Of a stretch of 52,880 bases of DNA, positions 1 through 52,880 are shown one piece after another (positions within the stretch are counted from its first letter, which is position 1; each line of letters begins with the position of its first letter). The notes below the pieces were generated by a model. The model saw only the letters and a list, made by a program, of their open reading frames with translations. It was not told the DNA's origin and made no database searches. Made by a program: the position numbers and the translations under genes. Source of the stretch: Candidatus Pacearchaeota archaeon (lineage in GTDB: Archaea > Nanobdellota > Nanobdellia > Pacearchaeales > GW2011-AR1); NCBI GenBank assembly GCA_017609885.1, contig JAFCDB010000013.1:1-52880 (forward strand), read 5' to 3'.

Positions 1-302
1 TATCAAACATTATTTCCAAGAAGTATATCATGAAATTTTGTTGCATATAATTAAAAGAAAAATAAAAGACAAAAAAAGTCATTTGTCTAATTAAGAAAGT
101 TTTGGAAAATGGAGGGGGAGGGGAGGGGCGGTTTCGCGAGAAAGATTCTCTGCGGGAAATTAGTTAATATGTGCAACAATATTAATTGATTATCTCCTAA
201 AAAATTCCTGAGCGACAAGGAGATTTTTTAGATAAGAGGTGATGGCGGTTGATTCTGAGCTTTAACAAATTTTATAAACTAATCTTTTGTGTTTATTTTA
301 TT

Positions 303-375
303 GGGGCTATGGTCTAGTCTGGCATGATCCGAGCTTTGGGAGTTCGTGACCCAGGTTCAAATCCTGGTGGCCCCA
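303..375 (+). tRNA. tRNA-Pro(TGG)
   Basis: Cloverleaf: GGGGCTA/TGGCCCC acceptor, CGAGC-TT-TGG-GA-GTTCG anticodon arm, CCAGG-TTCAAAT-CCTGG T arm. Confidence 0.95.
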
Positions 376-444
376 TTTTTTTATTAGAAATTATTGCACT
401 GAAAACTTTAAATAATCCATTGTATAACTTTATACAATTGTAAA

Positions 445-705
445 ATGGAAATAAAAATATTACATTATCCAAAATTAGATTCTATCTTAATGGTTGAAAA
501 GGCAATTCAAAATAGTGAAGACTATCCCACTCGAATGGAATTGTGGAAAAGTTTGCCTAAGCAAATGCAGTATCAAACATTTAAATTAATTTTAGATTAT
601 CTTGAGAGGTCAAATAAGATAATGTTTGAAGAAGATAAGATAGTTTGGATTTTTGCAAATAGCAGGAAACTTAATATGCTGATTAACGAGGCTGTTAGAG
701 TTTAG
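445..705 (+). CDS. Small hypothetical protein, possibly winged-helix / antitoxin-like
   Basis: 86-aa ORF with ATG; palindrome ATTGTATAA-CT-TTATACAAT directly upstream suggests autoregulation; followed by a toxin-like ORF. Confidence 0.6.
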   Translation: MEIKILHYPKLDSILMVEKAIQNSEDYPTRMELWKSLPKQMQYQTFKLILDYLERSNKIMFEEDKIVWIFANSRKLNMLINEAVRV

Positions 706-1062
706 ATTAAAGAGTTTGTTACAAAATTAAGTGGAAGTTTATTTCACGCAAAAGTTGAAATAGAAAGAGAGTTGAGAGAGGGAAATAAATCCAACGAGAG
801 ATTATATTTATTAATCTTGAAAGCAATTGATTTTCTTAAGGTTGGAAGGAGAGGAGATCCAATATCAAAGAAACTTCTAATTTACAAATATTTCGAAAAT
901 AAATATGGAATTACAAATTTATTTTTAATTAAATCGAGCAGAGAAGCAAGAGCATTTCATACAAATACTTCTCAAAATAAATTTAAGATTTTGCAGATTA
1001 TTTTAGAAGTTTATGAGAGGCATAAAAATTACGAGAAAGTTGGAGGATACAATGAACATTGA
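706..1062 (+). pseudogene. RelE/ParE-like toxin-type ORF lacking a canonical start (ATT at 706)
   Basis: Frame is open from 706 (IKEFVTKLSGSLFHAKVEIERELREG...) into the tracked 772-1062 ORF; basic protein with 'GDPI..K..YGITNLF...R' pattern reminiscent of RelE-fold proteins. Confidence 0.4.
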
Positions 1063-1133
1063 TAGAAATATTCCTTTTTGACAGAATCTCCCCAAATCCC
1101 AAAATTTAAAAACCCTCCACTCAATAAAATATC

Positions 1134-1355
1134 ATGGCGCGCACAAAAAAAGTTAAAGCTTCAGGAAAGCACAAAGTCGGCTATGGAACAAACGTCAGAA
1201 AGAAATTTGTAGCTGTAGAATCAAAGCAGAGGAAAAAGCAAACTTGTCCTTTTTGCAAGAAGCTTGGAGTGAAACGGAAATCAGCTGGAATTTGGAATTG
1301 CAAAAAGTGCAAAAAGACTTTCGCAGGCAGGGCCTATTATTTAGACAATGAATAA
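1134..1355 (+). CDS. rpl37ae: 50S ribosomal protein L37ae (eL43)
   Basis: RTKKV..G...YG..RK, CPFC...GIWNCKKC zinc ribbon; conserved L37ae-RpoP-prefoldin order. Confidence 0.95.
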   Translation: MARTKKVKASGKHKVGYGTNVRKKFVAVESKQRKKQTCPFCKKLGVKRKSAGIWNCKKCKKTFAGRAYYLDNE

Positions 1356-1390
1356 ATTTAAATAACCTCAAAATCAGATAATAATATAAA

Positions 1391-1528
1391 ATGGCAGAAT
1401 ACAAATGTTTCAAATGCGGAAAATCAATTTCATCAAAGAAGTTAGGAAAAAGATTCACATGTCCTGGTTGTAACTATAAAATATTTTTCAAGCCGAGGTC
1501 GGCAGTTGTTAAAATAAAGGCAGATTAA
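1391..1528 (+). CDS. rpoP: DNA-directed RNA polymerase subunit P (Rpo12)
   Basis: Read manually (below ORF-track cutoff): MAEYKCFKCGKSISSKKLGKRFTCPGCNYKIFFKPRSAVVKIKAD; C4 zinc ribbon and synteny. Confidence 0.92.
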   Translation: MAEYKCFKCGKSISSKKLGKRFTCPGCNYKIFFKPRSAVVKIKAD

Positions 1529-1529
1529 A

Positions 1530-1853
1530 ATGGATGAAGAAATGAATAAACGGGTTCAGAATTTACAGGCACTTGAGCAGGACTTTCAGCAGATTATGAT
1601 GCAAAAGCAGACACTCCAGGTTGAAGCAAATGAAATTAATACAGCATTTGAAGAAATAAGCAAAACAAAAGGAGATGTGTTCAGAGTTTTAGGAAGTATT
1701 ATGTTAAAAGCCAAACCAATAGAGCTGAAAAAAGAGCTCAAGGAAAAAAAAGAATTTTTAGATAAAAGATTAAAAGCAATTGAACAGCAAGAACTTTCTT
1801 ATCGGGAAAATATTGAAAGAATCAGAAATGAATTAATTAGCAAGATGAAATAA
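1530..1853 (+). CDS. pfdB: Prefoldin subunit beta
   Basis: Coiled coil - 'VFRVLGSIMLK' hairpin - coiled coil; synteny after rpoP. Confidence 0.9.
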   Translation: MDEEMNKRVQNLQALEQDFQQIMMQKQTLQVEANEINTAFEEISKTKGDVFRVLGSIMLKAKPIELKKELKEKKEFLDKRLKAIEQQELSYRENIERIRNELISKMK

Positions 1854-1891
1854 TTAGGTAGTTTTTTATATCTATTTAAATTATTAATCCT

Positions 1892-3235
1892 ATGAAAAAA
1901 ATAAAAAGAGAAAATAAATTAAAGACACTTTCAATATTAATTTTTATAATTTCAATAATTTTCCTAATAAGTTTTTTTTCAATTTCAAGGGGAAATAGCT
2001 ACAAGGGAGAAATTCACCAAGTTCCGGAATCATCAATAGAATTTCTTTATGACTTGACTTATAAAGATGAGAATGGAATCATTGTTTATGAGCAGGAAAT
2101 TTTTGATAGGATTTTTGAAATAATTGACAGTGCAGAAAATTTCATAATTGCGGACTTTTTTTTATTCAAAAGTTCAGAAAAGCAAGTTCACAGAAATCTC
2201 GCAGAAGAACTTACAAGCCATTTAATTAATAAGAAAAAACAAAATCCTAAAATGCCAATTTATTTTACAACTGATTATCTTAATGAAATGAATTTTGATA
2301 ATAGGCACCTGGAAAGATTAAAACAAGAGGGGATAATTGTCAAGTATTATTCTCCTCATAAGACTAAGAATTTTGATGAAGAAACTTGGGTAAATTCCTT
2401 CTGGAAATTATTCAGGGGTAGATTAAATCACCGAAAATTGATAATTGCAGACAGCAAGGATAAAATAGTATCTTTGATTACTTCAGCAAATCCTCATGAT
2501 GAAAGCAGTGCACATTCAAATGTGGCAGTTTATATTGAAGAAAAAATCTGGAAAGATATTTATGATTTTGAAAATGGACTTGGATTAATTGATGAAAAAG
2601 AATTTGAAGGATTTTTTGAAAATGTTTCTGAATCCCAATCTGGAAATATTTCAGTGCAATTTTTGGCAGATAATGCGCTTGTTAACTCCTTTATGAGTGA
2701 AATCGATAATACTGAAAAAGGAGAATCTATAGAAATTATGGTTTTTTATTTGTCGTCTAAAAAGATAATTGGGAAGTTAATTTCTGCGTCTGAAAGAGGT
2801 GTTGATATAAAAATTGTGTTAGACCAAAGCATAAACGCTTTTGGAAAGAAAAAGAACGGAATTCCAAATAAACCTGTTGCGGAAATAATCACTCAAAAAA
2901 GTAAGGGGAAAATTCCTATTCGATGGTATGATTCGCACGGAGAACAATTCCATGTTAAAATGACCATTATTAAAAAGAAAAATAATCAGTCAATTGTTTT
3001 TTTAGGTGCATCTCATTTAGTCAACTATGAAGTTATCAATTATAATTCGCAGGCAGATGTGAAAATTGTTGCAGATAGAAATTCAAAGTTAATAAAAGAA
3101 ACTGAAGGATTTTTTGAGAGGATTTGGGAAAATAAAGCAGGAAAATATACTGTTGAATATGAAGAGTTTAGGGATAATTCTGTTTTGAAAAGATTGTGGT
3201 ATGAAATATGGGAGATTTTGAAATTGATTTTTTGA
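1892..3235 (+). CDS. Membrane-anchored phospholipase D superfamily protein
   Basis: N-terminal TM helix; HRKLIIAD...SAN motif and a second, variant HVKMTIIK...GASH motif. Confidence 0.85.
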   Translation: MKKIKRENKLKTLSILIFIISIIFLISFFSISRGNSYKGEIHQVPESSIEFLYDLTYKDENGIIVYEQEIFDRIFEIIDSAENFIIADFFLFKSSEKQVHRNLAEELTSHLINKKKQNPKMPIYFTTDYLNEMNFDNRHLERLKQEGIIVKYYSPHKTKNFDEETWVNSFWKLFRGRLNHRKLIIADSKDKIVSLITSANPHDESSAHSNVAVYIEEKIWKDIYDFENGLGLIDEKEFEGFFENVSESQSGNISVQFLADNALVNSFMSEIDNTEKGESIEIMVFYLSSKKIIGKLISASERGVDIKIVLDQSINAFGKKKNGIPNKPVAEIITQKSKGKIPIRWYDSHGEQFHVKMTIIKKKNNQSIVFLGASHLVNYEVINYNSQADVKIVADRNSKLIKETEGFFERIWENKAGKYTVEYEEFRDNSVLKRLWYEIWEILKLIF

Positions 3236-3296
3236 TGTATTGAAATGACTTTCTGACTATAGAAATCTTTATAAAGATTTCAAGTTTACTTCTATC

Positions 3297-3683
3297 ATGG
3301 TGTTTGATAAATTAAAAAAAGCATTTGGTGAGGGCGAAGATTCAGAAGATTATATTGAACTTGATTTAGGGCAGGAACAGAAAAAAGCAAAGGTAAATGT
3401 GCGCCCGTTTGTTTTAAGAAAATTCGACGATGTTAATGAAATCTTGAATTCTCTAAGAGAAGGCTACACAATCGCAGTTATTGATATAAAAGATTTGAGA
3501 AAGAAAGATGTTATTGAGTTGAAAAGGGCGGTTAGTAAAATTAAGAAAACAACTGAGGCACTTGAAGGGAGCATCACTGGTTTTGGGGAAAATATTGTGA
3601 TTGCAACTCCTCAATTTGCTGAGATTAATCTTAATCCTGTGGGGGTTAGTGAAAGTTCGCAGGAAGGGATTGGGACTTATTAA
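3297..3683 (+). CDS. sepF: Cell division protein SepF
   Basis: Archaeal SepF pattern: 'DYIEL', 'L..FDDV..IL..LREG.I..IDI', 'ELKRAV..IKK....G.I.G.G...VI.TP'. Confidence 0.9.
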   Translation: MVFDKLKKAFGEGEDSEDYIELDLGQEQKKAKVNVRPFVLRKFDDVNEILNSLREGYTIAVIDIKDLRKKDVIELKRAVSKIKKTTEALEGSITGFGENIVIATPQFAEINLNPVGVSESSQEGIGTY

Positions 3684-3723
3684 GTATCTATAACTATATA
3701 AAATTTATATTCTTTAATTTTTT

Positions 3724-4150
3724 ATGAGTGAGAGATTTAATACCTTTATTAATATAATGGGGGATTGGAGCTTCGTTACTTGCATTACTGATTCCTTTAG
3801 TAATTTTTTTCTATACAGCTCCTAATGAAATAAAAAATCAGACATTAATAATTTTGGGCATAATTTTGTTTGCGTTAGTTATCTTATCAATAATTTATCT
3901 ATTATGGTCAAGATATAGAAAGTTAATTAGAAGTGTTAGTCGAACTGATAATAAAATTTTAGAAATGGAAAAAGATTTAAAGCTTAATGAACTACTAAAT
4001 AACATGGATAAGAGGTTATCAATTCTTGAGGCAGTTTTTCTTATAAAGAAGAATAAAAAGGGAATGGAGTTTGATCCAAGAATACTTATGATTATTATAT
4101 TATTGATATTGTTGTATTTGTTTTTGAAATCTGCAGGATATTTGCCGTGA
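3724..4150 (+). CDS. Small membrane protein, apparently frameshifted at G5 run 3759-3763
   Basis: ATG 3724 (MSERFNTFINIM) joins the TM-rich frame (GIGASLLALLIPLVIFF...GIILFALV...) if one G is removed. Confidence 0.5.
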
Positions 4151-4459
4151 TTATTCACAATCTTCAGGACAATTACATTCACTTTCCCAATCTTCACAGT
4201 TATTATTACCACAATCTGTGCATATACTTGCTCCTCCCTCGAGAAGATTACACTTCCTATCAAATGAGTTCTTAGAAGCTACTTCTGTTAAACCCTCACA
4301 ACATTCTCTAATTGTAGTCGAAGGATTAGATGCTGCAACTTCTCCTTCTTTTGCACAAGTTAAGGAACCTTGAGTTGCAATTTGAAAAAATGCATAAACT
4401 CCAAAACCTATAATTAAAATTGCAACGATTATAATGCCTATAATCAATCCTCTTTTCAT
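4151..4459 (-). CDS. Small membrane-anchored Cys-rich protein
   Basis: MKRG + hydrophobic helix; C-terminal CG...C...E...NCPEDC disulfide module. Confidence 0.75.
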   Translation of the reverse strand: MKRGLIIGIIIVAILIIGFGVYAFFQIATQGSLTCAKEGEVAASNPSTTIRECCEGLTEVASKNSFDRKCNLLEGGASICTDCGNNNCEDWESECNCPEDCE

Positions 4460-4492
4460 AAAACTATATGGAAATTATTTATATATACCTTT

Positions 4493-4861
4493 CTATTTAA
4501 CACTTGCAACAGAAAAAACCGTCTTCAGCGCAACTATAATTGTTGCAGGAATAAACATTGTGAGCAAAGCATTAAGTATTGTTACAATTAAAATCCCAAC
4601 ATCGCCGACAAGAATCAATCTTTGCTGCCCCATTGAGCTGACTATCACAAGGGAAACTGTTGCGAGCAAGAAAGTCATTGACTCTTTTGCATCATTGCCG
4701 ACACTTACTATTCCAATTATTGTCCCTAATATAGCTAAGGTGAGATAAATCCATTGGTTATATGAAATTAAAACTGTTTTTTGGAAAACACCGAAAGCTA
4801 CAGCTACAATTACCCCTAAAAGAACAGCCCACGCACCCCATAAATTTTCCCGCGATTTCAT
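4493..4861 (-). CDS. Hypothetical membrane protein (about 4 TM)
   Basis: 122 aa, four hydrophobic segments, ATG start with upstream TATA-like element. Confidence 0.75.
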   Translation of the reverse strand: MKSRENLWGAWAVLLGVIVAVAFGVFQKTVLISYNQWIYLTLAILGTIIGIVSVGNDAKESMTFLLATVSLVIVSSMGQQRLILVGDVGILIVTILNALLTMFIPATIIVALKTVFSVASVK

Positions 4862-4949
4862 ATTAAATATAGAATAAAGAAGATTATAAAGTTTGTGATG
4901 ATTTTTGATTTGTGAAAAAGTTTATATAGAATGTTTTTTTAATTGTTTT

Positions 4950-6909
4950 ATGAAAAGAGGTTTAGTAATTGGGGTTTTGTTTTTTGTTTTAGCTATGTCT
5001 CTCTCTCTCTCTCTCTCGTTTCTGCAGCTTGGTGGAATCCGTTTGATTGGTTTGAACCGCAGTTGAGTCCAGGAGATTGTGTTGATAGTGATGGGGGGAA
5101 AAACTATGATGAAGTTGGTATAGCAACCGGAGATTTTAATGGAGAATATGGAGATTATTATGATAGTTGCGGATACCCTGGTCCAAGATATATTTTGAAA
5201 GAATATTATTGTGGAATTGATGGGAATGTAGAAATAGAATATAAATATGACTGCCTTAATGGATGTTCTGCTGGGAAATGTTTACCCTCTGAATGTGAAA
5301 TTGATTCTGATTGTGATGATGGAAAAGAATATTCAATAGATACCTGTGATAATAAACATCAATGCAAATATGATCCTTATCCCCCAATCTGTACAGATTC
5401 AGACGGAGGAACAGCGTTAGGTGTTAAAGGATTTATTCAAGAAACTTATACAACTGTTCTTGGTGTTGATTACCAAAGAAATGGAACAGATTCTTGTTCT
5501 GAAACAAAAATTTTAGAAGAACATGATTGTGATGATCCTGGCTCAGCACATAATCCAAAGCAATACTATTGCAAAAATGGTTGTTTAGAGGGAGCTTGTC
5601 AAGGAACTTTTTCAAATTGTAATCCTGGACAAAAATGTGCATCAACAAACAAACTAGTGTTCCTATCTGGAAATTGTGAAATTGATTATCAGGAAACCAG
5701 GAATTGTAGATATGGTTGTTCAAATGATAAATGTAAATCAGCTTGGGGAATTGAGGTATTGAGATTTATAATGCTAGATCCCGCCGAGATCCCTTATAAT
5801 CATATTATATTAGATAATAGCTCTGTGATGTTTAATGTTACCTTAAAGAACAACGCAAATAGGAGACTAACAAACATTCCAATAACAGTTGACGATAACA
5901 AAGGGTGGAAACAAACAAAAGATATTGATTTCGAAATTGGAGAAGAAAAATCAATCATATTTGAGTTCACTACCTCAGAAAATCAAATATTAAATAATCC
6001 CCACATATTCAATGTATCTTCTGGAAATGAGGGAGATACTTCAATATCTGTCAATTATGATTATTATCTAATAGTTTTAGATAATAATACGCTTTTAGAT
6101 TTATCTCAAGGAGAAGAAAAGCAAGTAATTGTTGGAGAAGAAGAGTATAATGTTTCTATTGCCTACATGGATCCTTCGAGACTTAAATTATATATAAATG
6201 AGGAAGTTGTTTCCTCTTCTAGGGGCAGTTACAATAGATTCCCAAATGGAGGATACTTGGGAGTTTTTGACATCATCTTTCTAGATTATCCTGGAGGACT
6301 TCGACAAGCAACATTCGCACTCGCACCCCCAGGAATAAATGCAACTTGCGAAGACACAGATGATGGAAAAAATTATTCTGTTCCTGGACAAACTTGCTTT
6401 GGGGTTCAATGCGAACAAGATTATTGTATTGAAGGTTGGAGAGATTTAGTGGAATATTATTGTGAGGGAGATGAAATTAAATCTGAGATTATTGAATGCA
6501 CTCCAGAACTTGGAGGCGAGGATTGTATAGATGCTATGTGTACTAATGTTGCTCCTGTACCTCCATGTGATGTCTGTAAAATAGGAACTAAAATTTGTGT
6601 TGATGAAAATTCTTATGAGGAATGCATTTCTCAGGGTGAGTGTTCACATTATGGTGAAACTCAAATGTGTGATGAAGGATCTCTCTGTGAAGACGGAGAA
6701 TGCATCCCAGAAAACGCCTGCACCCAAGTCGGAAAAAGAAAATCAGGAGAATATTGTTCATCTGAAAGAATTTGGGTTGAACAAAAAACCATTGATGAAA
6801 TTTGCCAAAGAGATTTTGAATGTCAGGATTTTGGTATGTTCTCGGAGCACTACTTACTGTCTTAATTGTTTTGTTAGTTGTATTGGGAATTACAATGAAA
6901 AAGAAATAA
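4950..6909 (+). pseudogene. Large Cys-rich surface protein (C.DSDGG repeats + Ig/CARDB-like domain), currently frameshifted at both ends
   Basis: Body 5018-6865 has three C.D[ST]D[GD]G...EYYC-type repeats; the signal peptide from ATG 4950 is out of frame at (TC)10; the TM anchor GFWYVLGALLTVLIVLLVVLGITMKKK* (6826-6909) lies in another frame. Confidence 0.7.
4998..5017 (+). repeat. (TC)10 dinucleotide microsatellite inside signal-peptide coding region
   Basis: TCTCTCTCTCTCTCTCTCTC seen directly. Confidence 0.95.
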
Positions 6910-6947
6910 TTTTTGGGAATAGGAAGTTTTATGAGTGATGCTTCTTT

Positions 6948-7184
6948 ATGATAATTATGAAAAAAACAAAAGTAAAAGAGATATTTGGAAAATTGAAATT
7001 GGAAAGTAAAAAAACAACTGAAGAGGCTATAAAGGAGATAGATGAAGGATCATTATCTGAAGAAGAACATGATAAGAAGTTTGAATTAAGACCTGAATTC
7101 ATTGAAAGATTAGAAAGAATAGAGAAAGGAAAGTTCTTTGAATTTAAAAATATAGAAGAATTAAGAAAATCTATCGAGGGATAA
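6948..7184 (+). CDS. Small charged hypothetical protein, antitoxin-like
   Basis: 78 aa, 'ELRPEFIERLERIEKGKF...IEELRK' pattern typical of small archaeal antitoxin-like proteins; no toxin follows. Confidence 0.5.
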   Translation: MIIMKKTKVKEIFGKLKLESKKTTEEAIKEIDEGSLSEEEHDKKFELRPEFIERLERIEKGKFFEFKNIEELRKSIEG

Positions 7185-7355
7185 ATTTCCCAGGATTTTT
7201 TTAAAGCAATCGCCCAATTTCCTAAATTCCCAAAATTTCCTATTTTCCAAAATTTCCCAAATTTTTAATTTATCTTCGACAAAACTAATTTTAATTTCAA
7301 ATTTTTTTGAATTAATCGAAAAGTTTATAAACCGCTGTAACTGAAAAATTACAAC

Positions 7356-8951
7356 ATGAAATCAAAAACTCTTATGTTTGGATTTTTCGCATTGTTCTTG
7401 ATTGCACTTGTAGCAGCAAGTTTCACAGCAACTCCTTCAACTTTGACTTTCCATCCAGGAGATGCTTCTCACACATTCACAATTACTAACACTGACGAGT
7501 TGACACTTTTAGATATTAGTCCACTTGCACTTTCAATTGAAGGTGAGGACAGCTACATTGTAGCATTTGATTTTACCGGAGATTTAACAGGAATACCTCA
7601 TACAACTCCAAGTGTTATCACAGTAACCCCTTCAACTGAGATCGACTTTTCAAATTTCAATTTAGGAGAAACATATTCTGAAGAACTATTAATAGAAGGA
7701 AATGGAGAAAACCAAACAATGACAATTGCAATTGAAAGAGATTATTGCGAAATTGGAGAAGTAGGAGATTTAAATATTAGAAGAGTAGAATTTGATAACA
7801 AGGGAAAATTTGGAGATGATGATGAATGGTACATGTTTGAAGAAATTGAAGTTGAAATTAAAATTGAAAACAACGGAGACGAAGATATTGATGATGTAGT
7901 TGTTGAATGGGGGTTGTATAATAAGAGAACAAAAGAATTTATAATTGATGATGATGAAAATGATTTTAACCTTGATAAAGATGATGATGAAACAATAACA
8001 TTCTCTTTTGAAATTGACCCAGATGATTTTGAGGAAGATGATGATGAAAATGATTTTGTTTTTTATGTAAAGGCATACAGTGATGATGAAGGAGAAGAAA
8101 ACCAGTGTGTTTCACAAATTGAGAATATTAAAATAATGAGGGACGACAATTTTGTTGTCATAGGAGATATTGACTTTCCGGAAATTGTTCCGTGCGACGA
8201 ACCATTTGAAGTAACTGCAGAAATCTGGAATATTGGAGATGATGATGAAAAAGATATTTATGTTATTGTAAAAAATGACGAGTTAAGTATTCATGAAAAA
8301 ATTCAAGTAGATGATTTAGATATTTTTGATGACGATAAAATTTCATTTGAGTTGACAATTCCTGAAGATGCAGAAGAAAAAACTTATGGATTAATATTCG
8401 AAGTTTATGATGATAACAATCATATTTTTGAAAATGATGATAATGATGAAGCAATTTTCACAGAATTATTTGAAGTTAGTGGAGGATGTAAAATTCCTTC
8501 ATCTGTTGATATTGATGCTTCACTTGAATCAGACGCTGTTGCAGGAAAAGAGACAATTGTTAAAATTATATTGACAAACACCGGAAGCGAACAAACAACT
8601 TATCAAATTTTAGTTTTAGATTATAATGACTGGGCTGAATTAGATTCAATCGAACCTAACTTTATAAGTATTGATGGAGGAGATAGTAGCGAAGTTATAG
8701 TAACTTTAACTCCAAATAAAGATTCTGAAGGAGACAGAGAATTCACAGTTAAAACTCTTTTCGACGAAAATACTGACGAACAAAGAATTAGTGTTCCTGT
8801 TGAAGCATCTCAAGGATTTTTTCCTTCAATAACAGGATTTTCAATTGTAGAAAATATAAAAGACAACTGGTTCATCTGGTTAGTTGGTTTGTTAAATGTG
8901 GTTTTGGTTATTTTAATTGTTGTGATTGCTGTTAAAATTGCGAGGAGATGA
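7356..8951 (+). CDS. Putative S-layer-associated surface protein with Ig-like domains and C-terminal TM anchor
   Basis: Signal peptide, very acidic beta-rich repeats (I.N.G...E.D), C-terminal ITGF...TM...KIARR. Confidence 0.8.
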   Translation: MKSKTLMFGFFALFLIALVAASFTATPSTLTFHPGDASHTFTITNTDELTLLDISPLALSIEGEDSYIVAFDFTGDLTGIPHTTPSVITVTPSTEIDFSNFNLGETYSEELLIEGNGENQTMTIAIERDYCEIGEVGDLNIRRVEFDNKGKFGDDDEWYMFEEIEVEIKIENNGDEDIDDVVVEWGLYNKRTKEFIIDDDENDFNLDKDDDETITFSFEIDPDDFEEDDDENDFVFYVKAYSDDEGEENQCVSQIENIKIMRDDNFVVIGDIDFPEIVPCDEPFEVTAEIWNIGDDDEKDIYVIVKNDELSIHEKIQVDDLDIFDDDKISFELTIPEDAEEKTYGLIFEVYDDNNHIFENDDNDEAIFTELFEVSGGCKIPSSVDIDASLESDAVAGKETIVKIILTNTGSEQTTYQILVLDYNDWAELDSIEPNFISIDGGDSSEVIVTLTPNKDSEGDREFTVKTLFDENTDEQRISVPVEASQGFFPSITGFSIVENIKDNWFIWLVGLLNVVLVILIVVIAVKIARR

Positions 8952-9379
8952 AAGATTGTGAAAATTTCTGAGACAAAAGCTTATACAAGTTAAGTTCTGC
9001 TACTAGAGAACACTGTGATAGTGTGTTGGGAAACAACTTTCAGATTATGTGCAAGTAAGGAGGCGTTCAGGGTCATAATTTGAATCGTTTATATTTAGAG
9101 GTTCCAGCAAGAAACTGAAGTTGTGACAGATCTTAGAAGAACTCCGATGACTGGGGAATACTTTTAGATCAAGTAATTTTTATATTGATGCGGTTGCAAT
9201 AGTTCCTAAAGAAATGGCAAAATTTGCATATTTAGAAAAAAACTGAAAATCTGCGGAATTTAAATTTTTTAGGAAGAGAAGATACTCCTGAATCGGCTTT
9301 TAGCACGATTCTCAGCAGAAAATACTACAAATCTCTGAAACAATATTTATTTTAATTAACAACATAATTATCCAAATCT

Positions 9380-9560
9380 AAGAAAACCAAATCTGCAAAT
9401 CGTTATCGAATTTTATTGATTAACTAATTCCCTGAAAAAAATCTCCGAGCCCGAGGACAAGCGATTTGACGAGTGGGAATCAAAAGGGTGAAAAAGGCGA
9501 GTCAGGTCACGAGGTTTTATTTCCCTTCATCAAAATCTCTTCCCCAATTTCCCCTTCCCC
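9380..9560. repeat. Member of modular intergenic repeat family (also ~130-170, 18900-19290, 45082-45185)
   Basis: Shared blocks AAGAAAACCAAATCTRCAAATC, ACGAGTGG, AAAGGCGAGTCAGG. Confidence 0.75.
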
Positions 9561-9595
9561 CAAAATTCTTAAACCTCTTCTTCCTTCTTAATTCA

Positions 9596-10114
9596 ATGAA
9601 AACCCACGAAATAATCAATCTCCTGCTAAGATACACAATCCTCCTAATCTTAGGACTCGGAAACCTCTACTTTATCTACCTTATCTTCACACCATTAACA
9701 ATTTACCCTATCTTCGCTTTCCTCAAAATATTCTATCAAACAACCCTCATAGAAACAACAATCTTAATAGAAAACAAAATCATAGAACTAATTCCTGCAT
9801 GCATTGCAGGCGCTGCGTTTTACTTTCTTATAATATTAAACCTCACAACTAAAATGCCAATTAAAAAACGAATTTACTCTCTCACTTACTCTTTAGCATT
9901 CCTCTTGCTCTTAAACATCTCAAGAATAATTCTTCTAACACTATTTTTTATAAATTCCCTCTCGTTTTTTGACATAACTCACAAAATTTTTTGGTATGGA
10001 TTAAGTACGGTTTTTGTCGTCTGCATTTGGTTTTCTGAAGTAAAAATTTTCAAAATAAAAGACATTCCAATTTATTCAGATATTTTAAGAATCAAATCTT
10101 TAGTGAAATTATGA
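9596..10114 (+). CDS. Archaeosortase/exosortase family protein (pacearchaeosortase-like)
   Basis: Multi-TM; catalytic-type Cys (IPACIAG), Arg (NISRI) and His (ITHKIFW); likely start ATG 9596 (MKTHEII). Confidence 0.85.
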   Translation: MKTHEIINLLLRYTILLILGLGNLYFIYLIFTPLTIYPIFAFLKIFYQTTLIETTILIENKIIELIPACIAGAAFYFLIILNLTTKMPIKKRIYSLTYSLAFLLLLNISRIILLTLFFINSLSFFDITHKIFWYGLSTVFVVCIWFSEVKIFKIKDIPIYSDILRIKSLVKL

Positions 10115-10124
10115 AAACCTTTGG

Positions 10125-10203
10125 ACATTTTTCTCTATGCTCCCCGCCCACCCAATATTGCTCGACTTCGTCTAGCAATGTCAAATTTAAATCGAAAAAT
10201 ATC
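10125..10203 (+). repeat. Free-standing diverged copy of the MITE inner hairpin unit
   Basis: ACATTTTTCTC...CCCGCCC.CCCA..ATTGCTCGAC...GTCTAGCAATGT...GAAAAAT matches the interior of 22409-22573 but has no TIRs. Confidence 0.75.
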
Positions 10204-10235
10204 TATTAATCAAAACATTTCATTAAAGTTAAGAA

Positions 10236-11120
10236 TTAAAGCGGTTCGTTAGTAAATCTCGCAAGTGTTGCAATTTGCAGCTTCTCAACAACTTCAATAT
10301 CCTCGCAATTGTTCACACTTAAAACATAACAATTTGGATTTTCCTCATCTTGATAAATCCCGCTCTCATTCCCAACTGTTAAAATAAAAACAGTATTCTT
10401 GGGCTTGTTTTCGCAGGTTACAAATTCCCTGTCATGTTCCTCTGCTGATTTTTCTGTTGTAACCGCAGTTATTAAATCAAATTTCATTTCAGTCATAAAT
10501 CTCCCAAAATTAATTAATGCAAGCGTCCCGCACTCATTAATCCCAGAATCCAAATCAATTGAAAGATAAACAGGATTATTCAGAATATAATTTATATCTC
10601 CCCCTTCGATTGGAATATTCAATTTCCGAGGGTCATTTCTAAACGGCATTTTAAATCCAATTGCCTGTCCTGTAATACTCTGCCCAGTCATAACTGTAGT
10701 GTGAATTGGAATGTTGCCGAACATTTCTTTCTGCCATGTTAATCCAATATATTCGTAGGTTTTTGATTCTGCTCCAAACCATGCAAAAAAGAAAATTCCA
10801 ATAACAAAAATAGCCATCACAGCAATAATCCATTTTAATTGACTATCTTGTTTTTCAGAAATTTTTTCTTTTGGTTTTTCCTGAGTTTCTTTTTTGTTTT
10901 CGTCTTTTTCTAAATTATCATCTAATTCTTCATTTTTTTCCTCTTTCTTATTTTCTTCTTTTTCTTCATGCTCTTTTTCTTTAGGTTCCTTTTCTTTTTT
11001 ACTTTCATCTTCTCCTTCAGTTTCCACCTTGCTTTCACTACTTTCATCAAATGGCTCGCTTTTTTCAGATTCGTTTTTTATTTCTTTTTTCTCTTCTTTA
11101 TTTTCTTCTTCTTCTTCCAT
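10236..11120 (-). CDS. Hypothetical protein: Glu/Lys-rich disordered N-terminus, TM helix, extracellular domain
   Basis: 294-aa ORF, single TM, C-terminal domain resembles the adjacent 196-aa protein. Confidence 0.75.
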   Translation of the reverse strand: MEEEEENKEEKKEIKNESEKSEPFDESSESKVETEGEDESKKEKEPKEKEHEEKEENKKEEKNEELDDNLEKDENKKETQEKPKEKISEKQDSQLKWIIAVMAIFVIGIFFFAWFGAESKTYEYIGLTWQKEMFGNIPIHTTVMTGQSITGQAIGFKMPFRNDPRKLNIPIEGGDINYILNNPVYLSIDLDSGINECGTLALINFGRFMTEMKFDLITAVTTEKSAEEHDREFVTCENKPKNTVFILTVGNESGIYQDEENPNCYVLSVNNCEDIEVVEKLQIATLARFTNEPL

Positions 11121-11121
11121 C

Positions 11122-11712
11122 TTAATTTTGAATCTCCAGAACTTTAAAAATTATTCTATCAACAGCTCTGCTCTGCTCTTTGTCTTCTGCATTAATAAAG
11201 ACACAATTCTGCTCTTTATAAATTTTTATACTCTCTGAAACATTGTTTTCATTAAAAACAATTACATTGCTTGAGCAATTTTTTATAACAAATTCTCCTC
11301 GGCACTTTTTGTTTTCTAAACAAACTTCCTGCGCTCTCTCTGAAAATCTGCCAAGATTATACAAAAATTCATTCATTGCATTTTCATTTCCATAAACATA
11401 ATACAGCGGTTTGTTGTAAAAATAACTTCTGCTAAATATAAAATCCATAGAAATATTTTCAGTTTCCAGCGGATTGTATCTTGTTGTAAATGTCTCACCA
11501 TCAATCTCAACTTTCCAATATCCATTTTGATTTCTCACAAATTCAAATCCTTGATATTCTATTTTATCTGGATTGTTTCCTCCTCCGCCTCGATTAAAAA
11601 GTGAAAATCCGAGGGGACTCAAAACCATTAGTGCAATAAGCACGCCCCCAACCACCCACGCCTTAATATTCTGTCTTTTTTCAATATCTTCCTTAGATTT
11701 AATCTTCCTCAT
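11122..11712 (-). CDS. Hypothetical membrane-anchored protein
   Basis: 196 aa, N-terminal TM, 'Y.G.EF...NGYW', 'DRIIFK.L.I' end; co-oriented downstream of the S-layer gene. Confidence 0.75.
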   Translation of the reverse strand: MRKIKSKEDIEKRQNIKAWVVGGVLIALMVLSPLGFSLFNRGGGGNNPDKIEYQGFEFVRNQNGYWKVEIDGETFTTRYNPLETENISMDFIFSRSYFYNKPLYYVYGNENAMNEFLYNLGRFSERAQEVCLENKKCRGEFVIKNCSSNVIVFNENNVSESIKIYKEQNCVFINAEDKEQSRAVDRIIFKVLEIQN

Positions 11713-11795
11713 AAACTAACAACTAAAAATTTGTTTTTAAAACTTTCCAAATAGAAGGGAAAAAATAAAGAAAAAGAAAAAAATAAAAAATAAAA

Positions 11796-14174
11796 TTATG
11801 CTACCACTGCTGCATCACTTGCTGTAGTTCCAGTATACTTAGTTCCTTCTGCAATCTCGATTGTTCCTGTAGTCAAAGCGTTTGCTGCATTTGTTGTATC
11901 AATTGCATTATATCCTGCAACCAAAGTCGCAACTTTTGAAGCGTAAGGTGACTTGAATGTCTCAATTAGATATTCGCCCGCACCTACACCTGTCTTAGTT
12001 TGGAATTCAGCTTCACATAAACTGCCTCCAAGAAGTTCAGCTGCAACTGTGTTAATACAACTTCCACCAACAACAATCATGTTTTTACCTACTCCAGAAG
12101 CTTCTGCATCTGTTATCGGAACGATGTTTCCACTACCTTCTCCAAAACTTGTGTCTGGTGATGCAAGGTGTAACTTACCTTCAGCCTCGCCTCCATGGTA
12201 TTTAAGTGTAACCTTATACTGGTCACCGCTTTTATCCCACAAAATCTCTGTTGCAAGTGCTGAATATGCAAATGATCTGAAAACATCTGTAGATTGTATT
12301 TCTTCAAGTGTTGCATCTTCTCCAACAATATCTGTAACAGATACTTGAGGTGTTGATGCAGAATTAAATCCTAATGTCAGATTAATACTATTTCCAGCAC
12401 CAATGGCTCCATCTTTGTCTTCTTCTTGGAAAACAAGATTAAATGTATTTGTTGCATTTCCAGTATCAACATAATCTGTGCTTATTACTCCAATTTGCCC
12501 ATTCTGTCCATCAGCGCCAAGAAAATCAGATGTATTAAGATAGGGTAGATAAACTCTCATGCCCTCTTTTGAATAAAGCTGATAGAAGTTAACATTAGTT
12601 CCTGAAGTAATGTTTAAAGTTTCTTGATTTGTTGCAATTCCATCAAGAACAATTTCTACATTTCCAATAGTGATGGTGTCATCATCTTTTGCTTTTGATT
12701 GAATAGTAACCCATTCTCCATCTTTTTTATACTGAACATTAGTATAATTAATACTACTAGTTGTTGTAAATCCATTTACTCTCATTAAATAAGATTCAGC
12801 ATCATTACCATCATTAAATGAAGCTACAAAATAATCATGGATATTTCCATCAAAATCAATTGTTGAATTAATACTACTTAACAACATATTATCTTCGTCT
12901 TTACCTGTTGAATTGTACACCGAAGTATTTGCTGCATAAAGAATGGAGATATCTTCAACACTATCTTTTAGTGGAAAATTATCTAATTGGATGTATGAAT
13001 CAGATCCTGCAATAATCTTGATTTCTTCTTCTACTGGATATTCCATTCCTGTAAAAGCTAACTTAACAGCCTCAAATCCAGGCATTACAGGTGAACTATC
13101 AGGAGCAATAAATAAATCATCATTTGCCTTCCAATTAATCACAAGTTTATCAAGTTTTGATGCACTAGTGTAAAAATTCACTTTTAAATTGTTAATTGAT
13201 TCATCATTTATTTCAATATTCGAGTTATTTACTAATTTAAGTTTACCTGAACCAATAGCAAATTCTGCAGTTTTAATACCTCCAGCATAATCATTAACAT
13301 TCACTTCTTTAACTCCTATATAGGCTTCCTTATCAGTACCACTACATATCTTTTGAGTTTTAGTTGCAGCCAATAATCCTGTAGGACTATCTTGACAATC
13401 AACAGTTAATTTAACACCACTACTACCAATAAATGAAAAACCAACAGTATATACTTTTCCATTAACAGTTAAAGTAGTTGTTTCTCCATCATTTAATGAT
13501 GTACTATCTGCAGCATCAAGTAATTCCATTGTTTGACTAGAATTTGTTGCACTCAAAATATAATACTCTTTGCCTAAAAGTGGTAGAGTAGCAGTTGCTA
13601 AATCAGCCCATTCAGGATCAGTACTAAATTCTAAGGAGTAATTTAATATGTAATCATTGTTGGAAATTTTAACTCCTACTGTAGGTTCATCTTCTTTGTA
13701 ATCACCACTTTCAAACATTGTAACATTTAAATTTGCCATATCTATTTTTTGACTATACTCAAATTCATCGTGGTCATCATCTTCAAATTTACCATCTGCT
13801 AAAAGTGTTGGAAGTCCATTTCCAGGACTGGTGTCTGTAACCGAAGTAGCTACAACATCCCATAAACTTTTTCCTAATTGGAATTTAGTAGATGATTTTT
13901 CAAACAAAACACTATCGCCTCCTGTTGGGGGGGCTGTTGTTGTAACTACACTACCTGCAAGTCCTGTTGCTAAATTGCTACTAATATCTATTGCTGCTAA
14001 CATATCTGAGTTCGCTGCTACAGAACCTACAACAATTGCCACATCAGATGCTCCTCCGTCTACAAACGGAGCAGGATAAGTTGCAGCTGTTGCAGCTGCT
14101 GCAAATCCCATTGTTGAACCTAGCATAACTGCGCTAGCTAAAACAGAAGTCATTTTTTTAAAATCAAATTTCAT
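11796..14174 (-). CDS. Major S-layer protein
   Basis: KK..S.LAS..M.G.T signal, YPAPFV.GG..DVAIVVGS (S-layer N domain), N.IVVGG.CIN.VAA.LL and LVAGY.A.DT..AA (C domain); strong SD AAAGGAGGT. Confidence 0.9.
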   Translation of the reverse strand: MKFDFKKMTSVLASAVMLGSTMGFAAAATAATYPAPFVDGGASDVAIVVGSVAANSDMLAAIDISSNLATGLAGSVVTTTAPPTGGDSVLFEKSSTKFQLGKSLWDVVATSVTDTSPGNGLPTLLADGKFEDDDHDEFEYSQKIDMANLNVTMFESGDYKEDEPTVGVKISNNDYILNYSLEFSTDPEWADLATATLPLLGKEYYILSATNSSQTMELLDAADSTSLNDGETTTLTVNGKVYTVGFSFIGSSGVKLTVDCQDSPTGLLAATKTQKICSGTDKEAYIGVKEVNVNDYAGGIKTAEFAIGSGKLKLVNNSNIEINDESINNLKVNFYTSASKLDKLVINWKANDDLFIAPDSSPVMPGFEAVKLAFTGMEYPVEEEIKIIAGSDSYIQLDNFPLKDSVEDISILYAANTSVYNSTGKDEDNMLLSSINSTIDFDGNIHDYFVASFNDGNDAESYLMRVNGFTTTSSINYTNVQYKKDGEWVTIQSKAKDDDTITIGNVEIVLDGIATNQETLNITSGTNVNFYQLYSKEGMRVYLPYLNTSDFLGADGQNGQIGVISTDYVDTGNATNTFNLVFQEEDKDGAIGAGNSINLTLGFNSASTPQVSVTDIVGEDATLEEIQSTDVFRSFAYSALATEILWDKSGDQYKVTLKYHGGEAEGKLHLASPDTSFGEGSGNIVPITDAEASGVGKNMIVVGGSCINTVAAELLGGSLCEAEFQTKTGVGAGEYLIETFKSPYASKVATLVAGYNAIDTTNAANALTTGTIEIAEGTKYTGTTASDAAVVA

Positions 14175-14556
14175 ATTTTTTACCTCCTTTCAATTGTATT
14201 TTACTTATCGACTTAACGGCGTGTCAAAAATTGACATTCACATCTCTGTCGTCGGCAAACTTTTCAATAATTTATATAATTTTAAGTCCTTTATAAATTT
14301 TTTGCTTTAATTTTTAAAATTTACTTTGAAATTGTGATTTCTTTTATAAAACTTGTGTTATCACTAAAAATATAGACACATTATTGAAATTGAAAATAGA
14401 AAGGTTTATTAAGGTATATGGCTTTTAGTTACATATATGTTTTATTCAAACATATAACTTAAAAGTATATGTTAAATACATATGGCAAAAAAACCATATA
14501 TCGTTTACCGACGATAAAAAACTTTAAGAGAAAATGAAAAAAAGAAACTTTCCAAC

Positions 14557-14685
14557 ATATAAATTGCAGGAACAATTTACATAATCAAATGAGGGAACAT
14601 TTTCAGATATAAATTGCAGGAACAATTTACATAATCAAATGAGGGAACATTTTCAGATATAAATTGCAGGAACAATTTACATAAT
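14557..14685 (+). repeat. Perfect 50-bp tandem repeat, about 2.6 copies
   Basis: ATATAAATTGCAGGAACAATTTACATAATCAAATGAGGGAACATTTTCAG at 14557 and 14607, partial at 14657. Confidence 0.95.
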
Positions 14686-15037
14686 GGCAGAAAAAACAAG
14701 AATAATTGATATTTATGAAAAAGGCGGAACTTTTGCATCTGTCTTTAGAAGATTTAAAGGAGAGAAAAAAGATTACAATTATTCTGACCTTTCTTTGCTT
14801 AGACAAATCTTCAGTAATGAAAAAGCCCGGCTATTGAATGTAATAAAAATGAAAAAACCAGCATCTCTTTACAGTTTGGCGAAATTTCTTGGAAAAGATT
14901 TTAAGACAGTAAGACAAGATGTGCTTTTATTAAAAAAATTCGGATTTATAGATTTAATTCAGGAAAAACACGGAAACAGAATAACCCATAAACCAGTTTT
15001 AACAGCAACAATAGTAAACATAATTATAAGAATTTAG
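14684..15037 (+). CDS. Winged-helix transcriptional regulator (HVO_A0114-like)
   Basis: 'LS.LR.IFS.EK.RLL..IK..KP.S.Y.LAK.LG.DFK.V..DV..L...G.I.L' HTH. Confidence 0.8.
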   Translation: MAEKTRIIDIYEKGGTFASVFRRFKGEKKDYNYSDLSLLRQIFSNEKARLLNVIKMKKPASLYSLAKFLGKDFKTVRQDVLLLKKFGFIDLIQEKHGNRITHKPVLTATIVNIIIRI

Positions 15038-15537
15038 TTTTGACAAACTTCAAACCGCATGATTATCTCTTGTCTATCTGCTGCTCTAAACTCTTTTTCA
15101 TTGTAAATCCTTGCACCTGAACAATCTCCAACTCCTTCCTGAACAGGACTAATCAACTCTACATTTTCATCATAATAAATTTCTAATTTATAATATTGTG
15201 TTCTTGAGTTCTCGCCAACAACATAAGTGCTGCTTTCTAAAATCTCCTCCAAAGTTTCTTCAAGCACCTCACAAACTAATTCTCCATTAGCACACTGTTC
15301 ATTATCATAGCATTTTACAACTAAATCCCCGATTGTCTGAAATTTCGTTTCAGGAATTTCACAATCTGTAGTAAAATAACTAACTGCAGATAAAAAACTA
15401 TTCAACTCCTCATTTATTTCTATGGAATCTGTATTTGATTTTCTCAATGAAATTCCAAGGAAAATCACCGCAATTACTGCAACTATTACAACAATCAGCA
15501 CAAATCCCACAATTTCTTCCTGCGCTTTTTTCCTCAT
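15034..15537 (-). CDS. Class III signal peptide (type IV pilin-like) protein
   Basis: MRKKA|QEEIVGFVLIVVIV.. prepilin-peptidase-type motif + hydrophobic helix. Confidence 0.75.
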   Translation of the reverse strand: MRKKAQEEIVGFVLIVVIVAVIAVIFLGISLRKSNTDSIEINEELNSFLSAVSYFTTDCEIPETKFQTIGDLVVKCYDNEQCANGELVCEVLEETLEEILESSTYVVGENSRTQYYKLEIYYDENVELISPVQEGVGDCSGARIYNEKEFRAADRQEIIMRFEVCQN

Positions 15538-16040
15538 TCTAATTCCTCCTCAACTTCAATCATCAAAAATCCAATTTCACATCTGTCATAACTTTCTCCT
15601 GAAACACTATCTTTTCTGCACAAAGCAACATAAGAACCGATCGGTGCATTGCTCTTTTTCGTAAACAATTTTATAACATTGCAATTTGGATAATTTCCTT
15701 CATTACATTCAACTTCGTTGTTCACAGGGTAAAGTTTCTTCACAATAATTCCTTTAACACCCCAAAACCCCTTATATTCTCTTGCATTTTTCAAAACCAT
15801 CAACTTATCCATATCAATTCCTCTTGGAATCCCTTCAAAATTAAATTCTGGCGTAGAAGCAATTTTTGTAACAAGTCCCACTGCCTTTTCCCTCCTAAGC
15901 TCCAAAACATCGTTCTGTAAATTAAATGTCTTGACAGAAACATAAAACAAAAAAACAAGAATGAAAAAAACTGTCACTGCAACTAGCATAAACGCCATCT
16001 GCTGGATTTTCAGTTGTCCTTTATTTAAAACAATCGACAT
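15534..16040 (-). CDS. Class III signal peptide (type IV pilin-like) protein
   Basis: NKG|QLKIQQMAFMLVAV.. motif; start position uncertain. Confidence 0.7.
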   Translation of the reverse strand: MSIVLNKGQLKIQQMAFMLVAVTVFFILVFLFYVSVKTFNLQNDVLELRREKAVGLVTKIASTPEFNFEGIPRGIDMDKLMVLKNAREYKGFWGVKGIIVKKLYPVNNEVECNEGNYPNCNVIKLFTKKSNAPIGSYVALCRKDSVSGESYDRCEIGFLMIEVEEELE

Positions 16041-16996
16041 TCTGCACCTCTATTTATTTCATTAATTTCTTCTGCTTTTATTTTGATAAGATTCAAATTT
16101 TCTAACTCATTAAAATTTTCTGCCATTTCCATCAAAGAAGAAATATCTCCTGCCAATCCTGTTCCACATCCTTTAATAGAAACAAATCTTGCTTTTTCAA
16201 GATAAATCTCACTCAAATGCTTTAATCTCATCATCAACCTTTCAACACCGCACTGGTAATTTCCCGGTGAACTGAAAATCGCAGCATACATTAAATTATC
16301 AATAAAATACAATTCCTCGTCATTTTTCAAAACAAAACCCCTTTCATAACCCTCGCAACTAATTCCTTGGCAAGCACTTTGAACAACAATATCACAATTT
16401 CCGTGAGCAAAACAAACACTTACACTATCTCTCGCACACTCAGAAACATCGTCTGTAATGTTCATATTTGAACCATCTTCATAAGATAAATCCTCGACAA
16501 AATCTGCTATATCGTCAGGAGGAGAAACAAAGCAATATTGTTTTGTGTGCATTATGACAATGTCTGCAGTTTTGTAAGGCATCTTAAATGGCATAATTAA
16601 ATAATAAAGTTTTTCCCCTTGGATTTGGTCCTCTGCAAAAATATACTGATTTTTTGAAGCAGGAATTTCCCCTCCCAAATCACTCCAGTCTTGTCCTTGA
16701 AGCTCAATTTTTTCAGAAACCTGCAATTTATTTTCTCCAAATTTTCCAGTTAATCTGCAAGAAGTGAAAATTTTTGTTTCTTTTGCAAGTTCAATATTGT
16801 TAATTTTTGCTTCTTCTGTAGCTGTTTGCAGAGGGTCGAGGAGATTTGAAAGTGCCTGCGCAGTTTTTGTATTTATTTCATAAGTTCCTGTATTTATTAA
16901 TCCAATTGCAAAAAAAATCGCAATAAACAAAATAACAGCTCCTGCAACAATTGCAAAAATCCACGCAAAACTCATCTGAAAACCTTTCTTATCCAT
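16025..16996 (-). CDS. Class III signal peptide (pilin-like) protein, Cys-containing
   Basis: MDKKG|FQMSFAWIFAIVAGAVIL.. Confidence 0.75.
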   Translation of the reverse strand: MDKKGFQMSFAWIFAIVAGAVILFIAIFFAIGLINTGTYEINTKTAQALSNLLDPLQTATEEAKINNIELAKETKIFTSCRLTGKFGENKLQVSEKIELQGQDWSDLGGEIPASKNQYIFAEDQIQGEKLYYLIMPFKMPYKTADIVIMHTKQYCFVSPPDDIADFVEDLSYEDGSNMNITDDVSECARDSVSVCFAHGNCDIVVQSACQGISCEGYERGFVLKNDEELYFIDNLMYAAIFSSPGNYQCGVERLMMRLKHLSEIYLEKARFVSIKGCGTGLAGDISSLMEMAENFNELENLNLIKIKAEEINEINRGAECRLF

Positions 16997-16997
16997 T

Positions 16998-17492
16998 TTA
17001 TGCTCTTGAAATTGTCACAAGCTCATCTCTAATGTCTTTTTTAATTTCAATTGAAAATCCTCCCTCTTTATTTTCAATACAATAAGGATTTTCTGGGAGG
17101 TTTAAATTTATGTGTTCTATTTCTGCAGAGTCAATTTCTGCAAATCTCCGAGGGTAAAAATAAAAATTGTCCCTATAATCAACATTATTTGCTATATCTT
17201 CATATTGCTCTTTGTATTTTCCTTTTTGTTCTTGGATTGCGTTGTAAAAACAGATGTGAGTTATCTCACTTCCCCTTAGATTAAAATTAACTACTCTTTC
17301 CTCACCGCCTGATGATTTCCAAACTCTTTCTATTTCAAAATCTAAATCATTAATAAATGCGCCAGTCTCAACATTGTCTCTAATTCCAAGAAAAACATTA
17401 ATAACATAAAACGCCACCGTAATGAAAACTATAATTAAGATAATTGAAAAAATCATCCCAAATGAAAGTTGAAACTGCCCCCTTTTTTTCAT
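16998..17492 (-). CDS. Class III signal peptide (pilin-like) protein
   Basis: MKKRG|QFQLSFGMIFSIILII.. Confidence 0.75.
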   Translation of the reverse strand: MKKRGQFQLSFGMIFSIILIIVFITVAFYVINVFLGIRDNVETGAFINDLDFEIERVWKSSGGEERVVNFNLRGSEITHICFYNAIQEQKGKYKEQYEDIANNVDYRDNFYFYPRRFAEIDSAEIEHINLNLPENPYCIENKEGGFSIEIKKDIRDELVTISRA

Positions 17493-17553
17493 ATATGGAA
17501 ATAGTTTGAGAGGTTATTAAATGTTTTTGTTAATAGTTGAAAAGAGAAGAATA

Positions 17554-17609
17554 AAATGTTACGTTCAAACGTAACATTTATATAGTATATGTTACGTTAT
17601 ACTGTAACA
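17554..17609 (+). promoter_or_regulatory. Two related palindromic operators flanking a TATA box
   Basis: AAATGTTACGTT-CA-AACGTAACATTT (17554-17579), TTTATATA, then TGTTACGTTATACTGTAACA (17590-17609). Confidence 0.65.
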
Positions 17610-18902
17610 ATGGAAATTCAAAAACTAGCAGAATGGAATCCTTGGTGGGAGAGTAAAGAAATAATCAAAGATTTTTTAGGGAAGCCCAGGCCAGAATACA
17701 AATCACTTATAAATTCAACTGAAATAAAAGAAATTATTATAATTACTGGAATAAGGAGATCTGGAAAAAGCACTTTGATGTATCAAATGATTGAAAATCT
17801 GTTCAAAAAAGGAATATCCTCTAAACAGATTTTATTTATCAATTTAGAAGACAAAAAATTAACAAATGACTCACTAGAAGAGATTTACGAAGCTTACAAA
17901 CAAGAAATAAACCCCGATGAAAAAACATATATTTTTCTTGATGAAATTCATAAAAAACAGGGATGGGAATCGTGGATACGAAAAAAATATGATTTAAAAA
18001 CAAAAGACAAATTTATAATTTCAGGCTCTTGTTCATATTTGCTAAAAAAAGAATATTCTACTCTTCTTACTGGAAGAAACTTAACTTTTGAAATATTTCC
18101 TTTAGGTTTCAGAGAGTATCTTTTTTTTAAAAATATTGAAGTTAACAAAAACAGCATAAAAAAAGGATTAATACAAAATAAAACAAAATTTTTGATATTA
18201 AAAAATTTAAATGAATATCTGTATCTCGGAGGTTTTCCAGAAATAATAATAAAACAAAAAGAATATCAAATGAAAATATTAAAACAATATTTCGACGATA
18301 TTTTGTACAAAGACATAATAGATAGATATAATTTAAATCCTCAAAAATCAGAAGACCTTGCACTATTTTTAATAACAAACTTTACAAGTTTGATTTCACT
18401 AAGAAACACAAGAAATTCTTTAGATATGTCATACGATACAATTAAAAATTATCTGAGTTATTTTAAAGAAGCTTATTTATTTTTCATATTAAACAAATTT
18501 TCATATTCTTTTAAAGAGCAAAAATCAGTTGCTCCAAAAATTTATTGCATAGACAACGGATTGAGGAATGCTGTTTCATTTAAGTTTTCAAAAGATTATG
18601 GAAAACTTGCTGAAAATCTTGTTTTTGTTGAATTAAGAAGAAGAAATAAAAATATTTATTATTGGAAAGAAAAGTCAGAAGTAGATTTCGTAATTAAAAA
18701 CAGCGACCATACACTAAATGCAATAAAGGTTACATACAATGATGAGATTGACAAAAGAGAAATTCAGGGTTTGTTGAATTTTAAAAATAAATATAAAAAA
18801 TGCAGGGAATTAATATTAATAACAAAAAATTTAGAAAAAGAGGAAAAAATAGATAATAAAAAAATAAAATTTATTCCTTTGTGGAAATGGTTGCTTGAGT
18901 GA
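17610..18902 (+). CDS. AAA+ ATPase, COG1373 type (AAA_14 + DUF4143)
   Basis: NPWW, Walker A GIRRSGKS, Walker B FLDEIH, LTGR, GGFPE, K.Y..D.G, EN.V..EL, EVDF; likely start ATG 17610. Confidence 0.92.
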   Translation: MEIQKLAEWNPWWESKEIIKDFLGKPRPEYKSLINSTEIKEIIIITGIRRSGKSTLMYQMIENLFKKGISSKQILFINLEDKKLTNDSLEEIYEAYKQEINPDEKTYIFLDEIHKKQGWESWIRKKYDLKTKDKFIISGSCSYLLKKEYSTLLTGRNLTFEIFPLGFREYLFFKNIEVNKNSIKKGLIQNKTKFLILKNLNEYLYLGGFPEIIIKQKEYQMKILKQYFDDILYKDIIDRYNLNPQKSEDLALFLITNFTSLISLRNTRNSLDMSYDTIKNYLSYFKEAYLFFILNKFSYSFKEQKSVAPKIYCIDNGLRNAVSFKFSKDYGKLAENLVFVELRRRNKNIYYWKEKSEVDFVIKNSDHTLNAIKVTYNDEIDKREIQGLLNFKNKYKKCRELILITKNLEKEEKIDNKKIKFIPLWKWLLE

Positions 18903-19290
18903 GGGGAAAATTGCTCTGCTCCCAATCTCGCTCGCCCAATTAAATCCTTGTGACTCCCACTCGTGAGATTGCTCACCTTTGGCTCGGATTTTGAATTTTT
19001 CCCTCAGAGTTCGGGAAAAATTCCAGGGAAATAATCAAATTCATAAAATTCTTACTAAGATTTGTAGATTTGGTTTTCTTTAGTTTTGAATGAATGTAAT
19101 CTAAATCGTAGTGAATATTGTTCAATACATTAGCATTTTTCCCGCGGAGAATCTTTCTCGCAACCTGACTCGCCTTTCTTTCCTTGCAAATCTTTTGTAC
19201 CACTCGTCAAATTGCTCGCGAAGGTAGATTCGGAAGCAATTTCTATTTCTCTTCCCCTTCCCAAATTTCTCCAAAAAATTCCCATCAACA
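18900..19290. repeat. Composite of modular intergenic repeat blocks
   Basis: Contains inverted copies of the 9380-9506 blocks, a match to 136-159 (reverse complement) and GATTCGGAAGC shared with 45159. Confidence 0.7.
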
Positions 19291-19423
19291 GATTTTTAAA
19301 CCCTCAACATCTAATTTTTTCATGACAACTAAAATTTGGGGTTTTCCCCATCACACAGAATAAAGATTCTTCTAGTTGTGACTTTAGTAATGTTTTTATA
19401 TCTCACTTCTCTAATCTAAATAT

Positions 19424-19524
19424 GGCGGTTGTAGCTTAGTGGTTAAAGCGCACGGTTGTGGTGAGTTGTTATTAAACAAACTCGCAAATTCCGTGAGACG
19501 GGCGTTCGACTCTCCCCTTCCGCT
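19424..19524 (+). tRNA. tRNA-His(GTG) with encoded G-1 and 28-nt intron (19462-19489) at 37/38
   Basis: CACGG/CCGTG anticodon stem; canonical bulge-helix-bulge (TTGT:GCAA helix, GGT and ATT bulges, GAGTT:AACTC); stems carry three mismatches. Confidence 0.88.
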
Positions 19525-19530
19525 TTTGAA

Positions 19531-20712
19531 ATGAGTAAAATGAAAAACCAAACAGTAAAAGGATTTAAGGATTTCCAAGGAAAATCTACGCAAAAAAGAG
19601 TAGAAATAAGAAAAGTATTAGTTGAAACTTTCGAAACCTTCGGCTTTGAACCAGCTGAAACTCCAATTGTAGAATATGAAGAATTTGTAAAATCTGATAA
19701 TGAAAAAGACGAAGCAGTAAGTGACATTTTCAAATTAAAGGACAGAGGAAAAAGAAATCTTGCTTTGAGATACGAATTTACATTTCAGTTAAAGCGCCTG
19801 ATGAAAAATCAGAAACTGCCTTATAGAAGATATCAAATTGGCCCGGTTTTCCGCGACGAACCTGTGCAAAAAAATCGCTTGAGGCAATTCACCCAATGTG
19901 ACGCCGACATCATCAGTTCAAATACAAAAGAAGAAGCTGAAATTTTGTCTTTAGTAAAAACAATTTTTGAGGAATTAAATCTTAAACCAGAAATCTATGT
20001 AAACAACAGAAAATTGCTAAACGAAATTTTAGAAAAAGAAAAAATCAAAGACAAAAAACAAGTTATCAGAGAAATTGACAAATTAGACAAACTTCCTGAA
20101 TCAGAAGTTAAAAAGAATTTGGAGAAATATAATGCCAGAGCGATTTTAAAAATTTTCAAAAAACCAGAAAGCTATTTTAAAAAATTCGCCAGTTTCAAAG
20201 AAATCCAAGAACTAAAAAAATACTGCAAACTTTTCAATGTAAAAATAAATTTCTCGTCAAGTTTAGCTAGAGGTTTAAGTTATTATAATGGAAATATCTT
20301 TGAAATTAAATCAAAAGGAATGAAAGAAAGTATTTGCGCTGGCGGAAGTTACATGTTTAACAACATCCAATGCACAGGAGTTTCATTCGGCTTAGACAGA
20401 TTAGCAACAATTGTAAAACTTGATGAAAAGAAAAAAAAGATTTTAGTTATTTCAATAAATCAAGATAAAGAAGCAATTGATTTGATTAAAAAGTTGAGAG
20501 AAAATAAAATTTCTTGTATGGGATTTTTTGGCAAAACAGGAAAAGCACTTGAATATGCAAATTCTAAAGGTTTTGATTATGTTGTTTTTGTTGGAGAAAA
20601 AGAAATTAAGAGCAGGAAATTTACTTTGAGGGATATGGGGACGGGGAAGGAAAGGAAAGTTTCAGAAAAAGATTTAGTTAAAGGATTTAGAACCAGCGAA
20701 AAATTTAAATAA
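19531..20712 (+). CDS. hisS: Histidyl-tRNA synthetase
   Basis: VKGFKDF, LALRYEFT, FRDEP..RLRQFTQCD, ARGLSYY.G, GG.Y, G.SFGLDR, C-terminal anticodon-binding domain. Confidence 0.93.
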   Translation: MSKMKNQTVKGFKDFQGKSTQKRVEIRKVLVETFETFGFEPAETPIVEYEEFVKSDNEKDEAVSDIFKLKDRGKRNLALRYEFTFQLKRLMKNQKLPYRRYQIGPVFRDEPVQKNRLRQFTQCDADIISSNTKEEAEILSLVKTIFEELNLKPEIYVNNRKLLNEILEKEKIKDKKQVIREIDKLDKLPESEVKKNLEKYNARAILKIFKKPESYFKKFASFKEIQELKKYCKLFNVKINFSSSLARGLSYYNGNIFEIKSKGMKESICAGGSYMFNNIQCTGVSFGLDRLATIVKLDEKKKKILVISINQDKEAIDLIKKLRENKISCMGFFGKTGKALEYANSKGFDYVVFVGEKEIKSRKFTLRDMGTGKERKVSEKDLVKGFRTSEKFK

Positions 20713-20741
20713 TAGCAAGATTTCCATAATATAAGATAACA

Positions 20742-20804
20742 GGTATTGCCTTAAGTCTTCGGACATGCCGCAAGCGTGTTCCCTGCTATTACCTCGGTAA
20801 TACC
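20742..20804 (+). ncRNA. Putative structured RNA leader upstream of NYN gene remnant
   Basis: GGTATTGCC/GGTAATACC 9-bp closing stem enclosing GTC-TTCG-GAC and ACATGC-CGCAA-GCGTGT hairpins; GC-rich island in AT-rich spacer. Confidence 0.5.
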
Positions 20805-20816
20805 GGATTTATTAAA

Positions 20817-20930
20817 ATGATGAAAAGAATCTCTATTTATATTGATGGTGCTAATTTCGTTTATGGTTTGAAAACTTTGAACCCAAAAAAATTAAATCAT
20901 CTCAAAAATAAACCTTTCTATAGTTTTTAG
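20817..20930 (+). pseudogene. Truncated NYN (LabA/DUF88) nuclease N-terminus
   Basis: MMKRISIYIDGANFVYGL.. has the hhhhIDGxN first catalytic motif, then stops after 37 aa. Confidence 0.65.
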
Positions 20931-20978
20931 AAAATTTCAATAAATACCAACAAATTCATTTATTATTCAATTATCTTT

Positions 20979-22247
20979 CTATTTCACTCCCTCTAACATC
21001 CACTTCCAGATAGGTTTAACATTTATCTTTTTGTTGTTGGATACAATTTCTTTTTCCTGATCAAGTGTCAGGATTAATCCTTTCCTTAATTTAAACTTGT
21101 CCATTGCTTTTAGTAATCCCCTAATCTCTCGTTCTTCATTTTTCTCAGTTAATGTTTTTGTTACTTGTATCGCATTAACTATTTTATTCCTATCTTGAAT
21201 AATAAAATCACATTCTATTTTTGTTTCGTTTTCACGAAAGTAATATATGTCCAACATATCTTGTGCTCTTCTTTTTAGTTCTATTAACACAATGGTTTCA
21301 AGCAACCACCCTAAATTTTCTGAAAAAGCAAAAGAATTTGCAGAAAAAAAGCCAATATCATTAACATACGCTTTTTTAGGATTAACTTGTTGTTCTTTTA
21401 GTGAATAGCTATATTTTGGGACAAATATAATGAGTCCGATATCTTCAATATATGATAGATAATCAGATAATGCGTCTTTAGAAATTTTAGACATTTGTTT
21501 TACCATTCTATAATAAGAGTTTAATGAAAAATCTTTAGCAGTATTAGTTATTAAGAATTTTATTAGGTTCTTTAATAAACTTACATTGCGGAGGTTGTAT
21601 CTATCTATTAAATCTTTGTAAATTGTCAAATCTAAATAACTTTTCAATGTTTCAATTTTTAATTCTTCAAAAACTATTTCAGGAAACCCCCCATATTTTA
21701 AATACTCCCTAAATACTTTCTTTGTCCTGGAAGAACCTTGAGTAGTATACAAATCTTCTTCAATATCTTTGAAATTTAAGAATTCTTTGAATGATAAAGG
21801 ATAAATATAAAATGTCAAAGAACGACCTCTCAATTCTGTGGCAATCTCCTTGCTCATTAATTTTGCACTTGAGCCTGTTAAATAAATATTCGTTGTAATT
21901 GTATCATAAATTCTTCTAACAAATTTTTCCCAGTTTTTAATTTCTTGTATTTCATCAAAAAATATAGTTGGCTTTTTATCAGGGAATAATTCAAAATACG
22001 ATTGCAATATTAAATCTAATTCATCAGTTTTCATTGGAAGGATTCTCTCATCTTCAAAATTAATATAAAGGATTTCTTCTGAGTTCAATTCTTTCATTTT
22101 TTGAAACAACAAAAATGATTTACCGACTCTTCTCGGACCCACTAAGGTAATTATCTTATTTGTTTTAGGGAATTTGAAATCCCTATCTATAATATTTAAT
22201 CTTAATTTCTGATTTTCCAAAATTATTTTTTTTATTATTTCTTTCAT
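20979..22247 (-). CDS. AAA+ ATPase, COG1373 type (AAA_14 + DUF4143)
   Basis: GPRRVGKS, FFDEIQ, TGSSAKL..EIATELRGR, GGFPE, ECDF, AIQV. Confidence 0.92.
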   Translation of the reverse strand: MKEIIKKIILENQKLRLNIIDRDFKFPKTNKIITLVGPRRVGKSFLLFQKMKELNSEEILYINFEDERILPMKTDELDLILQSYFELFPDKKPTIFFDEIQEIKNWEKFVRRIYDTITTNIYLTGSSAKLMSKEIATELRGRSLTFYIYPLSFKEFLNFKDIEEDLYTTQGSSRTKKVFREYLKYGGFPEIVFEELKIETLKSYLDLTIYKDLIDRYNLRNVSLLKNLIKFLITNTAKDFSLNSYYRMVKQMSKISKDALSDYLSYIEDIGLIIFVPKYSYSLKEQQVNPKKAYVNDIGFFSANSFAFSENLGWLLETIVLIELKRRAQDMLDIYYFRENETKIECDFIIQDRNKIVNAIQVTKTLTEKNEEREIRGLLKAMDKFKLRKGLILTLDQEKEIVSNNKKINVKPIWKWMLEGVK

Positions 22248-22277
22248 AATATTTTAGAGTTTCTTGTTATTTAAATC

Positions 22278-22335
22278 TTTCCTTTCTTAGAAGGATAAAT
22301 ATGCCAAATAGTTTCCTTTCTTAGAAGGATAAATA
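22278..22335 (-). promoter_or_regulatory. Direct repeat of a 24-bp near-palindromic operator
   Basis: TTTCCTTTCTTAGAAGGATAAATA at 22278-22301 and 22312-22335, just upstream of the ATPase start and TTTAAATA box. Confidence 0.7.
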
Positions 22336-22408
22336 ATTTTTGAAGAAGGGATGTTGAATTGGGAGTTTGGGAAGGGGAAATTTTTACTTTAATTAACTTT
22401 CGTTTTCA

Positions 22409-22573
22409 GGCTTTGGTGAAACCATTAAATTTTTGAACATTTTTCTCAATTCCCTACCCGCCCGCCCAGCATTGCTCGACGTGATTTGTCTCGCAATGTA
22501 GATTTTAAATTGAGACGCAATGTAGATTTTAAATTGAGAAAAATGTTATATATCCTATGATTTCACCAAAGCC
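22409..22573. mobile_element. MITE copy 1 (complete)
   Basis: 13-bp TIR GGCTTTGGTGAAA/TTTCACCAAAGCC; 8-bp TSD CGTTTTCA (22401-22408, 22574-22581); internal 24-bp tandem duplication. Confidence 0.92.
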
Positions 22574-22578
22574 CGTTT

Positions 22579-24792
22579 TCACTCCCCAATCTCAACTGGC
22601 TTCACAATCATGCTACACTCAGTAGGCAGCGGTTGCTTCCCGCTGTCATCAACACATTTGATATAATATGCCTCATCAACTTCCCAAGGTGCAAAATGCT
22701 CTGTTAATTTGTCAGAAGATTCATGCATCATTTGTTCTACTATTGCATCTTCACCAATATTAAAGTCACATTTTGTATTATCATTTGTAGAGTAAAAACA
22801 ATCTGCGTTCTCGTTTGTAATTATTTGCAAAGAATCTACATTAAATAATACTCGAACAACTTCAGGCGCCTGCGTGTCTACAAAAACTGTGAAGGTTGTG
22901 TTTGTGCTTGCTTGGTTTCCGCCAAGGTCGACACATTTTATGTAGTAAGTGTAGGTTCCTGCTGGAAGATACTGCGATTGTTTGTGTTCAAAAGAATTTG
23001 TTTCTAGGAATTCAATAAAGTTTGAGTTGTCTAGACCATAATAACAGACAGATGTGCCTTTGTCATCTTCGCCATTCCGTGTTTCCAACTCCAAATTCAC
23101 TTCAACTGTTGTAGTCGCACCTCTTATTACTTCACCTTCTTTAGGTTTTAATGAATCATCTAAAATAGTTAATGGCTGTGTCCCTCTTAATGTCAATTTT
23201 CTTCCCTGGCTCATTTTATTCCTATCTGCTTTGTCCATCCATGGCTGGTCCTCACATCTAAAATAATAATCATTATCTTCTCTATCTACTATCCCTGTTA
23301 AAGTTCCTGAACAAGTATATAACATATTCGCATTCATCTCCCATAAATTATCTGCACACTCCATTATGTTTTCCATTGTATCAAAATTCAAATCATTGTC
23401 TCTTGTCCATCTGCAATTTGCAGGTTCGTTTGTGTAAACAACTATTGGAACTTCATCAACTTCATACTGCACTGGCGAGTTGTCTGCAATACTAAATTCT
23501 TCAATTATTGGAGCTGTTGCATCTGGGCCTTTGTCAACACAAAACTTCATAACATAAGGTTCTGCATTGTAGTAACCGTTTGGACTAACACATCTAATAT
23601 ATAACTCATATCTTCCGTCATTTTCAATTTCCAGACCACCTGTTTCTGTTTGATTTGTTGAATCAGCAAAATCATTAATTGCATCAGGACTTGGAAGGTT
23701 CATTCTCTGAGTGTGATTGTAAGCAAAAAGCGAAGACTCTCCAAAATAATATTCCATGTCGTCGTATCCTGCTGGTTCATATGCCTGAGCCCCATGCCCT
23801 ACTGTAGGAACAATATCAATTTTGCATTGTGCCGGCATATTTGTCTGAATTCCAAATTCAATTGGCGTAAATGCCTCAATACATCTTCCTGTAATTCCCT
23901 GCCTTATAATTTGCGCTCCCCGCGACAAAGGCCTCTGAGACATCGGCTTGTAATCATAACCATCTGTAAGAACATCTTCCCAAGGCCGAATCCCAGGAGA
24001 TTTCACATTTCCCTCATATAAATCCGCGCACATTTCACTTTCAGTCCCCTCATTTAAAATCCCACATCCCTGCCCTAAACTCTTGCACCTATACTCCGAG
24101 CACGCATGTAACTCATCATTGCACTTTTCACAATCACTTCCACCTATTGGAGCTTCCCAAGGTTGACAATCGAAAGTTATTGTTTTATATTCTACTTCTT
24201 TGTATGTTAAGGCGAAGACAACTACTCCGACAACTGCTCCTGTGAGGAATGCGTGGCTTCCAAAAAATCCTTTAATCGCTTCACTTCTTAAAACACCAGC
24301 AGTAAACAATCCTGAAGAAACTCCCCATTGCAAACTATTTGTCAAAGGTTCTTCTAATCCTAACCAACCACCTACAAGTCCAACTACCATATAGGCTGTT
24401 GTTGCCCAGCTTAGTCCTTGCAATATTCCGCCGCCGATTCTTTTGGGTTTTGCGAATATAGAAAATAGTCCTCTTTCCCCAGTTTCAGTAGTTGTTTCAG
24501 TTCCAAAACCAGGGTCGGGTAAATCTTTGACAGTTACAGATGGATCAACAGGGGTATTGCTAACAGTTGGATTTTTCTTTATTTCATCTTGTAAGTGTTT
24601 ATTCCATAATTGACTGGCTTCTTCATCTGTCATAGATTCAGTATTAAACTGTCCTGCAGGAGTGAAGTCCCCTACTTCAGCACTAACAACTTCAACCTCC
24701 AGTCCAATCAAAAAACTAATTGCAACAATTGACAAAATCAAATTCACAACTACAAACAAACATTCACTCTTTTTCAAGTTTTCTTTTTTCAT
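22579..24792 (-). CDS. Secreted Cys-rich protein with Gly-rich hydrophobic helices and Ig-like repeats; paralog of C-half of 28395-32078
   Basis: Own signal peptide; shared motifs CS.YRC.SLG..CG..NEGTE, CI.AFTP..FG, FCV..GPD.TAP, C.DQPW. Confidence 0.8.
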   Translation of the reverse strand: MKKENLKKSECLFVVVNLILSIVAISFLIGLEVEVVSAEVGDFTPAGQFNTESMTDEEASQLWNKHLQDEIKKNPTVSNTPVDPSVTVKDLPDPGFGTETTTETGERGLFSIFAKPKRIGGGILQGLSWATTAYMVVGLVGGWLGLEEPLTNSLQWGVSSGLFTAGVLRSEAIKGFFGSHAFLTGAVVGVVVFALTYKEVEYKTITFDCQPWEAPIGGSDCEKCNDELHACSEYRCKSLGQGCGILNEGTESEMCADLYEGNVKSPGIRPWEDVLTDGYDYKPMSQRPLSRGAQIIRQGITGRCIEAFTPIEFGIQTNMPAQCKIDIVPTVGHGAQAYEPAGYDDMEYYFGESSLFAYNHTQRMNLPSPDAINDFADSTNQTETGGLEIENDGRYELYIRCVSPNGYYNAEPYVMKFCVDKGPDATAPIIEEFSIADNSPVQYEVDEVPIVVYTNEPANCRWTRDNDLNFDTMENIMECADNLWEMNANMLYTCSGTLTGIVDREDNDYYFRCEDQPWMDKADRNKMSQGRKLTLRGTQPLTILDDSLKPKEGEVIRGATTTVEVNLELETRNGEDDKGTSVCYYGLDNSNFIEFLETNSFEHKQSQYLPAGTYTYYIKCVDLGGNQASTNTTFTVFVDTQAPEVVRVLFNVDSLQIITNENADCFYSTNDNTKCDFNIGEDAIVEQMMHESSDKLTEHFAPWEVDEAYYIKCVDDSGKQPLPTECSMIVKPVEIGE

Positions 24793-25227
24793 TTAATCAT
24801 CTTCTCCTGTTCTATTTTTTTGAACAAATGTTCTAATTTCTTGAACAAACTTCTCTGCTTTCTTAATCACTTCTTTAACATCACACTTCTCAATAATATT
24901 TACTTCTCTATAAACTACTATATTTCTCTTTTTTCTTACTTTATCAAAAAAATTAATCAATTCTTTATTAAGTTTTGTTTCTCGCAAAAACTCAAAAACT
25001 GATTTGTGTTGTTCGCTCCCTACTGGCTTAAATCCTAAACTAAACATCAATGTTCTTGCACTTTGCAACACAGCATTATATGCAATAGAATATGTCCAAT
25101 CATAATCTCCCTCTTCTAAAATATTTTTTGCAGTCCTTAAATCTCTCTCTGCCAAACTAAAGTCAGGTTCTTGTTTTATCAAGAGCTTTTTTATTTTCCT
25201 ATCCCTTAACAATTTTCCGAAGTTCAT
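24793..25227 (-). CDS. HEPN domain protein
   Basis: A..DL..A..IL..GDYDW....AYNA....AR, H in GSEQHK, R..RN...Y motif; overlaps the MNT gene. Confidence 0.88.
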   Translation of the reverse strand: MNFGKLLRDRKIKKLLIKQEPDFSLAERDLRTAKNILEEGDYDWTYSIAYNAVLQSARTLMFSLGFKPVGSEQHKSVFEFLRETKLNKELINFFDKVRKKRNIVVYREVNIIEKCDVKEVIKKAEKFVQEIRTFVQKNRTGEDD

Positions 25228-25765
25228 CTTCCTCTCCCTTTATCATGATTACTTTTCCAGCAAAAATTTCATTCATCAACCTATTATCTTTCTTTTTTTG
25301 GATACTTTTAATTGACCAAACAACTGGATTAATTTCTCTTCCTGTTTCTTCTTCTAATGGTTTGAATAACTTAAAAGTTTCAGACAACTTTACATTTCCA
25401 ATAATTAAAACATCAATATCACTTTCTGTATGGTAATCTCCCCGGGAAAAACTCCCAAAAACCAGCGCAAATTCTATTTTTTTATTTTTCTTCAGTAAAT
25501 CTTCTAGAGAGTAAACAATATAATCTGTTTTAACAAAAATACTTTTTAACTCATCAACAATGTTGTTCTTTCTATTTAATTTTATTTTATTTCCCTCTTT
25601 TTCTATCACACCAACACTCTCAAGATTATCAATCTCTCTCTTCACAGCACTTGAAGAAATTTTTAATTGATTAGAAATTTCTCTAATATGAGTTTCCTTG
25701 CTTTCAAAAAATAAATATTTCATTATTTTTATTCTGTTTTTTGATGTAAATATTTTTTCTAACAT
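25199..25765 (-). CDS. wHTH-fused minimal nucleotidyltransferase (MNT antitoxin)
   Basis: N-terminal ArsR-like HTH; FGSFSRG...SDIDV motif; likely start ATG 25765. Confidence 0.9.
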   Translation of the reverse strand: MLEKIFTSKNRIKIMKYLFFESKETHIREISNQLKISSSAVKREIDNLESVGVIEKEGNKIKLNRKNNIVDELKSIFVKTDYIVYSLEDLLKKNKKIEFALVFGSFSRGDYHTESDIDVLIIGNVKLSETFKLFKPLEEETGREINPVVWSIKSIQKKKDNRLMNEIFAGKVIMIKGEEDELRKIVKG

Positions 25766-25766
25766 T

Positions 25767-27572
25767 TTAACTCCCCTTAGCAAAGTTGTAAGCTTTGATT
25801 ATCATTCCTTGAACAACATTTCCTGCAGGCTGCGAACCTCTGAAAGTTTCCTCTCCAGTTTGCTGCGCCCCCCCAAATTCCTGGCTTTGTGATTGCGGTG
25901 CTTCTTCTCTTTCATCGCCAACTTGAGTTTCTTTTCCCCCTTTAATTTTTATTTCATAACCCTCATTTACAAATTTTCCGACATAATTTGCCCCTGGACC
26001 GCAGTCTCCCAAAGACGAACAATAAAACATTGCAGCTAATGCAGTTTTCTTTGATTCAGGATTATCCGGGTCGCAGAAGCAGTTTTCTACGCATTTTTTT
26101 TCTCCTCCAATTGCTCGCTTTTCATATTTTACAATACATGTCTGCGTTCCTGCCATGCAAACATCCTGCGCATTTTCACTCCAGAAATCCAAACCCGGTG
26201 CAACTTTCGGAACACACTTTCCATAAGATTCCTGGTCTTCAATCTGCACATTAAACAACTCTGCTTTTACAGTGTCAATATCCAGCATATTTCTAATTGC
26301 ATTGTCAACTCTTCCTTTTTCATCAATCGGCAACCAGATGCAATCTCTTTGATAGCGGTTCAAACAATCTCTTGTCTTATTCTGCAAAATACAATCCTGC
26401 CACCGATTCACAATACATCCTGCCTGAGAAAAATCCTCTCCCTCTGTTTCAATTGCATCTTCAACACAAACCTCGTTCCTAAAATCCCCGCATGGTTCAA
26501 CAATTTCCTCACCCATATAACAAATATGTCTGTAATGCCTTGAACCAACAGAATCTGCATTTTGATTTCCATTGTCATAGTAGCACCACGACTCGCCGTT
26601 TTTGTAGTCCTCGCCATTTGAAGTATCATAGCAATTTACATCCTGGCAAATATAATCTCCATAAGCTGGTTTTTGTCCTCGGAGAGCTTCTGCGCAAATT
26701 GTCCCCTGCCCAAGATATTCACAATTACCACAACCTCTTGGTGAACCATGACAACTTTCCTCTGGATGTTTTATCTTTGTCCAATAAGCTGCACTATTTA
26801 ATTTACTTGCGTCATAAATATTCGCCCTATTTCCGCAAGTATCAACAAAATAAACCCGGCCATTTTCACATCTTGTTTCCTGTGTTTTTGCACAATCTGT
26901 CTCCAGCTCTTCTGCGGTGCACAAATAATCTTTATAAAATCTTATTGATTCCTGATCTGAAACTTGCTCACCAAGTTCTGCAGAATCACACTCATCTCGT
27001 GTTCCAAATCTGCAGGTTTTCACAAATTCTGATTCAAATACGCATGCCCCAAAATCCTGCGAAGTTGCAAGAGCAATACATGAAAGTTCATCAGCTACAT
27101 CTGTCCTGAAATTTGTCTGCAACCCATAAATTCCAGAAAGTTTCTTGCATCTTTGCAAAGTTACATAAGCTGCTTCTGTTCCAAGTAAACAACAGCCCAT
27201 ATTACATCGAGGAATCTGGCAGTTTGCGTTTTCCTCCCATGAGCCGTTTGCAGCTGAACATGCTTCTTCAGGCGTATTTTCCATGCAAATTCCTTCGTCG
27301 CTGTCATAACAACATCCCTTTTTACAATAACTTGTTGCCTCGCATGAAGTAGGGCTTACTTTAAAATTTGCATCGCAATTTTCCTCTGGCTCATTTTGGC
27401 AATAAGCTCCTGTCAGGGTTTTCTCACAGCAAAAACTCACTTCCTGCGCAGAAACAAACACTCCTAAAACTACTAAACAAATTATCACAAGCAAAATTCC
27501 TGCAGCTATTTTTTCCCTCTTTGTCATTTTTCCTCTTACACTTTCTTGGTTTTTATTTTTATATGTTCTCAT
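25767..27572 (-). CDS. Secreted Cys-rich protein; paralog of N-half of 28395-32078
   Basis: Signal peptide; NGESWC.YD, VGSRH.R..C..GE..VEPC.D.R.E.CVE, C.SLGDCG...NYVGK shared with the large protein. Confidence 0.8.
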   Translation of the reverse strand: MRTYKNKNQESVRGKMTKREKIAAGILLVIICLVVLGVFVSAQEVSFCCEKTLTGAYCQNEPEENCDANFKVSPTSCEATSYCKKGCCYDSDEGICMENTPEEACSAANGSWEENANCQIPRCNMGCCLLGTEAAYVTLQRCKKLSGIYGLQTNFRTDVADELSCIALATSQDFGACVFESEFVKTCRFGTRDECDSAELGEQVSDQESIRFYKDYLCTAEELETDCAKTQETRCENGRVYFVDTCGNRANIYDASKLNSAAYWTKIKHPEESCHGSPRGCGNCEYLGQGTICAEALRGQKPAYGDYICQDVNCYDTSNGEDYKNGESWCYYDNGNQNADSVGSRHYRHICYMGEEIVEPCGDFRNEVCVEDAIETEGEDFSQAGCIVNRWQDCILQNKTRDCLNRYQRDCIWLPIDEKGRVDNAIRNMLDIDTVKAELFNVQIEDQESYGKCVPKVAPGLDFWSENAQDVCMAGTQTCIVKYEKRAIGGEKKCVENCFCDPDNPESKKTALAAMFYCSSLGDCGPGANYVGKFVNEGYEIKIKGGKETQVGDEREEAPQSQSQEFGGAQQTGEETFRGSQPAGNVVQGMIIKAYNFAKGS

Positions 27573-27573
27573 T

Positions 27574-28350
27574 TTACCTCAACCCATATCCTGGCGGAAA
27601 CACCAAACTTTTCGAAGCAAAATTAAATTCCTCTTCTATATTTCTGTCTGAAACAAAATACAAAGTCGTTCCATCTCCCTGTTTTAATTTTTGTATTCTC
27701 ATCTCAGGATACAATAGCATGTAAACATCAACATCTGTATCTCCATACCTTGCCTCATAATTTAATATTGAAGTTGACAACATTATCAATTCATACAATT
27801 TACTTTCTTTTCTAATTTCAAATCCATCAAACACCCTCCTGTCATCCTCTTTTGAAATTGTCAAACCAGTATCAATATCAACTATCAAATTTCCATAAGC
27901 TAAATCAATGGAATAATCAAATCCCCGCGACTCAACATTATATCCTCTTTTTTCTGCCTCTTCTTTTGCATCTTCAAAACAACCCTGCACATTAGGTTTT
28001 ATTTCCATTTCAATCTCACTTTCAACATGTTGAATTAAAAGAGGGTTTTGAATATAGCATGTTTCAAAGTCCACAGATGACTTGCACAAATAAGCCAACT
28101 TCACTCCTTGATACAAAAAATAATCTTTTGGTTCCATATATCCTCCCTGCCTTGCAATCTGCGAAATCTTCATGTTTATATTTTCTCCTTCAATGCAAGC
28201 TTCTAAATTATCTTTAAAATCAAATTCTCCACCTGTAAAAATATTTGGAAGATTAATAACATCTGTTGCTATTAAAATAATAAGGATAGCTACAGCTACA
28301 ATTACAACTCCGATTATTATAAAAATTGCAATCTGCCCCTTTTTATTCAT
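27574..28350 (-). CDS. Class III signal peptide (pilin-like) protein, paralog of 32327-33136
   Basis: MNKKG|QIAIFIIIG; shared GGY, YLC and C.F.D motifs. Confidence 0.8.
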   Translation of the reverse strand: MNKKGQIAIFIIIGVVIVAVAILIILIATDVINLPNIFTGGEFDFKDNLEACIEGENINMKISQIARQGGYMEPKDYFLYQGVKLAYLCKSSVDFETCYIQNPLLIQHVESEIEMEIKPNVQGCFEDAKEEAEKRGYNVESRGFDYSIDLAYGNLIVDIDTGLTISKEDDRRVFDGFEIRKESKLYELIMLSTSILNYEARYGDTDVDVYMLLYPEMRIQKLKQGDGTTLYFVSDRNIEEEFNFASKSLVFPPGYGLR

Positions 28351-28394
28351 TTTCTTGTTCACCTTATTAACATATCTTGATTTATAAATTTTGA

Positions 28395-31300
28395 CTATGC
28401 AATTGAATCATCTGGCTGAACAATTATCGAGCATCCAGAAAATCTGTTGCTCCAATTATCCTCACAGATAATATAATGTGTAACATCAGATTCCCAAATA
28501 GTAGTATGAATTTTCGAATTTTCTCCATTCATCAAATTCGCGTTTTGCAAATTAAAATTGCACCCCCATCTTGAATCTGTATTAAAATAACATCTTGAAT
28601 CTTCATTTGTAACAACAACTAAATTCCCAGAATCATGATAAACCCTTGTCACCTCAGGCCCAATTTCGTCTAATTCTAAACTAAATGAACTTTCTTTTTC
28701 TGCGAAATTCCCCACAGCATCATTGCATTTAACCTCAAATTCATAATCTCCTTTTGTCATGCTTGCTAAAATATGCCGATGATTATTGTCCCAAGTTTCT
28801 GAAAATCTGTCTGAAAATCCCTGCTCTTTAAATTCATATGAACAGCTCGCATTACCATTGTCAACTCCGCCAGAAGTTTCAACCCTCAACTCAACACTAA
28901 TCGGCTCTGTTCCTCGAGTAATAGTTTCATTAGGTTCAATTGAATCTATCTTCAATTCAAACTCACTCTTTTTCAAATTATATTCGTAAACTCCTCCTAA
29001 CTCTGCCCCAATATTTCTCGAACTATTTTCCCCTAACCAAGGCTGGTCCCTGCATAAAATATAATAGCTATTTTCATTTTCTTCAACAGGCAAATTTGCA
29101 GAGCATGAATAACCTAATATTGTTCCTGAATTAACATTTGTCTCACACTCCATTTCATTTTCTAAATATCTATATGCTTCTAACATGTCTCCTGTTATCG
29201 GTCTTATAACATCCCATTTGCACTCTGCAGGTTCATTTACAAAAATAATTGTCTCCTGTTCTGTTGCATTTACAGGAAGAATCGCACCATCTGCAGGCAT
29301 CGTTAGAGTTACAACAGGAGCAGTTCTGTCAGGCCCCGGAGCAACACAAAAATTAATTTGATAATCATGATCATTTTCAATACCATTTATATTCGCGCAC
29401 TTCACATAAAAATTCAACTCCCCAACTTGGTCAAGCAAATATTCATGAATTGTGTCTCCAATATGCTGCTCGATATCATCATCAAAAATCCCCATGTCCT
29501 CTGCATTTTCCTCAGTTATTTCTGCCTCCATCAATTCCTCAAATTCTTCAGGTGTGCTTACTTGAGATGCAATTAAACTCTCAGCACTTGGAAGATAAGT
29601 TGCGTAGGTGTGATTTTTTGTAAGAACATTTCTCTCAAAAAAATAACTCCAATCACTTTCTTCAAAATCTCGTTCCTGTGAAATTCTGCATTGGGCGTAG
29701 ACATCTGTTTCAACTCCAAATATTAAAGGAGTAAATGCCTGAATGCAGTTTCCGTTACTATCTCTGACTTCAAAACCATTTGTAGTTTCAGATTGATATC
29801 TAAACAAACTCCTGTTTAAAATTTCTTCCCAAGGACTTATTGTTGGAATGTTGTCCTCATTGTTGATACTTGCGCAAACTCCATATTCAGTTCCCTCATT
29901 TATCATTCCACAATTCATTCCTAAACTTTCACAGCGATATTTTGAACATGGCTTCATAGGATTTTCATTGCACTTTTTGCAGTTTCCCATAAACGGCCGC
30001 TGCCAAGTTTTGCAGTCAAAAGAGATTTCTACAATTTCTGTTTTCCCGCACCCCATTGCATACATTGCTCCCATAACAATAACTGCTCCAAGTACAGCAA
30101 AACCCAAGGGAGTTGCACCTATGAAAATTCCGCCAATAGAAAGTCCTGAATAAGTTGCTCCTGCTCCAAATAATCCTGCTCCTCCGGCAAGTATCCCTCC
30201 AACTGCCCCAACTCCTGCCCCAATTCCTGCACCAGTTAAAGTACTCCCCAACTGATCCCCAAACATATTCCCTAACTGACTCCCCTCCTCAAAATCCCCA
30301 AAACTTGCATAACCTGATAAAAAAGAATCTGCCATTCCTAAAGGTAAACTTAAAATTGACTCCACACTATCATATCCTCCTGGTTTTGCATGCTGTCCTC
30401 TAACTGCAATTGCAAGAACAGCATACAAAGGAGCAAAAAATGCAGGCGGAGGAGGACGATGCCCATGCGAACCTTTTTTTGAAACACTCGCCCCGAAAAA
30501 TGTCGGCTTTCCAACATAATTAATATAAGCTCCGCAATCTCCTAAACTCGCACACAAATTATTCATCTGCGCTGTAAATCCTGCATTCATACAATTGCAA
30601 TTTTCAACACATGTCCATCCTCCAGGACATTTTTTTACAAACATAACACTACAAGTTTTTGAAGCCAACCCACAAACATTGTTTGCGCTTGTTCCACCAC
30701 CAAACCCTCCAAGCCCTCCTGCAATATCTCCAAATTCCCCTAACACTCCTAAATCTCCCAATGCATCTCCTGCAATTCCTCCTGCAACTCCTACCAAGCC
30801 ACTTGTACTTTCTAAATCAAAACCAGGAGGATATTTTGGAACACACATATTAAATTTAAATTCACTATCAACAAAAATTGGTTGAATACTGCAATCAGGA
30901 TTTAATGCACATTTTGCCATGCATCCTGGCCCGCAATCACCTCCAGAATTCGCAGCAACACACTGCTCCCAAGTATTTACTCTACACATTGCATTATTAA
31001 TTTTCCTAATCCCTTCAACTTCTTTTTCATCCTCGACACAAATTTCCTTTCTGTAATCTGCGCAAGGTTCTACTTTCACCTCTCCATTAACACAAGCATA
31101 TCTAAAATGCCTGCTTCCAACAGGGTCAACACTCAAAGCACCTATACTTCCAATTCCTAAGTTTCCTATTTGCCCGTCGTAAACACACCATGACTCTCCA
31201 TTTATCCTGTCTTTTTTTCTTCCTGCATGTCCTGGCGCATCATCACAATTCAAATCTCTGCAAGTGAAACCTTCCATATTTCCTTTGTCTCCTGCTCCAA

Positions 31301-32078
31301 ACTCTCTGCAAATACTTCCTAACTCATAATTGCAATTTCCACAGCTTGATGAACGCGAATTTGCTGAATTAGGATTGCATGAGTCCTGCTTTGACAAAAC
31401 TTTTCCCTCATTCCACGAGTTTAATTTATTTGAAGAATAAATATTCTCTCTATTTCCGCAACTGTCAAACCAATAGATTTCTTCCTCACCTTCAATACAA
31501 CCTGCTGATTTTTGTTTTTCACAAATAGTATTTAATTCTTCATTAGAACATAAATAACCTTCATGAAAATATTGTAAATCATTTGTTATACTCAAACATT
31601 CGGTTTTTGTCGTGAACTTGCAATTGTTTGTTTCTTCATATGGAATTGGAATAACACACGCTCCTATTTCTCCTGAATCAACAACTGCCATGCACTCCAA
31701 GTCATCTTCTATTGAAGGGTCCCAGTTTCCAGGAGTTCCGAAAAGTTCTGATAATTTCTCGCATCTTCTCTGCGTGACAAATTGCGTATTTAATCCTAAT
31801 GAACAGCAGCCAATTCTGCACGCACCAACCTGACACAGCGGATCATCAAACCAACTTCCTCCTGCTACTTGACAATTTTCCTCAACAACATTTGGGTCGC
31901 AAAGCCCCTCATCCCCATCAAAACAACATCCTAATTCTTCTTCAGATGTTCCTAATGCTCCCACCATTTCAAAATCTCCAACAATAAAAGCAAATGCAAA
32001 AATCCCCAAAACCAAAATCCCAATTTCAAACAGCGACCCTATTTTCTTTTCCAAATTTTTATTTTTCATTTCTGCCAT
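28395..32078 (-). CDS. Giant (~1230 aa) Cys-rich surface protein with central Gly-zipper hydrophobic region and C-terminal Ig-like repeats
   Basis: Start moved to ATG 32078 because the tracked start overlaps a tRNA; signal-like helix, dozens of Cys, GAGIGAGVGAVGGILAGGAGLFG block. Confidence 0.8.
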   Translation of the reverse strand: MAEMKNKNLEKKIGSLFEIGILVLGIFAFAFIVGDFEMVGALGTSEEELGCCFDGDEGLCDPNVVEENCQVAGGSWFDDPLCQVGACRIGCCSLGLNTQFVTQRRCEKLSELFGTPGNWDPSIEDDLECMAVVDSGEIGACVIPIPYEETNNCKFTTKTECLSITNDLQYFHEGYLCSNEELNTICEKQKSAGCIEGEEEIYWFDSCGNRENIYSSNKLNSWNEGKVLSKQDSCNPNSANSRSSSCGNCNYELGSICREFGAGDKGNMEGFTCRDLNCDDAPGHAGRKKDRINGESWCVYDGQIGNLGIGSIGALSVDPVGSRHFRYACVNGEVKVEPCADYRKEICVEDEKEVEGIRKINNAMCRVNTWEQCVAANSGGDCGPGCMAKCALNPDCSIQPIFVDSEFKFNMCVPKYPPGFDLESTSGLVGVAGGIAGDALGDLGVLGEFGDIAGGLGGFGGGTSANNVCGLASKTCSVMFVKKCPGGWTCVENCNCMNAGFTAQMNNLCASLGDCGAYINYVGKPTFFGASVSKKGSHGHRPPPPAFFAPLYAVLAIAVRGQHAKPGGYDSVESILSLPLGMADSFLSGYASFGDFEEGSQLGNMFGDQLGSTLTGAGIGAGVGAVGGILAGGAGLFGAGATYSGLSIGGIFIGATPLGFAVLGAVIVMGAMYAMGCGKTEIVEISFDCKTWQRPFMGNCKKCNENPMKPCSKYRCESLGMNCGMINEGTEYGVCASINNEDNIPTISPWEEILNRSLFRYQSETTNGFEVRDSNGNCIQAFTPLIFGVETDVYAQCRISQERDFEESDWSYFFERNVLTKNHTYATYLPSAESLIASQVSTPEEFEELMEAEITEENAEDMGIFDDDIEQHIGDTIHEYLLDQVGELNFYVKCANINGIENDHDYQINFCVAPGPDRTAPVVTLTMPADGAILPVNATEQETIIFVNEPAECKWDVIRPITGDMLEAYRYLENEMECETNVNSGTILGYSCSANLPVEENENSYYILCRDQPWLGENSSRNIGAELGGVYEYNLKKSEFELKIDSIEPNETITRGTEPISVELRVETSGGVDNGNASCSYEFKEQGFSDRFSETWDNNHRHILASMTKGDYEFEVKCNDAVGNFAEKESSFSLELDEIGPEVTRVYHDSGNLVVVTNEDSRCYFNTDSRWGCNFNLQNANLMNGENSKIHTTIWESDVTHYIICEDNWSNRFSGCSIIVQPDDSIA

Positions 32079-32105
32079 TTTATTGAAATTCGAGAGATTT
32101 GTAGG

Positions 32106-32187
32106 CGCCTCGGCCGGGACTCGAACCCGGACACCGGTGAAGGTCTCGCGCATCAGGCGAGTGCATTACCCTTAATGCTACCGAGGC
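32106..32187 (-). tRNA. Atypical tRNA, anticodon GAT (nominally Ile), long variable arm, G73
   Basis: GCCTCGG/CCGAGGC, GCAT/ATGC, CTCGC-CTGATGC-GCGAG, 14-nt variable region, CCGGG-TTCGAGT-CCCGG; all stems perfectly paired. Confidence 0.85.
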
Positions 32188-32326
32188 ACTTTCTACACCT
32201 CTAACCAAAAAATTTATATAGTTAGTGAAATTAAATATATTATATCCGGTGAAGATATGCATTGCTCTTGATGCTACATTAATCGTAGCATTTTTCTTTT
32301 TTATTATTAAATTTATTTCTATCATT

Positions 32327-33136
32327 TTACCTTGGAGTATTTAACACACACCCTCTTACTGCAAATCTAATTTCCCTTCCATCTCTCAAATCTTTAATTG
32401 TATAAATTTTATTATCATTTCCGGTATTGAATTTGTCAATATCTGCCCAGGTATTTGCTCTCATTAAATTAAGATATTCTGAATTGCAGTAAATAGATTC
32501 CTGCCTCAAAATTTCCTGAATCAAAATTGCCAAATCATAAATCGAACTTTCAAATTCTGCTTCAAAAATATCAAACTCTAACCGCCTGCCAGATTTTCTG
32601 ATATGAATTTCCTTTTCCATAAAAGTCCTTACCTTCCCAGGAACAATCTCAACACTCGAGTTCAATTCAGGAGAAAAATCAACAGAATAATGCTGTTCCT
32701 CTAAAATATTTTCAAAATCATCAAAACAATCTTTAATTCTCTCATCAATAAATCCATAAATTTCATCTTCTAAATGTTTGTCAAAAAGTGGCTCAATAGT
32801 ATTACATCTTGCATAATTCCTAGGCGTAAAGCAAAGATAAGGCACATTCAAATATGTCCCCTGCAAATGATAGCCACTCGGATAGGAAAAATTCCTTGAC
32901 AACTCTGAAGCTCGAATATATCCCCCATTTTCAATAATCTTTTCAACAGCTGTTTCAACATATTCATTAACACACTGCTCAATAAATCCTTCAGGGTCTT
33001 CACCAGGATCAATTACAGGGTCTGGAACAAGAACCCGATTATACAAAAAAAACAACAAAATAACTGCAGCAACTATTAAAATTCCCACAATTACAAAAAT
33101 CGCGATTTGTCCTTTTTTATTTATTTTACCAACCAT
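32327..33136 (-). CDS. Class III signal peptide (pilin-like) protein
   Basis: INKKG|QIAIFVIVG + hydrophobic helix. Confidence 0.8.
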   Translation of the reverse strand: MVGKINKKGQIAIFVIVGILIVAAVILLFFLYNRVLVPDPVIDPGEDPEGFIEQCVNEYVETAVEKIIENGGYIRASELSRNFSYPSGYHLQGTYLNVPYLCFTPRNYARCNTIEPLFDKHLEDEIYGFIDERIKDCFDDFENILEEQHYSVDFSPELNSSVEIVPGKVRTFMEKEIHIRKSGRRLEFDIFEAEFESSIYDLAILIQEILRQESIYCNSEYLNLMRANTWADIDKFNTGNDNKIYTIKDLRDGREIRFAVRGCVLNTPR

Positions 33137-33303
33137 AAATTCACCCCCAATTTTTTTATTCTTTCTGCTTTTCCCTCGACAACTAATTCTAATAGATATT
33201 TATCTGCAGTATTCCAGGAAATCCTAAAATGTTTTGCAATCTCAGAACTAGTTACAACCCTTTCTTTTTTCACAAACTCTTTTATTTTACTATGAATATC
33301 CAT
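33121..33303 (-). CDS. Small winged-helix DNA-binding protein heading the pilin-like operon
   Basis: 'VTSSEIAKHF.ISWNTA.KYL.EL..EG...R.K.G..NLW'; overlaps next gene; upstream near-palindrome TTATCTTATAGGATAA. Confidence 0.75.
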   Translation of the reverse strand: MDIHSKIKEFVKKERVVTSSEIAKHFRISWNTADKYLLELVVEGKAERIKKLGVNLWLVK

Positions 33304-33424
33304 ATTATTTTACATATCTTATCTTATAGGATAACTAATATGTTTATTGTCATGAATACTCAAAGATGTTTTTAAACTTTTCTACATTAAAAAATTATTT
33401 AAACATTAAAATCTTAAGGAGGGT

Positions 33425-33643
33425 ATGAAAAATAAAACTCTTGGAGTCTTGATTTTTGGAACAGCACTTGCTTCACTTTTCACAGGATGTGTAACAAATT
33501 CATCAAATCCGAGGGGAATGTATTTTGACAATTCTGAAAATTTTGTTATTTTCAGAATGGAATTAACTCCTAAAAGACGTGAAATCTATTTCCCTCACAG
33601 AACAGACCATCATTCTCCTGCAAATTATAGATATTTGTGGTGA
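33425..33643 (+). CDS. Small putative lipoprotein
   Basis: MKNK + hydrophobic stretch + LFTG|C lipobox-like motif. Confidence 0.5.
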   Translation: MKNKTLGVLIFGTALASLFTGCVTNSSNPRGMYFDNSENFVIFRMELTPKRREIYFPHRTDHHSPANYRYLW

Positions 33644-33644
33644 G

Positions 33645-34370
33645 TTAATCCTCATTCTCAACTCTCGGCGCAAGAACAAAAGCAAGAATAAAATCATCTG
33701 TTTTAAATTCTAATTTTAGCGGGTGGTCTGAAGAAAAATTTAAATAAATTTTATCACTCAACTTGCTGGCTTTCAAAAACTTCTGCAAATATTCTAAACT
33801 ATACCGCGATTTTGAAGTTCCTGAAATTATTTTTATCTCGTCGCTTGAAAACTCTGCCCTTGCAGAATTTAATCCTGATGCTTCAACAACAAATTTTTCC
33901 GGCTCTGCAGAAAAAGTGCATGAGTCAGCAACAATCAAACAATCTTCAATCGCATCAACAAAATCCAGAGGATTTATCTGTATCTGTGACAAAAATTCCA
34001 GCGGAGGCATATCCTTGTCCTCTGCATCAATTTCAATTAATGCAAGAGAAAAATTCCTCTTTACCCTGTCAGTAATTTCAAGGTTTAAAACATTCTCCCT
34101 ACTTTCCATAACAAGATTGCTGCTTGATTTTGCCCGGCGAAGAATAGCCTTGAAATTATCTAAATTAATTCCCAAAGTTTCATTTGATGCTTCATAATCT
34201 GAAAATGCGGTTTTTGGCAGTTTAAATAAAACAAGCGCAACATTCGCAGGGTCAACAGCAATAATACTCAGCCCCTCGTCATTAAACTTCAGCTTTACCT
34301 CTGTGACCAACTCAGAAATTATAGATATCACATCTGAAAAAAACTTCGGATTTTCTAATTTAGCTTTCAT
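33645..34370 (-). CDS. pcn: DNA sliding clamp PCNA
   Basis: AVDPANVALV, YSLEYL, HPLKLEF, LAPRVE. Confidence 0.96.
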   Translation of the reverse strand: MKAKLENPKFFSDVISIISELVTEVKLKFNDEGLSIIAVDPANVALVLFKLPKTAFSDYEASNETLGINLDNFKAILRRAKSSSNLVMESRENVLNLEITDRVKRNFSLALIEIDAEDKDMPPLEFLSQIQINPLDFVDAIEDCLIVADSCTFSAEPEKFVVEASGLNSARAEFSSDEIKIISGTSKSRYSLEYLQKFLKASKLSDKIYLNFSSDHPLKLEFKTDDFILAFVLAPRVENED

Positions 34371-34454
34371 ATTATTTTAAAAGTGTTCGAGCTTTTAAGT
34401 TTTGTTGTGATGTGGTTGCTAAACATATTTAATGTTTGTAATTTTAGAATTATT

Positions 34455-36011
34455 ATGGATTCGGAACCTGAAATCAAAGAAAAGAGAATAAGAAAAATCT
34501 CTCCTTTATATTATTCAAGAAAAGACATAATAGATGCGATTTTCAAATTTTCAAAAAATAGAGAAATTTCCCCGAGATATTTTCAGGGATTTGGAAAACG
34601 TCCAGATTCTCTGCAGTATCCTTCAGACATAACTTCTTTAATAAAAAGAGGAGCAACAAGTTTTCATTGCAGCGAAGAACTCTGGAGCGAACCAATGGAA
34701 CTTTCAACTGAAATGTCAAAAGAACAATTAAATGAATTAAGGACTGGCTGGGATTTGATAATTGACATTGATTGTCCGTGGTTTTATTACAGCAAAAAAG
34801 CAGCACAGGCAATTATCAAAGCAATGGAATACAAAGGAGTGAAAAATATGGGAATCAAATATTCTGGAAGCAAGGGATTCCATATCATCATCCCATGGAA
34901 AGCATTTCCTAAGGAAATTTCAGAAATAAAAACAAGCTCAATGTTCCCTGAATGGCCAAAAGCAGTTGTCAACTATCTAAAATATCTCTCCCGCCCAATT
35001 CTTGAACAATCAATAAAAGATTCTCTGAAAGATTTCAAAGAACAGGAAGGATTTACAGGAATAAAATGCGAGACCTGCAATAATCTTGCATCTAAAAATT
35101 ATGAAATTAATTTAACTTGTCCTTCATGTGCTCCTCCTTACATAGAAACATTCAAAACTTCCAACGAAAACTACAAAGAAAAAAAATGCCCTGTATGCAA
35201 ATCAATTTTAAAACAAATAGAAAAAAAACAATTTTATTTCTGCAGTCATTGCAACATAAACTCTATAGAAAATCCAGGCAATTTCAATGAAGGAATTATC
35301 TCAACAGACATTTTCAAAATCCTTGGCTTGGATGTTTTGCTCGTTTCTTCAAGACATTTATTTAGAATGCCCTATTCTCTCCACGAAAAAACAGCTCTTG
35401 CAAGTGTTGTCATAGAAAAAGAAAAGTTAGAAAATTTCAGCATGAAAGATGCAGCCCCCTTAAATGTAAAAGTCCTAAACTTCATTCCAAATACTGAAAA
35501 AGACGAGGCAAAAAATCTTTTGTTGCAGGCAATTGATTTTGATAAATCTCAGGAACTTGAAAAACCAAAAATAAAAATAAAATATGGGGAATTTTCTTAT
35601 GAAGGTGGAAAAAAAGATTTCGAACTTCCAAGCATAGAAAACATCAAAGAAGAAAATTTCCCCCCAGTAATTCAAAAGATTCTTGAGGGAATGGTTGACG
35701 GCAAAAAACGCTCGCTATTTATTTTAATTAATTTTTTTAGGTCTCTCGGACTTTCAATTGAAGAACTCGAAGAAAAACTTGTTTCTTGGAATAAACTAAA
35801 CAAACCACCTTTGAAAAAGGGCTATATTGAAGCGCAGTTAAAATGGCACTCACACAATAAACCTGTCCTGCCACCAAATTTCACAAATCCAATTTACAAA
35901 GAACTTGGAATCTACGAATCTGATTTTCTATCTGAAAAAGTAAAAAATCCTGTTAATTATGTAATACGAAAATCTTTGATGCAGAGAAAAAATTCAACCA
36001 AGAAAAAATAA
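34455..36011 (+). CDS. Fused archaeo-eukaryotic primase (PriS-PriL) with zinc-ribbon insertion
   Basis: GWDLIIDID, YSGSKGFH, RHLFRMPYSLHEK; C-terminal FPP.I..IL.G..DG.KR..FIL PriL-type domain; likely start ATG 34455. Confidence 0.9.
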   Translation: MDSEPEIKEKRIRKISPLYYSRKDIIDAIFKFSKNREISPRYFQGFGKRPDSLQYPSDITSLIKRGATSFHCSEELWSEPMELSTEMSKEQLNELRTGWDLIIDIDCPWFYYSKKAAQAIIKAMEYKGVKNMGIKYSGSKGFHIIIPWKAFPKEISEIKTSSMFPEWPKAVVNYLKYLSRPILEQSIKDSLKDFKEQEGFTGIKCETCNNLASKNYEINLTCPSCAPPYIETFKTSNENYKEKKCPVCKSILKQIEKKQFYFCSHCNINSIENPGNFNEGIISTDIFKILGLDVLLVSSRHLFRMPYSLHEKTALASVVIEKEKLENFSMKDAAPLNVKVLNFIPNTEKDEAKNLLLQAIDFDKSQELEKPKIKIKYGEFSYEGGKKDFELPSIENIKEENFPPVIQKILEGMVDGKKRSLFILINFFRSLGLSIEELEEKLVSWNKLNKPPLKKGYIEAQLKWHSHNKPVLPPNFTNPIYKELGIYESDFLSEKVKNPVNYVIRKSLMQRKNSTKKK

Positions 36012-36052
36012 TTTCAACAAACTTTTTAAACTCCTTCTTCCTCTTAGGAGCA

Positions 36053-37933
36053 ATGAAAAGAGGTTTATTTGCATTAGTTGTATGTTTAGTTTTTTTTATC
36101 TCAATAGTTTCTGCTACAAACGAAACCGAGAATCTTGAAAATGCTTATGAATGCATCAGGGACAAAGTTCAGGAAGACTGCTCTGCACTAACCTCTGAAC
36201 AGCAGGCATTTGCAATTCTCGCTTTAGGTTCCTACAAAAACTGTGAATCATCTTTCTTGGAAAATTCTAATCAAATAAATGAACTTCAAGAGTGCTGGCC
36301 AAAATCAAACTGCAATCCAAAAGAAAGCTCATTAGCTTTACTTGCATTAGATAGATTAAACAAAGACACAACAAATGTAGAAAACTGGCTTCTTAATCAA
36401 ACGAAAACAGCTTCAGAATTAATCTGGTTTTTGCAAATCGAAGCAGACCAGGCAACAGAATGCACAATTTCATACAACGCTGGAAACTATGACATAGAAA
36501 TTTTAGAAAACAAAAAAATAACCTCAAACGCCGGCAGCTGTTTATCTCTGGCACAGGATTCTTACTGGCTTCAAATCAGCCCCGACTCTTCCTGCTTAAA
36601 TTACAACTACCAAATTTCCTGCAACAAAGATTTCAAGACAACCTTATTATATAAAACTCCTGATTCATCAACAATTCATGTATCACGAAACATTCACTCA
36701 GAATCTGCAAATGGCCAAACAACAGAAGGAGTAAGTTACCAATGTTTCAAAAAAGGAACTGTGTGTGACTACGAAAGCAGTTTGTGGGCAGCTCTTGTTT
36801 TGGATTTCAAAGGCCACGAAACTTCAAAATATCTTCCTTATCTCGAGGCAGCAGCTGCAGAAAACTCAGGATTTTTCCCTGAATCTTTTCTTTATATTTT
36901 AACAAGAGCTGATGATTATCTAAACCCCATTTTATCAACACGATTCAAAGGAGAATATTGGAGTGCTGGAGGAGATAGATTTTATGACACTGCCCTCGGA
37001 CTTTTGGCTTTGCAAAACCAGGAATACTCCCAAATAGAAACTGCAAAATCTTATTTGCTAAATGGAAACACACAAAACACAGATAGTTGCTGGAATAATT
37101 TAGAAGACACAGGGTTTTTGTTGTATGCTGGCTGGCCTTTAATTGAAAGTCCTGGAGACGAACCTTTGGTTGACTGCGAAGATAACTCTGACTGTTTAGA
37201 AGGGCAGGAATGCATCGAAGGATATTGCGTCGACTCTGATGTGATTGATTACTGTGAAGATAGTGGTTATTATTGCCTTCAAGACTGCAATGAAGCAGGT
37301 GGAGAAATATTAACAAATTATGAGTGCACATACTCTTTTGATGTTTGCTGTACAGAAGATTATGAATCTCCAGTTCAAACATGCGAAGAAGCAGGCGGCG
37401 AAATCTGTGAATATGATGAAACCTGCCCTTATGAATATGAAATTTATGATTTTTCAGGTTCTGGAATTTGCTGCGAAATAGGGGAATGTATTATAGAAGA
37501 ATTTCCAGAAGAATCAGAGTGCGAAAAACAAGGATACAGTTGCCATAACAGTTGCTTTGAAGACGAAGAAAAACTTCCTTATGATTGCTACTCAATTTTA
37601 GTTTGTTGTGGAGAAGAAACAATAACTCCTGATAAACCTGTTACAAAATCAAGACTTTGGATAATTATTCTCATTGTAATTGTAATTTTATTAATTGTTT
37701 TAATAGTTATTTTCAGAAACAAGATAAAACTATTTTTATTTAAAATAAAAACTAAATTTAAAAAAGGTCCTCCAGTTCAGAGAACGCGCCCTGTGCATTT
37801 TCCTCCTGGTCCGCGTCCAAGAGCAAGACCTGTCCCTGCGCGAAGAATGCCCGTTCGCCGACAACCTCAAAAAACTTCAAAAGACAAAGAATTCGACGAC
37901 ACCTTGAAAAAGTTGAGAGATATGAGTAAGTAA
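36053..37933 (+). CDS. Surface protein: alpha/alpha-toroid-like domain, Cys-rich repeats, TM anchor, Pro/Arg-rich cytoplasmic tail
   Basis: Signal peptide; '..ALLAL', 'WLL.Q', 'DTALGLLAL', 'DTGFLLYA.W' repeats; C...GG.C repeats. Confidence 0.75.
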   Translation: MKRGLFALVVCLVFFISIVSATNETENLENAYECIRDKVQEDCSALTSEQQAFAILALGSYKNCESSFLENSNQINELQECWPKSNCNPKESSLALLALDRLNKDTTNVENWLLNQTKTASELIWFLQIEADQATECTISYNAGNYDIEILENKKITSNAGSCLSLAQDSYWLQISPDSSCLNYNYQISCNKDFKTTLLYKTPDSSTIHVSRNIHSESANGQTTEGVSYQCFKKGTVCDYESSLWAALVLDFKGHETSKYLPYLEAAAAENSGFFPESFLYILTRADDYLNPILSTRFKGEYWSAGGDRFYDTALGLLALQNQEYSQIETAKSYLLNGNTQNTDSCWNNLEDTGFLLYAGWPLIESPGDEPLVDCEDNSDCLEGQECIEGYCVDSDVIDYCEDSGYYCLQDCNEAGGEILTNYECTYSFDVCCTEDYESPVQTCEEAGGEICEYDETCPYEYEIYDFSGSGICCEIGECIIEEFPEESECEKQGYSCHNSCFEDEEKLPYDCYSILVCCGEETITPDKPVTKSRLWIIILIVIVILLIVLIVIFRNKIKLFLFKIKTKFKKGPPVQRTRPVHFPPGPRPRARPVPARRMPVRRQPQKTSKDKEFDDTLKKLRDMSK

Positions 37934-38057
37934 TTTAATATTAATTACATAAATTTCTTTTCTTTAGAATTTCATTTAGACAATTCCAGTAAGTAAAATA
38001 ATTATCAGAAATAAAACAAAAACAACAGTTTTTTAAACCATCAAAATAAATAAAATT

Positions 38058-38468
38058 ATGGAATATGAACAATTATTAGAAGAAGCGTATGAGAAAATAA
38101 AACCAATTGAAGCAAATAAGGATTTTGATAGATGGGAAATTCCTCAGGCAGATATTTCAATCTCTGGAAATAAAACAACGATTCTGAATTTTGCGCAAAT
38201 CTGTTCTGCTCTTAGAAGAAAACAGGAGCACCTAAGCAAATTTCTCTCAAAAGAATTAGCGTCTTATTCAAAAATTGAAGGAGATAAACTTGTGATAAAT
38301 CGAAAACTTTCAAAGGAGATTATTAATGAGAAAATCCAGCTGTATATTGCCAAGTATGTGGTTTGCCTTGAGTGCAAAAAACCTGACACCGAGATTGTAA
38401 AAGAAGGCGGGTTTTTGTTTGTTCATTGCTTGGCGTGCGGAGCCAAGCATAGTTTAGGGCGAGTTTGA
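38058..38468 (+). CDS. eif2b: Translation initiation factor aIF-2 beta
   Basis: YEQLL..AY, GNKT.I.NF, YV.C.EC..PDT, C.ACGA. Confidence 0.95.
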   Translation: MEYEQLLEEAYEKIKPIEANKDFDRWEIPQADISISGNKTTILNFAQICSALRRKQEHLSKFLSKELASYSKIEGDKLVINRKLSKEIINEKIQLYIAKYVVCLECKKPDTEIVKEGGFLFVHCLACGAKHSLGRV

Positions 38469-38497
38469 ATTTTTGGCGAAATTTGTAGAATATGAAT

Positions 38498-39235
38498 TTA
38501 TCTAAACCTCTCCAGCGTTTTGACAGGATCTTGCGCATCTGCTAAATTAATTATTACTTTTTCAATATTTAAAACATCATCAGTCCCAATCCGCGGACAG
38601 GCAGTATTCACCCACGCCTCAACAAAATTAAAATTATCCAAATTAGAAAAATCAAAATCATTATCAATAAAAATAAAACACTTTTTACCCTCTTTCTCCA
38701 GTTTTTTCTTCAACTTCAACCCTCCATTAAAATGCTCCTGCCCAGATTTCAAAGAAACTAAAATACCAATTTTCCTCGCAGAAACAAACATTCGAAGATT
38801 CCTTTTCATCCTTTTAACCTGCGGTTCAATATCTTCCCTCCCCAAGATTTTAATTTTTCCATTTACAGGATTAAAACATAAAACCCTCTTAAAATTTTCA
38901 TGCCCAACTTGCGAAAGCAGGAGCGCCTTTGGATGAAAAAGCCCATCACCAACATAAATTATCAAATCACTTTCGAAAATATCTTTTCCAAAATTTTCTT
39001 TATAGCAATTACAGCCTAAAATTTGCGCATCTTTACAAGCATGTGAGGCCCTTGTTTTCAAAACTGCAATTTTTGATTCTTTAAGTTGTCTCTCAACACT
39101 TGCCAGATTTATAAATTGCAGAGAAGCAAACAACGCAATTTTTTTTATATTTTCCTTTTTCAAATAATCTAAAAGCTCTTCAGAAAATTTAATCTCTCCT
39201 TCATATTTTACATCTATAAAAATTGTTTTTGTCAT
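38498..39235 (-). CDS. dph2: Diphthamide biosynthesis Dph2, C-terminal two-domain part
   Basis: QILGC, YVGDG.FHP, GILVS.K.GQ, VNTACPRI. Confidence 0.88.
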   Translation of the reverse strand: MTKTIFIDVKYEGEIKFSEELLDYLKKENIKKIALFASLQFINLASVERQLKESKIAVLKTRASHACKDAQILGCNCYKENFGKDIFESDLIIYVGDGLFHPKALLLSQVGHENFKRVLCFNPVNGKIKILGREDIEPQVKRMKRNLRMFVSARKIGILVSLKSGQEHFNGGLKLKKKLEKEGKKCFIFIDNDFDFSNLDNFNFVEAWVNTACPRIGTDDVLNIEKVIINLADAQDPVKTLERFR

Positions 39236-39558
39236 TTTGATTTAGATAAATCCCTGCTTAGATAATTTAATAATATGCCATAATTTTCCTCTATATTTTC
39301 TCTCAACTCATCTCTTAACTCACCCATATGATAATCTTCACCAAAATTCAAAATATATCCCTCAATTTGTCCAAGCAATCTGGAAGAATCAATAAGCAAA
39401 CAAAGAAAATTTCTCTTATCTAATCTAAATAAAACATCTCTTCCATCTTCATCTTTAGCTATAGTTCCCTGTGCAAATTCTTCATAACTTTCAAGTTGCT
39501 TAAACTGTCTCATGATTTCTTCACTTGATATTAATCTTAAATTTCTATATTCCATCAT
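39232..39558 (-). CDS. Hypothetical protein between the dph2 halves
   Basis: 108-aa ORF overlapping both neighbours by 4 nt. Confidence 0.6.
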   Translation of the reverse strand: MMEYRNLRLISSEEIMRQFKQLESYEEFAQGTIAKDEDGRDVLFRLDKRNFLCLLIDSSRLLGQIEGYILNFGEDYHMGELRDELRENIEENYGILLNYLSRDLSKSK

Positions 39559-39821
39559 TTATCCCACCTTGCTGTCTTAATAAATTTATTATGTCCGAAT
39601 TGAACTACCAAATCAATTTTTAGTCCAAAAGTGGAAGGCAAATCGCAAGCTCCGAAACAACTCTCAAACCAAATTAAAACTTCTGCCTTTGTATTTTTTT
39701 CTAAATATTCCACTATTTTCTCTGCCTGCGGTTTCAAACCATCAGGTAACTGAATCAAAACAATTTTTGCTTTTTTGTCTTTTATTTCTCTTGCAATTTT
39801 CTCTAATTCTAAATTGTACAT
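39555..39821 (-). CDS. dph2: Diphthamide biosynthesis Dph2, N-terminal domain
   Basis: VLIQLPDGLK, CFGACD, VQFGH. Confidence 0.88.
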   Translation of the reverse strand: MYNLELEKIAREIKDKKAKIVLIQLPDGLKPQAEKIVEYLEKNTKAEVLIWFESCFGACDLPSTFGLKIDLVVQFGHNKFIKTARWDK

Positions 39822-39863
39822 AATTCAGGGTAAATATGAGGTTATTAAAATGTTTTGTTCTGT

Positions 39864-39977
39864 GGCTTTGGTGAAATCATAGGATATATAACATTTTTCT
39901 CAATTTAAAATCTACATTGCGAGACAAATCACGTCGAGCAATGCTGGGCGGGCGGGTAGGGAATTGAGAAAAATTCC
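39864..39977. mobile_element. MITE copy 2 (inverted; one TIR mostly deleted)
   Basis: GGCTTTGGTGAAA left end, same interior as copy 1 inverted; 8-bp TSD TGTTCTGT (39856-39863, 39978-39985). Confidence 0.9.
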
Positions 39978-40166
39978 TGTTCTGTTAAGTCCACTTCATA
40001 ACTTAACATAATTTTCTTTCGATAATTGGTTGTCATATCTGTTATCCTTGTGTAATTTTTGATATTTTTATGATTAATGAACAAAAAATAAGTGTAAGGA
40101 TGTTAAGTTAATGAGTTTACTTTACATGTTCACAAGATTTAAAAACTTGATATTAATTTACAAAAT

Positions 40167-40403
40167 ATGAAAACATCAAGAGAGATAAAATTTGACAAAA
40201 TTTTAGGGTCAAGGATTAGAGGAAAAAGAAAACAACTTGGATATTTGCAGAGAGAATTAGCTCTATCTTCAAAAATATCAAGACAAGCGGTTGTTTATAT
40301 TGAAAAAGGGAAGTCCAGCCCAACACTTTATCACCTTACTTTAATTGCAAAAAAATTAAGAGAACCAGTTGACTACTTCACAAGAAATATTGGAGAGAGA
40401 TAA
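40167..40403 (+). CDS. XRE-family HTH regulator
   Basis: LG.RIR..R..LG..Q.ELA....ISRQ....IEKG...P.L..L..IA..L. Confidence 0.9.
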   Translation: MKTSREIKFDKILGSRIRGKRKQLGYLQRELALSSKISRQAVVYIEKGKSSPTLYHLTLIAKKLREPVDYFTRNIGER

Positions 40404-40437
40404 AAACATTTAATTACTTATTTTAATTCTTATTGAA

Positions 40438-40893
40438 ATGAAACCATCACTATTAAACTCAGCGAAAAAGAAAAAAATAGTTCAGCTACTTGAAAAGTTT
40501 TATGGAATTTCAAAGTTGCCTTACCTCCTAATCCAAACAGGAAAACGAAAGTATAGAATTTATTCTGGGAGTTTGTCAAAAGAGGAGATAAACGAATTAG
40601 GAAAAAATCTACACATAGAATTAATAGGAACGAGATTCTGCAAAATTAACGACGAAAAATTAAGAATAAACTTTGATTCAGTAAATATTTCTGAAATAAA
40701 AAGTCAGGTTGAAAATGTTTTTGAGTTAGATGATGAACAGGCAAAAAAATGGATGAATGGAGAAAACATAGAAACAAATGTTGAAGGTGGAGAATTTTTA
40801 ATTATGAAATACAGTGAGGACTTTTTAGGAGTTGGACAAAATAGAAAAACTTTTATTCAGAATTATGTTCCGAAGGAACGGAGGGTGAAATGA
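40438..40893 (+). CDS. PUA-like RNA-binding protein (NOL1/NOP2/Fmu-associated type)
   Basis: EL....A..WM.GE.I, G.G......I.NYVPKERR. Confidence 0.7.
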   Translation: MKPSLLNSAKKKKIVQLLEKFYGISKLPYLLIQTGKRKYRIYSGSLSKEEINELGKNLHIELIGTRFCKINDEKLRINFDSVNISEIKSQVENVFELDDEQAKKWMNGENIETNVEGGEFLIMKYSEDFLGVGQNRKTFIQNYVPKERRVK

Positions 40894-41771
40894 ACCAAAC
40901 AGAACAAACAATAAAAGCAGGAGCAATTTCCAAACAAGTCAAAGATTACGCTAGAGAAATTATAAAAAAAGACGTGCCCTTGTTGGGAATTGCAGAAAAA
41001 ATCGAAGAAAAAATAATCAAACTCGGCGGCAAACCTGCCTTCCCAACAAACCTAAGCATAAACGAAAACACAGCCCACCACACCCCAATCTACAATGACG
41101 AAACAAAAGCAAGTGGCTTGCTAAAAGTAGATCTCGGAGTCCATATAAACGGTTTCATTGCAGACACAACATTTTCAATTGACTTAGAAAACATAGAAGA
41201 GAATAAAAAACTAATAGAAACAGCACAAGACTGCTTAAACCAAGCAATCCAAGCAGTAAAAGAAAACAAATCTCTAGGACAAATTGGAAAAGCAATCCAA
41301 GATACTGCAGAACAAAATAATTTTTCACCAATCCAAAATCTTTCAGGGCATGAAATTGCGCAATGGGAACTGCACGCAGGAATTACAATTCCAAACTATA
41401 ACAATAATAATGAGCAAACCCTCAAAGACGGGACATACGCAATCGAACCTTTTGTAACAGCAGGAGTTGGATCAGTTTACGAAGGAAAACCTTCAGGAAT
41501 CTATCAGATAATAAAACAAACAAATGTTCGTGATAGAAATGCCCGGGAAGTTTTGAATTATATTATTGAGGAATATAAAACTCTGCCTTTTTGTTCACGG
41601 TGGCTTGTAAAAAAATTCGGGACTCGGGCGTTAATTTCTTTGAAGTTAATTGAGCAGGCAGGTTGCCTTCACCAGTTTCCGCAGTTGATTGAAAAGAGTA
41701 AAAAACCTGTTGCGCAGTCAGAAGATACTTTGATTATTAGGGATGGGAAGATTGAGGTTACGACGGGTTAA
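40890..41771 (+). CDS. map: Methionine aminopeptidase type II
   Basis: AFP.NLS.N...AH.TP, KVDLGVH..G.IADT, NLSGH, LHAG, AIEPF, AQ.E.T. Confidence 0.96.
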   Translation: MNQTEQTIKAGAISKQVKDYAREIIKKDVPLLGIAEKIEEKIIKLGGKPAFPTNLSINENTAHHTPIYNDETKASGLLKVDLGVHINGFIADTTFSIDLENIEENKKLIETAQDCLNQAIQAVKENKSLGQIGKAIQDTAEQNNFSPIQNLSGHEIAQWELHAGITIPNYNNNNEQTLKDGTYAIEPFVTAGVGSVYEGKPSGIYQIIKQTNVRDRNAREVLNYIIEEYKTLPFCSRWLVKKFGTRALISLKLIEQAGCLHQFPQLIEKSKKPVAQSEDTLIIRDGKIEVTTG

Positions 41772-42009
41772 TTTTTAAATACAAAAAAATAAAACTCATA
41801 AAATAGGAAATAGATATTTCACTTTTGAATTTCTTTTAAAATATGGATTAGAAAACAGAGATTTGAGAGTTGATGAAAGGTTCGAACAATATGATGGAGA
41901 AGTAAAAGAAATGAATATTCAAACAGCAAAAGTATTTGCTGAAATTTTTGTCCTGGAAAAATTTAATGAAATTCGATAATTTAATAAAACCCCTTCTCTA
42001 TAATAAATC

Positions 42010-43344
42010 ATGACACTAAAATTTTACAATACTCTAACAAGAAAAAAGCAGGTTTTCAAACCACTAAAGTCCAAACAAGTAGGAATTTATTCTTGCGGTC
42101 CTACAGTTTACAACTACGCCCACATCGGAAACTTGCGAACATACATTTTCAACGATCTCTTAAAAAAAAGTCTGGAATTTTTAGGATATAAAGTAACGCA
42201 TGTAATGAATATTACAGATGTAGATGACAAAACAATCACAGCAAGCAAAAAACAAGGAGTTTCCTTAAAAAAATTCACGCGAGAATATGAAAAAATATTT
42301 TTCAACGATTTAAAATCTCTTAACATAAAAAAACCCACCCATATTCCTAGAGCAACAGAATCAATAAAGGACATGATAAAACTAATTCAAGTTCTCTTGA
42401 AAAAAGGATATGCTTACAAATCAGACGATGGAATTTACTTTTCAATTAAAAAATTCAAATCTTACGGAAAACTCGCAAAACTTCAAAAAATCAAAAAATC
42501 AAAATCGCGAATTGCCAATGATTCTTATGACAAAGAGAATGCAAAGGACTTTGCATTGTGGAAATTCCACACCCAAGAAGATGGTGACAATTTTTGGAAA
42601 GCTGGTTTTGGAAAAGGTCGGCCTGGCTGGCACATCGAATGCTCTGCAATGTCAATGAAAAAATTAGGAGAAACTTTTGACATTCACACAGGTGCAAGTG
42701 ATTTGATTTTTCCCCATCATACAAACGAAATTGCCCAGAGCCAAGCTGCAACAGGAAAACAATTTGTAAAATACTGGCTTCACGCAGGATTTCTAACAAT
42801 GAAACAAGGAAAAATGTCAAAATCCCTCGGAAATATTTTAAGATTAAAGGATCTTAGACAGAAAGGGTTTTCTGCTCTTGATTATAGATACCTTACACTA
42901 ACAACCCATTATAGAGAGCAACTGCGATTTTCATTAGAAAATTTAAACGCCTCAAAAATAGCACTTCAAAGATTAAAGAATATAATTTTAACAATCAAAA
43001 ATGATAAAAAAATAAATAATAAATACCTCGCTCAATTCACAGAAGCACTTAAAGATGATCTTAACACTCCAAAAGCACTTGCAATATTATGGAAGCTCGT
43101 CCGCGACCCAGATGCAGAAGGAAAATTAAAGGCAATAAAAAAAATAGACGAAATTTTCAGTCTTGATTTGTTGAAGAATGAAAAAACAAAAATCCCACAA
43201 AAAATCAAAAAATTAGTTGATGAAAGAGAGAGGGCAAGGAAAAACAAAGACTGGAAAACTGCTGATTCTATAAGGGAGAAAATTAATGAGTTTGGTTTTC
43301 AGGTTGATGATACTGGGAGGGGAGCAAAAATTTCTAAAAAATGA
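42010..43344 (+). CDS. cysS: Cysteinyl-tRNA synthetase
   Basis: CGPTVY..AHIGN, GRPGWHIECSAM, FPHH.NE.AQ, KMSKS. Confidence 0.97.
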   Translation: MTLKFYNTLTRKKQVFKPLKSKQVGIYSCGPTVYNYAHIGNLRTYIFNDLLKKSLEFLGYKVTHVMNITDVDDKTITASKKQGVSLKKFTREYEKIFFNDLKSLNIKKPTHIPRATESIKDMIKLIQVLLKKGYAYKSDDGIYFSIKKFKSYGKLAKLQKIKKSKSRIANDSYDKENAKDFALWKFHTQEDGDNFWKAGFGKGRPGWHIECSAMSMKKLGETFDIHTGASDLIFPHHTNEIAQSQAATGKQFVKYWLHAGFLTMKQGKMSKSLGNILRLKDLRQKGFSALDYRYLTLTTHYREQLRFSLENLNASKIALQRLKNIILTIKNDKKINNKYLAQFTEALKDDLNTPKALAILWKLVRDPDAEGKLKAIKKIDEIFSLDLLKNEKTKIPQKIKKLVDERERARKNKDWKTADSIREKINEFGFQVDDTGRGAKISKK

Positions 43345-43484
43345 CACGCAAATCATGTCCCAACAAACAAGAAAACTTAGAATCTTGCCCCTGCGACTGG
43401 CCTGGTTGCGAAAGAAAAGGAACATGTTGTGAATGCATTGCCCACCACAGAAAACACAACGAACTCCCTGCTTGTTTAAAATAA
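43341..43484 (+). CDS. 47-aa Cys/His-rich metal-binding microprotein (DUF6485-like)
   Basis: Read manually: MTRKSCPNKQENLESCPCDWPGCERKGTCCECIAHHRKHNELPACLK; ATGA overlap with the cysS stop. Confidence 0.8.
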   Translation: MTRKSCPNKQENLESCPCDWPGCERKGTCCECIAHHRKHNELPACLK

Positions 43485-43518
43485 AAACATTTAATAAATC
43501 ATTTCTGTTAAATTAAAT

Positions 43519-43812
43519 ATGAAAAAAGGGATGAATGTCTGGGATATAATAGCTTGGATAGTTTTAGCTTTAATATTACTATGGTTAATTCTTAAAACAT
43601 TAGGAATTATTAACACTCCAATGTTATTAACATACGCCCCATACTATGGAGCAGTATATGTTGCAGGATGGGCTATGGCTACATTAATTCGAGCAACCTA
43701 TGATATTAATAGGGTGGACAGAAATTTATCACACTTAAATAAGAATTTCCATGAATTAGATAAACAAATAAAAATGATTCAGTTAAATTACGCAAAAAAT
43801 TATTCAAAATGA
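43519..43812 (+). CDS. Small membrane protein (2 TM + coiled coil)
   Basis: 97 aa; overlaps the rbcL start. Confidence 0.65.
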   Translation: MKKGMNVWDIIAWIVLALILLWLILKTLGIINTPMLLTYAPYYGAVYVAGWAMATLIRATYDINRVDRNLSHLNKNFHELDKQIKMIQLNYAKNYSK

Positions 43813-45065
43813 AAAAACAAAAACTCGAATTCATAAACTTAAAATACAAACCACAAAATGATTTGATTTGCTTATTTAAAATTTCTCCAAACAAAATGTC
43901 AATGAAAAAAGCGGCAAACACAGTTGCCCTCGAATCAAGCACAGGAACATGGACAAAAGTCCCTGGAAAAGATTATGTTCACAAATTAAAAGCAAAAGTT
44001 TTTTCGATAAAAGGCAACTGGATAAAAATTGCTTATCCTTCAGAACTTTTTGAAGCAAAAAATATTCCAAACATCTTATCGTCAATTGCAGGAAACATCA
44101 TGGGAATGAAAGCAGTTAAATCAATCCGACTTGAAGATATTTCCTTTCCAAATTCAATTTTAAAAAAATACAAAGGTCCAAAATATGGAATTAAAGGAAT
44201 TAGAAAATTAACAAATGTTAAAACACGTCCTTGGATAGGAACAATAATAAAACCAAAACTTGGATTAAATTCAAAGCATTACGCGCAATCAGCATATGAA
44301 TCCTGGCTCGGTGGCTGCGATTTTGTTAAAGACGACGAAAACCTATCATCACAAAAATTTAACAAGTTTGAAAAAAGATTAAAACTGACTATTAAAGCAA
44401 AGAAAAAAGCAGAAAAACAAACGGGTGAGAAAAAATTTTATTTTGCTAATGTAACTGCTGAAACAAACGAAATGATTAAAAGAGCAAAGCTCGTGAAAAA
44501 ACTTGGTGGAAAATATATCATGGTTGATATTGTGACTTGTGGATGGGCAGCTGTTCAAACACTTAGACAAGAAAATCTCGGACTTGCGATTCACGCGCAT
44601 AGAGCAATGCACGCAGCTTTTGACAGGAATCCAAATCACGGAATAAGCATGATGGTAATTGCAGATTTTGCAAGATTAGCAGGAGTTGACCAAATTCACA
44701 TTGGAACAGGAATTGGAAAACTTGAAGGGAAAATAAAAAATATCAAACAACTAAAACAAGATATTGAAAATCAAAAAGTAAAAGCAACAGAAAAAAGATT
44801 GCAGCAGTATTGGGCAAAAATAAAACCAGTCCTCGGAGTTTCAAGCGGTGGCCTGCATCCCGGGCATGTTCCATTCTTAATAAAAAATTTAGGAAGGGAC
44901 TTAGTAATTCAAGCAGGTGGCGGAATCCACGGACATCCGCAGGGAACAATTGCAGGTGCAAAAGCAATGAGACAGGCAGTTGATGCCGTGATGAAAGGGA
45001 TAAGTTTGAAAAAGTATGCAGAGAAGAATGAAGAGTTGAAAGAAGCGTTGAGGGCATGGAATTAA
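43809..45065 (+). CDS. rbcL: RuBisCO, form III-type
   Basis: ESSTGTW, GTIIKPKLG, GG.DFVKDDE, HAHRAMH, loop-6 GKL, SGG, GGGIHGHP.G; catalytic residues intact. Confidence 0.95.
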   Translation: MKKQKLEFINLKYKPQNDLICLFKISPNKMSMKKAANTVALESSTGTWTKVPGKDYVHKLKAKVFSIKGNWIKIAYPSELFEAKNIPNILSSIAGNIMGMKAVKSIRLEDISFPNSILKKYKGPKYGIKGIRKLTNVKTRPWIGTIIKPKLGLNSKHYAQSAYESWLGGCDFVKDDENLSSQKFNKFEKRLKLTIKAKKKAEKQTGEKKFYFANVTAETNEMIKRAKLVKKLGGKYIMVDIVTCGWAAVQTLRQENLGLAIHAHRAMHAAFDRNPNHGISMMVIADFARLAGVDQIHIGTGIGKLEGKIKNIKQLKQDIENQKVKATEKRLQQYWAKIKPVLGVSSGGLHPGHVPFLIKNLGRDLVIQAGGGIHGHPQGTIAGAKAMRQAVDAVMKGISLKKYAEKNEELKEALRAWN

Positions 45066-45081
45066 TTTGCATAAAATTCCC

Positions 45082-45185
45082 AAGAAAACCAAATCTGCAA
45101 ATCATTATTGAATTTTTAGCATTAGCAAATTTTTCGCGAAGAGTCGTGCCACAAGGCTGATTCGGAAGCTCCCCTTTCCCATATC
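45082..45185 (+). repeat. Compact member of modular intergenic repeat family
   Basis: AAGAAAACCAAATCTGCAAATC identical to 9380-9401; CATTAGCA...CGCG.AGA and GATTCGGAAGC shared with 19128-19237. Confidence 0.75.
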
Positions 45186-45251
45186 CTAAAAAGTGTCGTA
45201 ACTCCAAAATGCTCAGAAAAACTTTATTAACTAAAAAAACATCAAAATTCC

Positions 45252-46772
45252 ATGCAAAATCAAGAAATTATTGAATCTCTTTCACCAATTGAACAAAAAA
45301 TCCTTCCATATCTTGAGGGAAAAAACATCCAAGAAATAATTGAAAAATCAATGCTAGACAGAGTGTCAGTATTAAGAGCCCTTGAATTTCTCAGCTCAAA
45401 AAAAATTATTATATTAAAAATTTCAAAGAAAAAAATCATAGAACCAGGAACAAATGGAATTTACTACAAAACAAAAGGTCTCCCAGAAAGACAATTAATA
45501 ATCCTCCTTGAAAAAGGAAACCTAAATTTAGAAGAAGCACAAAAACAATCTCATCTTTCAAAAAATGAATTTAAGGCAGCACTCGGAGCACTCAAAAAAA
45601 AGGCACAAATTGAAATAAAAAATGGAACGTTAATATTAACAGGTAACAAAGAAGAACTGACAAAAAAATCACTTGAAGAGCAATTCCTAGAGAAACTTCC
45701 TAAAGAACTTGATGCACTTGAACCAGAAGAACAATTTGCCCTAAAAAATCTGAAACAAAGAAAAGACATAATCCAAATTGAAGAACAGCAAATAATTAAT
45801 TTCAACTTAACTGAATTAGGAAAAGAAATTGTAAAACAAGATATTTCAAAATCAAAAGATTTAGTTGAGGCGTTGACTCCACAAATGATAAAATCAGGAA
45901 ATTGGAAAGGAAAAAAATTCAGACGTTATGATGTTATATCTCCTGTCCCTAAAATCAGCGGAGGAAAAAAACATTTTGTAAATCAAGCAATTGACTATGG
46001 GAGAAAAATCTGGAGCGAACTTGGATTCAAAGAAATGACAGGAACTTTAATCCAAAGTTCGTTTTGGAATTTTGATGCCTTATTCACAGCCCAGGACCAT
46101 CCAGTAAGAGAAATGCAAGACACATTTTTTCTAAATAAAGAAATCGCAATTTCAGATAAAAAATTAATTAAAGAAATAAAACAAGCGCATGAATCAGGAG
46201 TTGGTGGGAGCAGAGGATGGCAATATAATTGGGATGAAAAAATCTCAGAAAAAGCAGTTTTACGAACACACACAACCTGTCTTTCAGCTCAGACTTTATA
46301 CAATCTAAGCAAACTTCTAAGAGAACAAAGAAAAGGAAAATTCTTTGCATTAGGAAAAAACTTTAGAAATGAAACTGTTGATTGGAGTCATGGTTTTGAA
46401 TTTAACCAAACTGAAGGAATTGTCATTGATAAAAATGTGAATTTTCGGCATTTGCTTGGATATTTGCAGGAATTTTTCAAGAAAATGGGATTTGAAAAAG
46501 TGAGATTCCGCCCAGCATATTTTCCCTACACAGAACCAAGCGTGGAAATTGATGTCTTCGACCCAGAAAAAAAAATCTGGCTTGAATTAGGAGGCGCTGG
46601 AATTTTTAGGCCAGAAGTAACAATCCCTCTTCTTGGAGCTCAAATTCCAGTTCTTGCATGGGGTCCTGGTTTTGACAGAATTCTTATAGATCATTACAAA
46701 ATAAAAGATTTAAGAGAACTTTACAAAAACGATATTGATAAATTGAGGAAGATGAAGTTTTGGGTAAAATGA
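45252..46772 (+). CDS. pheS: Phenylalanyl-tRNA synthetase alpha subunit (archaeal type)
   Basis: FWNFDALF..QDHP.R..QDTF, LRTHTT, FRNE..D..H..EF.Q.EG, YFPYTEPS, GAG.FRPE. Confidence 0.97.
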   Translation: MQNQEIIESLSPIEQKILPYLEGKNIQEIIEKSMLDRVSVLRALEFLSSKKIIILKISKKKIIEPGTNGIYYKTKGLPERQLIILLEKGNLNLEEAQKQSHLSKNEFKAALGALKKKAQIEIKNGTLILTGNKEELTKKSLEEQFLEKLPKELDALEPEEQFALKNLKQRKDIIQIEEQQIINFNLTELGKEIVKQDISKSKDLVEALTPQMIKSGNWKGKKFRRYDVISPVPKISGGKKHFVNQAIDYGRKIWSELGFKEMTGTLIQSSFWNFDALFTAQDHPVREMQDTFFLNKEIAISDKKLIKEIKQAHESGVGGSRGWQYNWDEKISEKAVLRTHTTCLSAQTLYNLSKLLREQRKGKFFALGKNFRNETVDWSHGFEFNQTEGIVIDKNVNFRHLLGYLQEFFKKMGFEKVRFRPAYFPYTEPSVEIDVFDPEKKIWLELGGAGIFRPEVTIPLLGAQIPVLAWGPGFDRILIDHYKIKDLRELYKNDIDKLRKMKFWVK

Positions 46773-48391
46773 CAATCTTAATAATCCAAAAAAAACAATT
46801 TGAAAAAGAAATCGGAAAACTTGATGAAAAAATGCAGGAAAAAATCGCAATGTTCGGAACCCCTGTCGAAGATATAACCCAAAATGAACTCCAAATAGAA
46901 ATATTCCCAAACCGCCCAGATCTATTAAGCTACCAAAACTACAAAAACGCCTTCCTAACTTACTTAGGAAAAAAACCAAATAAAATAAAAATCAACAAAC
47001 CAGAAAGAAATTTTGATGTAATAATAGACCCTTCCCTAAAAAACATACGCCCTTACACAGCATGCGCAATTGTAAGAAACATGAAATTTGACAATGAAAA
47101 AATCAAAGAAATAATTGACATCCAGGAAAAACTCCACATGACTCTAGGAAGAAAAAGAAAAAAAGCAGCAATTGGAATTTATCCTCTTGAAAAAATAAAA
47201 CTGCCAATTACATTTAAAGCTATTGAACCAGAAAAAATAAGATTTCAGCCCTTAGAATTTCCAGTAGAATTAACAGGAAAACAAATCCTATCAAAACACT
47301 CAGCAGGGAGAGAATATGGAAACCTCTTAGAAGGACTAAATAAATACCCTATCTTCATAGACGCAAACAACGAAATCTTAAGCATGCCCCCAATAATCAA
47401 CTCCCACAAAACAGGAAAAATAAGTGAACAAACCAAAGATGTTTTCATAGAATGCTCTGGTTTTAATTTTGAAGTTTTGAAAAAAATTCTAAACATAATA
47501 GTTGCAGTTTTCAATGACATGGGAGGAAAAGTTTATCAAATGAATCTTAAATATAAAACAAAAAAAATAACTCCTGATTTCACATCTCAAAAATTAAAAC
47601 TTTCAGTTGAAAACACAAACAAACTTCTGGGCTTAAACCTAAAAGAATCAAAAATTTCTTCTCTACTTAAAAAAATGGGGCATGAATATAAAAAAGGTTT
47701 TGTAGAGGTCCCAGCAACAAGAACAGATATTCTCCATGAAGTTGATTTAATAGAAGATGTTGCAATTGCCTACGGTTACGACAAATTTATTCCAGAAATT
47801 CCAGAAGTTTCAACAGTTGGAGAAATTGACAAAAAAGAAATTGTCAAATCAAAAATTTCAGATATTCTCTCAGGACTTGGACTATTAGAAACCTCTTCCT
47901 ACCATCTAACAACAAAAGACGCGCAAATTAAAAAAATGCAAAATAAAAAATCAGGATTTGTTGAAGTTAAAAATTCAAAAACAGAATATAAAATTTTAAG
48001 AAAAGATTTAACTCATAATATGTTAAAAATCTTCAGCGAAAATGTTGATGTTTCCTACCCTCAGGAAATTTTTGAAATTGGAACAGTTTTTAAAAACTAC
48101 AATGAAAAACAAAATCTTTCAATTGCTCTTGCTCCAGGAAATTTTACAAGACTAAAACAAATTTTAAATTATTTGGAGGAAATGCTTAAAATAAAATTTG
48201 AAATTTCAAATCCTGAATCTCTTCCAAACCATTTTATCGACGGCAGAGTCGGAGAGATAAAATTTAGTGGCAAAATAATCGGGTATTTTGGGGAAATTCA
48301 TCCAAAAATATTAAAAAATTTCAAAATCAAAATGCCTGTTTCTGTTTTGGAGATTTGTTTAGATGGGGTTTTGGAAAACAGAAAGATTTAA
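46769..48391 (+). CDS. pheT: Phenylalanyl-tRNA synthetase beta subunit
   Basis: PNRPDLLS, QEKLH...GR.R.K.AIG, SMPPIINS, R.DILH.VD.IED.AIAYGY, GEIHP. Confidence 0.96.
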   Translation: MTILIIQKKQFEKEIGKLDEKMQEKIAMFGTPVEDITQNELQIEIFPNRPDLLSYQNYKNAFLTYLGKKPNKIKINKPERNFDVIIDPSLKNIRPYTACAIVRNMKFDNEKIKEIIDIQEKLHMTLGRKRKKAAIGIYPLEKIKLPITFKAIEPEKIRFQPLEFPVELTGKQILSKHSAGREYGNLLEGLNKYPIFIDANNEILSMPPIINSHKTGKISEQTKDVFIECSGFNFEVLKKILNIIVAVFNDMGGKVYQMNLKYKTKKITPDFTSQKLKLSVENTNKLLGLNLKESKISSLLKKMGHEYKKGFVEVPATRTDILHEVDLIEDVAIAYGYDKFIPEIPEVSTVGEIDKKEIVKSKISDILSGLGLLETSSYHLTTKDAQIKKMQNKKSGFVEVKNSKTEYKILRKDLTHNMLKIFSENVDVSYPQEIFEIGTVFKNYNEKQNLSIALAPGNFTRLKQILNYLEEMLKIKFEISNPESLPNHFIDGRVGEIKFSGKIIGYFGEIHPKILKNFKIKMPVSVLEICLDGVLENRKI

Positions 48392-48415
48392 AAAATAATC
48401 TTTTAGTTATTGTTT

Positions 48416-49075
48416 ATGAAACTACTAACACTTGAAGAAATTTCAAGAAAGAATATAACATTATTAGATACTAATATAATTAGTAGCAATCTTCCGGGAA
48501 ATAGAAGACCAATTTCACAAAAGTCTATTTTGGAACTTCAAGAAGGGGTTAATTATTACACAGAATTATTAGATTTATCAAAAAAAGGTCATAATATTTA
48601 TATTACTAATGGAATTTTTAATGAAAGCAGGGCATTTGCCGATTACTTAATAACTAATAGTAGCAAAAATGGGAGCAGAGGAAGAAAAAATGAACTTGGA
48701 AGAAAAAATCAGAGTTTGAGGTCGCAGATATTTAATTTACTTGAAGATAAGGGCAAGATTATTAAATTAAATGAGGGTGAAACTATAGAATATGAGCTAT
48801 TTGATCAAGCATGTCAACAAATTAAAAATCACTACGGATTAAGCAATATTGATTGGGATTTCTTATTGTCAGGTTTAGTTATGTCAAGGAATAGAGGAAA
48901 TGTTTCATTAATTTCAAATGATAATGGAATTGTTGAATCGTGGAGAGCTTTTATTGCTTGTGAGTGTGTAAATCCTTATGTTTTGAATTTTTTTTCGAGA
49001 AAGGAGATACATAGTTTTGTATCAAGAAGTCCAGATCAACGTCGTTTTCAGATATCTGAGAAATCCTATAGTTAA
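48416..49075 (+). CDS. Putative PIN-like domain protein
   Basis: LLDTNII first motif, 'IFNE', 'LS.ID', 'LISND' acidic motifs. Confidence 0.55.
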   Translation: MKLLTLEEISRKNITLLDTNIISSNLPGNRRPISQKSILELQEGVNYYTELLDLSKKGHNIYITNGIFNESRAFADYLITNSSKNGSRGRKNELGRKNQSLRSQIFNLLEDKGKIIKLNEGETIEYELFDQACQQIKNHYGLSNIDWDFLLSGLVMSRNRGNVSLISNDNGIVESWRAFIACECVNPYVLNFFSRKEIHSFVSRSPDQRRFQISEKSYS

Positions 49076-49573
49076 TCACCCAAAATAACTCCGTTGCTTC
49101 TTCCCACTGCTCTTACTCCAGTTAATCTTCAAAACATCCATAACCTTCTTTATCTCAGGCTTCAAATTCTGCCAAACCTTAAATTTCTCCTTAACAAAAT
49201 CCGCTTCCTTCCTCTTATTATAATTAACATCCAATCCAAAAGAATCAATTTCAATCTCCCCCAACTTCCCAAACAACTCCTTTAATATTTCCTTTTCCTC
49301 CCCATTAATTCCCTTAACCAAAAACATATTAAACATCGAACCATTTGTTGGATTAATAAGCAATTCAACAAACTGCATTACAGATGAAAACTTCAAAATC
49401 ATCGCCTTCCTCACATCTCTAAGTAAAGTTAAAGAATCACAGTCAATTTTTGCAATATCAAAATCATCATTTAACTTCTCAAAATCAGGGAGATTATGTT
49501 TTGATTTTAACTTTCCATATTTTTCTCTAATATCAAAAACTTCATCAACACAAAATTTATTTTCTTTTTCCAT
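49076..49573 (-). CDS. Hypothetical protein
   Basis: Start ATG 49573 (MEKENKF); the longer tracked ORF runs through tRNA-Thr; ends SYFG. Confidence 0.75.
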   Translation of the reverse strand: MEKENKFCVDEVFDIREKYGKLKSKHNLPDFEKLNDDFDIAKIDCDSLTLLRDVRKAMILKFSSVMQFVELLINPTNGSMFNMFLVKGINGEEKEILKELFGKLGEIEIDSFGLDVNYNKRKEADFVKEKFKVWQNLKPEIKKVMDVLKINWSKSSGKKQRSYFG

Positions 49574-49611
49574 AATTAATTCGAGGATGAAGAGTTTATA
49601 AGTTTTTGCAA

Positions 49612-49687
49612 AGCCTCGGGCGGGAGTCGAACCAGCGACCTCTTGTTTACAGAACAAGCGCTCTAACCTAAACTGAGCTACCAGGGC
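49612..49687 (-). tRNA. tRNA-Thr(TGT), non-canonical
   Basis: GCCCTGG/CCGAGGC-T, CTTGT-TCTGTAA-ACAAG, GCTGG-TTCGACT-CCCGC; C33, C4:A69 and U51:C63 anomalies. Confidence 0.85.
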
Positions 49688-49719
49688 ATAAATCACTTTA
49701 GAAAAATTAAATTAAAAAA

Positions 49720-49923
49720 TTACCTCTCCTCAGAAACCCAATCCATCTTAACAACCTCGCCAGTAACCTCCCACCCATTTTCCCCAATCTCCCGAACCCA
49801 ACTAAAATATTCCTCTCCCAAAACCCTCCAGTTCTCTCCATTCTTCATCGCAAGCTCCTCATTTGAAATTATCAAAAATGCATTCATCAAAAGAAAAATA
49901 ACAATTATCATTATGGCTTTCAT
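49720..49923 (-). CDS. Small membrane-anchored protein, related to neighbour 49925-50224
   Basis: MKAIMII.. TM; both end Y..W....EN...T...VK.DW. Confidence 0.65.
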   Translation of the reverse strand: MKAIMIIVIFLLMNAFLIISNEELAMKNGENWRVLGEEYFSWVREIGENGWEVTGEVVKMDWVSEER

Positions 49924-49924
49924 T

Positions 49925-50224
49925 TTAAAAGGGATTTTTAACTCCCCAGTCAAGTTTCACTGCGTTTGTTGTCAGGGTTTTCACATTTTCAAATGCATTT
50001 CCCATCCACGTTAAATAAATCTTCCCAGATTCTTCAAGTCCTTCAATTGAAGTTAAATTAACATCGTGCCCTGCAATGCTCACCATAAAAGTCATATACA
50101 GGAAAAAAACACCTGCAAGAATCAAAATCCACGACATTTTATGTTTGATATATCTAAATTTAACAAATAAAAATATAAGCGCAACTAAAACAATTCCAAC
50201 AATTATTAACATTAAAGCAGCCAT
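49925..50224 (-). CDS. Small membrane protein (2 TM)
   Basis: 99 aa; C-terminal Y..W...F.N...T.NAVK.DW. Confidence 0.7.
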   Translation of the reverse strand: MAALMLIIVGIVLVALIFLFVKFRYIKHKMSWILILAGVFFLYMTFMVSIAGHDVNLTSIEGLEESGKIYLTWMGNAFENVKTLTTNAVKLDWGVKNPF

Positions 50225-50604
50225 TTCAACCTCTAATTATAAAAATACTCCAACGTTTAAAAAGTTTTATGTTCTTTGGGGAGTGACAGTCTTGAAAATT
50301 TTTCCTTAATATTTTCATTCAATCAACGAAAACTTAACAGCTCACTTTATTATTGGACATTAAATTAATTTTATCTAATCTTTCTTTTACTTCCCCACCA
50401 ACAAAAATAATATCTCCTGTATTTTTTACATATTTGTAATAAACCCATCGCATAATTCGCTAATTTTATGAACATAAACCTCCTTTTCTTTGAAAAGGAG
50501 GTAAATAGTAATGAACTTACTAAAATCTTTACTGAATAATAGATGGATAAAGAAATTAATAAAGCTTACGCAAAAAGAGGATAAACTCTTCAGTTCAGTA
50601 AATC

Positions 50605-50739
50605 GGCTTTGGTGAAATCATAGGATATATAACATTTTTCTCAATTTAAAATCTACATTGCTAGACAAATCATGTCGAGCAATGCTGGGCGGGCGGGTAG
50701 GGAATTGAGAAAAATGTATTTAATGGTTTCACCAAAGCC
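50605..50739. mobile_element. MITE copy 3 (both TIRs, no TSD)
   Basis: GGCTTTGGTGAAA...TTTCACCAAAGCC; flanks AGTAAATC and GAATATCT differ. Confidence 0.9.
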
Positions 50740-50741
50740 GA

Positions 50742-50972
50742 ATATCTGAAGTATGTGATACTGCTCCATCAAGCAATTTGGATTTCCATATAGCGATTGA
50801 TACTGTTGATAGTGCTTGTAAGGTAGATGTTTCAACTTCTAATGGAGTTGGAGCAAGTGCATCATGTAGTGTCTCTTTTAGTGCTAACGATAATTTAGGA
50901 TGCACTGCTAATTTAATAGATGGTTCAGCTGGGACTAATTGTTGGTGCGGATGGTGGGTTCAATATGATTAG
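50742..50972 (+). pseudogene. C-terminal fragment of a beta-rich surface/virion-like protein truncated at the MITE
   Basis: Frame is open up to the MITE edge (ISEVCDTAPSSNLDFHIAID...WWVQYD*); no ATG. Confidence 0.5.
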
Positions 50973-51014
50973 ATTAACAAAAGGTTTATAAGTAAAAGAT
51001 TATTAAATAATAAC

Positions 51015-52079
51015 ATGAAAACAATAAAAAAAATAGGGTTAAGATTATTATTAAGTTTACTTTCTTCTTATGCACAACAACAAATAGTTCATTTAAAACC
51101 AGAAACATATGAAGGATTTGTTACACAAGAAAACACTACTTATGTTGGGACATTGCCAACAGAAAGAATTGATGAATTAAAAAAAGGATTGATTAGTGGA
51201 GATATAAAAGAAGAGCAAATTTTAGACACAAATCATACTTTAATTAGGGGAAATAATTTTGGGTGGAATTATGAAACAAAATTTGAAAATACACAATTTG
51301 AGGCATTAGATTCTTTAGGATATTTTGATGATGGAAATGATTTTAAAAATTGTGTTTTCTGTAGGAGAAATCCAGATATTACTGTTCATGGAATAGAAAC
51401 AAACGCTTCAACATTAAATATTGAAAATTGTTTTTTTTATGGATTTGACACTGGATTAATGATAAATGATTCTGCTTATGGAGGACATAATTTTCAAAAT
51501 AATATGTTTATGAAACATGATAAAGCAATATGGACACAACAAGGATTAAACATAGGAGATGAAATTGTTAATGGCAATAATATTTTTTATAAAAATAATG
51601 TGAATGTAAAAGCAGATTCAATTACTTCTACTCATCCTCTTAAAATGGAAGGGAATTTATGGTTAAATGTTGATGGAAGACCAATGAGGGAAGAATATGA
51701 AATATTACGGACAATTGGTGTTTATAACACAATGGTATTAAAAACAGACCCAACAAAAGCAGTTTCAATGAGTGATTTTGTAGATGTAGTCCCATTTCAA
51801 ACATCTTCTCCATATCTCCCAGAACAAGACCCTATTTCAGACCAAGATGGAGATGGACTATCTGATGAATATGAAGGAACAGGAGACCCAGATGAAGATG
51901 GAATCCCAAACTATTTAGATTTAGATAGTGATAATGATGGAGCACCTGATTATTTAGACCCTTATCCTTATGATATAAGTTATCCTGATAAACTTCCTGC
52001 TACAAGTTATGGAGGATTAGCATTACTTACAACAAGTTTAGCTTTACTTCCAATTATTAAAAGAAAACGGAGAAAATGA
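51015..52079 (+). CDS. Surface protein: beta-helix-like region, Ca-binding DxDxDG repeats, C-terminal sorting signal
   Basis: [24 protein letters not shown]; ends [16 protein letters not shown]. Confidence 0.75.
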
Positions 52080-52438
52080 GATATATAATTCCTTTGTTTT
52101 TACTTTTATTCTTAATTGTAAATGTCTCAGCAGATATAATTTCTATTAATGCTGGGGGAAGTGATGAAGCGATAATTACAGATAAATATATTTATGGATT
52201 TTATTTTGGAGATGTTGAAGAAGTAGAAGAGCAACCAGGTGAGGGTAGAGGAATAATTCCAGGGATTATTGAAGAAATTCCTGAATTAATTAAAAAACCA
52301 ATAGTTATAATTTCTTTTTTACTTCTTTTATTAATGGTTTTAATTATGATGGCAATTATAAATAGAGAAAAAATTAGAATATATTATTTAGGGATGAGGA
52401 AGAAAGAAGAACCAGATTTGGAAGTTCTTTTGAAATAG
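52076..52438 (+). CDS. Small secreted protein with C-terminal TM
   Basis: Signal peptide (NVSA|D), acidic linker, TM helix. Confidence 0.65.
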
Positions 52439-52645
52439 AAAATTAAGTGAAACACACCCACCTAAAATGTTTTTAATTTTCTGAAGAAAATTGTAACTAA
52501 GTTAGAAAAAATTGAGAGAAAAGGAGAGTAATGTATGATAAAAATGAATTAATAAAAAATTATTTTAACTTTAAGTATGGGTATTAATTTTGGGTTTTTC
52601 ACTTCAAAAAACTTTATAAAACCTCGCAGTGTTCAAATAATATCC

Positions 52646-52718
52646 AGCCCTGTAGTACAGTGGTCAAGTATCTTCGGTTCTGGGCCGAAGGACCCAGGTT
52701 CGAATCCTGGCAGGGCTA
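52646..52718 (+). tRNA. tRNA-Gln(CTG)
   Basis: Archaeal A1:U72 AGCCCTG/CAGGGCT, TTCGG-TT-CTG-GG-CCGAA, CCAGG-TTCGAAT-CCTGG. Confidence 0.95.
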
Positions 52719-52789
52719 GATACTGTCTACTTAAAGGGATAGATATATAAATTGTATTTATTTCCTTTCTGTAAAGGAGGTGAAATAAT

Positions 52790-52880
52790 ATGAAATGTCC
52801 AAAATGCAAAAGTAAAAATATTTCAAAAAGAGGAAAAAGATACAACAAATCTGGAGAAAAACAACTTTATCTTTGCAACA
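52790..52880 (+). mobile_element. 5' end of a probable transposase (InsA-like zinc ribbon), runs off window
   Basis: MKCPKCKSKNISKRGKRYNKSGEKQLYLCN..; SD AGGAGGTGA; starts about 70 nt after tRNA-Gln. Confidence 0.65.

Follow-up and report, generated by a model that had tools for sequence, protein, structure and literature searches.

In a tiny archaeon of symbiotic type, a run of nine co-oriented genes in the window, the whole 52,880-nt stretch of DNA that was analysed, contains an old and widely conserved cassette, which probably encodes a cell-surface complex that has been undescribed so far. The best reading of this cassette, to which we give roughly an even chance of being right, is an envelope complex that is specific to this lineage and linked to type IV pilus-like machinery, and a host-contact role of the putative complex is plausible. 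No family name for the cassette proteins was found in Pfam, NCBIfam, PDB sequences or the literature searched, in line with the original prediction, made from the sequence alone, which had recognised no described system.

Every gene of the run that had been proposed, from the wHTH gene to that of the 737-aa protein, was found on the minus strand. The cassette is headed by a wHTH protein of 60 aa (33121-33303), a likely regulator, followed by the pilin-like protein A1 (pil1, 269 aa, 32327-33136), a tRNA (32106-32187), the fused Cys-rich membrane protein BIG1 (1227 aa, 28395-32078), the pilin-like protein A2 (pil2, 262 aa, 27574-28362), which is the partner of the split module, BIG2-N (601 aa, 25767-27572), an MNT-type nucleotidyltransferase with an N-terminal HTH (25199-25783), a HEPN-domain protein (24793-25227) and BIG2-C (737 aa, 22579-24792). 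The giant ORF (28395-32153) overlapped the tRNA, and 32078 was therefore taken as the likely start of BIG1, whose database copy has 1224 aa.

The wHTH protein matched FeoC and FaeA at the Pfam cut-offs, with weaker HTH matches, and a co-oriented tblastn match to it preceded the pilin-like gene in 27 of the 64 loci with room for it. The tRNA, missed by ARAGORN, was recognised by Rfam (RF00005, 56.7 bits); it has the anticodon loop GAU (Ile) and an 11-nt insertion in the variable region, and gave no blastn match in any of 80 related loci; between A1 and the giant gene it forms an insert specific to this lineage. The MNT protein matched Polbeta (50.1 bits) and NTP_transf_2 (40.4 bits) as well as an HTH above the Pfam cut-offs, and its gene overlaps by 29 nt that of the HEPN protein (PF05168, 55.4 bits), forming an adjacent MNT-HEPN pair. 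This pair had been listed in the co-oriented run, but it was present at this position in only 3 of 43 loci, indicating a secondary insertion outside the conserved cassette.

The N half of BIG1 was similar to the 601-aa protein (33% identity, E 3e-78) and its C half to the 737-aa protein (31% identity, E 2e-73), so that parts corresponding to these two paralogs are fused in BIG1, and of the two modules in the cassette one is fused and the other split. The predicted duplication was real, but did not consist of a pilin and a giant protein present twice. No other module was present in the 750-kb genome. The fusion itself had gone unnoticed in the original prediction.

Phylogenetic trees separated the components of both modules. 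A clade of pilin-like genes with support of 1.0 comprised 58 of 59 genes preceding a split N gene and 2 of 71 preceding fused genes, and A1 grouped with the pilin-like genes located before the fused gene. Likewise, an N-only clade (support 1.0) took in 61 of the 71 N-only sequences together with 2 of 77 fused ones, and a C-only clade (support 1.0) took in 37 of the 39 C-only sequences and likewise 2 of 77 fused ones. These trees show that the pilin-like, N and C parts were duplicated together long ago, as expected if each pilin-like subunit pairs with a large protein.

A1 and A2 were indeed paralogs (30% identity, E 2e-21), and A1 has the N-terminus of a class III signal peptide (KKG|QIAIF) followed by a globular domain of about 230 aa. 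Taking as criterion a short basic leader with G/A/S at -1 and then about 20 hydrophobic residues, we found the anticipated motif in 142 of 144 members of the pilin-like family, with G (108), A (21) or S (13) at -1 and frequently R (67) or K (60) at -2; one of the two exceptions begins at a contig edge and the other has a Pro in the hydrophobic stretch. In Pfam, neither A1 nor A2 matched a pilin family at E<=0.1 or gave a match of any kind, and NCBIfam gave none; a Pfam comparison of 48 members at E<=1 gave 63 families, with no pilin family among the 25 that were listed. The stop of A2 is 1 nt from the start of the 601-aa gene, and pil2 and the N gene overlap by 4 nt at many loci.

When A2 (aa 34-262) and the 601-aa protein (aa 41-560) were modelled as a complex, the ipSAE values were 0.80, 0.80 and 0.81, against 0.00 for the best of three controls. 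Of 80 solved complexes 58 attained this score, as did 2 of 110 mismatched pairs, a calibration that holds only roughly because our own alignments were used for the A2-601 model. The models had 144-174 contacts, at least 80% of them shared between runs, with a pLDDT of 84 for A2 and at least 83 for its partner. The predicted interface on A2 (aa 93-97, 100-108, 200-205 and 255-258) includes the family-invariant C93, C102, Q105, P107 and E203, and the models thus predict that the 601-aa ectodomain is bound by A2 via invariant residues.

The architecture proposed for the giant protein, with a disulfide-rich N part, a central and a second Gly block, an Ig-like C-terminus and no C-terminal anchor, agreed with our analysis. 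BIG1 contains 64 cysteines and the 601-aa protein 46, within a range of 22-64 in the large proteins, and the cysteines of BIG1 were invariant in alignments of 96 sequences. On the other hand, the 89%-complete genome yielded no disulfide oxidoreductase of the VKOR type, a point against the explanation that we prefer. Behind a hydrophobic segment near the N-terminus (aa 16-34), the disulfide-rich N ectodomain (aa 45-545, nt 30444-31946, minus strand) was modelled by AF2 with a pLDDT of 86.2 and a pTM of 0.75. It matched no solved fold, with 0 Foldseek matches at E<=1e-3 in the PDB and BFVD and a top VIA Z of 4.5-4.6. The 601-aa paralog lacks the second Gly block (aa 427-465, nt 30684-30800), which is an insertion. 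The C ectodomain (nt 28398-30053, minus strand), with a Cys-rich membrane-proximal part and tandem Ig/FN3-like domains, gave an AF2 pLDDT above 85 and matched Ig/FN3 arrays in Foldseek (E 1e-13 to 1e-9) and single Ig/FN3 domains in VIA (Z 8-10), so that the C half is, as modelled, a string of Ig-like domains. Neither half showed the fold of a characterised ordinary membrane-protein family, and none of the three outcomes that would have refuted the original prediction was seen. No match above the cut-off and no S-layer family was obtained when the giant, 601-aa and 737-aa proteins were compared with Pfam, and the C-half fragment of BIG1 (aa 560-1227) contains one CxxC but no CxxCH haem-binding motif.

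We propose that this DPANN envelope cassette of Pacearchaeota type encodes two anciently duplicated surface complexes. The leader of A1 and A2 would probably be cut after KKG by the genome's own prepilin peptidase, leaving the hydrophobic N-terminal helix, and their globular domain would clamp the disulfide-rich N ectodomain of the large partner. The latter would be held in the cell's own membrane by a hydrophobic Gly-rich hairpin, its Cys-rich base and Ig-like stalk pointing outward; the N and C parts form one polypeptide in module 1 and come from two genes in module 2. Together with the type IV pilus-like machinery, the cassette would most likely build a fixed or pilus-associated structure for contact or adhesion.

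The conservation of the cassette bears on this proposal in two ways. At least 491 full-length homologs of BIG1 were found, their names, where given, being nearly all "hypothetical", and a relative was encoded by 542 of 600 pattern matches from species-representative genomes. The family occurred in 154 of 401 genomes of the phylum sample and in 26 of 27 of the window's own family, and the chromosomal surroundings were conserved as well, with four pilin-like genes downstream. The cassette was kept in genomes labelled as Pacearchaeota or Woesearchaeota, and the number of homologs together with a gene order kept in 80 related loci excluded chance. Where at least 1.5 kb of upstream sequence was available, a co-oriented pilin-like gene preceded the fused gene in 60 of 61 loci, and where more than 3 kb lay downstream, a second one followed it in 53 of 55, 51 of these 53 then leading into another large family gene; the linkage postulated between pilin-like and Cys-rich genes thus extended to relatives. 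However, an identity of 35-55% over 1200 aa, as seen among the BIG1 homologs, is unusual for adhesins that track a host, and counts against our best explanation.

This high conservation rather fits an envelope scaffold, a reading that we consider unlikely but place first among the alternatives. The large proteins would be housekeeping spacers or anchors between membrane and S-layer, with the Ig stalk spanning the pseudo-periplasm and the pilin-like subunits acting as membrane-anchored stators, as FlaF/FlaG do in the archaellum, and host contact would not be involved. BIG was near-universal in the window's family (26 of 27 genomes), the chromosomal surroundings of the cassette were stable and of housekeeping type (the PCNA and primase side), and archaeal envelope proteins typically contain Ig-like arrays. 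In addition, a 792-aa protein encoded about 8 kb downstream on the same strand (11796-14174) matched the S-layer family PF05124 (26.5 bits against a cut-off of 23.9), with no C-terminal hydrophobic anchor in its sequence by inspection. Against such a scaffold, BIG was missing from many families of the same class (0/29 in f6, 0/13 in f17 and 3/42 in f14), and two conserved paralogous sets with a disulfide-rich head of 500 aa exceed the needs of a spacer.

A search of the genome for the machinery named in the original prediction yielded, all above the cut-off, a prepilin peptidase (Peptidase_A24, PF01478, 48 bits, contig C26), T2SSE ATPases (PF00437, 112 and 50 bits, contigs C21 and C7) and T2SSF platform proteins (PF00482, 64 and 58 bits, contig C31). 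All of them were on other contigs and none in the window, and this location outside the cassette counts against the pilus-linked explanation that we prefer. The presence of core machinery also agrees with a pilus-tip complex, in which the signal-cleaved 601-aa protein would be soluble and carried by A2 on the end of a type IV filament whose priming would fall to the four downstream minor-pilin-like proteins, by analogy with bacterial PilY1/PilC and its minor pilins, the fused paralog being a membrane-tethered version. The sole hydrophobic segment of the 601-aa protein is N-terminal and followed by VSA|Q, and A2 is both translationally coupled to it and predicted to bind it. Four class III-like genes (15034-17492, minus strand; 164, 323, 168 and 167 aa), candidate minor pilins whose products gave no Pfam or NCBIfam match, lie downstream in the window, and among relatives in this family BIG2-C is directly followed by four pilin-like genes that differ in size. 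We nevertheless regard this arrangement as quite improbable. The internal hydrophobic blocks of BIG1 and of the 737-aa protein, which also has its own N-terminal hydrophobic segment, should keep both in the membrane. Furthermore, the 323-aa pilin-like family, which the window's family has in 26 of its 27 genomes, was far wider than BIG in the phylum sample (254 against 154 of 401 genomes), so that BIG is an add-on and not a core part of a tip.

The hydrophobic block of BIG1 had been proposed either to anchor the protein or to insert into a host membrane. It covers aa 614-672 (nt 30063-30239), with hydropathy peaks at aa 619-641 and 651-669 and none beyond aa 669, and outside a helix at aa 657-674 its AF2 pLDDT was about 30; length, sequence and number of hydrophobic segments differed among homologs. 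Given this low confidence and variability, the hairpin topology is a guess from hydropathy, and we describe the block as a putative membrane hairpin. Insertion in the cell's own membrane fits better than insertion in that of a host, because the block is a low-complexity, poorly conserved stretch between two secreted-type domains. A host-membrane device, whose stored Gly-zipper hairpin would insert into the host membrane to anchor the symbiont or open a bridge, could draw on the position of the block between two ectodomains, on an N domain without a fold match and on the dependence of DPANN archaea on cell contact, as stated in the available text of PMC11329633, but it is very improbable, since the block was the least conserved and least confidently modelled part, which differs from fusion peptides and pore-forming hairpins, the only match to an archaeal fusogen (Fsx1, 7p4l; Z 4.5 over 56 residues) was level with helix-only noise, and the split C paralog keeps a signal-like segment and the block, as expected for insertion in its own membrane during synthesis.

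The envelope complex with pilus-like machinery that we favour shares features with several known systems. The secondary MNT and HEPN genes resemble MNT-HEPN toxin-antitoxin pairs in being overlapping genes with Polbeta/NTP_transf_2 and HEPN matches above the cut-off, but the Rx4-6H motif of the HEPN proteins in such pairs was not seen by inspection of the HEPN sequence here. Archaeal S-layer proteins with Ig-like domains, and the stalk arrangement of SlaA/SlaB, are large, secreted and membrane-anchored, and BIG is comparable to them in its size, secreted type, Ig-like strings and predicted anchoring; it differs in having a disulfide-rich head and a central instead of a terminal anchor, and in being absent from many related families, and the window codes separately for a protein of an S-layer family. 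FlaF and FlaG, both small, combine a hydrophobic N-terminus of pilin type with a beta-rich ectodomain and hold their machine to the S-layer. A1 and A2 are likewise small with such an N-terminus, but they had no Pfam match and are predicted to have a giant Cys-rich protein as their partner instead of the S-layer.

The available part of Makarova et al. (2016, PMC4858521) outlines loci of methanococcal Epd-type archaeal pili in which class III signal-peptide proteins occur together with two large DUF2341 proteins proposed as pilus adhesins. The present cassette also combines class III signal-peptide proteins with large proteins, but these contained neither DUF2341 nor another Pfam domain, and the ATPase and TadC genes are outside the locus. 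In the minor-pilin/PilY1 (PilC) tip complexes of bacteria, according to the available text of two sources (10.1101/2023.07.22.550172, PMC13711793), genes for proteins with prepilin leaders lie next to that of a very large surface protein which is not a pilin, and our cassette similarly has several pilin-like genes beside a very large surface protein, with binding of a pilin-like subunit predicted. Neither Pfam nor the fold searches, in which domains were folded only within larger models, gave a PilY1-type match. Compared with bacterial PilY1 (PilC) tip complexes, the large proteins described here have internal hydrophobic blocks, 22-64 cysteines and a conserved pair of fused and split paralogs, and they belong to a single-membrane archaeon.

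All the features named in the original prediction were present in the window and all of them lay on the minus strand. The ORF calls comprised a 60-aa winged-helix protein (wHTH, 33121-33303), the 269-aa pilin-like protein A1 (32327-33136), the 262-aa pilin-like protein A2 (27574-28362), a 601-aa protein (BIG2-N, 25767-27572) and a 737-aa protein (BIG2-C, 22579-24792); an HTH-nucleotidyltransferase (MNT, 25199-25783) and a HEPN protein (24793-25227) matched Pfam above its cut-offs, and a giant ORF occupied 28395-32153. A tRNA with GAU in its anticodon loop and an 11-nt insertion in the variable region (32106-32187, minus strand; 56.7 bits) was found by Rfam, as was a 100-nt tRNA on the plus strand (19425-19524), and ARAGORN missed both. 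The former is real despite that miss, and the length of the latter suggests that it probably holds an intron. The frame of the giant ORF extends into the tRNA, for which reason its start was shortened to the likely position 32078, giving a protein of 1227 aa (BIG1); the database copy has 1224 aa. No blastn match to the tRNA at 32106-32187 was found across 80 related loci, so it was placed outside the conserved cassette.

Residues 1-545 of BIG1 aligned with the 601-aa protein (33% identity, E 3e-78) and residues 623-1222 with the 737-aa protein (31% identity, E 2e-73), and the proposed paralogy of A1 and A2 was borne out (30% identity, E 2e-21). As judged from the alignments, the giant protein is a fusion of a 601-like and a 737-like part. 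Together these matches indicated two modules, the first formed by A1 and the fused N-TM-C protein BIG1, and the second by A2 and the separate BIG2-N and BIG2-C, with MNT-HEPN in between. The duplicated module of pilin and giant protein proposed originally thus held as to the two modules and was corrected as to their form, the second being split and the giant itself fused. No further copy of the cassette was detected by tblastn in the 750-kb, 89%-complete genome of the window.

Homologs of the giant protein numbered at least 491 (E<=0.001; 8000 candidates scored); among the matches listed, they were mostly of 1100-1400 aa, came from Pacearchaeota or Nanoarchaeota MAGs and, when named, were nearly all called hypothetical. 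At least 542 of 600 pattern hits (one genome per species) encoded a relative of the giant. In the 80 loci, fetched with 10-kb flanks, the pilin-like and large Cys-rich genes were linked as predicted, co-oriented and in constant order: [wHTH] - pilin-like - fused BIG - pilin-like - BIG-N - (variable gap) - BIG-C, the BIG names denoting the same large-protein families in relatives. Of the 80 loci, 72 had a fused ORF of 1000 aa or more; an upstream pilin-like gene was found in 60 of the 61 having at least 1.5 kb upstream, and a second pilin-like gene in 53 of the 55 having more than 3 kb downstream; another large family gene followed the latter in 51 of 53 cases, and many pairs of second pilin-like gene and BIG-N overlapped by 4 nt. 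The wHTH gene was found in 27 of the 64 loci with room for it. Two different chromosomal contexts flanked the cassette, one of them being PCNA and primase, as in the window, which means that the cassette moves as a unit. In a sample of the phylum, 154 of 401 genomes had a match at E<=1e-10, including 26 of the 27 in the family of the window and almost every genome of some other families, with none in families f6 (0/29) and f17 (0/13). An origin from a mobile element or a virus was rejected in view of the conserved flanks (two types), the matches in 26/27 family genomes and the single cassette in the genome.

Phylogenetic trees separated the two sets in clades with support 1.0. For the pilin-like proteins (sequences <200 aa removed), the clade gathered 58 of the 59 genes preceding a split N gene and 2 of the 71 preceding a fused one; for the N and C domains (10 fragments removed), it held 61/71 N-only and 2/77 fused sequences, and 37/39 C-only and 2/77 fused sequences, respectively. 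The agreement of the three trees points to a joint duplication of the pilin-like subunit, the N part and the C part before the lineages split and, on this phylogenetic evidence, both duplicated sets are retained since then.

For the large proteins, the Pfam hits were beta-sandwich models below threshold only (Y_Y_Y, DUF4625 and Big_13); for A1 and A2 there was nothing meaningful, and NCBIfam gave nothing for 10 proteins. In sequence-profile comparisons with the PDB, the best E value of the pilin-like family was 0.075 and the 601-aa family had no match at E<=1. In the ESM Atlas, the matches listed were all archaeal clusters without a name. When 1.84 billion representatives were searched by profile, in a library without names, 6540 proteins matched at E<=1e-3, of which 2320 reached E<=1e-10 and 577 reached E<=1e-30; the best 150 of the 6540 had 188-331 aa. 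The database names of A1 relatives were all 'hypothetical'; among 120 listed relatives of the giant, two were named cytochrome c oxidase subunit IV and GRP family sugar transporter, which were taken as mis-annotations. The families were undescribed in the available portions of the literature, including PMC13705601, PMC4858521, PMC8204110, PMC11537232 and PMC11329633, whose supplementary tables may list them unnamed, possible places being PMC8204110 Supplementary Table 3, PMC13705601 S10 Fig and the proteome tables of PMC11537232.

The N-terminal motif [KR][KR][GAS]|Q[VI][TA]IF followed by a hydrophobic run was present in 142 of the 144 members of the pilin-like family, with G (108), A (21) or S (13) at position -1. 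We take the [KR][KR][GAS]|Q pattern of the A1/A2 family to be the class III signal-peptide pattern of archaeal pilins. The search for a prepilin peptidase and assembly machinery, which had been suggested as a check, found Peptidase_A24, two T2SSE and two T2SSF proteins in the genome of the window, above the Pfam cut-offs and all on contigs other than the window. About 25-40 of its proteins have class III-like N-termini (39 candidates by a loose pattern), and some of these form a PilA-type cluster on contig 19. None of the curated pilin models of Pfam and NCBIfam matched A1 or A2, which are called pilin-like for their N-terminus and the machinery rather than for their fold. The contig 19 cluster (1437-4016) consisted of four small proteins (136-191 aa) with KG|VSxxIATVLLI N-termini, presumably of PilA type, and they are probably the ordinary pilins of the organism. 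On contig 34 (15634-17493; 2635-4494, minus strand, of the fetched region L086), a 619-aa protein had a KRG|QIAIFVII N-terminus as A1 and A2 do, and the next gene was an ORF of 879 aa or more; the two had no Pfam hit and may be a third small-plus-large pair, of a different family. On contig 21 of the same genome, a Peptidase_C25-like protein was encoded just upstream of a T2SSE ATPase gene (24-1523, plus strand, of the fetched region L088).

The hydropathy profile of BIG1 showed an N-terminal hydrophobic segment (aa 16-34) and a Gly-rich hydrophobic block with peaks at aa 619-641 and 651-669, and no hydrophobic segment after this block, in keeping with the proposal that the giant protein has no C-terminal anchor. 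BIG2-N had the N-terminal segment only, and BIG2-C had an N-terminal segment and a hydrophobic region ending at aa 195. There were 64 cysteines in BIG1, 46 in BIG2-N and 22 in BIG2-C, and dozens of cysteines were invariant in 96-sequence alignments. In the 75 homologs with both anchor motifs, out of 94 examined, the linker measured 132-659 aa (median 209 aa), contained 17% Gly and varied in its number of hydrophobic segments. Since both flanking domains are Cys-rich and secreted-looking, the simplest topology of the Gly-rich block would have an even number of passes, forming a hairpin in the membrane of the cell itself. AlphaFold2 gave this block a pLDDT of ~30, apart from a single helix (aa 657-674). 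A lipobox-like GCGK motif was observed at the end of the helix before the C ectodomain (aa 669-676 of the giant, ~30050-30075), an ending found in the window and its closest relatives; the lipobox was rejected as a family feature, because [GAS]C occurred in 20 of the 75 fused homologs and in 0 of 24 split C proteins.

When the N half was modelled by AlphaFold2 with custom alignments (pLDDT 86.2, pTM 0.75), Foldseek gave 0 hits at E<=1e-3 in PDB and BFVD, a VIA-wide search gave a best Z of 4.5, mostly to the N-terminal helix, and a second VIA search a best Z of 4.6, to SIX6 and FnI-type modules over residues 277-395. A structural match was not found for this ectodomain of ~500 aa, folded as a whole half; a new fold is not claimed, single domains having been folded only within the half. 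In the C half (pLDDT 83.7, pTM 0.69), the ordered part was predicted to consist of a Cys-rich base and, after it, tandem Ig/FN3-like sandwiches, with Foldseek E values of 1e-13 to 1e-9 against generic Ig arrays and VIA Z scores of 8-10 for single domains. Haem binding was discarded, as the C-half fragment contained 0 CxxCH motifs. The VKOR disulfide machinery had no match in the genome of the window, whose 89% completeness means that this is no proof of absence.

A2 and the 601-aa protein were chosen for complex modelling (A2 aa 34-262, ectodomain aa 41-560, 48-row alignments) because of their conserved adjacency, their co-duplication and the stop/start overlap of their genes. The predicted complexes had ipSAE values of 0.80, 0.80 and 0.81, compared with 0.00 for the best of 3 controls; 58 of 80 solved complexes attained this ipSAE mark, as did 2 of 110 mismatched pairs, a calibration roughly valid here, own alignments having been used. 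The models contained 144-174 contacts, with at least 80% agreement in contacts between the runs, and the pLDDT of the partner was at least 83. This prediction supports binding between A2 and the 601-aa protein. We know of no complex like this one, so recall of a solved structure by the model is unlikely. The predicted interface on A2 (aa 93-97, 100-108, 200-205, 212-229 and 255-258) contains the family-invariant C93, C102, Q105, P107 and E203, a location that would explain their conservation without catalysis. The proposed pairing of pilin-like and large proteins was thus sustained by gene linkage and co-duplication and, as predicted binding, by the A2-601 model.

Among the 43 loci having both split genes, the gap between them lacked an ORF in 11, contained one or more fast-evolving lipoprotein-like genes in 24, MNT-HEPN in 3 (the window and the related loci L006 and L034) and other nucleotidyltransferase/HEPN-like pairs in 2. 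The MNT and HEPN genes reported in the run are therefore present as inserted genes, rather than as part of the system. An Rx4-6H motif was not seen in the HEPN protein of the window. This gap was observed to be an insertion hot spot (24793-25783 in the window; L006, L034, L060 and L071 among the related loci).

In relatives with the first type of flank, BIG-C was directly followed by four small genes, which in the window encode pilin-like proteins of 164, 323, 168 and 167 aa (16998-17492, 16025-16996, 15534-16040 and 15034-15537, all on the minus strand). A block separates them from the cassette in the window (17589-22247), where two paralogous AAA_14/DUF4143 ATPases (17589-18902, plus strand; 20979-22247, minus strand) bracket the plus-strand tRNA and a 393-aa ORF, which is presumably a histidyl-tRNA synthetase. 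The four families had no Pfam or NCBIfam name, and a class III-like N-terminus was conserved in each (KRGQFQLSFGMIFS, KKGFEMSFAWIFA, KGQLKIQQMAFML and KKAQEEIVGFVLI). They are not claimed as A1/A2 paralogs, because hhalign with the pilin-like family showed N-terminal or short similarity only (probability <=90 over 43 columns). The 323-aa family was broader than BIG (254/401 genomes, four unpublished ones included) and lay 0.5-2 kb past BIG-C in most genomes of the window's family. Further along, a 792-aa protein (11796-14174, minus strand) with a signal peptide matched PF05124 (26.5 bits, cut-off 23.9) and is likely an S-layer protein; a C-terminal hydrophobic anchor was not seen in its sequence.

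The cassette is a real, ancient and unnamed envelope system, and we rated it as belonging to the type 'pilin-like subunits plus large partner'. Our model as a whole, in which surface complexes are built from a pilin-like subunit and a membrane-fixed large partner, has in our view about an even chance of being right. A1 and A2 would be exported and cut by the class III peptidase, the hydrophobic N-terminal helix holding them, and each small subunit would grip its own large partner by the disulfide-rich N ectodomain. The Gly-rich hairpin would fix this partner in the cell membrane, with the Ig-domain stalk directed outward, reaching or passing the S-layer. The paralogous sets could be two specialised versions of one surface complex or form one mixed complex, and the complexes may be functionally tied to the adjacent pilin-like genes and the type IV pilus-like machinery. 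In such an organism, the most natural candidate role for such a structure would be adhesion or contact. From the interpretation offered in the original prediction, the pairing and the link to the pilus machinery were kept.

A housekeeping scaffold from the membrane to the S-layer seems unlikely to us; BIG as the S-layer protein was rejected as the main reading, since a separate S-layer family protein is encoded in the window, and it is the anchor form that stays as a rival. Somewhat less likely again is a true pilus-tip complex, with A2 carrying the 601-aa protein as a soluble head: the lone N-terminal segment of BIG2-N and the A2-601 model are consistent with it, and the hydrophobic regions of BIG1 and BIG2-C fit it poorly. 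It is doubtful, a little more so than the tip complex, that the two paralogous spikes are a DPANN-specific cell-cell contact machine, assisted by the pilus machinery, which recognises or breaches the host envelope and whose Gly-rich hairpin may engage a membrane; under the same doubt, each spike would be a prepilin-anchored, disulfide-rich head on an Ig stalk, undescribed so far. If true, this machine would be the attachment apparatus long sought for the uncultured Pacearchaeota and Woesearchaeota. A device inserting into the host membrane, which the Gly-rich block might provide, is highly improbable beside a hairpin in the membrane of the cell itself.

In groundwater and sediments, few uncultured archaea are as abundant as Pacearchaeota and Woesearchaeota, and we know of no account of how they attach to hosts or surfaces. 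Surface complexes of pilin-like subunits and membrane-fixed partners would make the cassette, with its unnamed protein families, a concrete candidate set for this attachment, with a testable predicted interface between the prepilin-like subunit and the giant partner. The fused and split versions, side by side, are a natural case useful for the study of domain contacts. If their role were only structural, they would still be a new archaeal envelope component and would widen the substrates of the class III signal peptidase.

The closest systems in their working were the bacterial minor-pilin/PilY1 tip complexes, with which no common domain was detected. The methanococcal Epd loci, which carry large DUF2341 proteins, as far as described in the available portion of PMC4858521, work similarly, again with no shared domain found. 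In contrast to the PilY1 and Epd systems, the large proteins of the cassette have internal membrane segments and many cysteines, and its fused/split paralog pair is without counterpart in either of them. On these grounds, the cassette is a member of neither the PilY1 nor the Epd systems.

Follow-up and report, generated by a model that had tools for sequence, protein, structure and literature searches.

The window analysed here is the whole stretch of 52,880 nucleotides from a Candidatus Pacearchaeota archaeon, and its surface-protein operon holds, on the minus strand, a tRNA gene of which G1 corresponds to position 32187 and the discriminator G73 to position 32106. This gene matches Rfam family RF00005 with 56.7 bits (cut-off 29; E = 1.2e-9), is not called by ARAGORN under default settings, and folds into stems of 7, 4, 5 and 5 bp in which every pair is formed, with a 7/5 acceptor branch. 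A preliminary description had listed a cloverleaf with fully paired stems, the loop CU-GAU-GC, a 14-nt variable region with an ACC/GGT mini-stem, and G73, all of which are present; to these we add the strand, an antisense unit, a two-way promoter and an open reading frame over the whole module. The features of the locus are:

24793 to 25783, minus strand: MNT and HEPN gene pair of protein toxin-antitoxin type, inserted in the same surface operon (context only)
28395 to 32078, minus strand: downstream gene for a Cys-rich surface protein, with its likely start at 32078 (the listed start, 32153, falls inside the tRNA)
32080 to 32325, minus strand: 81-codon open reading frame over the whole module, starting 2 nt past the upstream stop and ending 2 nt before the next start
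32106 to 32187, minus strand: extra tRNA gene with a Ser-type body and a GAU anticodon, putative toxin (Rfam, fold, family covariation, family model)
32131 to 32144, minus strand: 14-nt variable region with a 3-bp mini-stem ACC/GGU, predicted first contact of the antisense RNA
32152 to 32154, minus strand: GAU (Ile) anticodon, followed by G37 and C38 (sequence)
32193 to 32197, minus strand: segment of the 5' leader able to pair with the 3' trailer (32100-32105), an extension of the acceptor stem (alignment, pair counts, fold)
32207 to 32226, both strands: two-way promoter-like site with its TATA at 32213-32220 (weight matrix)
32244 to 32302, plus strand: predicted antisense RNA of about 58 nt, putative antitoxin (promoter, complementarity, hairpin and U-run)
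32244-32256, 32258-32277, 32270-32292 and onwards to 32302, plus strand: anti-V-arm, anti-D-arm, hairpin and U-run of that RNA, respectively
32327 to 33136, minus strand: upstream gene for a 269-aa protein, presumably with a prepilin-like N-terminus

Taken singly, the window tRNA folds only moderately better than chance (z = -2.69; 3 of 200 shuffles were equally good). In an alignment of 26 family members, pairing stood at 93% and dropped to 36-46% when the partners were slid, with double-sided changes at 24 of the 33 pairs; the V-arm stem, of 3 bp in the window gene, covaries across the family. A 14-nt V arm is also found in 10 of 22 native tRNA-Ser. An intron in the variable region was considered and rejected, as no splice motif is present and the arm has the length of that of native tRNA-Ser. 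A sequence error is unlikely, since GAU recurs in 17 of 37 relatives and an upstream copy tracks the unusual D-loop and V-arm of the window gene.

The source genome (750 kb, 89% complete, 32 Rfam tRNA matches) further encodes Ile(UAU), Ser(GCU) and Ser(UGA) tRNAs as well as, at C6:7153-7269, a canonical tRNA-Ile(GAU) with a 42-nt intron at 37/38, A37, A38 and A73, which ARAGORN wrongly labels Ser-GGA. The window tRNA is an additional gene beside it. Looking for another canonical tRNA-Ile(GAT) had been proposed in the preliminary description, and this intron-containing gene is the answer. Among the options raised there was a lineage-specific tRNA-Ile with a co-evolved IleRS; with a second GAU tRNA in the genome this option falls, since the window gene is extra, its family is patchy (25 of 401 genomes sampled) and its relatives carry other anticodons.

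Where a canonical tRNA-Ile has A73, A37-A38 and a short variable loop, the window tRNA has G73, G37, C38 and a 14-nt region, and its GAU anticodon sets it apart from canonical tRNA-Ser. In the family model the window gene scores 93.2 bits, followed by two native tRNA-Ser genes (62 and 53.8 bits), while plain alignment scores to the window tRNA were 34.0 for Ser(GCU), 32.5 for Cys, 32.0 for Ser(UGA) and 19.5 for Ile(GAU). The body, described earlier as Ser/Thr-like, is Ser-like and not Thr-like as judged by G73, the 14-nt V arm and the family-model ranking. In archaea, according to the accessible text of PMC9976931, serine identity resides in the variable arm, G73 and G30:C40 and does not depend on the anticodon, and G73 is an antideterminant for LeuRS. 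The window tRNA, with end pairs G1:C72, C2:G71 and C3:G70, has the Ser elements G73, G1:C72 and G30:C40, and the genome's SerRS, encoded at C17:15866-17107, is of standard type (459.9 bits on TIGR00414); its IleRS, encoded at C35:3524-5944, is likewise ordinary, with closest named relatives, among the matches listed, labelled Pacearchaeota, Nanoarchaeota or Nanobdellota. Counted against the serine reading are the occurrence of G30:C40 in 26 of the 37 odd tRNAs (window gene included) versus 22 of 22 native tRNA-Ser, and a D-loop with one extra base before A14, in the type of body to which the window gene belongs (type A, see below), relative to the genome's native tRNA-Ser. For members with CAU or GAU, some charging by MetRS or IleRS is conceivable, given that isoleucine identity depends on the anticodon as well as on the discriminator (PMC9976931, accessible text). 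Among the earlier options, a mis-aminoacylated tRNA bringing Ser for Ile is nevertheless the one that these sequence features favour.

The genetic code is standard, with no reassignment of Ile to Ser: at the 52 ATT/ATC positions of one protein, the genome's IleRS, compared with 60 of 120 listed homologues, the aligned residue was Ile at 43, Val at 6 and Leu, Ser or Ala at 1 each, and the canonical tRNA is retained. The earlier view that wholesale recoding is not supported thus stands. RNase P RNA was found in the genome (98.2 bits, C10:2000-2262), and HARP was looked for there and not found; a caged tRNA in a lineage without RNase P is ruled out by the former. Also rejected was a missing tRNA-Ser(GGA) orthologue with a mutated anticodon, as the ordinary Ser(GGA) genes of relatives have no upstream copy and the site is empty in most relatives.

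Relatives were gathered by sequence patterns and a profile from genomes and metagenomes. They comprise 37 distinct long-arm G73 tRNAs with non-Ser anticodons (GAU, n = 17; AAU, n = 6; UAA, n = 4; CAU, n = 4; CAA, n = 3; GAA, n = 2; AAC, n = 1), a count that covers archaeal loci and leaves out viral loci and those judged bacterial. All 37 have A35, so that the codons read are those for the hydrophobic residues Ile, Leu, Met, Phe or Val; the metagenome search pattern required A35 and two other search patterns did not. Among proteins matching a profile of the 81-aa peptide encoded over the module (124 aligned segments, from 150 listed of 177 matching protein clusters), the residue at the anticodon position has a middle-A codon in 120 segments, and a residue encoded by a Ser anticodon triplet occurs in none. 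The exception to A35, counted against the pattern, is a member at L360 with GUC. Two Ser-type bodies occur in the family, type A, which is that of the window gene, and type B (n = 14). A tree of 49 type A members was built without the anticodon; its support is mostly weak, with 7 strong branches out of 46. On this tree the anticodon must have changed 21 times, yet 48 of the 49 members retain A35.

The profile reached E = 1e-5 or better in 47 of 401 genomes of the Pacearchaeota-like family. The 30 loci returned comprised 25 type A tRNAs (three damaged or cut), one orphan copy and four ordinary tRNA-Ser; type A carriers, counted on these 30 loci from the better-scoring of the 47 genomes, make up about 6% of the sampled family genomes, and their distribution is patchy. 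No type A match was obtained in 400 other genomes of the class or 250 of the phylum, and no Ser-type tRNA of the window kind at 29 orthologous loci compared by synteny (L031-L059). As regards a viral origin, no family member was seen in 120 of about 250 stretches returned, none was found by protein profile, and all four pattern matches were unrelated. Some members are visibly decayed (L134/L349, L150, L153). Short insertions in or after the T arm are seen in the type A tRNAs of L134/L349 and L161, which are possibly inactivated.

These data also bear on the idea of a genuine back-up tRNA-Ile, charged with isoleucine and with a body resistant to anticodon nucleases. GAU is indeed the commonest anticodon and PIN-domain toxins neighbour some members, but bodies of this kind also come with anticodons for Leu, Met, Phe and Val, only 1 of the 17 GAU members has A37-A38, G73 is the antideterminant for archaeal LeuRS mentioned above (PMC9976931, accessible text), and the antisense RNA described below would be superfluous, so that we consider this idea highly improbable.

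Upstream of type A tRNAs, at a distance of about 60-100 nt, the D-arm and then the V-arm of the tRNA are repeated in direct orientation, the anticodon arm being left out; in the window this copy is identical at 17 of 20 D-arm and 10 of 12 V-arm bases. Among 36 testable odd tRNAs, 35 have an upstream copy (at least 11 of 14 bases identical); the same holds for a single ordinary tRNA-Ser among 22 and for 8 among 63 other tRNAs. The single ordinary tRNA-Ser with a copy shows a 5'-half scar, and two of the three best cases among the other tRNAs are modules themselves. Promoters were scored with a weight matrix derived from the promoters of 27 native tRNA genes in the source genome (mean 9.4 bits). 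In 22 of these, the end of the TATA is 23 nt away from G1; native tRNA transcripts would seem to be nearly leaderless, although RNase P RNA is present. The window TATA scores 11.6 bits on the plus strand, facing the antisense unit at 24 nt from its first base, and 8.2 bits towards the tRNA, at 25 nt from G1. Over 27 modules, the opposite-strand site averages 11.4 bits and stands 24 nt from the last base of the copy in 24 of them, while the tRNA-facing site averages 6.6 bits and stands 31 nt from G1 in 20; random windows gave 1.1 bits (95th percentile 7.3), and at native promoters the opposite strand averaged 4.3 bits. A transcript from the usual forward start would contain the leader-trailer helix, which in type A shows double-sided changes (alignment columns 3-10 with 101-108); the window module has a reduced helix and a spacer shortened by 6 nt, a spacing common to locus L369.

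The predicted layout is one of two RNA genes within 200 bp, a tRNA gene and a putative antisense gene. Computed net binding of the predicted antisense RNA is -19.1 kcal/mol for its own tRNA and -4.9 kcal/mol for the best of 33 other tRNA genes of the genome, and a sense-strand copy would bind the tRNA with about 0 kcal/mol in most of the 27 modules. In V-arm duplexes the own tRNA ranks first in 24 of 27; in later-found modules, which have quite different D-arms, the own partner comes first in 15 of 19 and second in the remaining 4. A search of Rfam with the predicted antisense RNA gave no match beyond chance and no family. Of the D-arm differences between copy and tRNA in 26 modules, 51 preserve a G.U pair in the duplex with the antisense RNA and 4 disrupt pairing (33 versus 2 at unpaired positions), counts that overstate the bias since family members are related. 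Against a wobble bias are the later 17 modules, where it is weaker, with 22 keeping and 10 breaking changes, the later set's T>C and C>T changes (6 versus 9, six of these at the duplex end), and the V-arm copy, where no bias was seen (21 versus 23; 3 versus 4 at inner positions). In type B, the copy extends over D-loop and anticodon arm and changes along with the anticodon. Orphan units, consisting of antisense and TATA without a tRNA, exist, and the sole copy-less tRNA (L142) is also without the TATA.

At the same intergenic operon site of a congeneric genome (G006), an Ala-type body (G3.U70, A73) with an AUC (Asp) anticodon lies on the other strand (L037:1202-1273). Here the copy is inverted and downstream, behind a same-strand promoter of 9.9 bits versus 7.4 for the tRNA's own, so that the predicted transcript (about 1294-1370) is again antisense; the geometry thus differs between the two modules, the predicted product being antisense in both. 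Such recurrence speaks against a neutral origin, in which the copy would be a scar left at an attachment site or by tandem duplication, gene conversion would maintain its likeness, and the tRNA would drift along as a passenger. Scars upstream of ordinary tRNAs do exist (Ser-GCU at G000 C29; L023) and some members have decayed as noted. However, the type A copy skips the anticodon arm, its distance to a promoter site on the opposite strand is a fixed 24 nt, it is followed by a hairpin with a U-run, the inverted geometry comes with the promoter turned to match, and the stems show double-sided changes; a neutral origin is therefore improbable.

Orthologues of the 269-aa gene abut the next gene (gap of at most 8 nt) in 17 of 23 relatives, from 24 of 30 loci with usable flanks including the window, which identifies an empty site and the module as an insertion. 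No mobility enzyme or target-site repeat was identified for the modules, and this is counted against the addiction reading favoured below. The 81-codon frame has no Pfam match and probably serves as a filler by which ribosomes can pass along the operon; an open frame would allow the module to sit in genes and operons without polar effect. It is open over 31 of the 37 members, 15 of them inside frames of at least 500 codons and 16 in short ones, with 2 of the 31 in another phase, and is absent in 6, UAA anticodons being in-frame stops. In all 31 open-frame members the tRNA is on the coding strand. This openness likewise counts against the addiction reading, in that it needs an explanation of its own.

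Two further explanations start from this frame. In the first, the 81-aa peptide would be the toxin of a type I system whose mRNA the antisense RNA blocks, as the open frames and the 177 matching clusters might suggest; with the frame absent in 6 members, shifted in 2 and fused inside giant proteins in 15, no Pfam match, and RNA pairing as the conserved feature, this is the least probable of the explanations considered. In the second, which takes in the tRNA-like processing element of the preliminary description and retains it as a minor rival, the tRNA fold would not be used on the ribosome, acting instead as an RNase P/Z cut site in the host mRNA, or as a decoy for SerRS, IleRS or EF-1A, masked by the antisense RNA. 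The coding-strand position, the presence of RNase P RNA and the covarying leader-trailer helix agree with it, as does the finding that some allo-tRNA(UAU) were inactive in translation and two of six killed cells (PMC5389517, accessible text). A cut site, however, would need neither A35 kept through many anticodon switches nor a forward promoter site of its own, and the type B antisense copies the anticodon loop and follows its changes; we regard this second explanation as quite unlikely.

Protein toxin-antitoxin genes keep company with the modules. The MNT and HEPN pair of the window operon was recognised by Pfam (HEPN, E = 8e-15; Polbeta/NTP_transf_2, E = 3e-13), and the homologous operon in G302 holds two other modules. 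The long module-bearing frames are giant LamG-rich surface proteins, one of which (>6,500 residues) carries five modules and one orphan antisense unit. Modules in these giant genes sit in inserts bounded by intein-like motifs; an NCBIfam intein N-terminal region was confirmed in 1 of 8 segments, and Pfam Intein_splicing matched 6 of 11 long frames below its curated cut-off. The inserts are long, and we take them to be inteins partly on the strength of sequence motifs. They carry opposite-strand gene pairs of toxin-antitoxin type while the giant frame stays open, and 20 insert genes scanned gave PIN_2 (n = 3), DUF433 (n = 3), DUF5615 (n = 3), ParE (n = 1) and DUF2283 (n = 1) above cut-off, the inserts with PIN, DUF433/DUF5615, ParE-like and DUF2283 pairs being those at L327 (G236:C2), L328 (G165:C9), L329 (G302:C1) and L346 (G332:C15). 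Reverse-transcriptase and Avd genes of diversity-generating-retroelement type lie beside module loci at L132 and L328:13123-14822. Elsewhere, modules adjoin what are presumably gyrase-like genes (L141, L150, L155) or follow a gene presumably related to threonyl-tRNA synthetase (L077, L119).

This setting could also be read as a regulated mistranslation switch, in which the antisense RNA would limit the amount of Ser-charged missense tRNA and release it when the cell is stressed or in contact with its host, so that surface proteins would be diversified much as they are by CUG ambiguity in Candida. It would produce the same anatomy, the modules do lie in surface-protein loci, two of them adjoin the retroelement-type genes just mentioned, and encoded mistranslation is documented (PMC11415595, accessible text). 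It is unlikely all the same: a tRNA affects the whole proteome and not its own locus, there are up to five copies per gene, orphan antisense units exist, protein toxin-antitoxin pairs occur in the same inserts, and type A is found in only about 6% of the sampled family genomes.

What was observed, namely two halves of a module that co-vary, the geometry of the promoter, a patchy occurrence and protein toxin-antitoxin pairs in the surroundings, is best explained, with a probability that we put at roughly 0.6, by an all-RNA toxin-antitoxin (addiction) module of about 230 bp, in which a Ser-charged missense tRNA would be the toxin, restrained by an antisense RNA. The course of events that we infer, comprising transcription, binding, charging, toxicity and differential decay of the two RNAs, would be as follows. 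A single TATA would drive both RNAs in opposite directions, more strongly on the antisense side, and the antisense RNA, in excess, would pair with the V-arm and D-arm of the pre-tRNA and destroy the fold on which SerRS and processing enzymes rely; maturation may be slowed by the leader-trailer helix, which would leave time for this pairing. Were the locus lost or transcription halted, the antisense RNA would be the first to disappear, leaving the tRNA to mature (RNase P being present) and to be charged by SerRS, and serine would enter AUC/AUU codons in protein cores, so that growth would stop. In this way the module might stabilise costly surface-gene loci, or merely persist there selfishly. 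A broader claim, to which we give slightly better than even odds, is that of a new toxin-antitoxin class, in which a complete missense tRNA toxin and a purpose-built antisense antitoxin from the same TATA would have arisen repeatedly within a single DPANN family, starting from tRNA bodies that are charged regardless of their anticodon (two Ser types, one Ala type). Such modules would be tuned to place serine in hydrophobic cores and would be hidden in-frame in operons and inteins of giant surface genes, which would serve as cargo bays for toxin-antitoxin systems.

Among known systems, hok/sok of type I has an antisense RNA antitoxin, and pairing between its 5' and 3' ends delays activation of the toxin RNA; antisense antitoxin and 5'-3' end pairing are features that the predicted module shares. 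Type I toxins are proteins (PMC10767807, accessible text), whereas in the window module the peptide appears dispensable, a conserved toxic peptide being at odds with the frames absent, shifted or fused as counted above. Type VIII systems are RNA-RNA pairs, namely CreTA and SdsR-RyeA (TADB 3.0, PMC10767807, accessible text), and as in these both toxin and antitoxin of the window module would be RNA. CreTA has been proposed to addict cells to a costly locus, as suggested here, but its CreA represses creT transcription through the CRISPR effector and derives from a CRISPR repeat, whereas the arms of the tRNA itself are the source of the window's candidate antitoxin. SdsR and RyeA lie on opposite strands and overlap (PMC10767807, accessible text), whereas the predicted antitoxin complements part of the tRNA, does not overlap it and would come from a two-way TATA that both RNAs share, the putative toxin being a whole missense tRNA. 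A whole tRNA as toxin is not described for either pair in the accessible text of that source.

Among the bacterial allo-tRNAs, ones that have Leu anticodons and insert serine at Leu codons caused arrest and death of E. coli (Mukai et al. 2017, PMC5389517, accessible text). Like the window family, which for the window gene is a matter of sequence features, allo-tRNAs combine Ser identity elements (long V arm, G73) with a non-Ser anticodon, and like the window module they often lie near toxin-antitoxin systems (PMC5389517, accessible text). They differ in having an acceptor branch of 8/4 or 9/3 type, a D arm similar to that of tRNA-Sec, anticodons for 35 different codons and a bacterial origin (PMC5389517 and the review PMC7609411, accessible text), the window family having a 7/5 branch, being archaeal and close to native tRNA-Ser, and being almost confined to A35. 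No antisense partner of allo-tRNAs is described in the accessible text of PMC5389517 or PMC7609411.

Natural missense tRNAs are known from bacteria and yeasts, and a module with an antisense partner offers a testable answer to the question of how cells tolerate them. The tRNA-ProX family of Streptomyces is reportedly a dedicated mistranslating tRNA with the body of one amino acid and the anticodon of another. Yeast tRNA-Ser(CAG) is a further dedicated mistranslating tRNA (PMC11415595 and PMC6041473, accessible text), and all three, the window tRNA included, combine a mixed body and anticodon with coexistence beside the normal tRNA, but the two others are interpreted as code change or adaptive mistranslation, unlike the window module. 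The accessible text of the mistranslation review (PMC11415595) names no antisense, antitoxin or archaeal case. We found no tRNA with a dedicated antisense partner in the open-access literature, and no published description there of a two-RNA module of the kind predicted, a Ser-type tRNA with an antisense RNA; subscription papers and the supplements of PMC5389517 (gene neighbourhoods) may bear on this novelty.

If the addiction reading is true, a tRNA joins the list of toxin types, archaea gain an RNA antitoxin that acts by direct pairing, and the odd tRNAs inside inteins of giant DPANN surface genes are explained. Annotation calls for caution, as genes of this kind either go unnoticed or are labelled tRNA-Ile, -Leu or -Met, and the frames over them are entered as hypothetical proteins (177 clusters). 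A 230-bp codon-specific mistranslation switch could serve as a laboratory tool.

Several observations lie beside this family. A second tRNA-Thr(UGU)-like gene of the window (49612-49687, minus strand) has the loop UC-UGU-AA, with C33 for U33, and no antisense copy within 200 nt. A tRNA-Leu with an AAG anticodon (A34), unusual in archaea, occurs at G000 C11:7595-7678 and also at L096; Leu(GAG) was not found in the source genome, which is incomplete. Two short-arm modules, each with an upstream copy and an opposite-strand promoter site, were encountered at L330:2429 (G302:C2; C1:G72/A73 Tyr-like body, GUC anticodon) and L083:1494 (G183; 9-nt, or U.G-closed, CAU loop). Lastly, G000 C29:28330-28380 is a 5'-half copy of tRNA-Ser(GCU), about 155 nt upstream of the intact gene, and resembles an integration scar.
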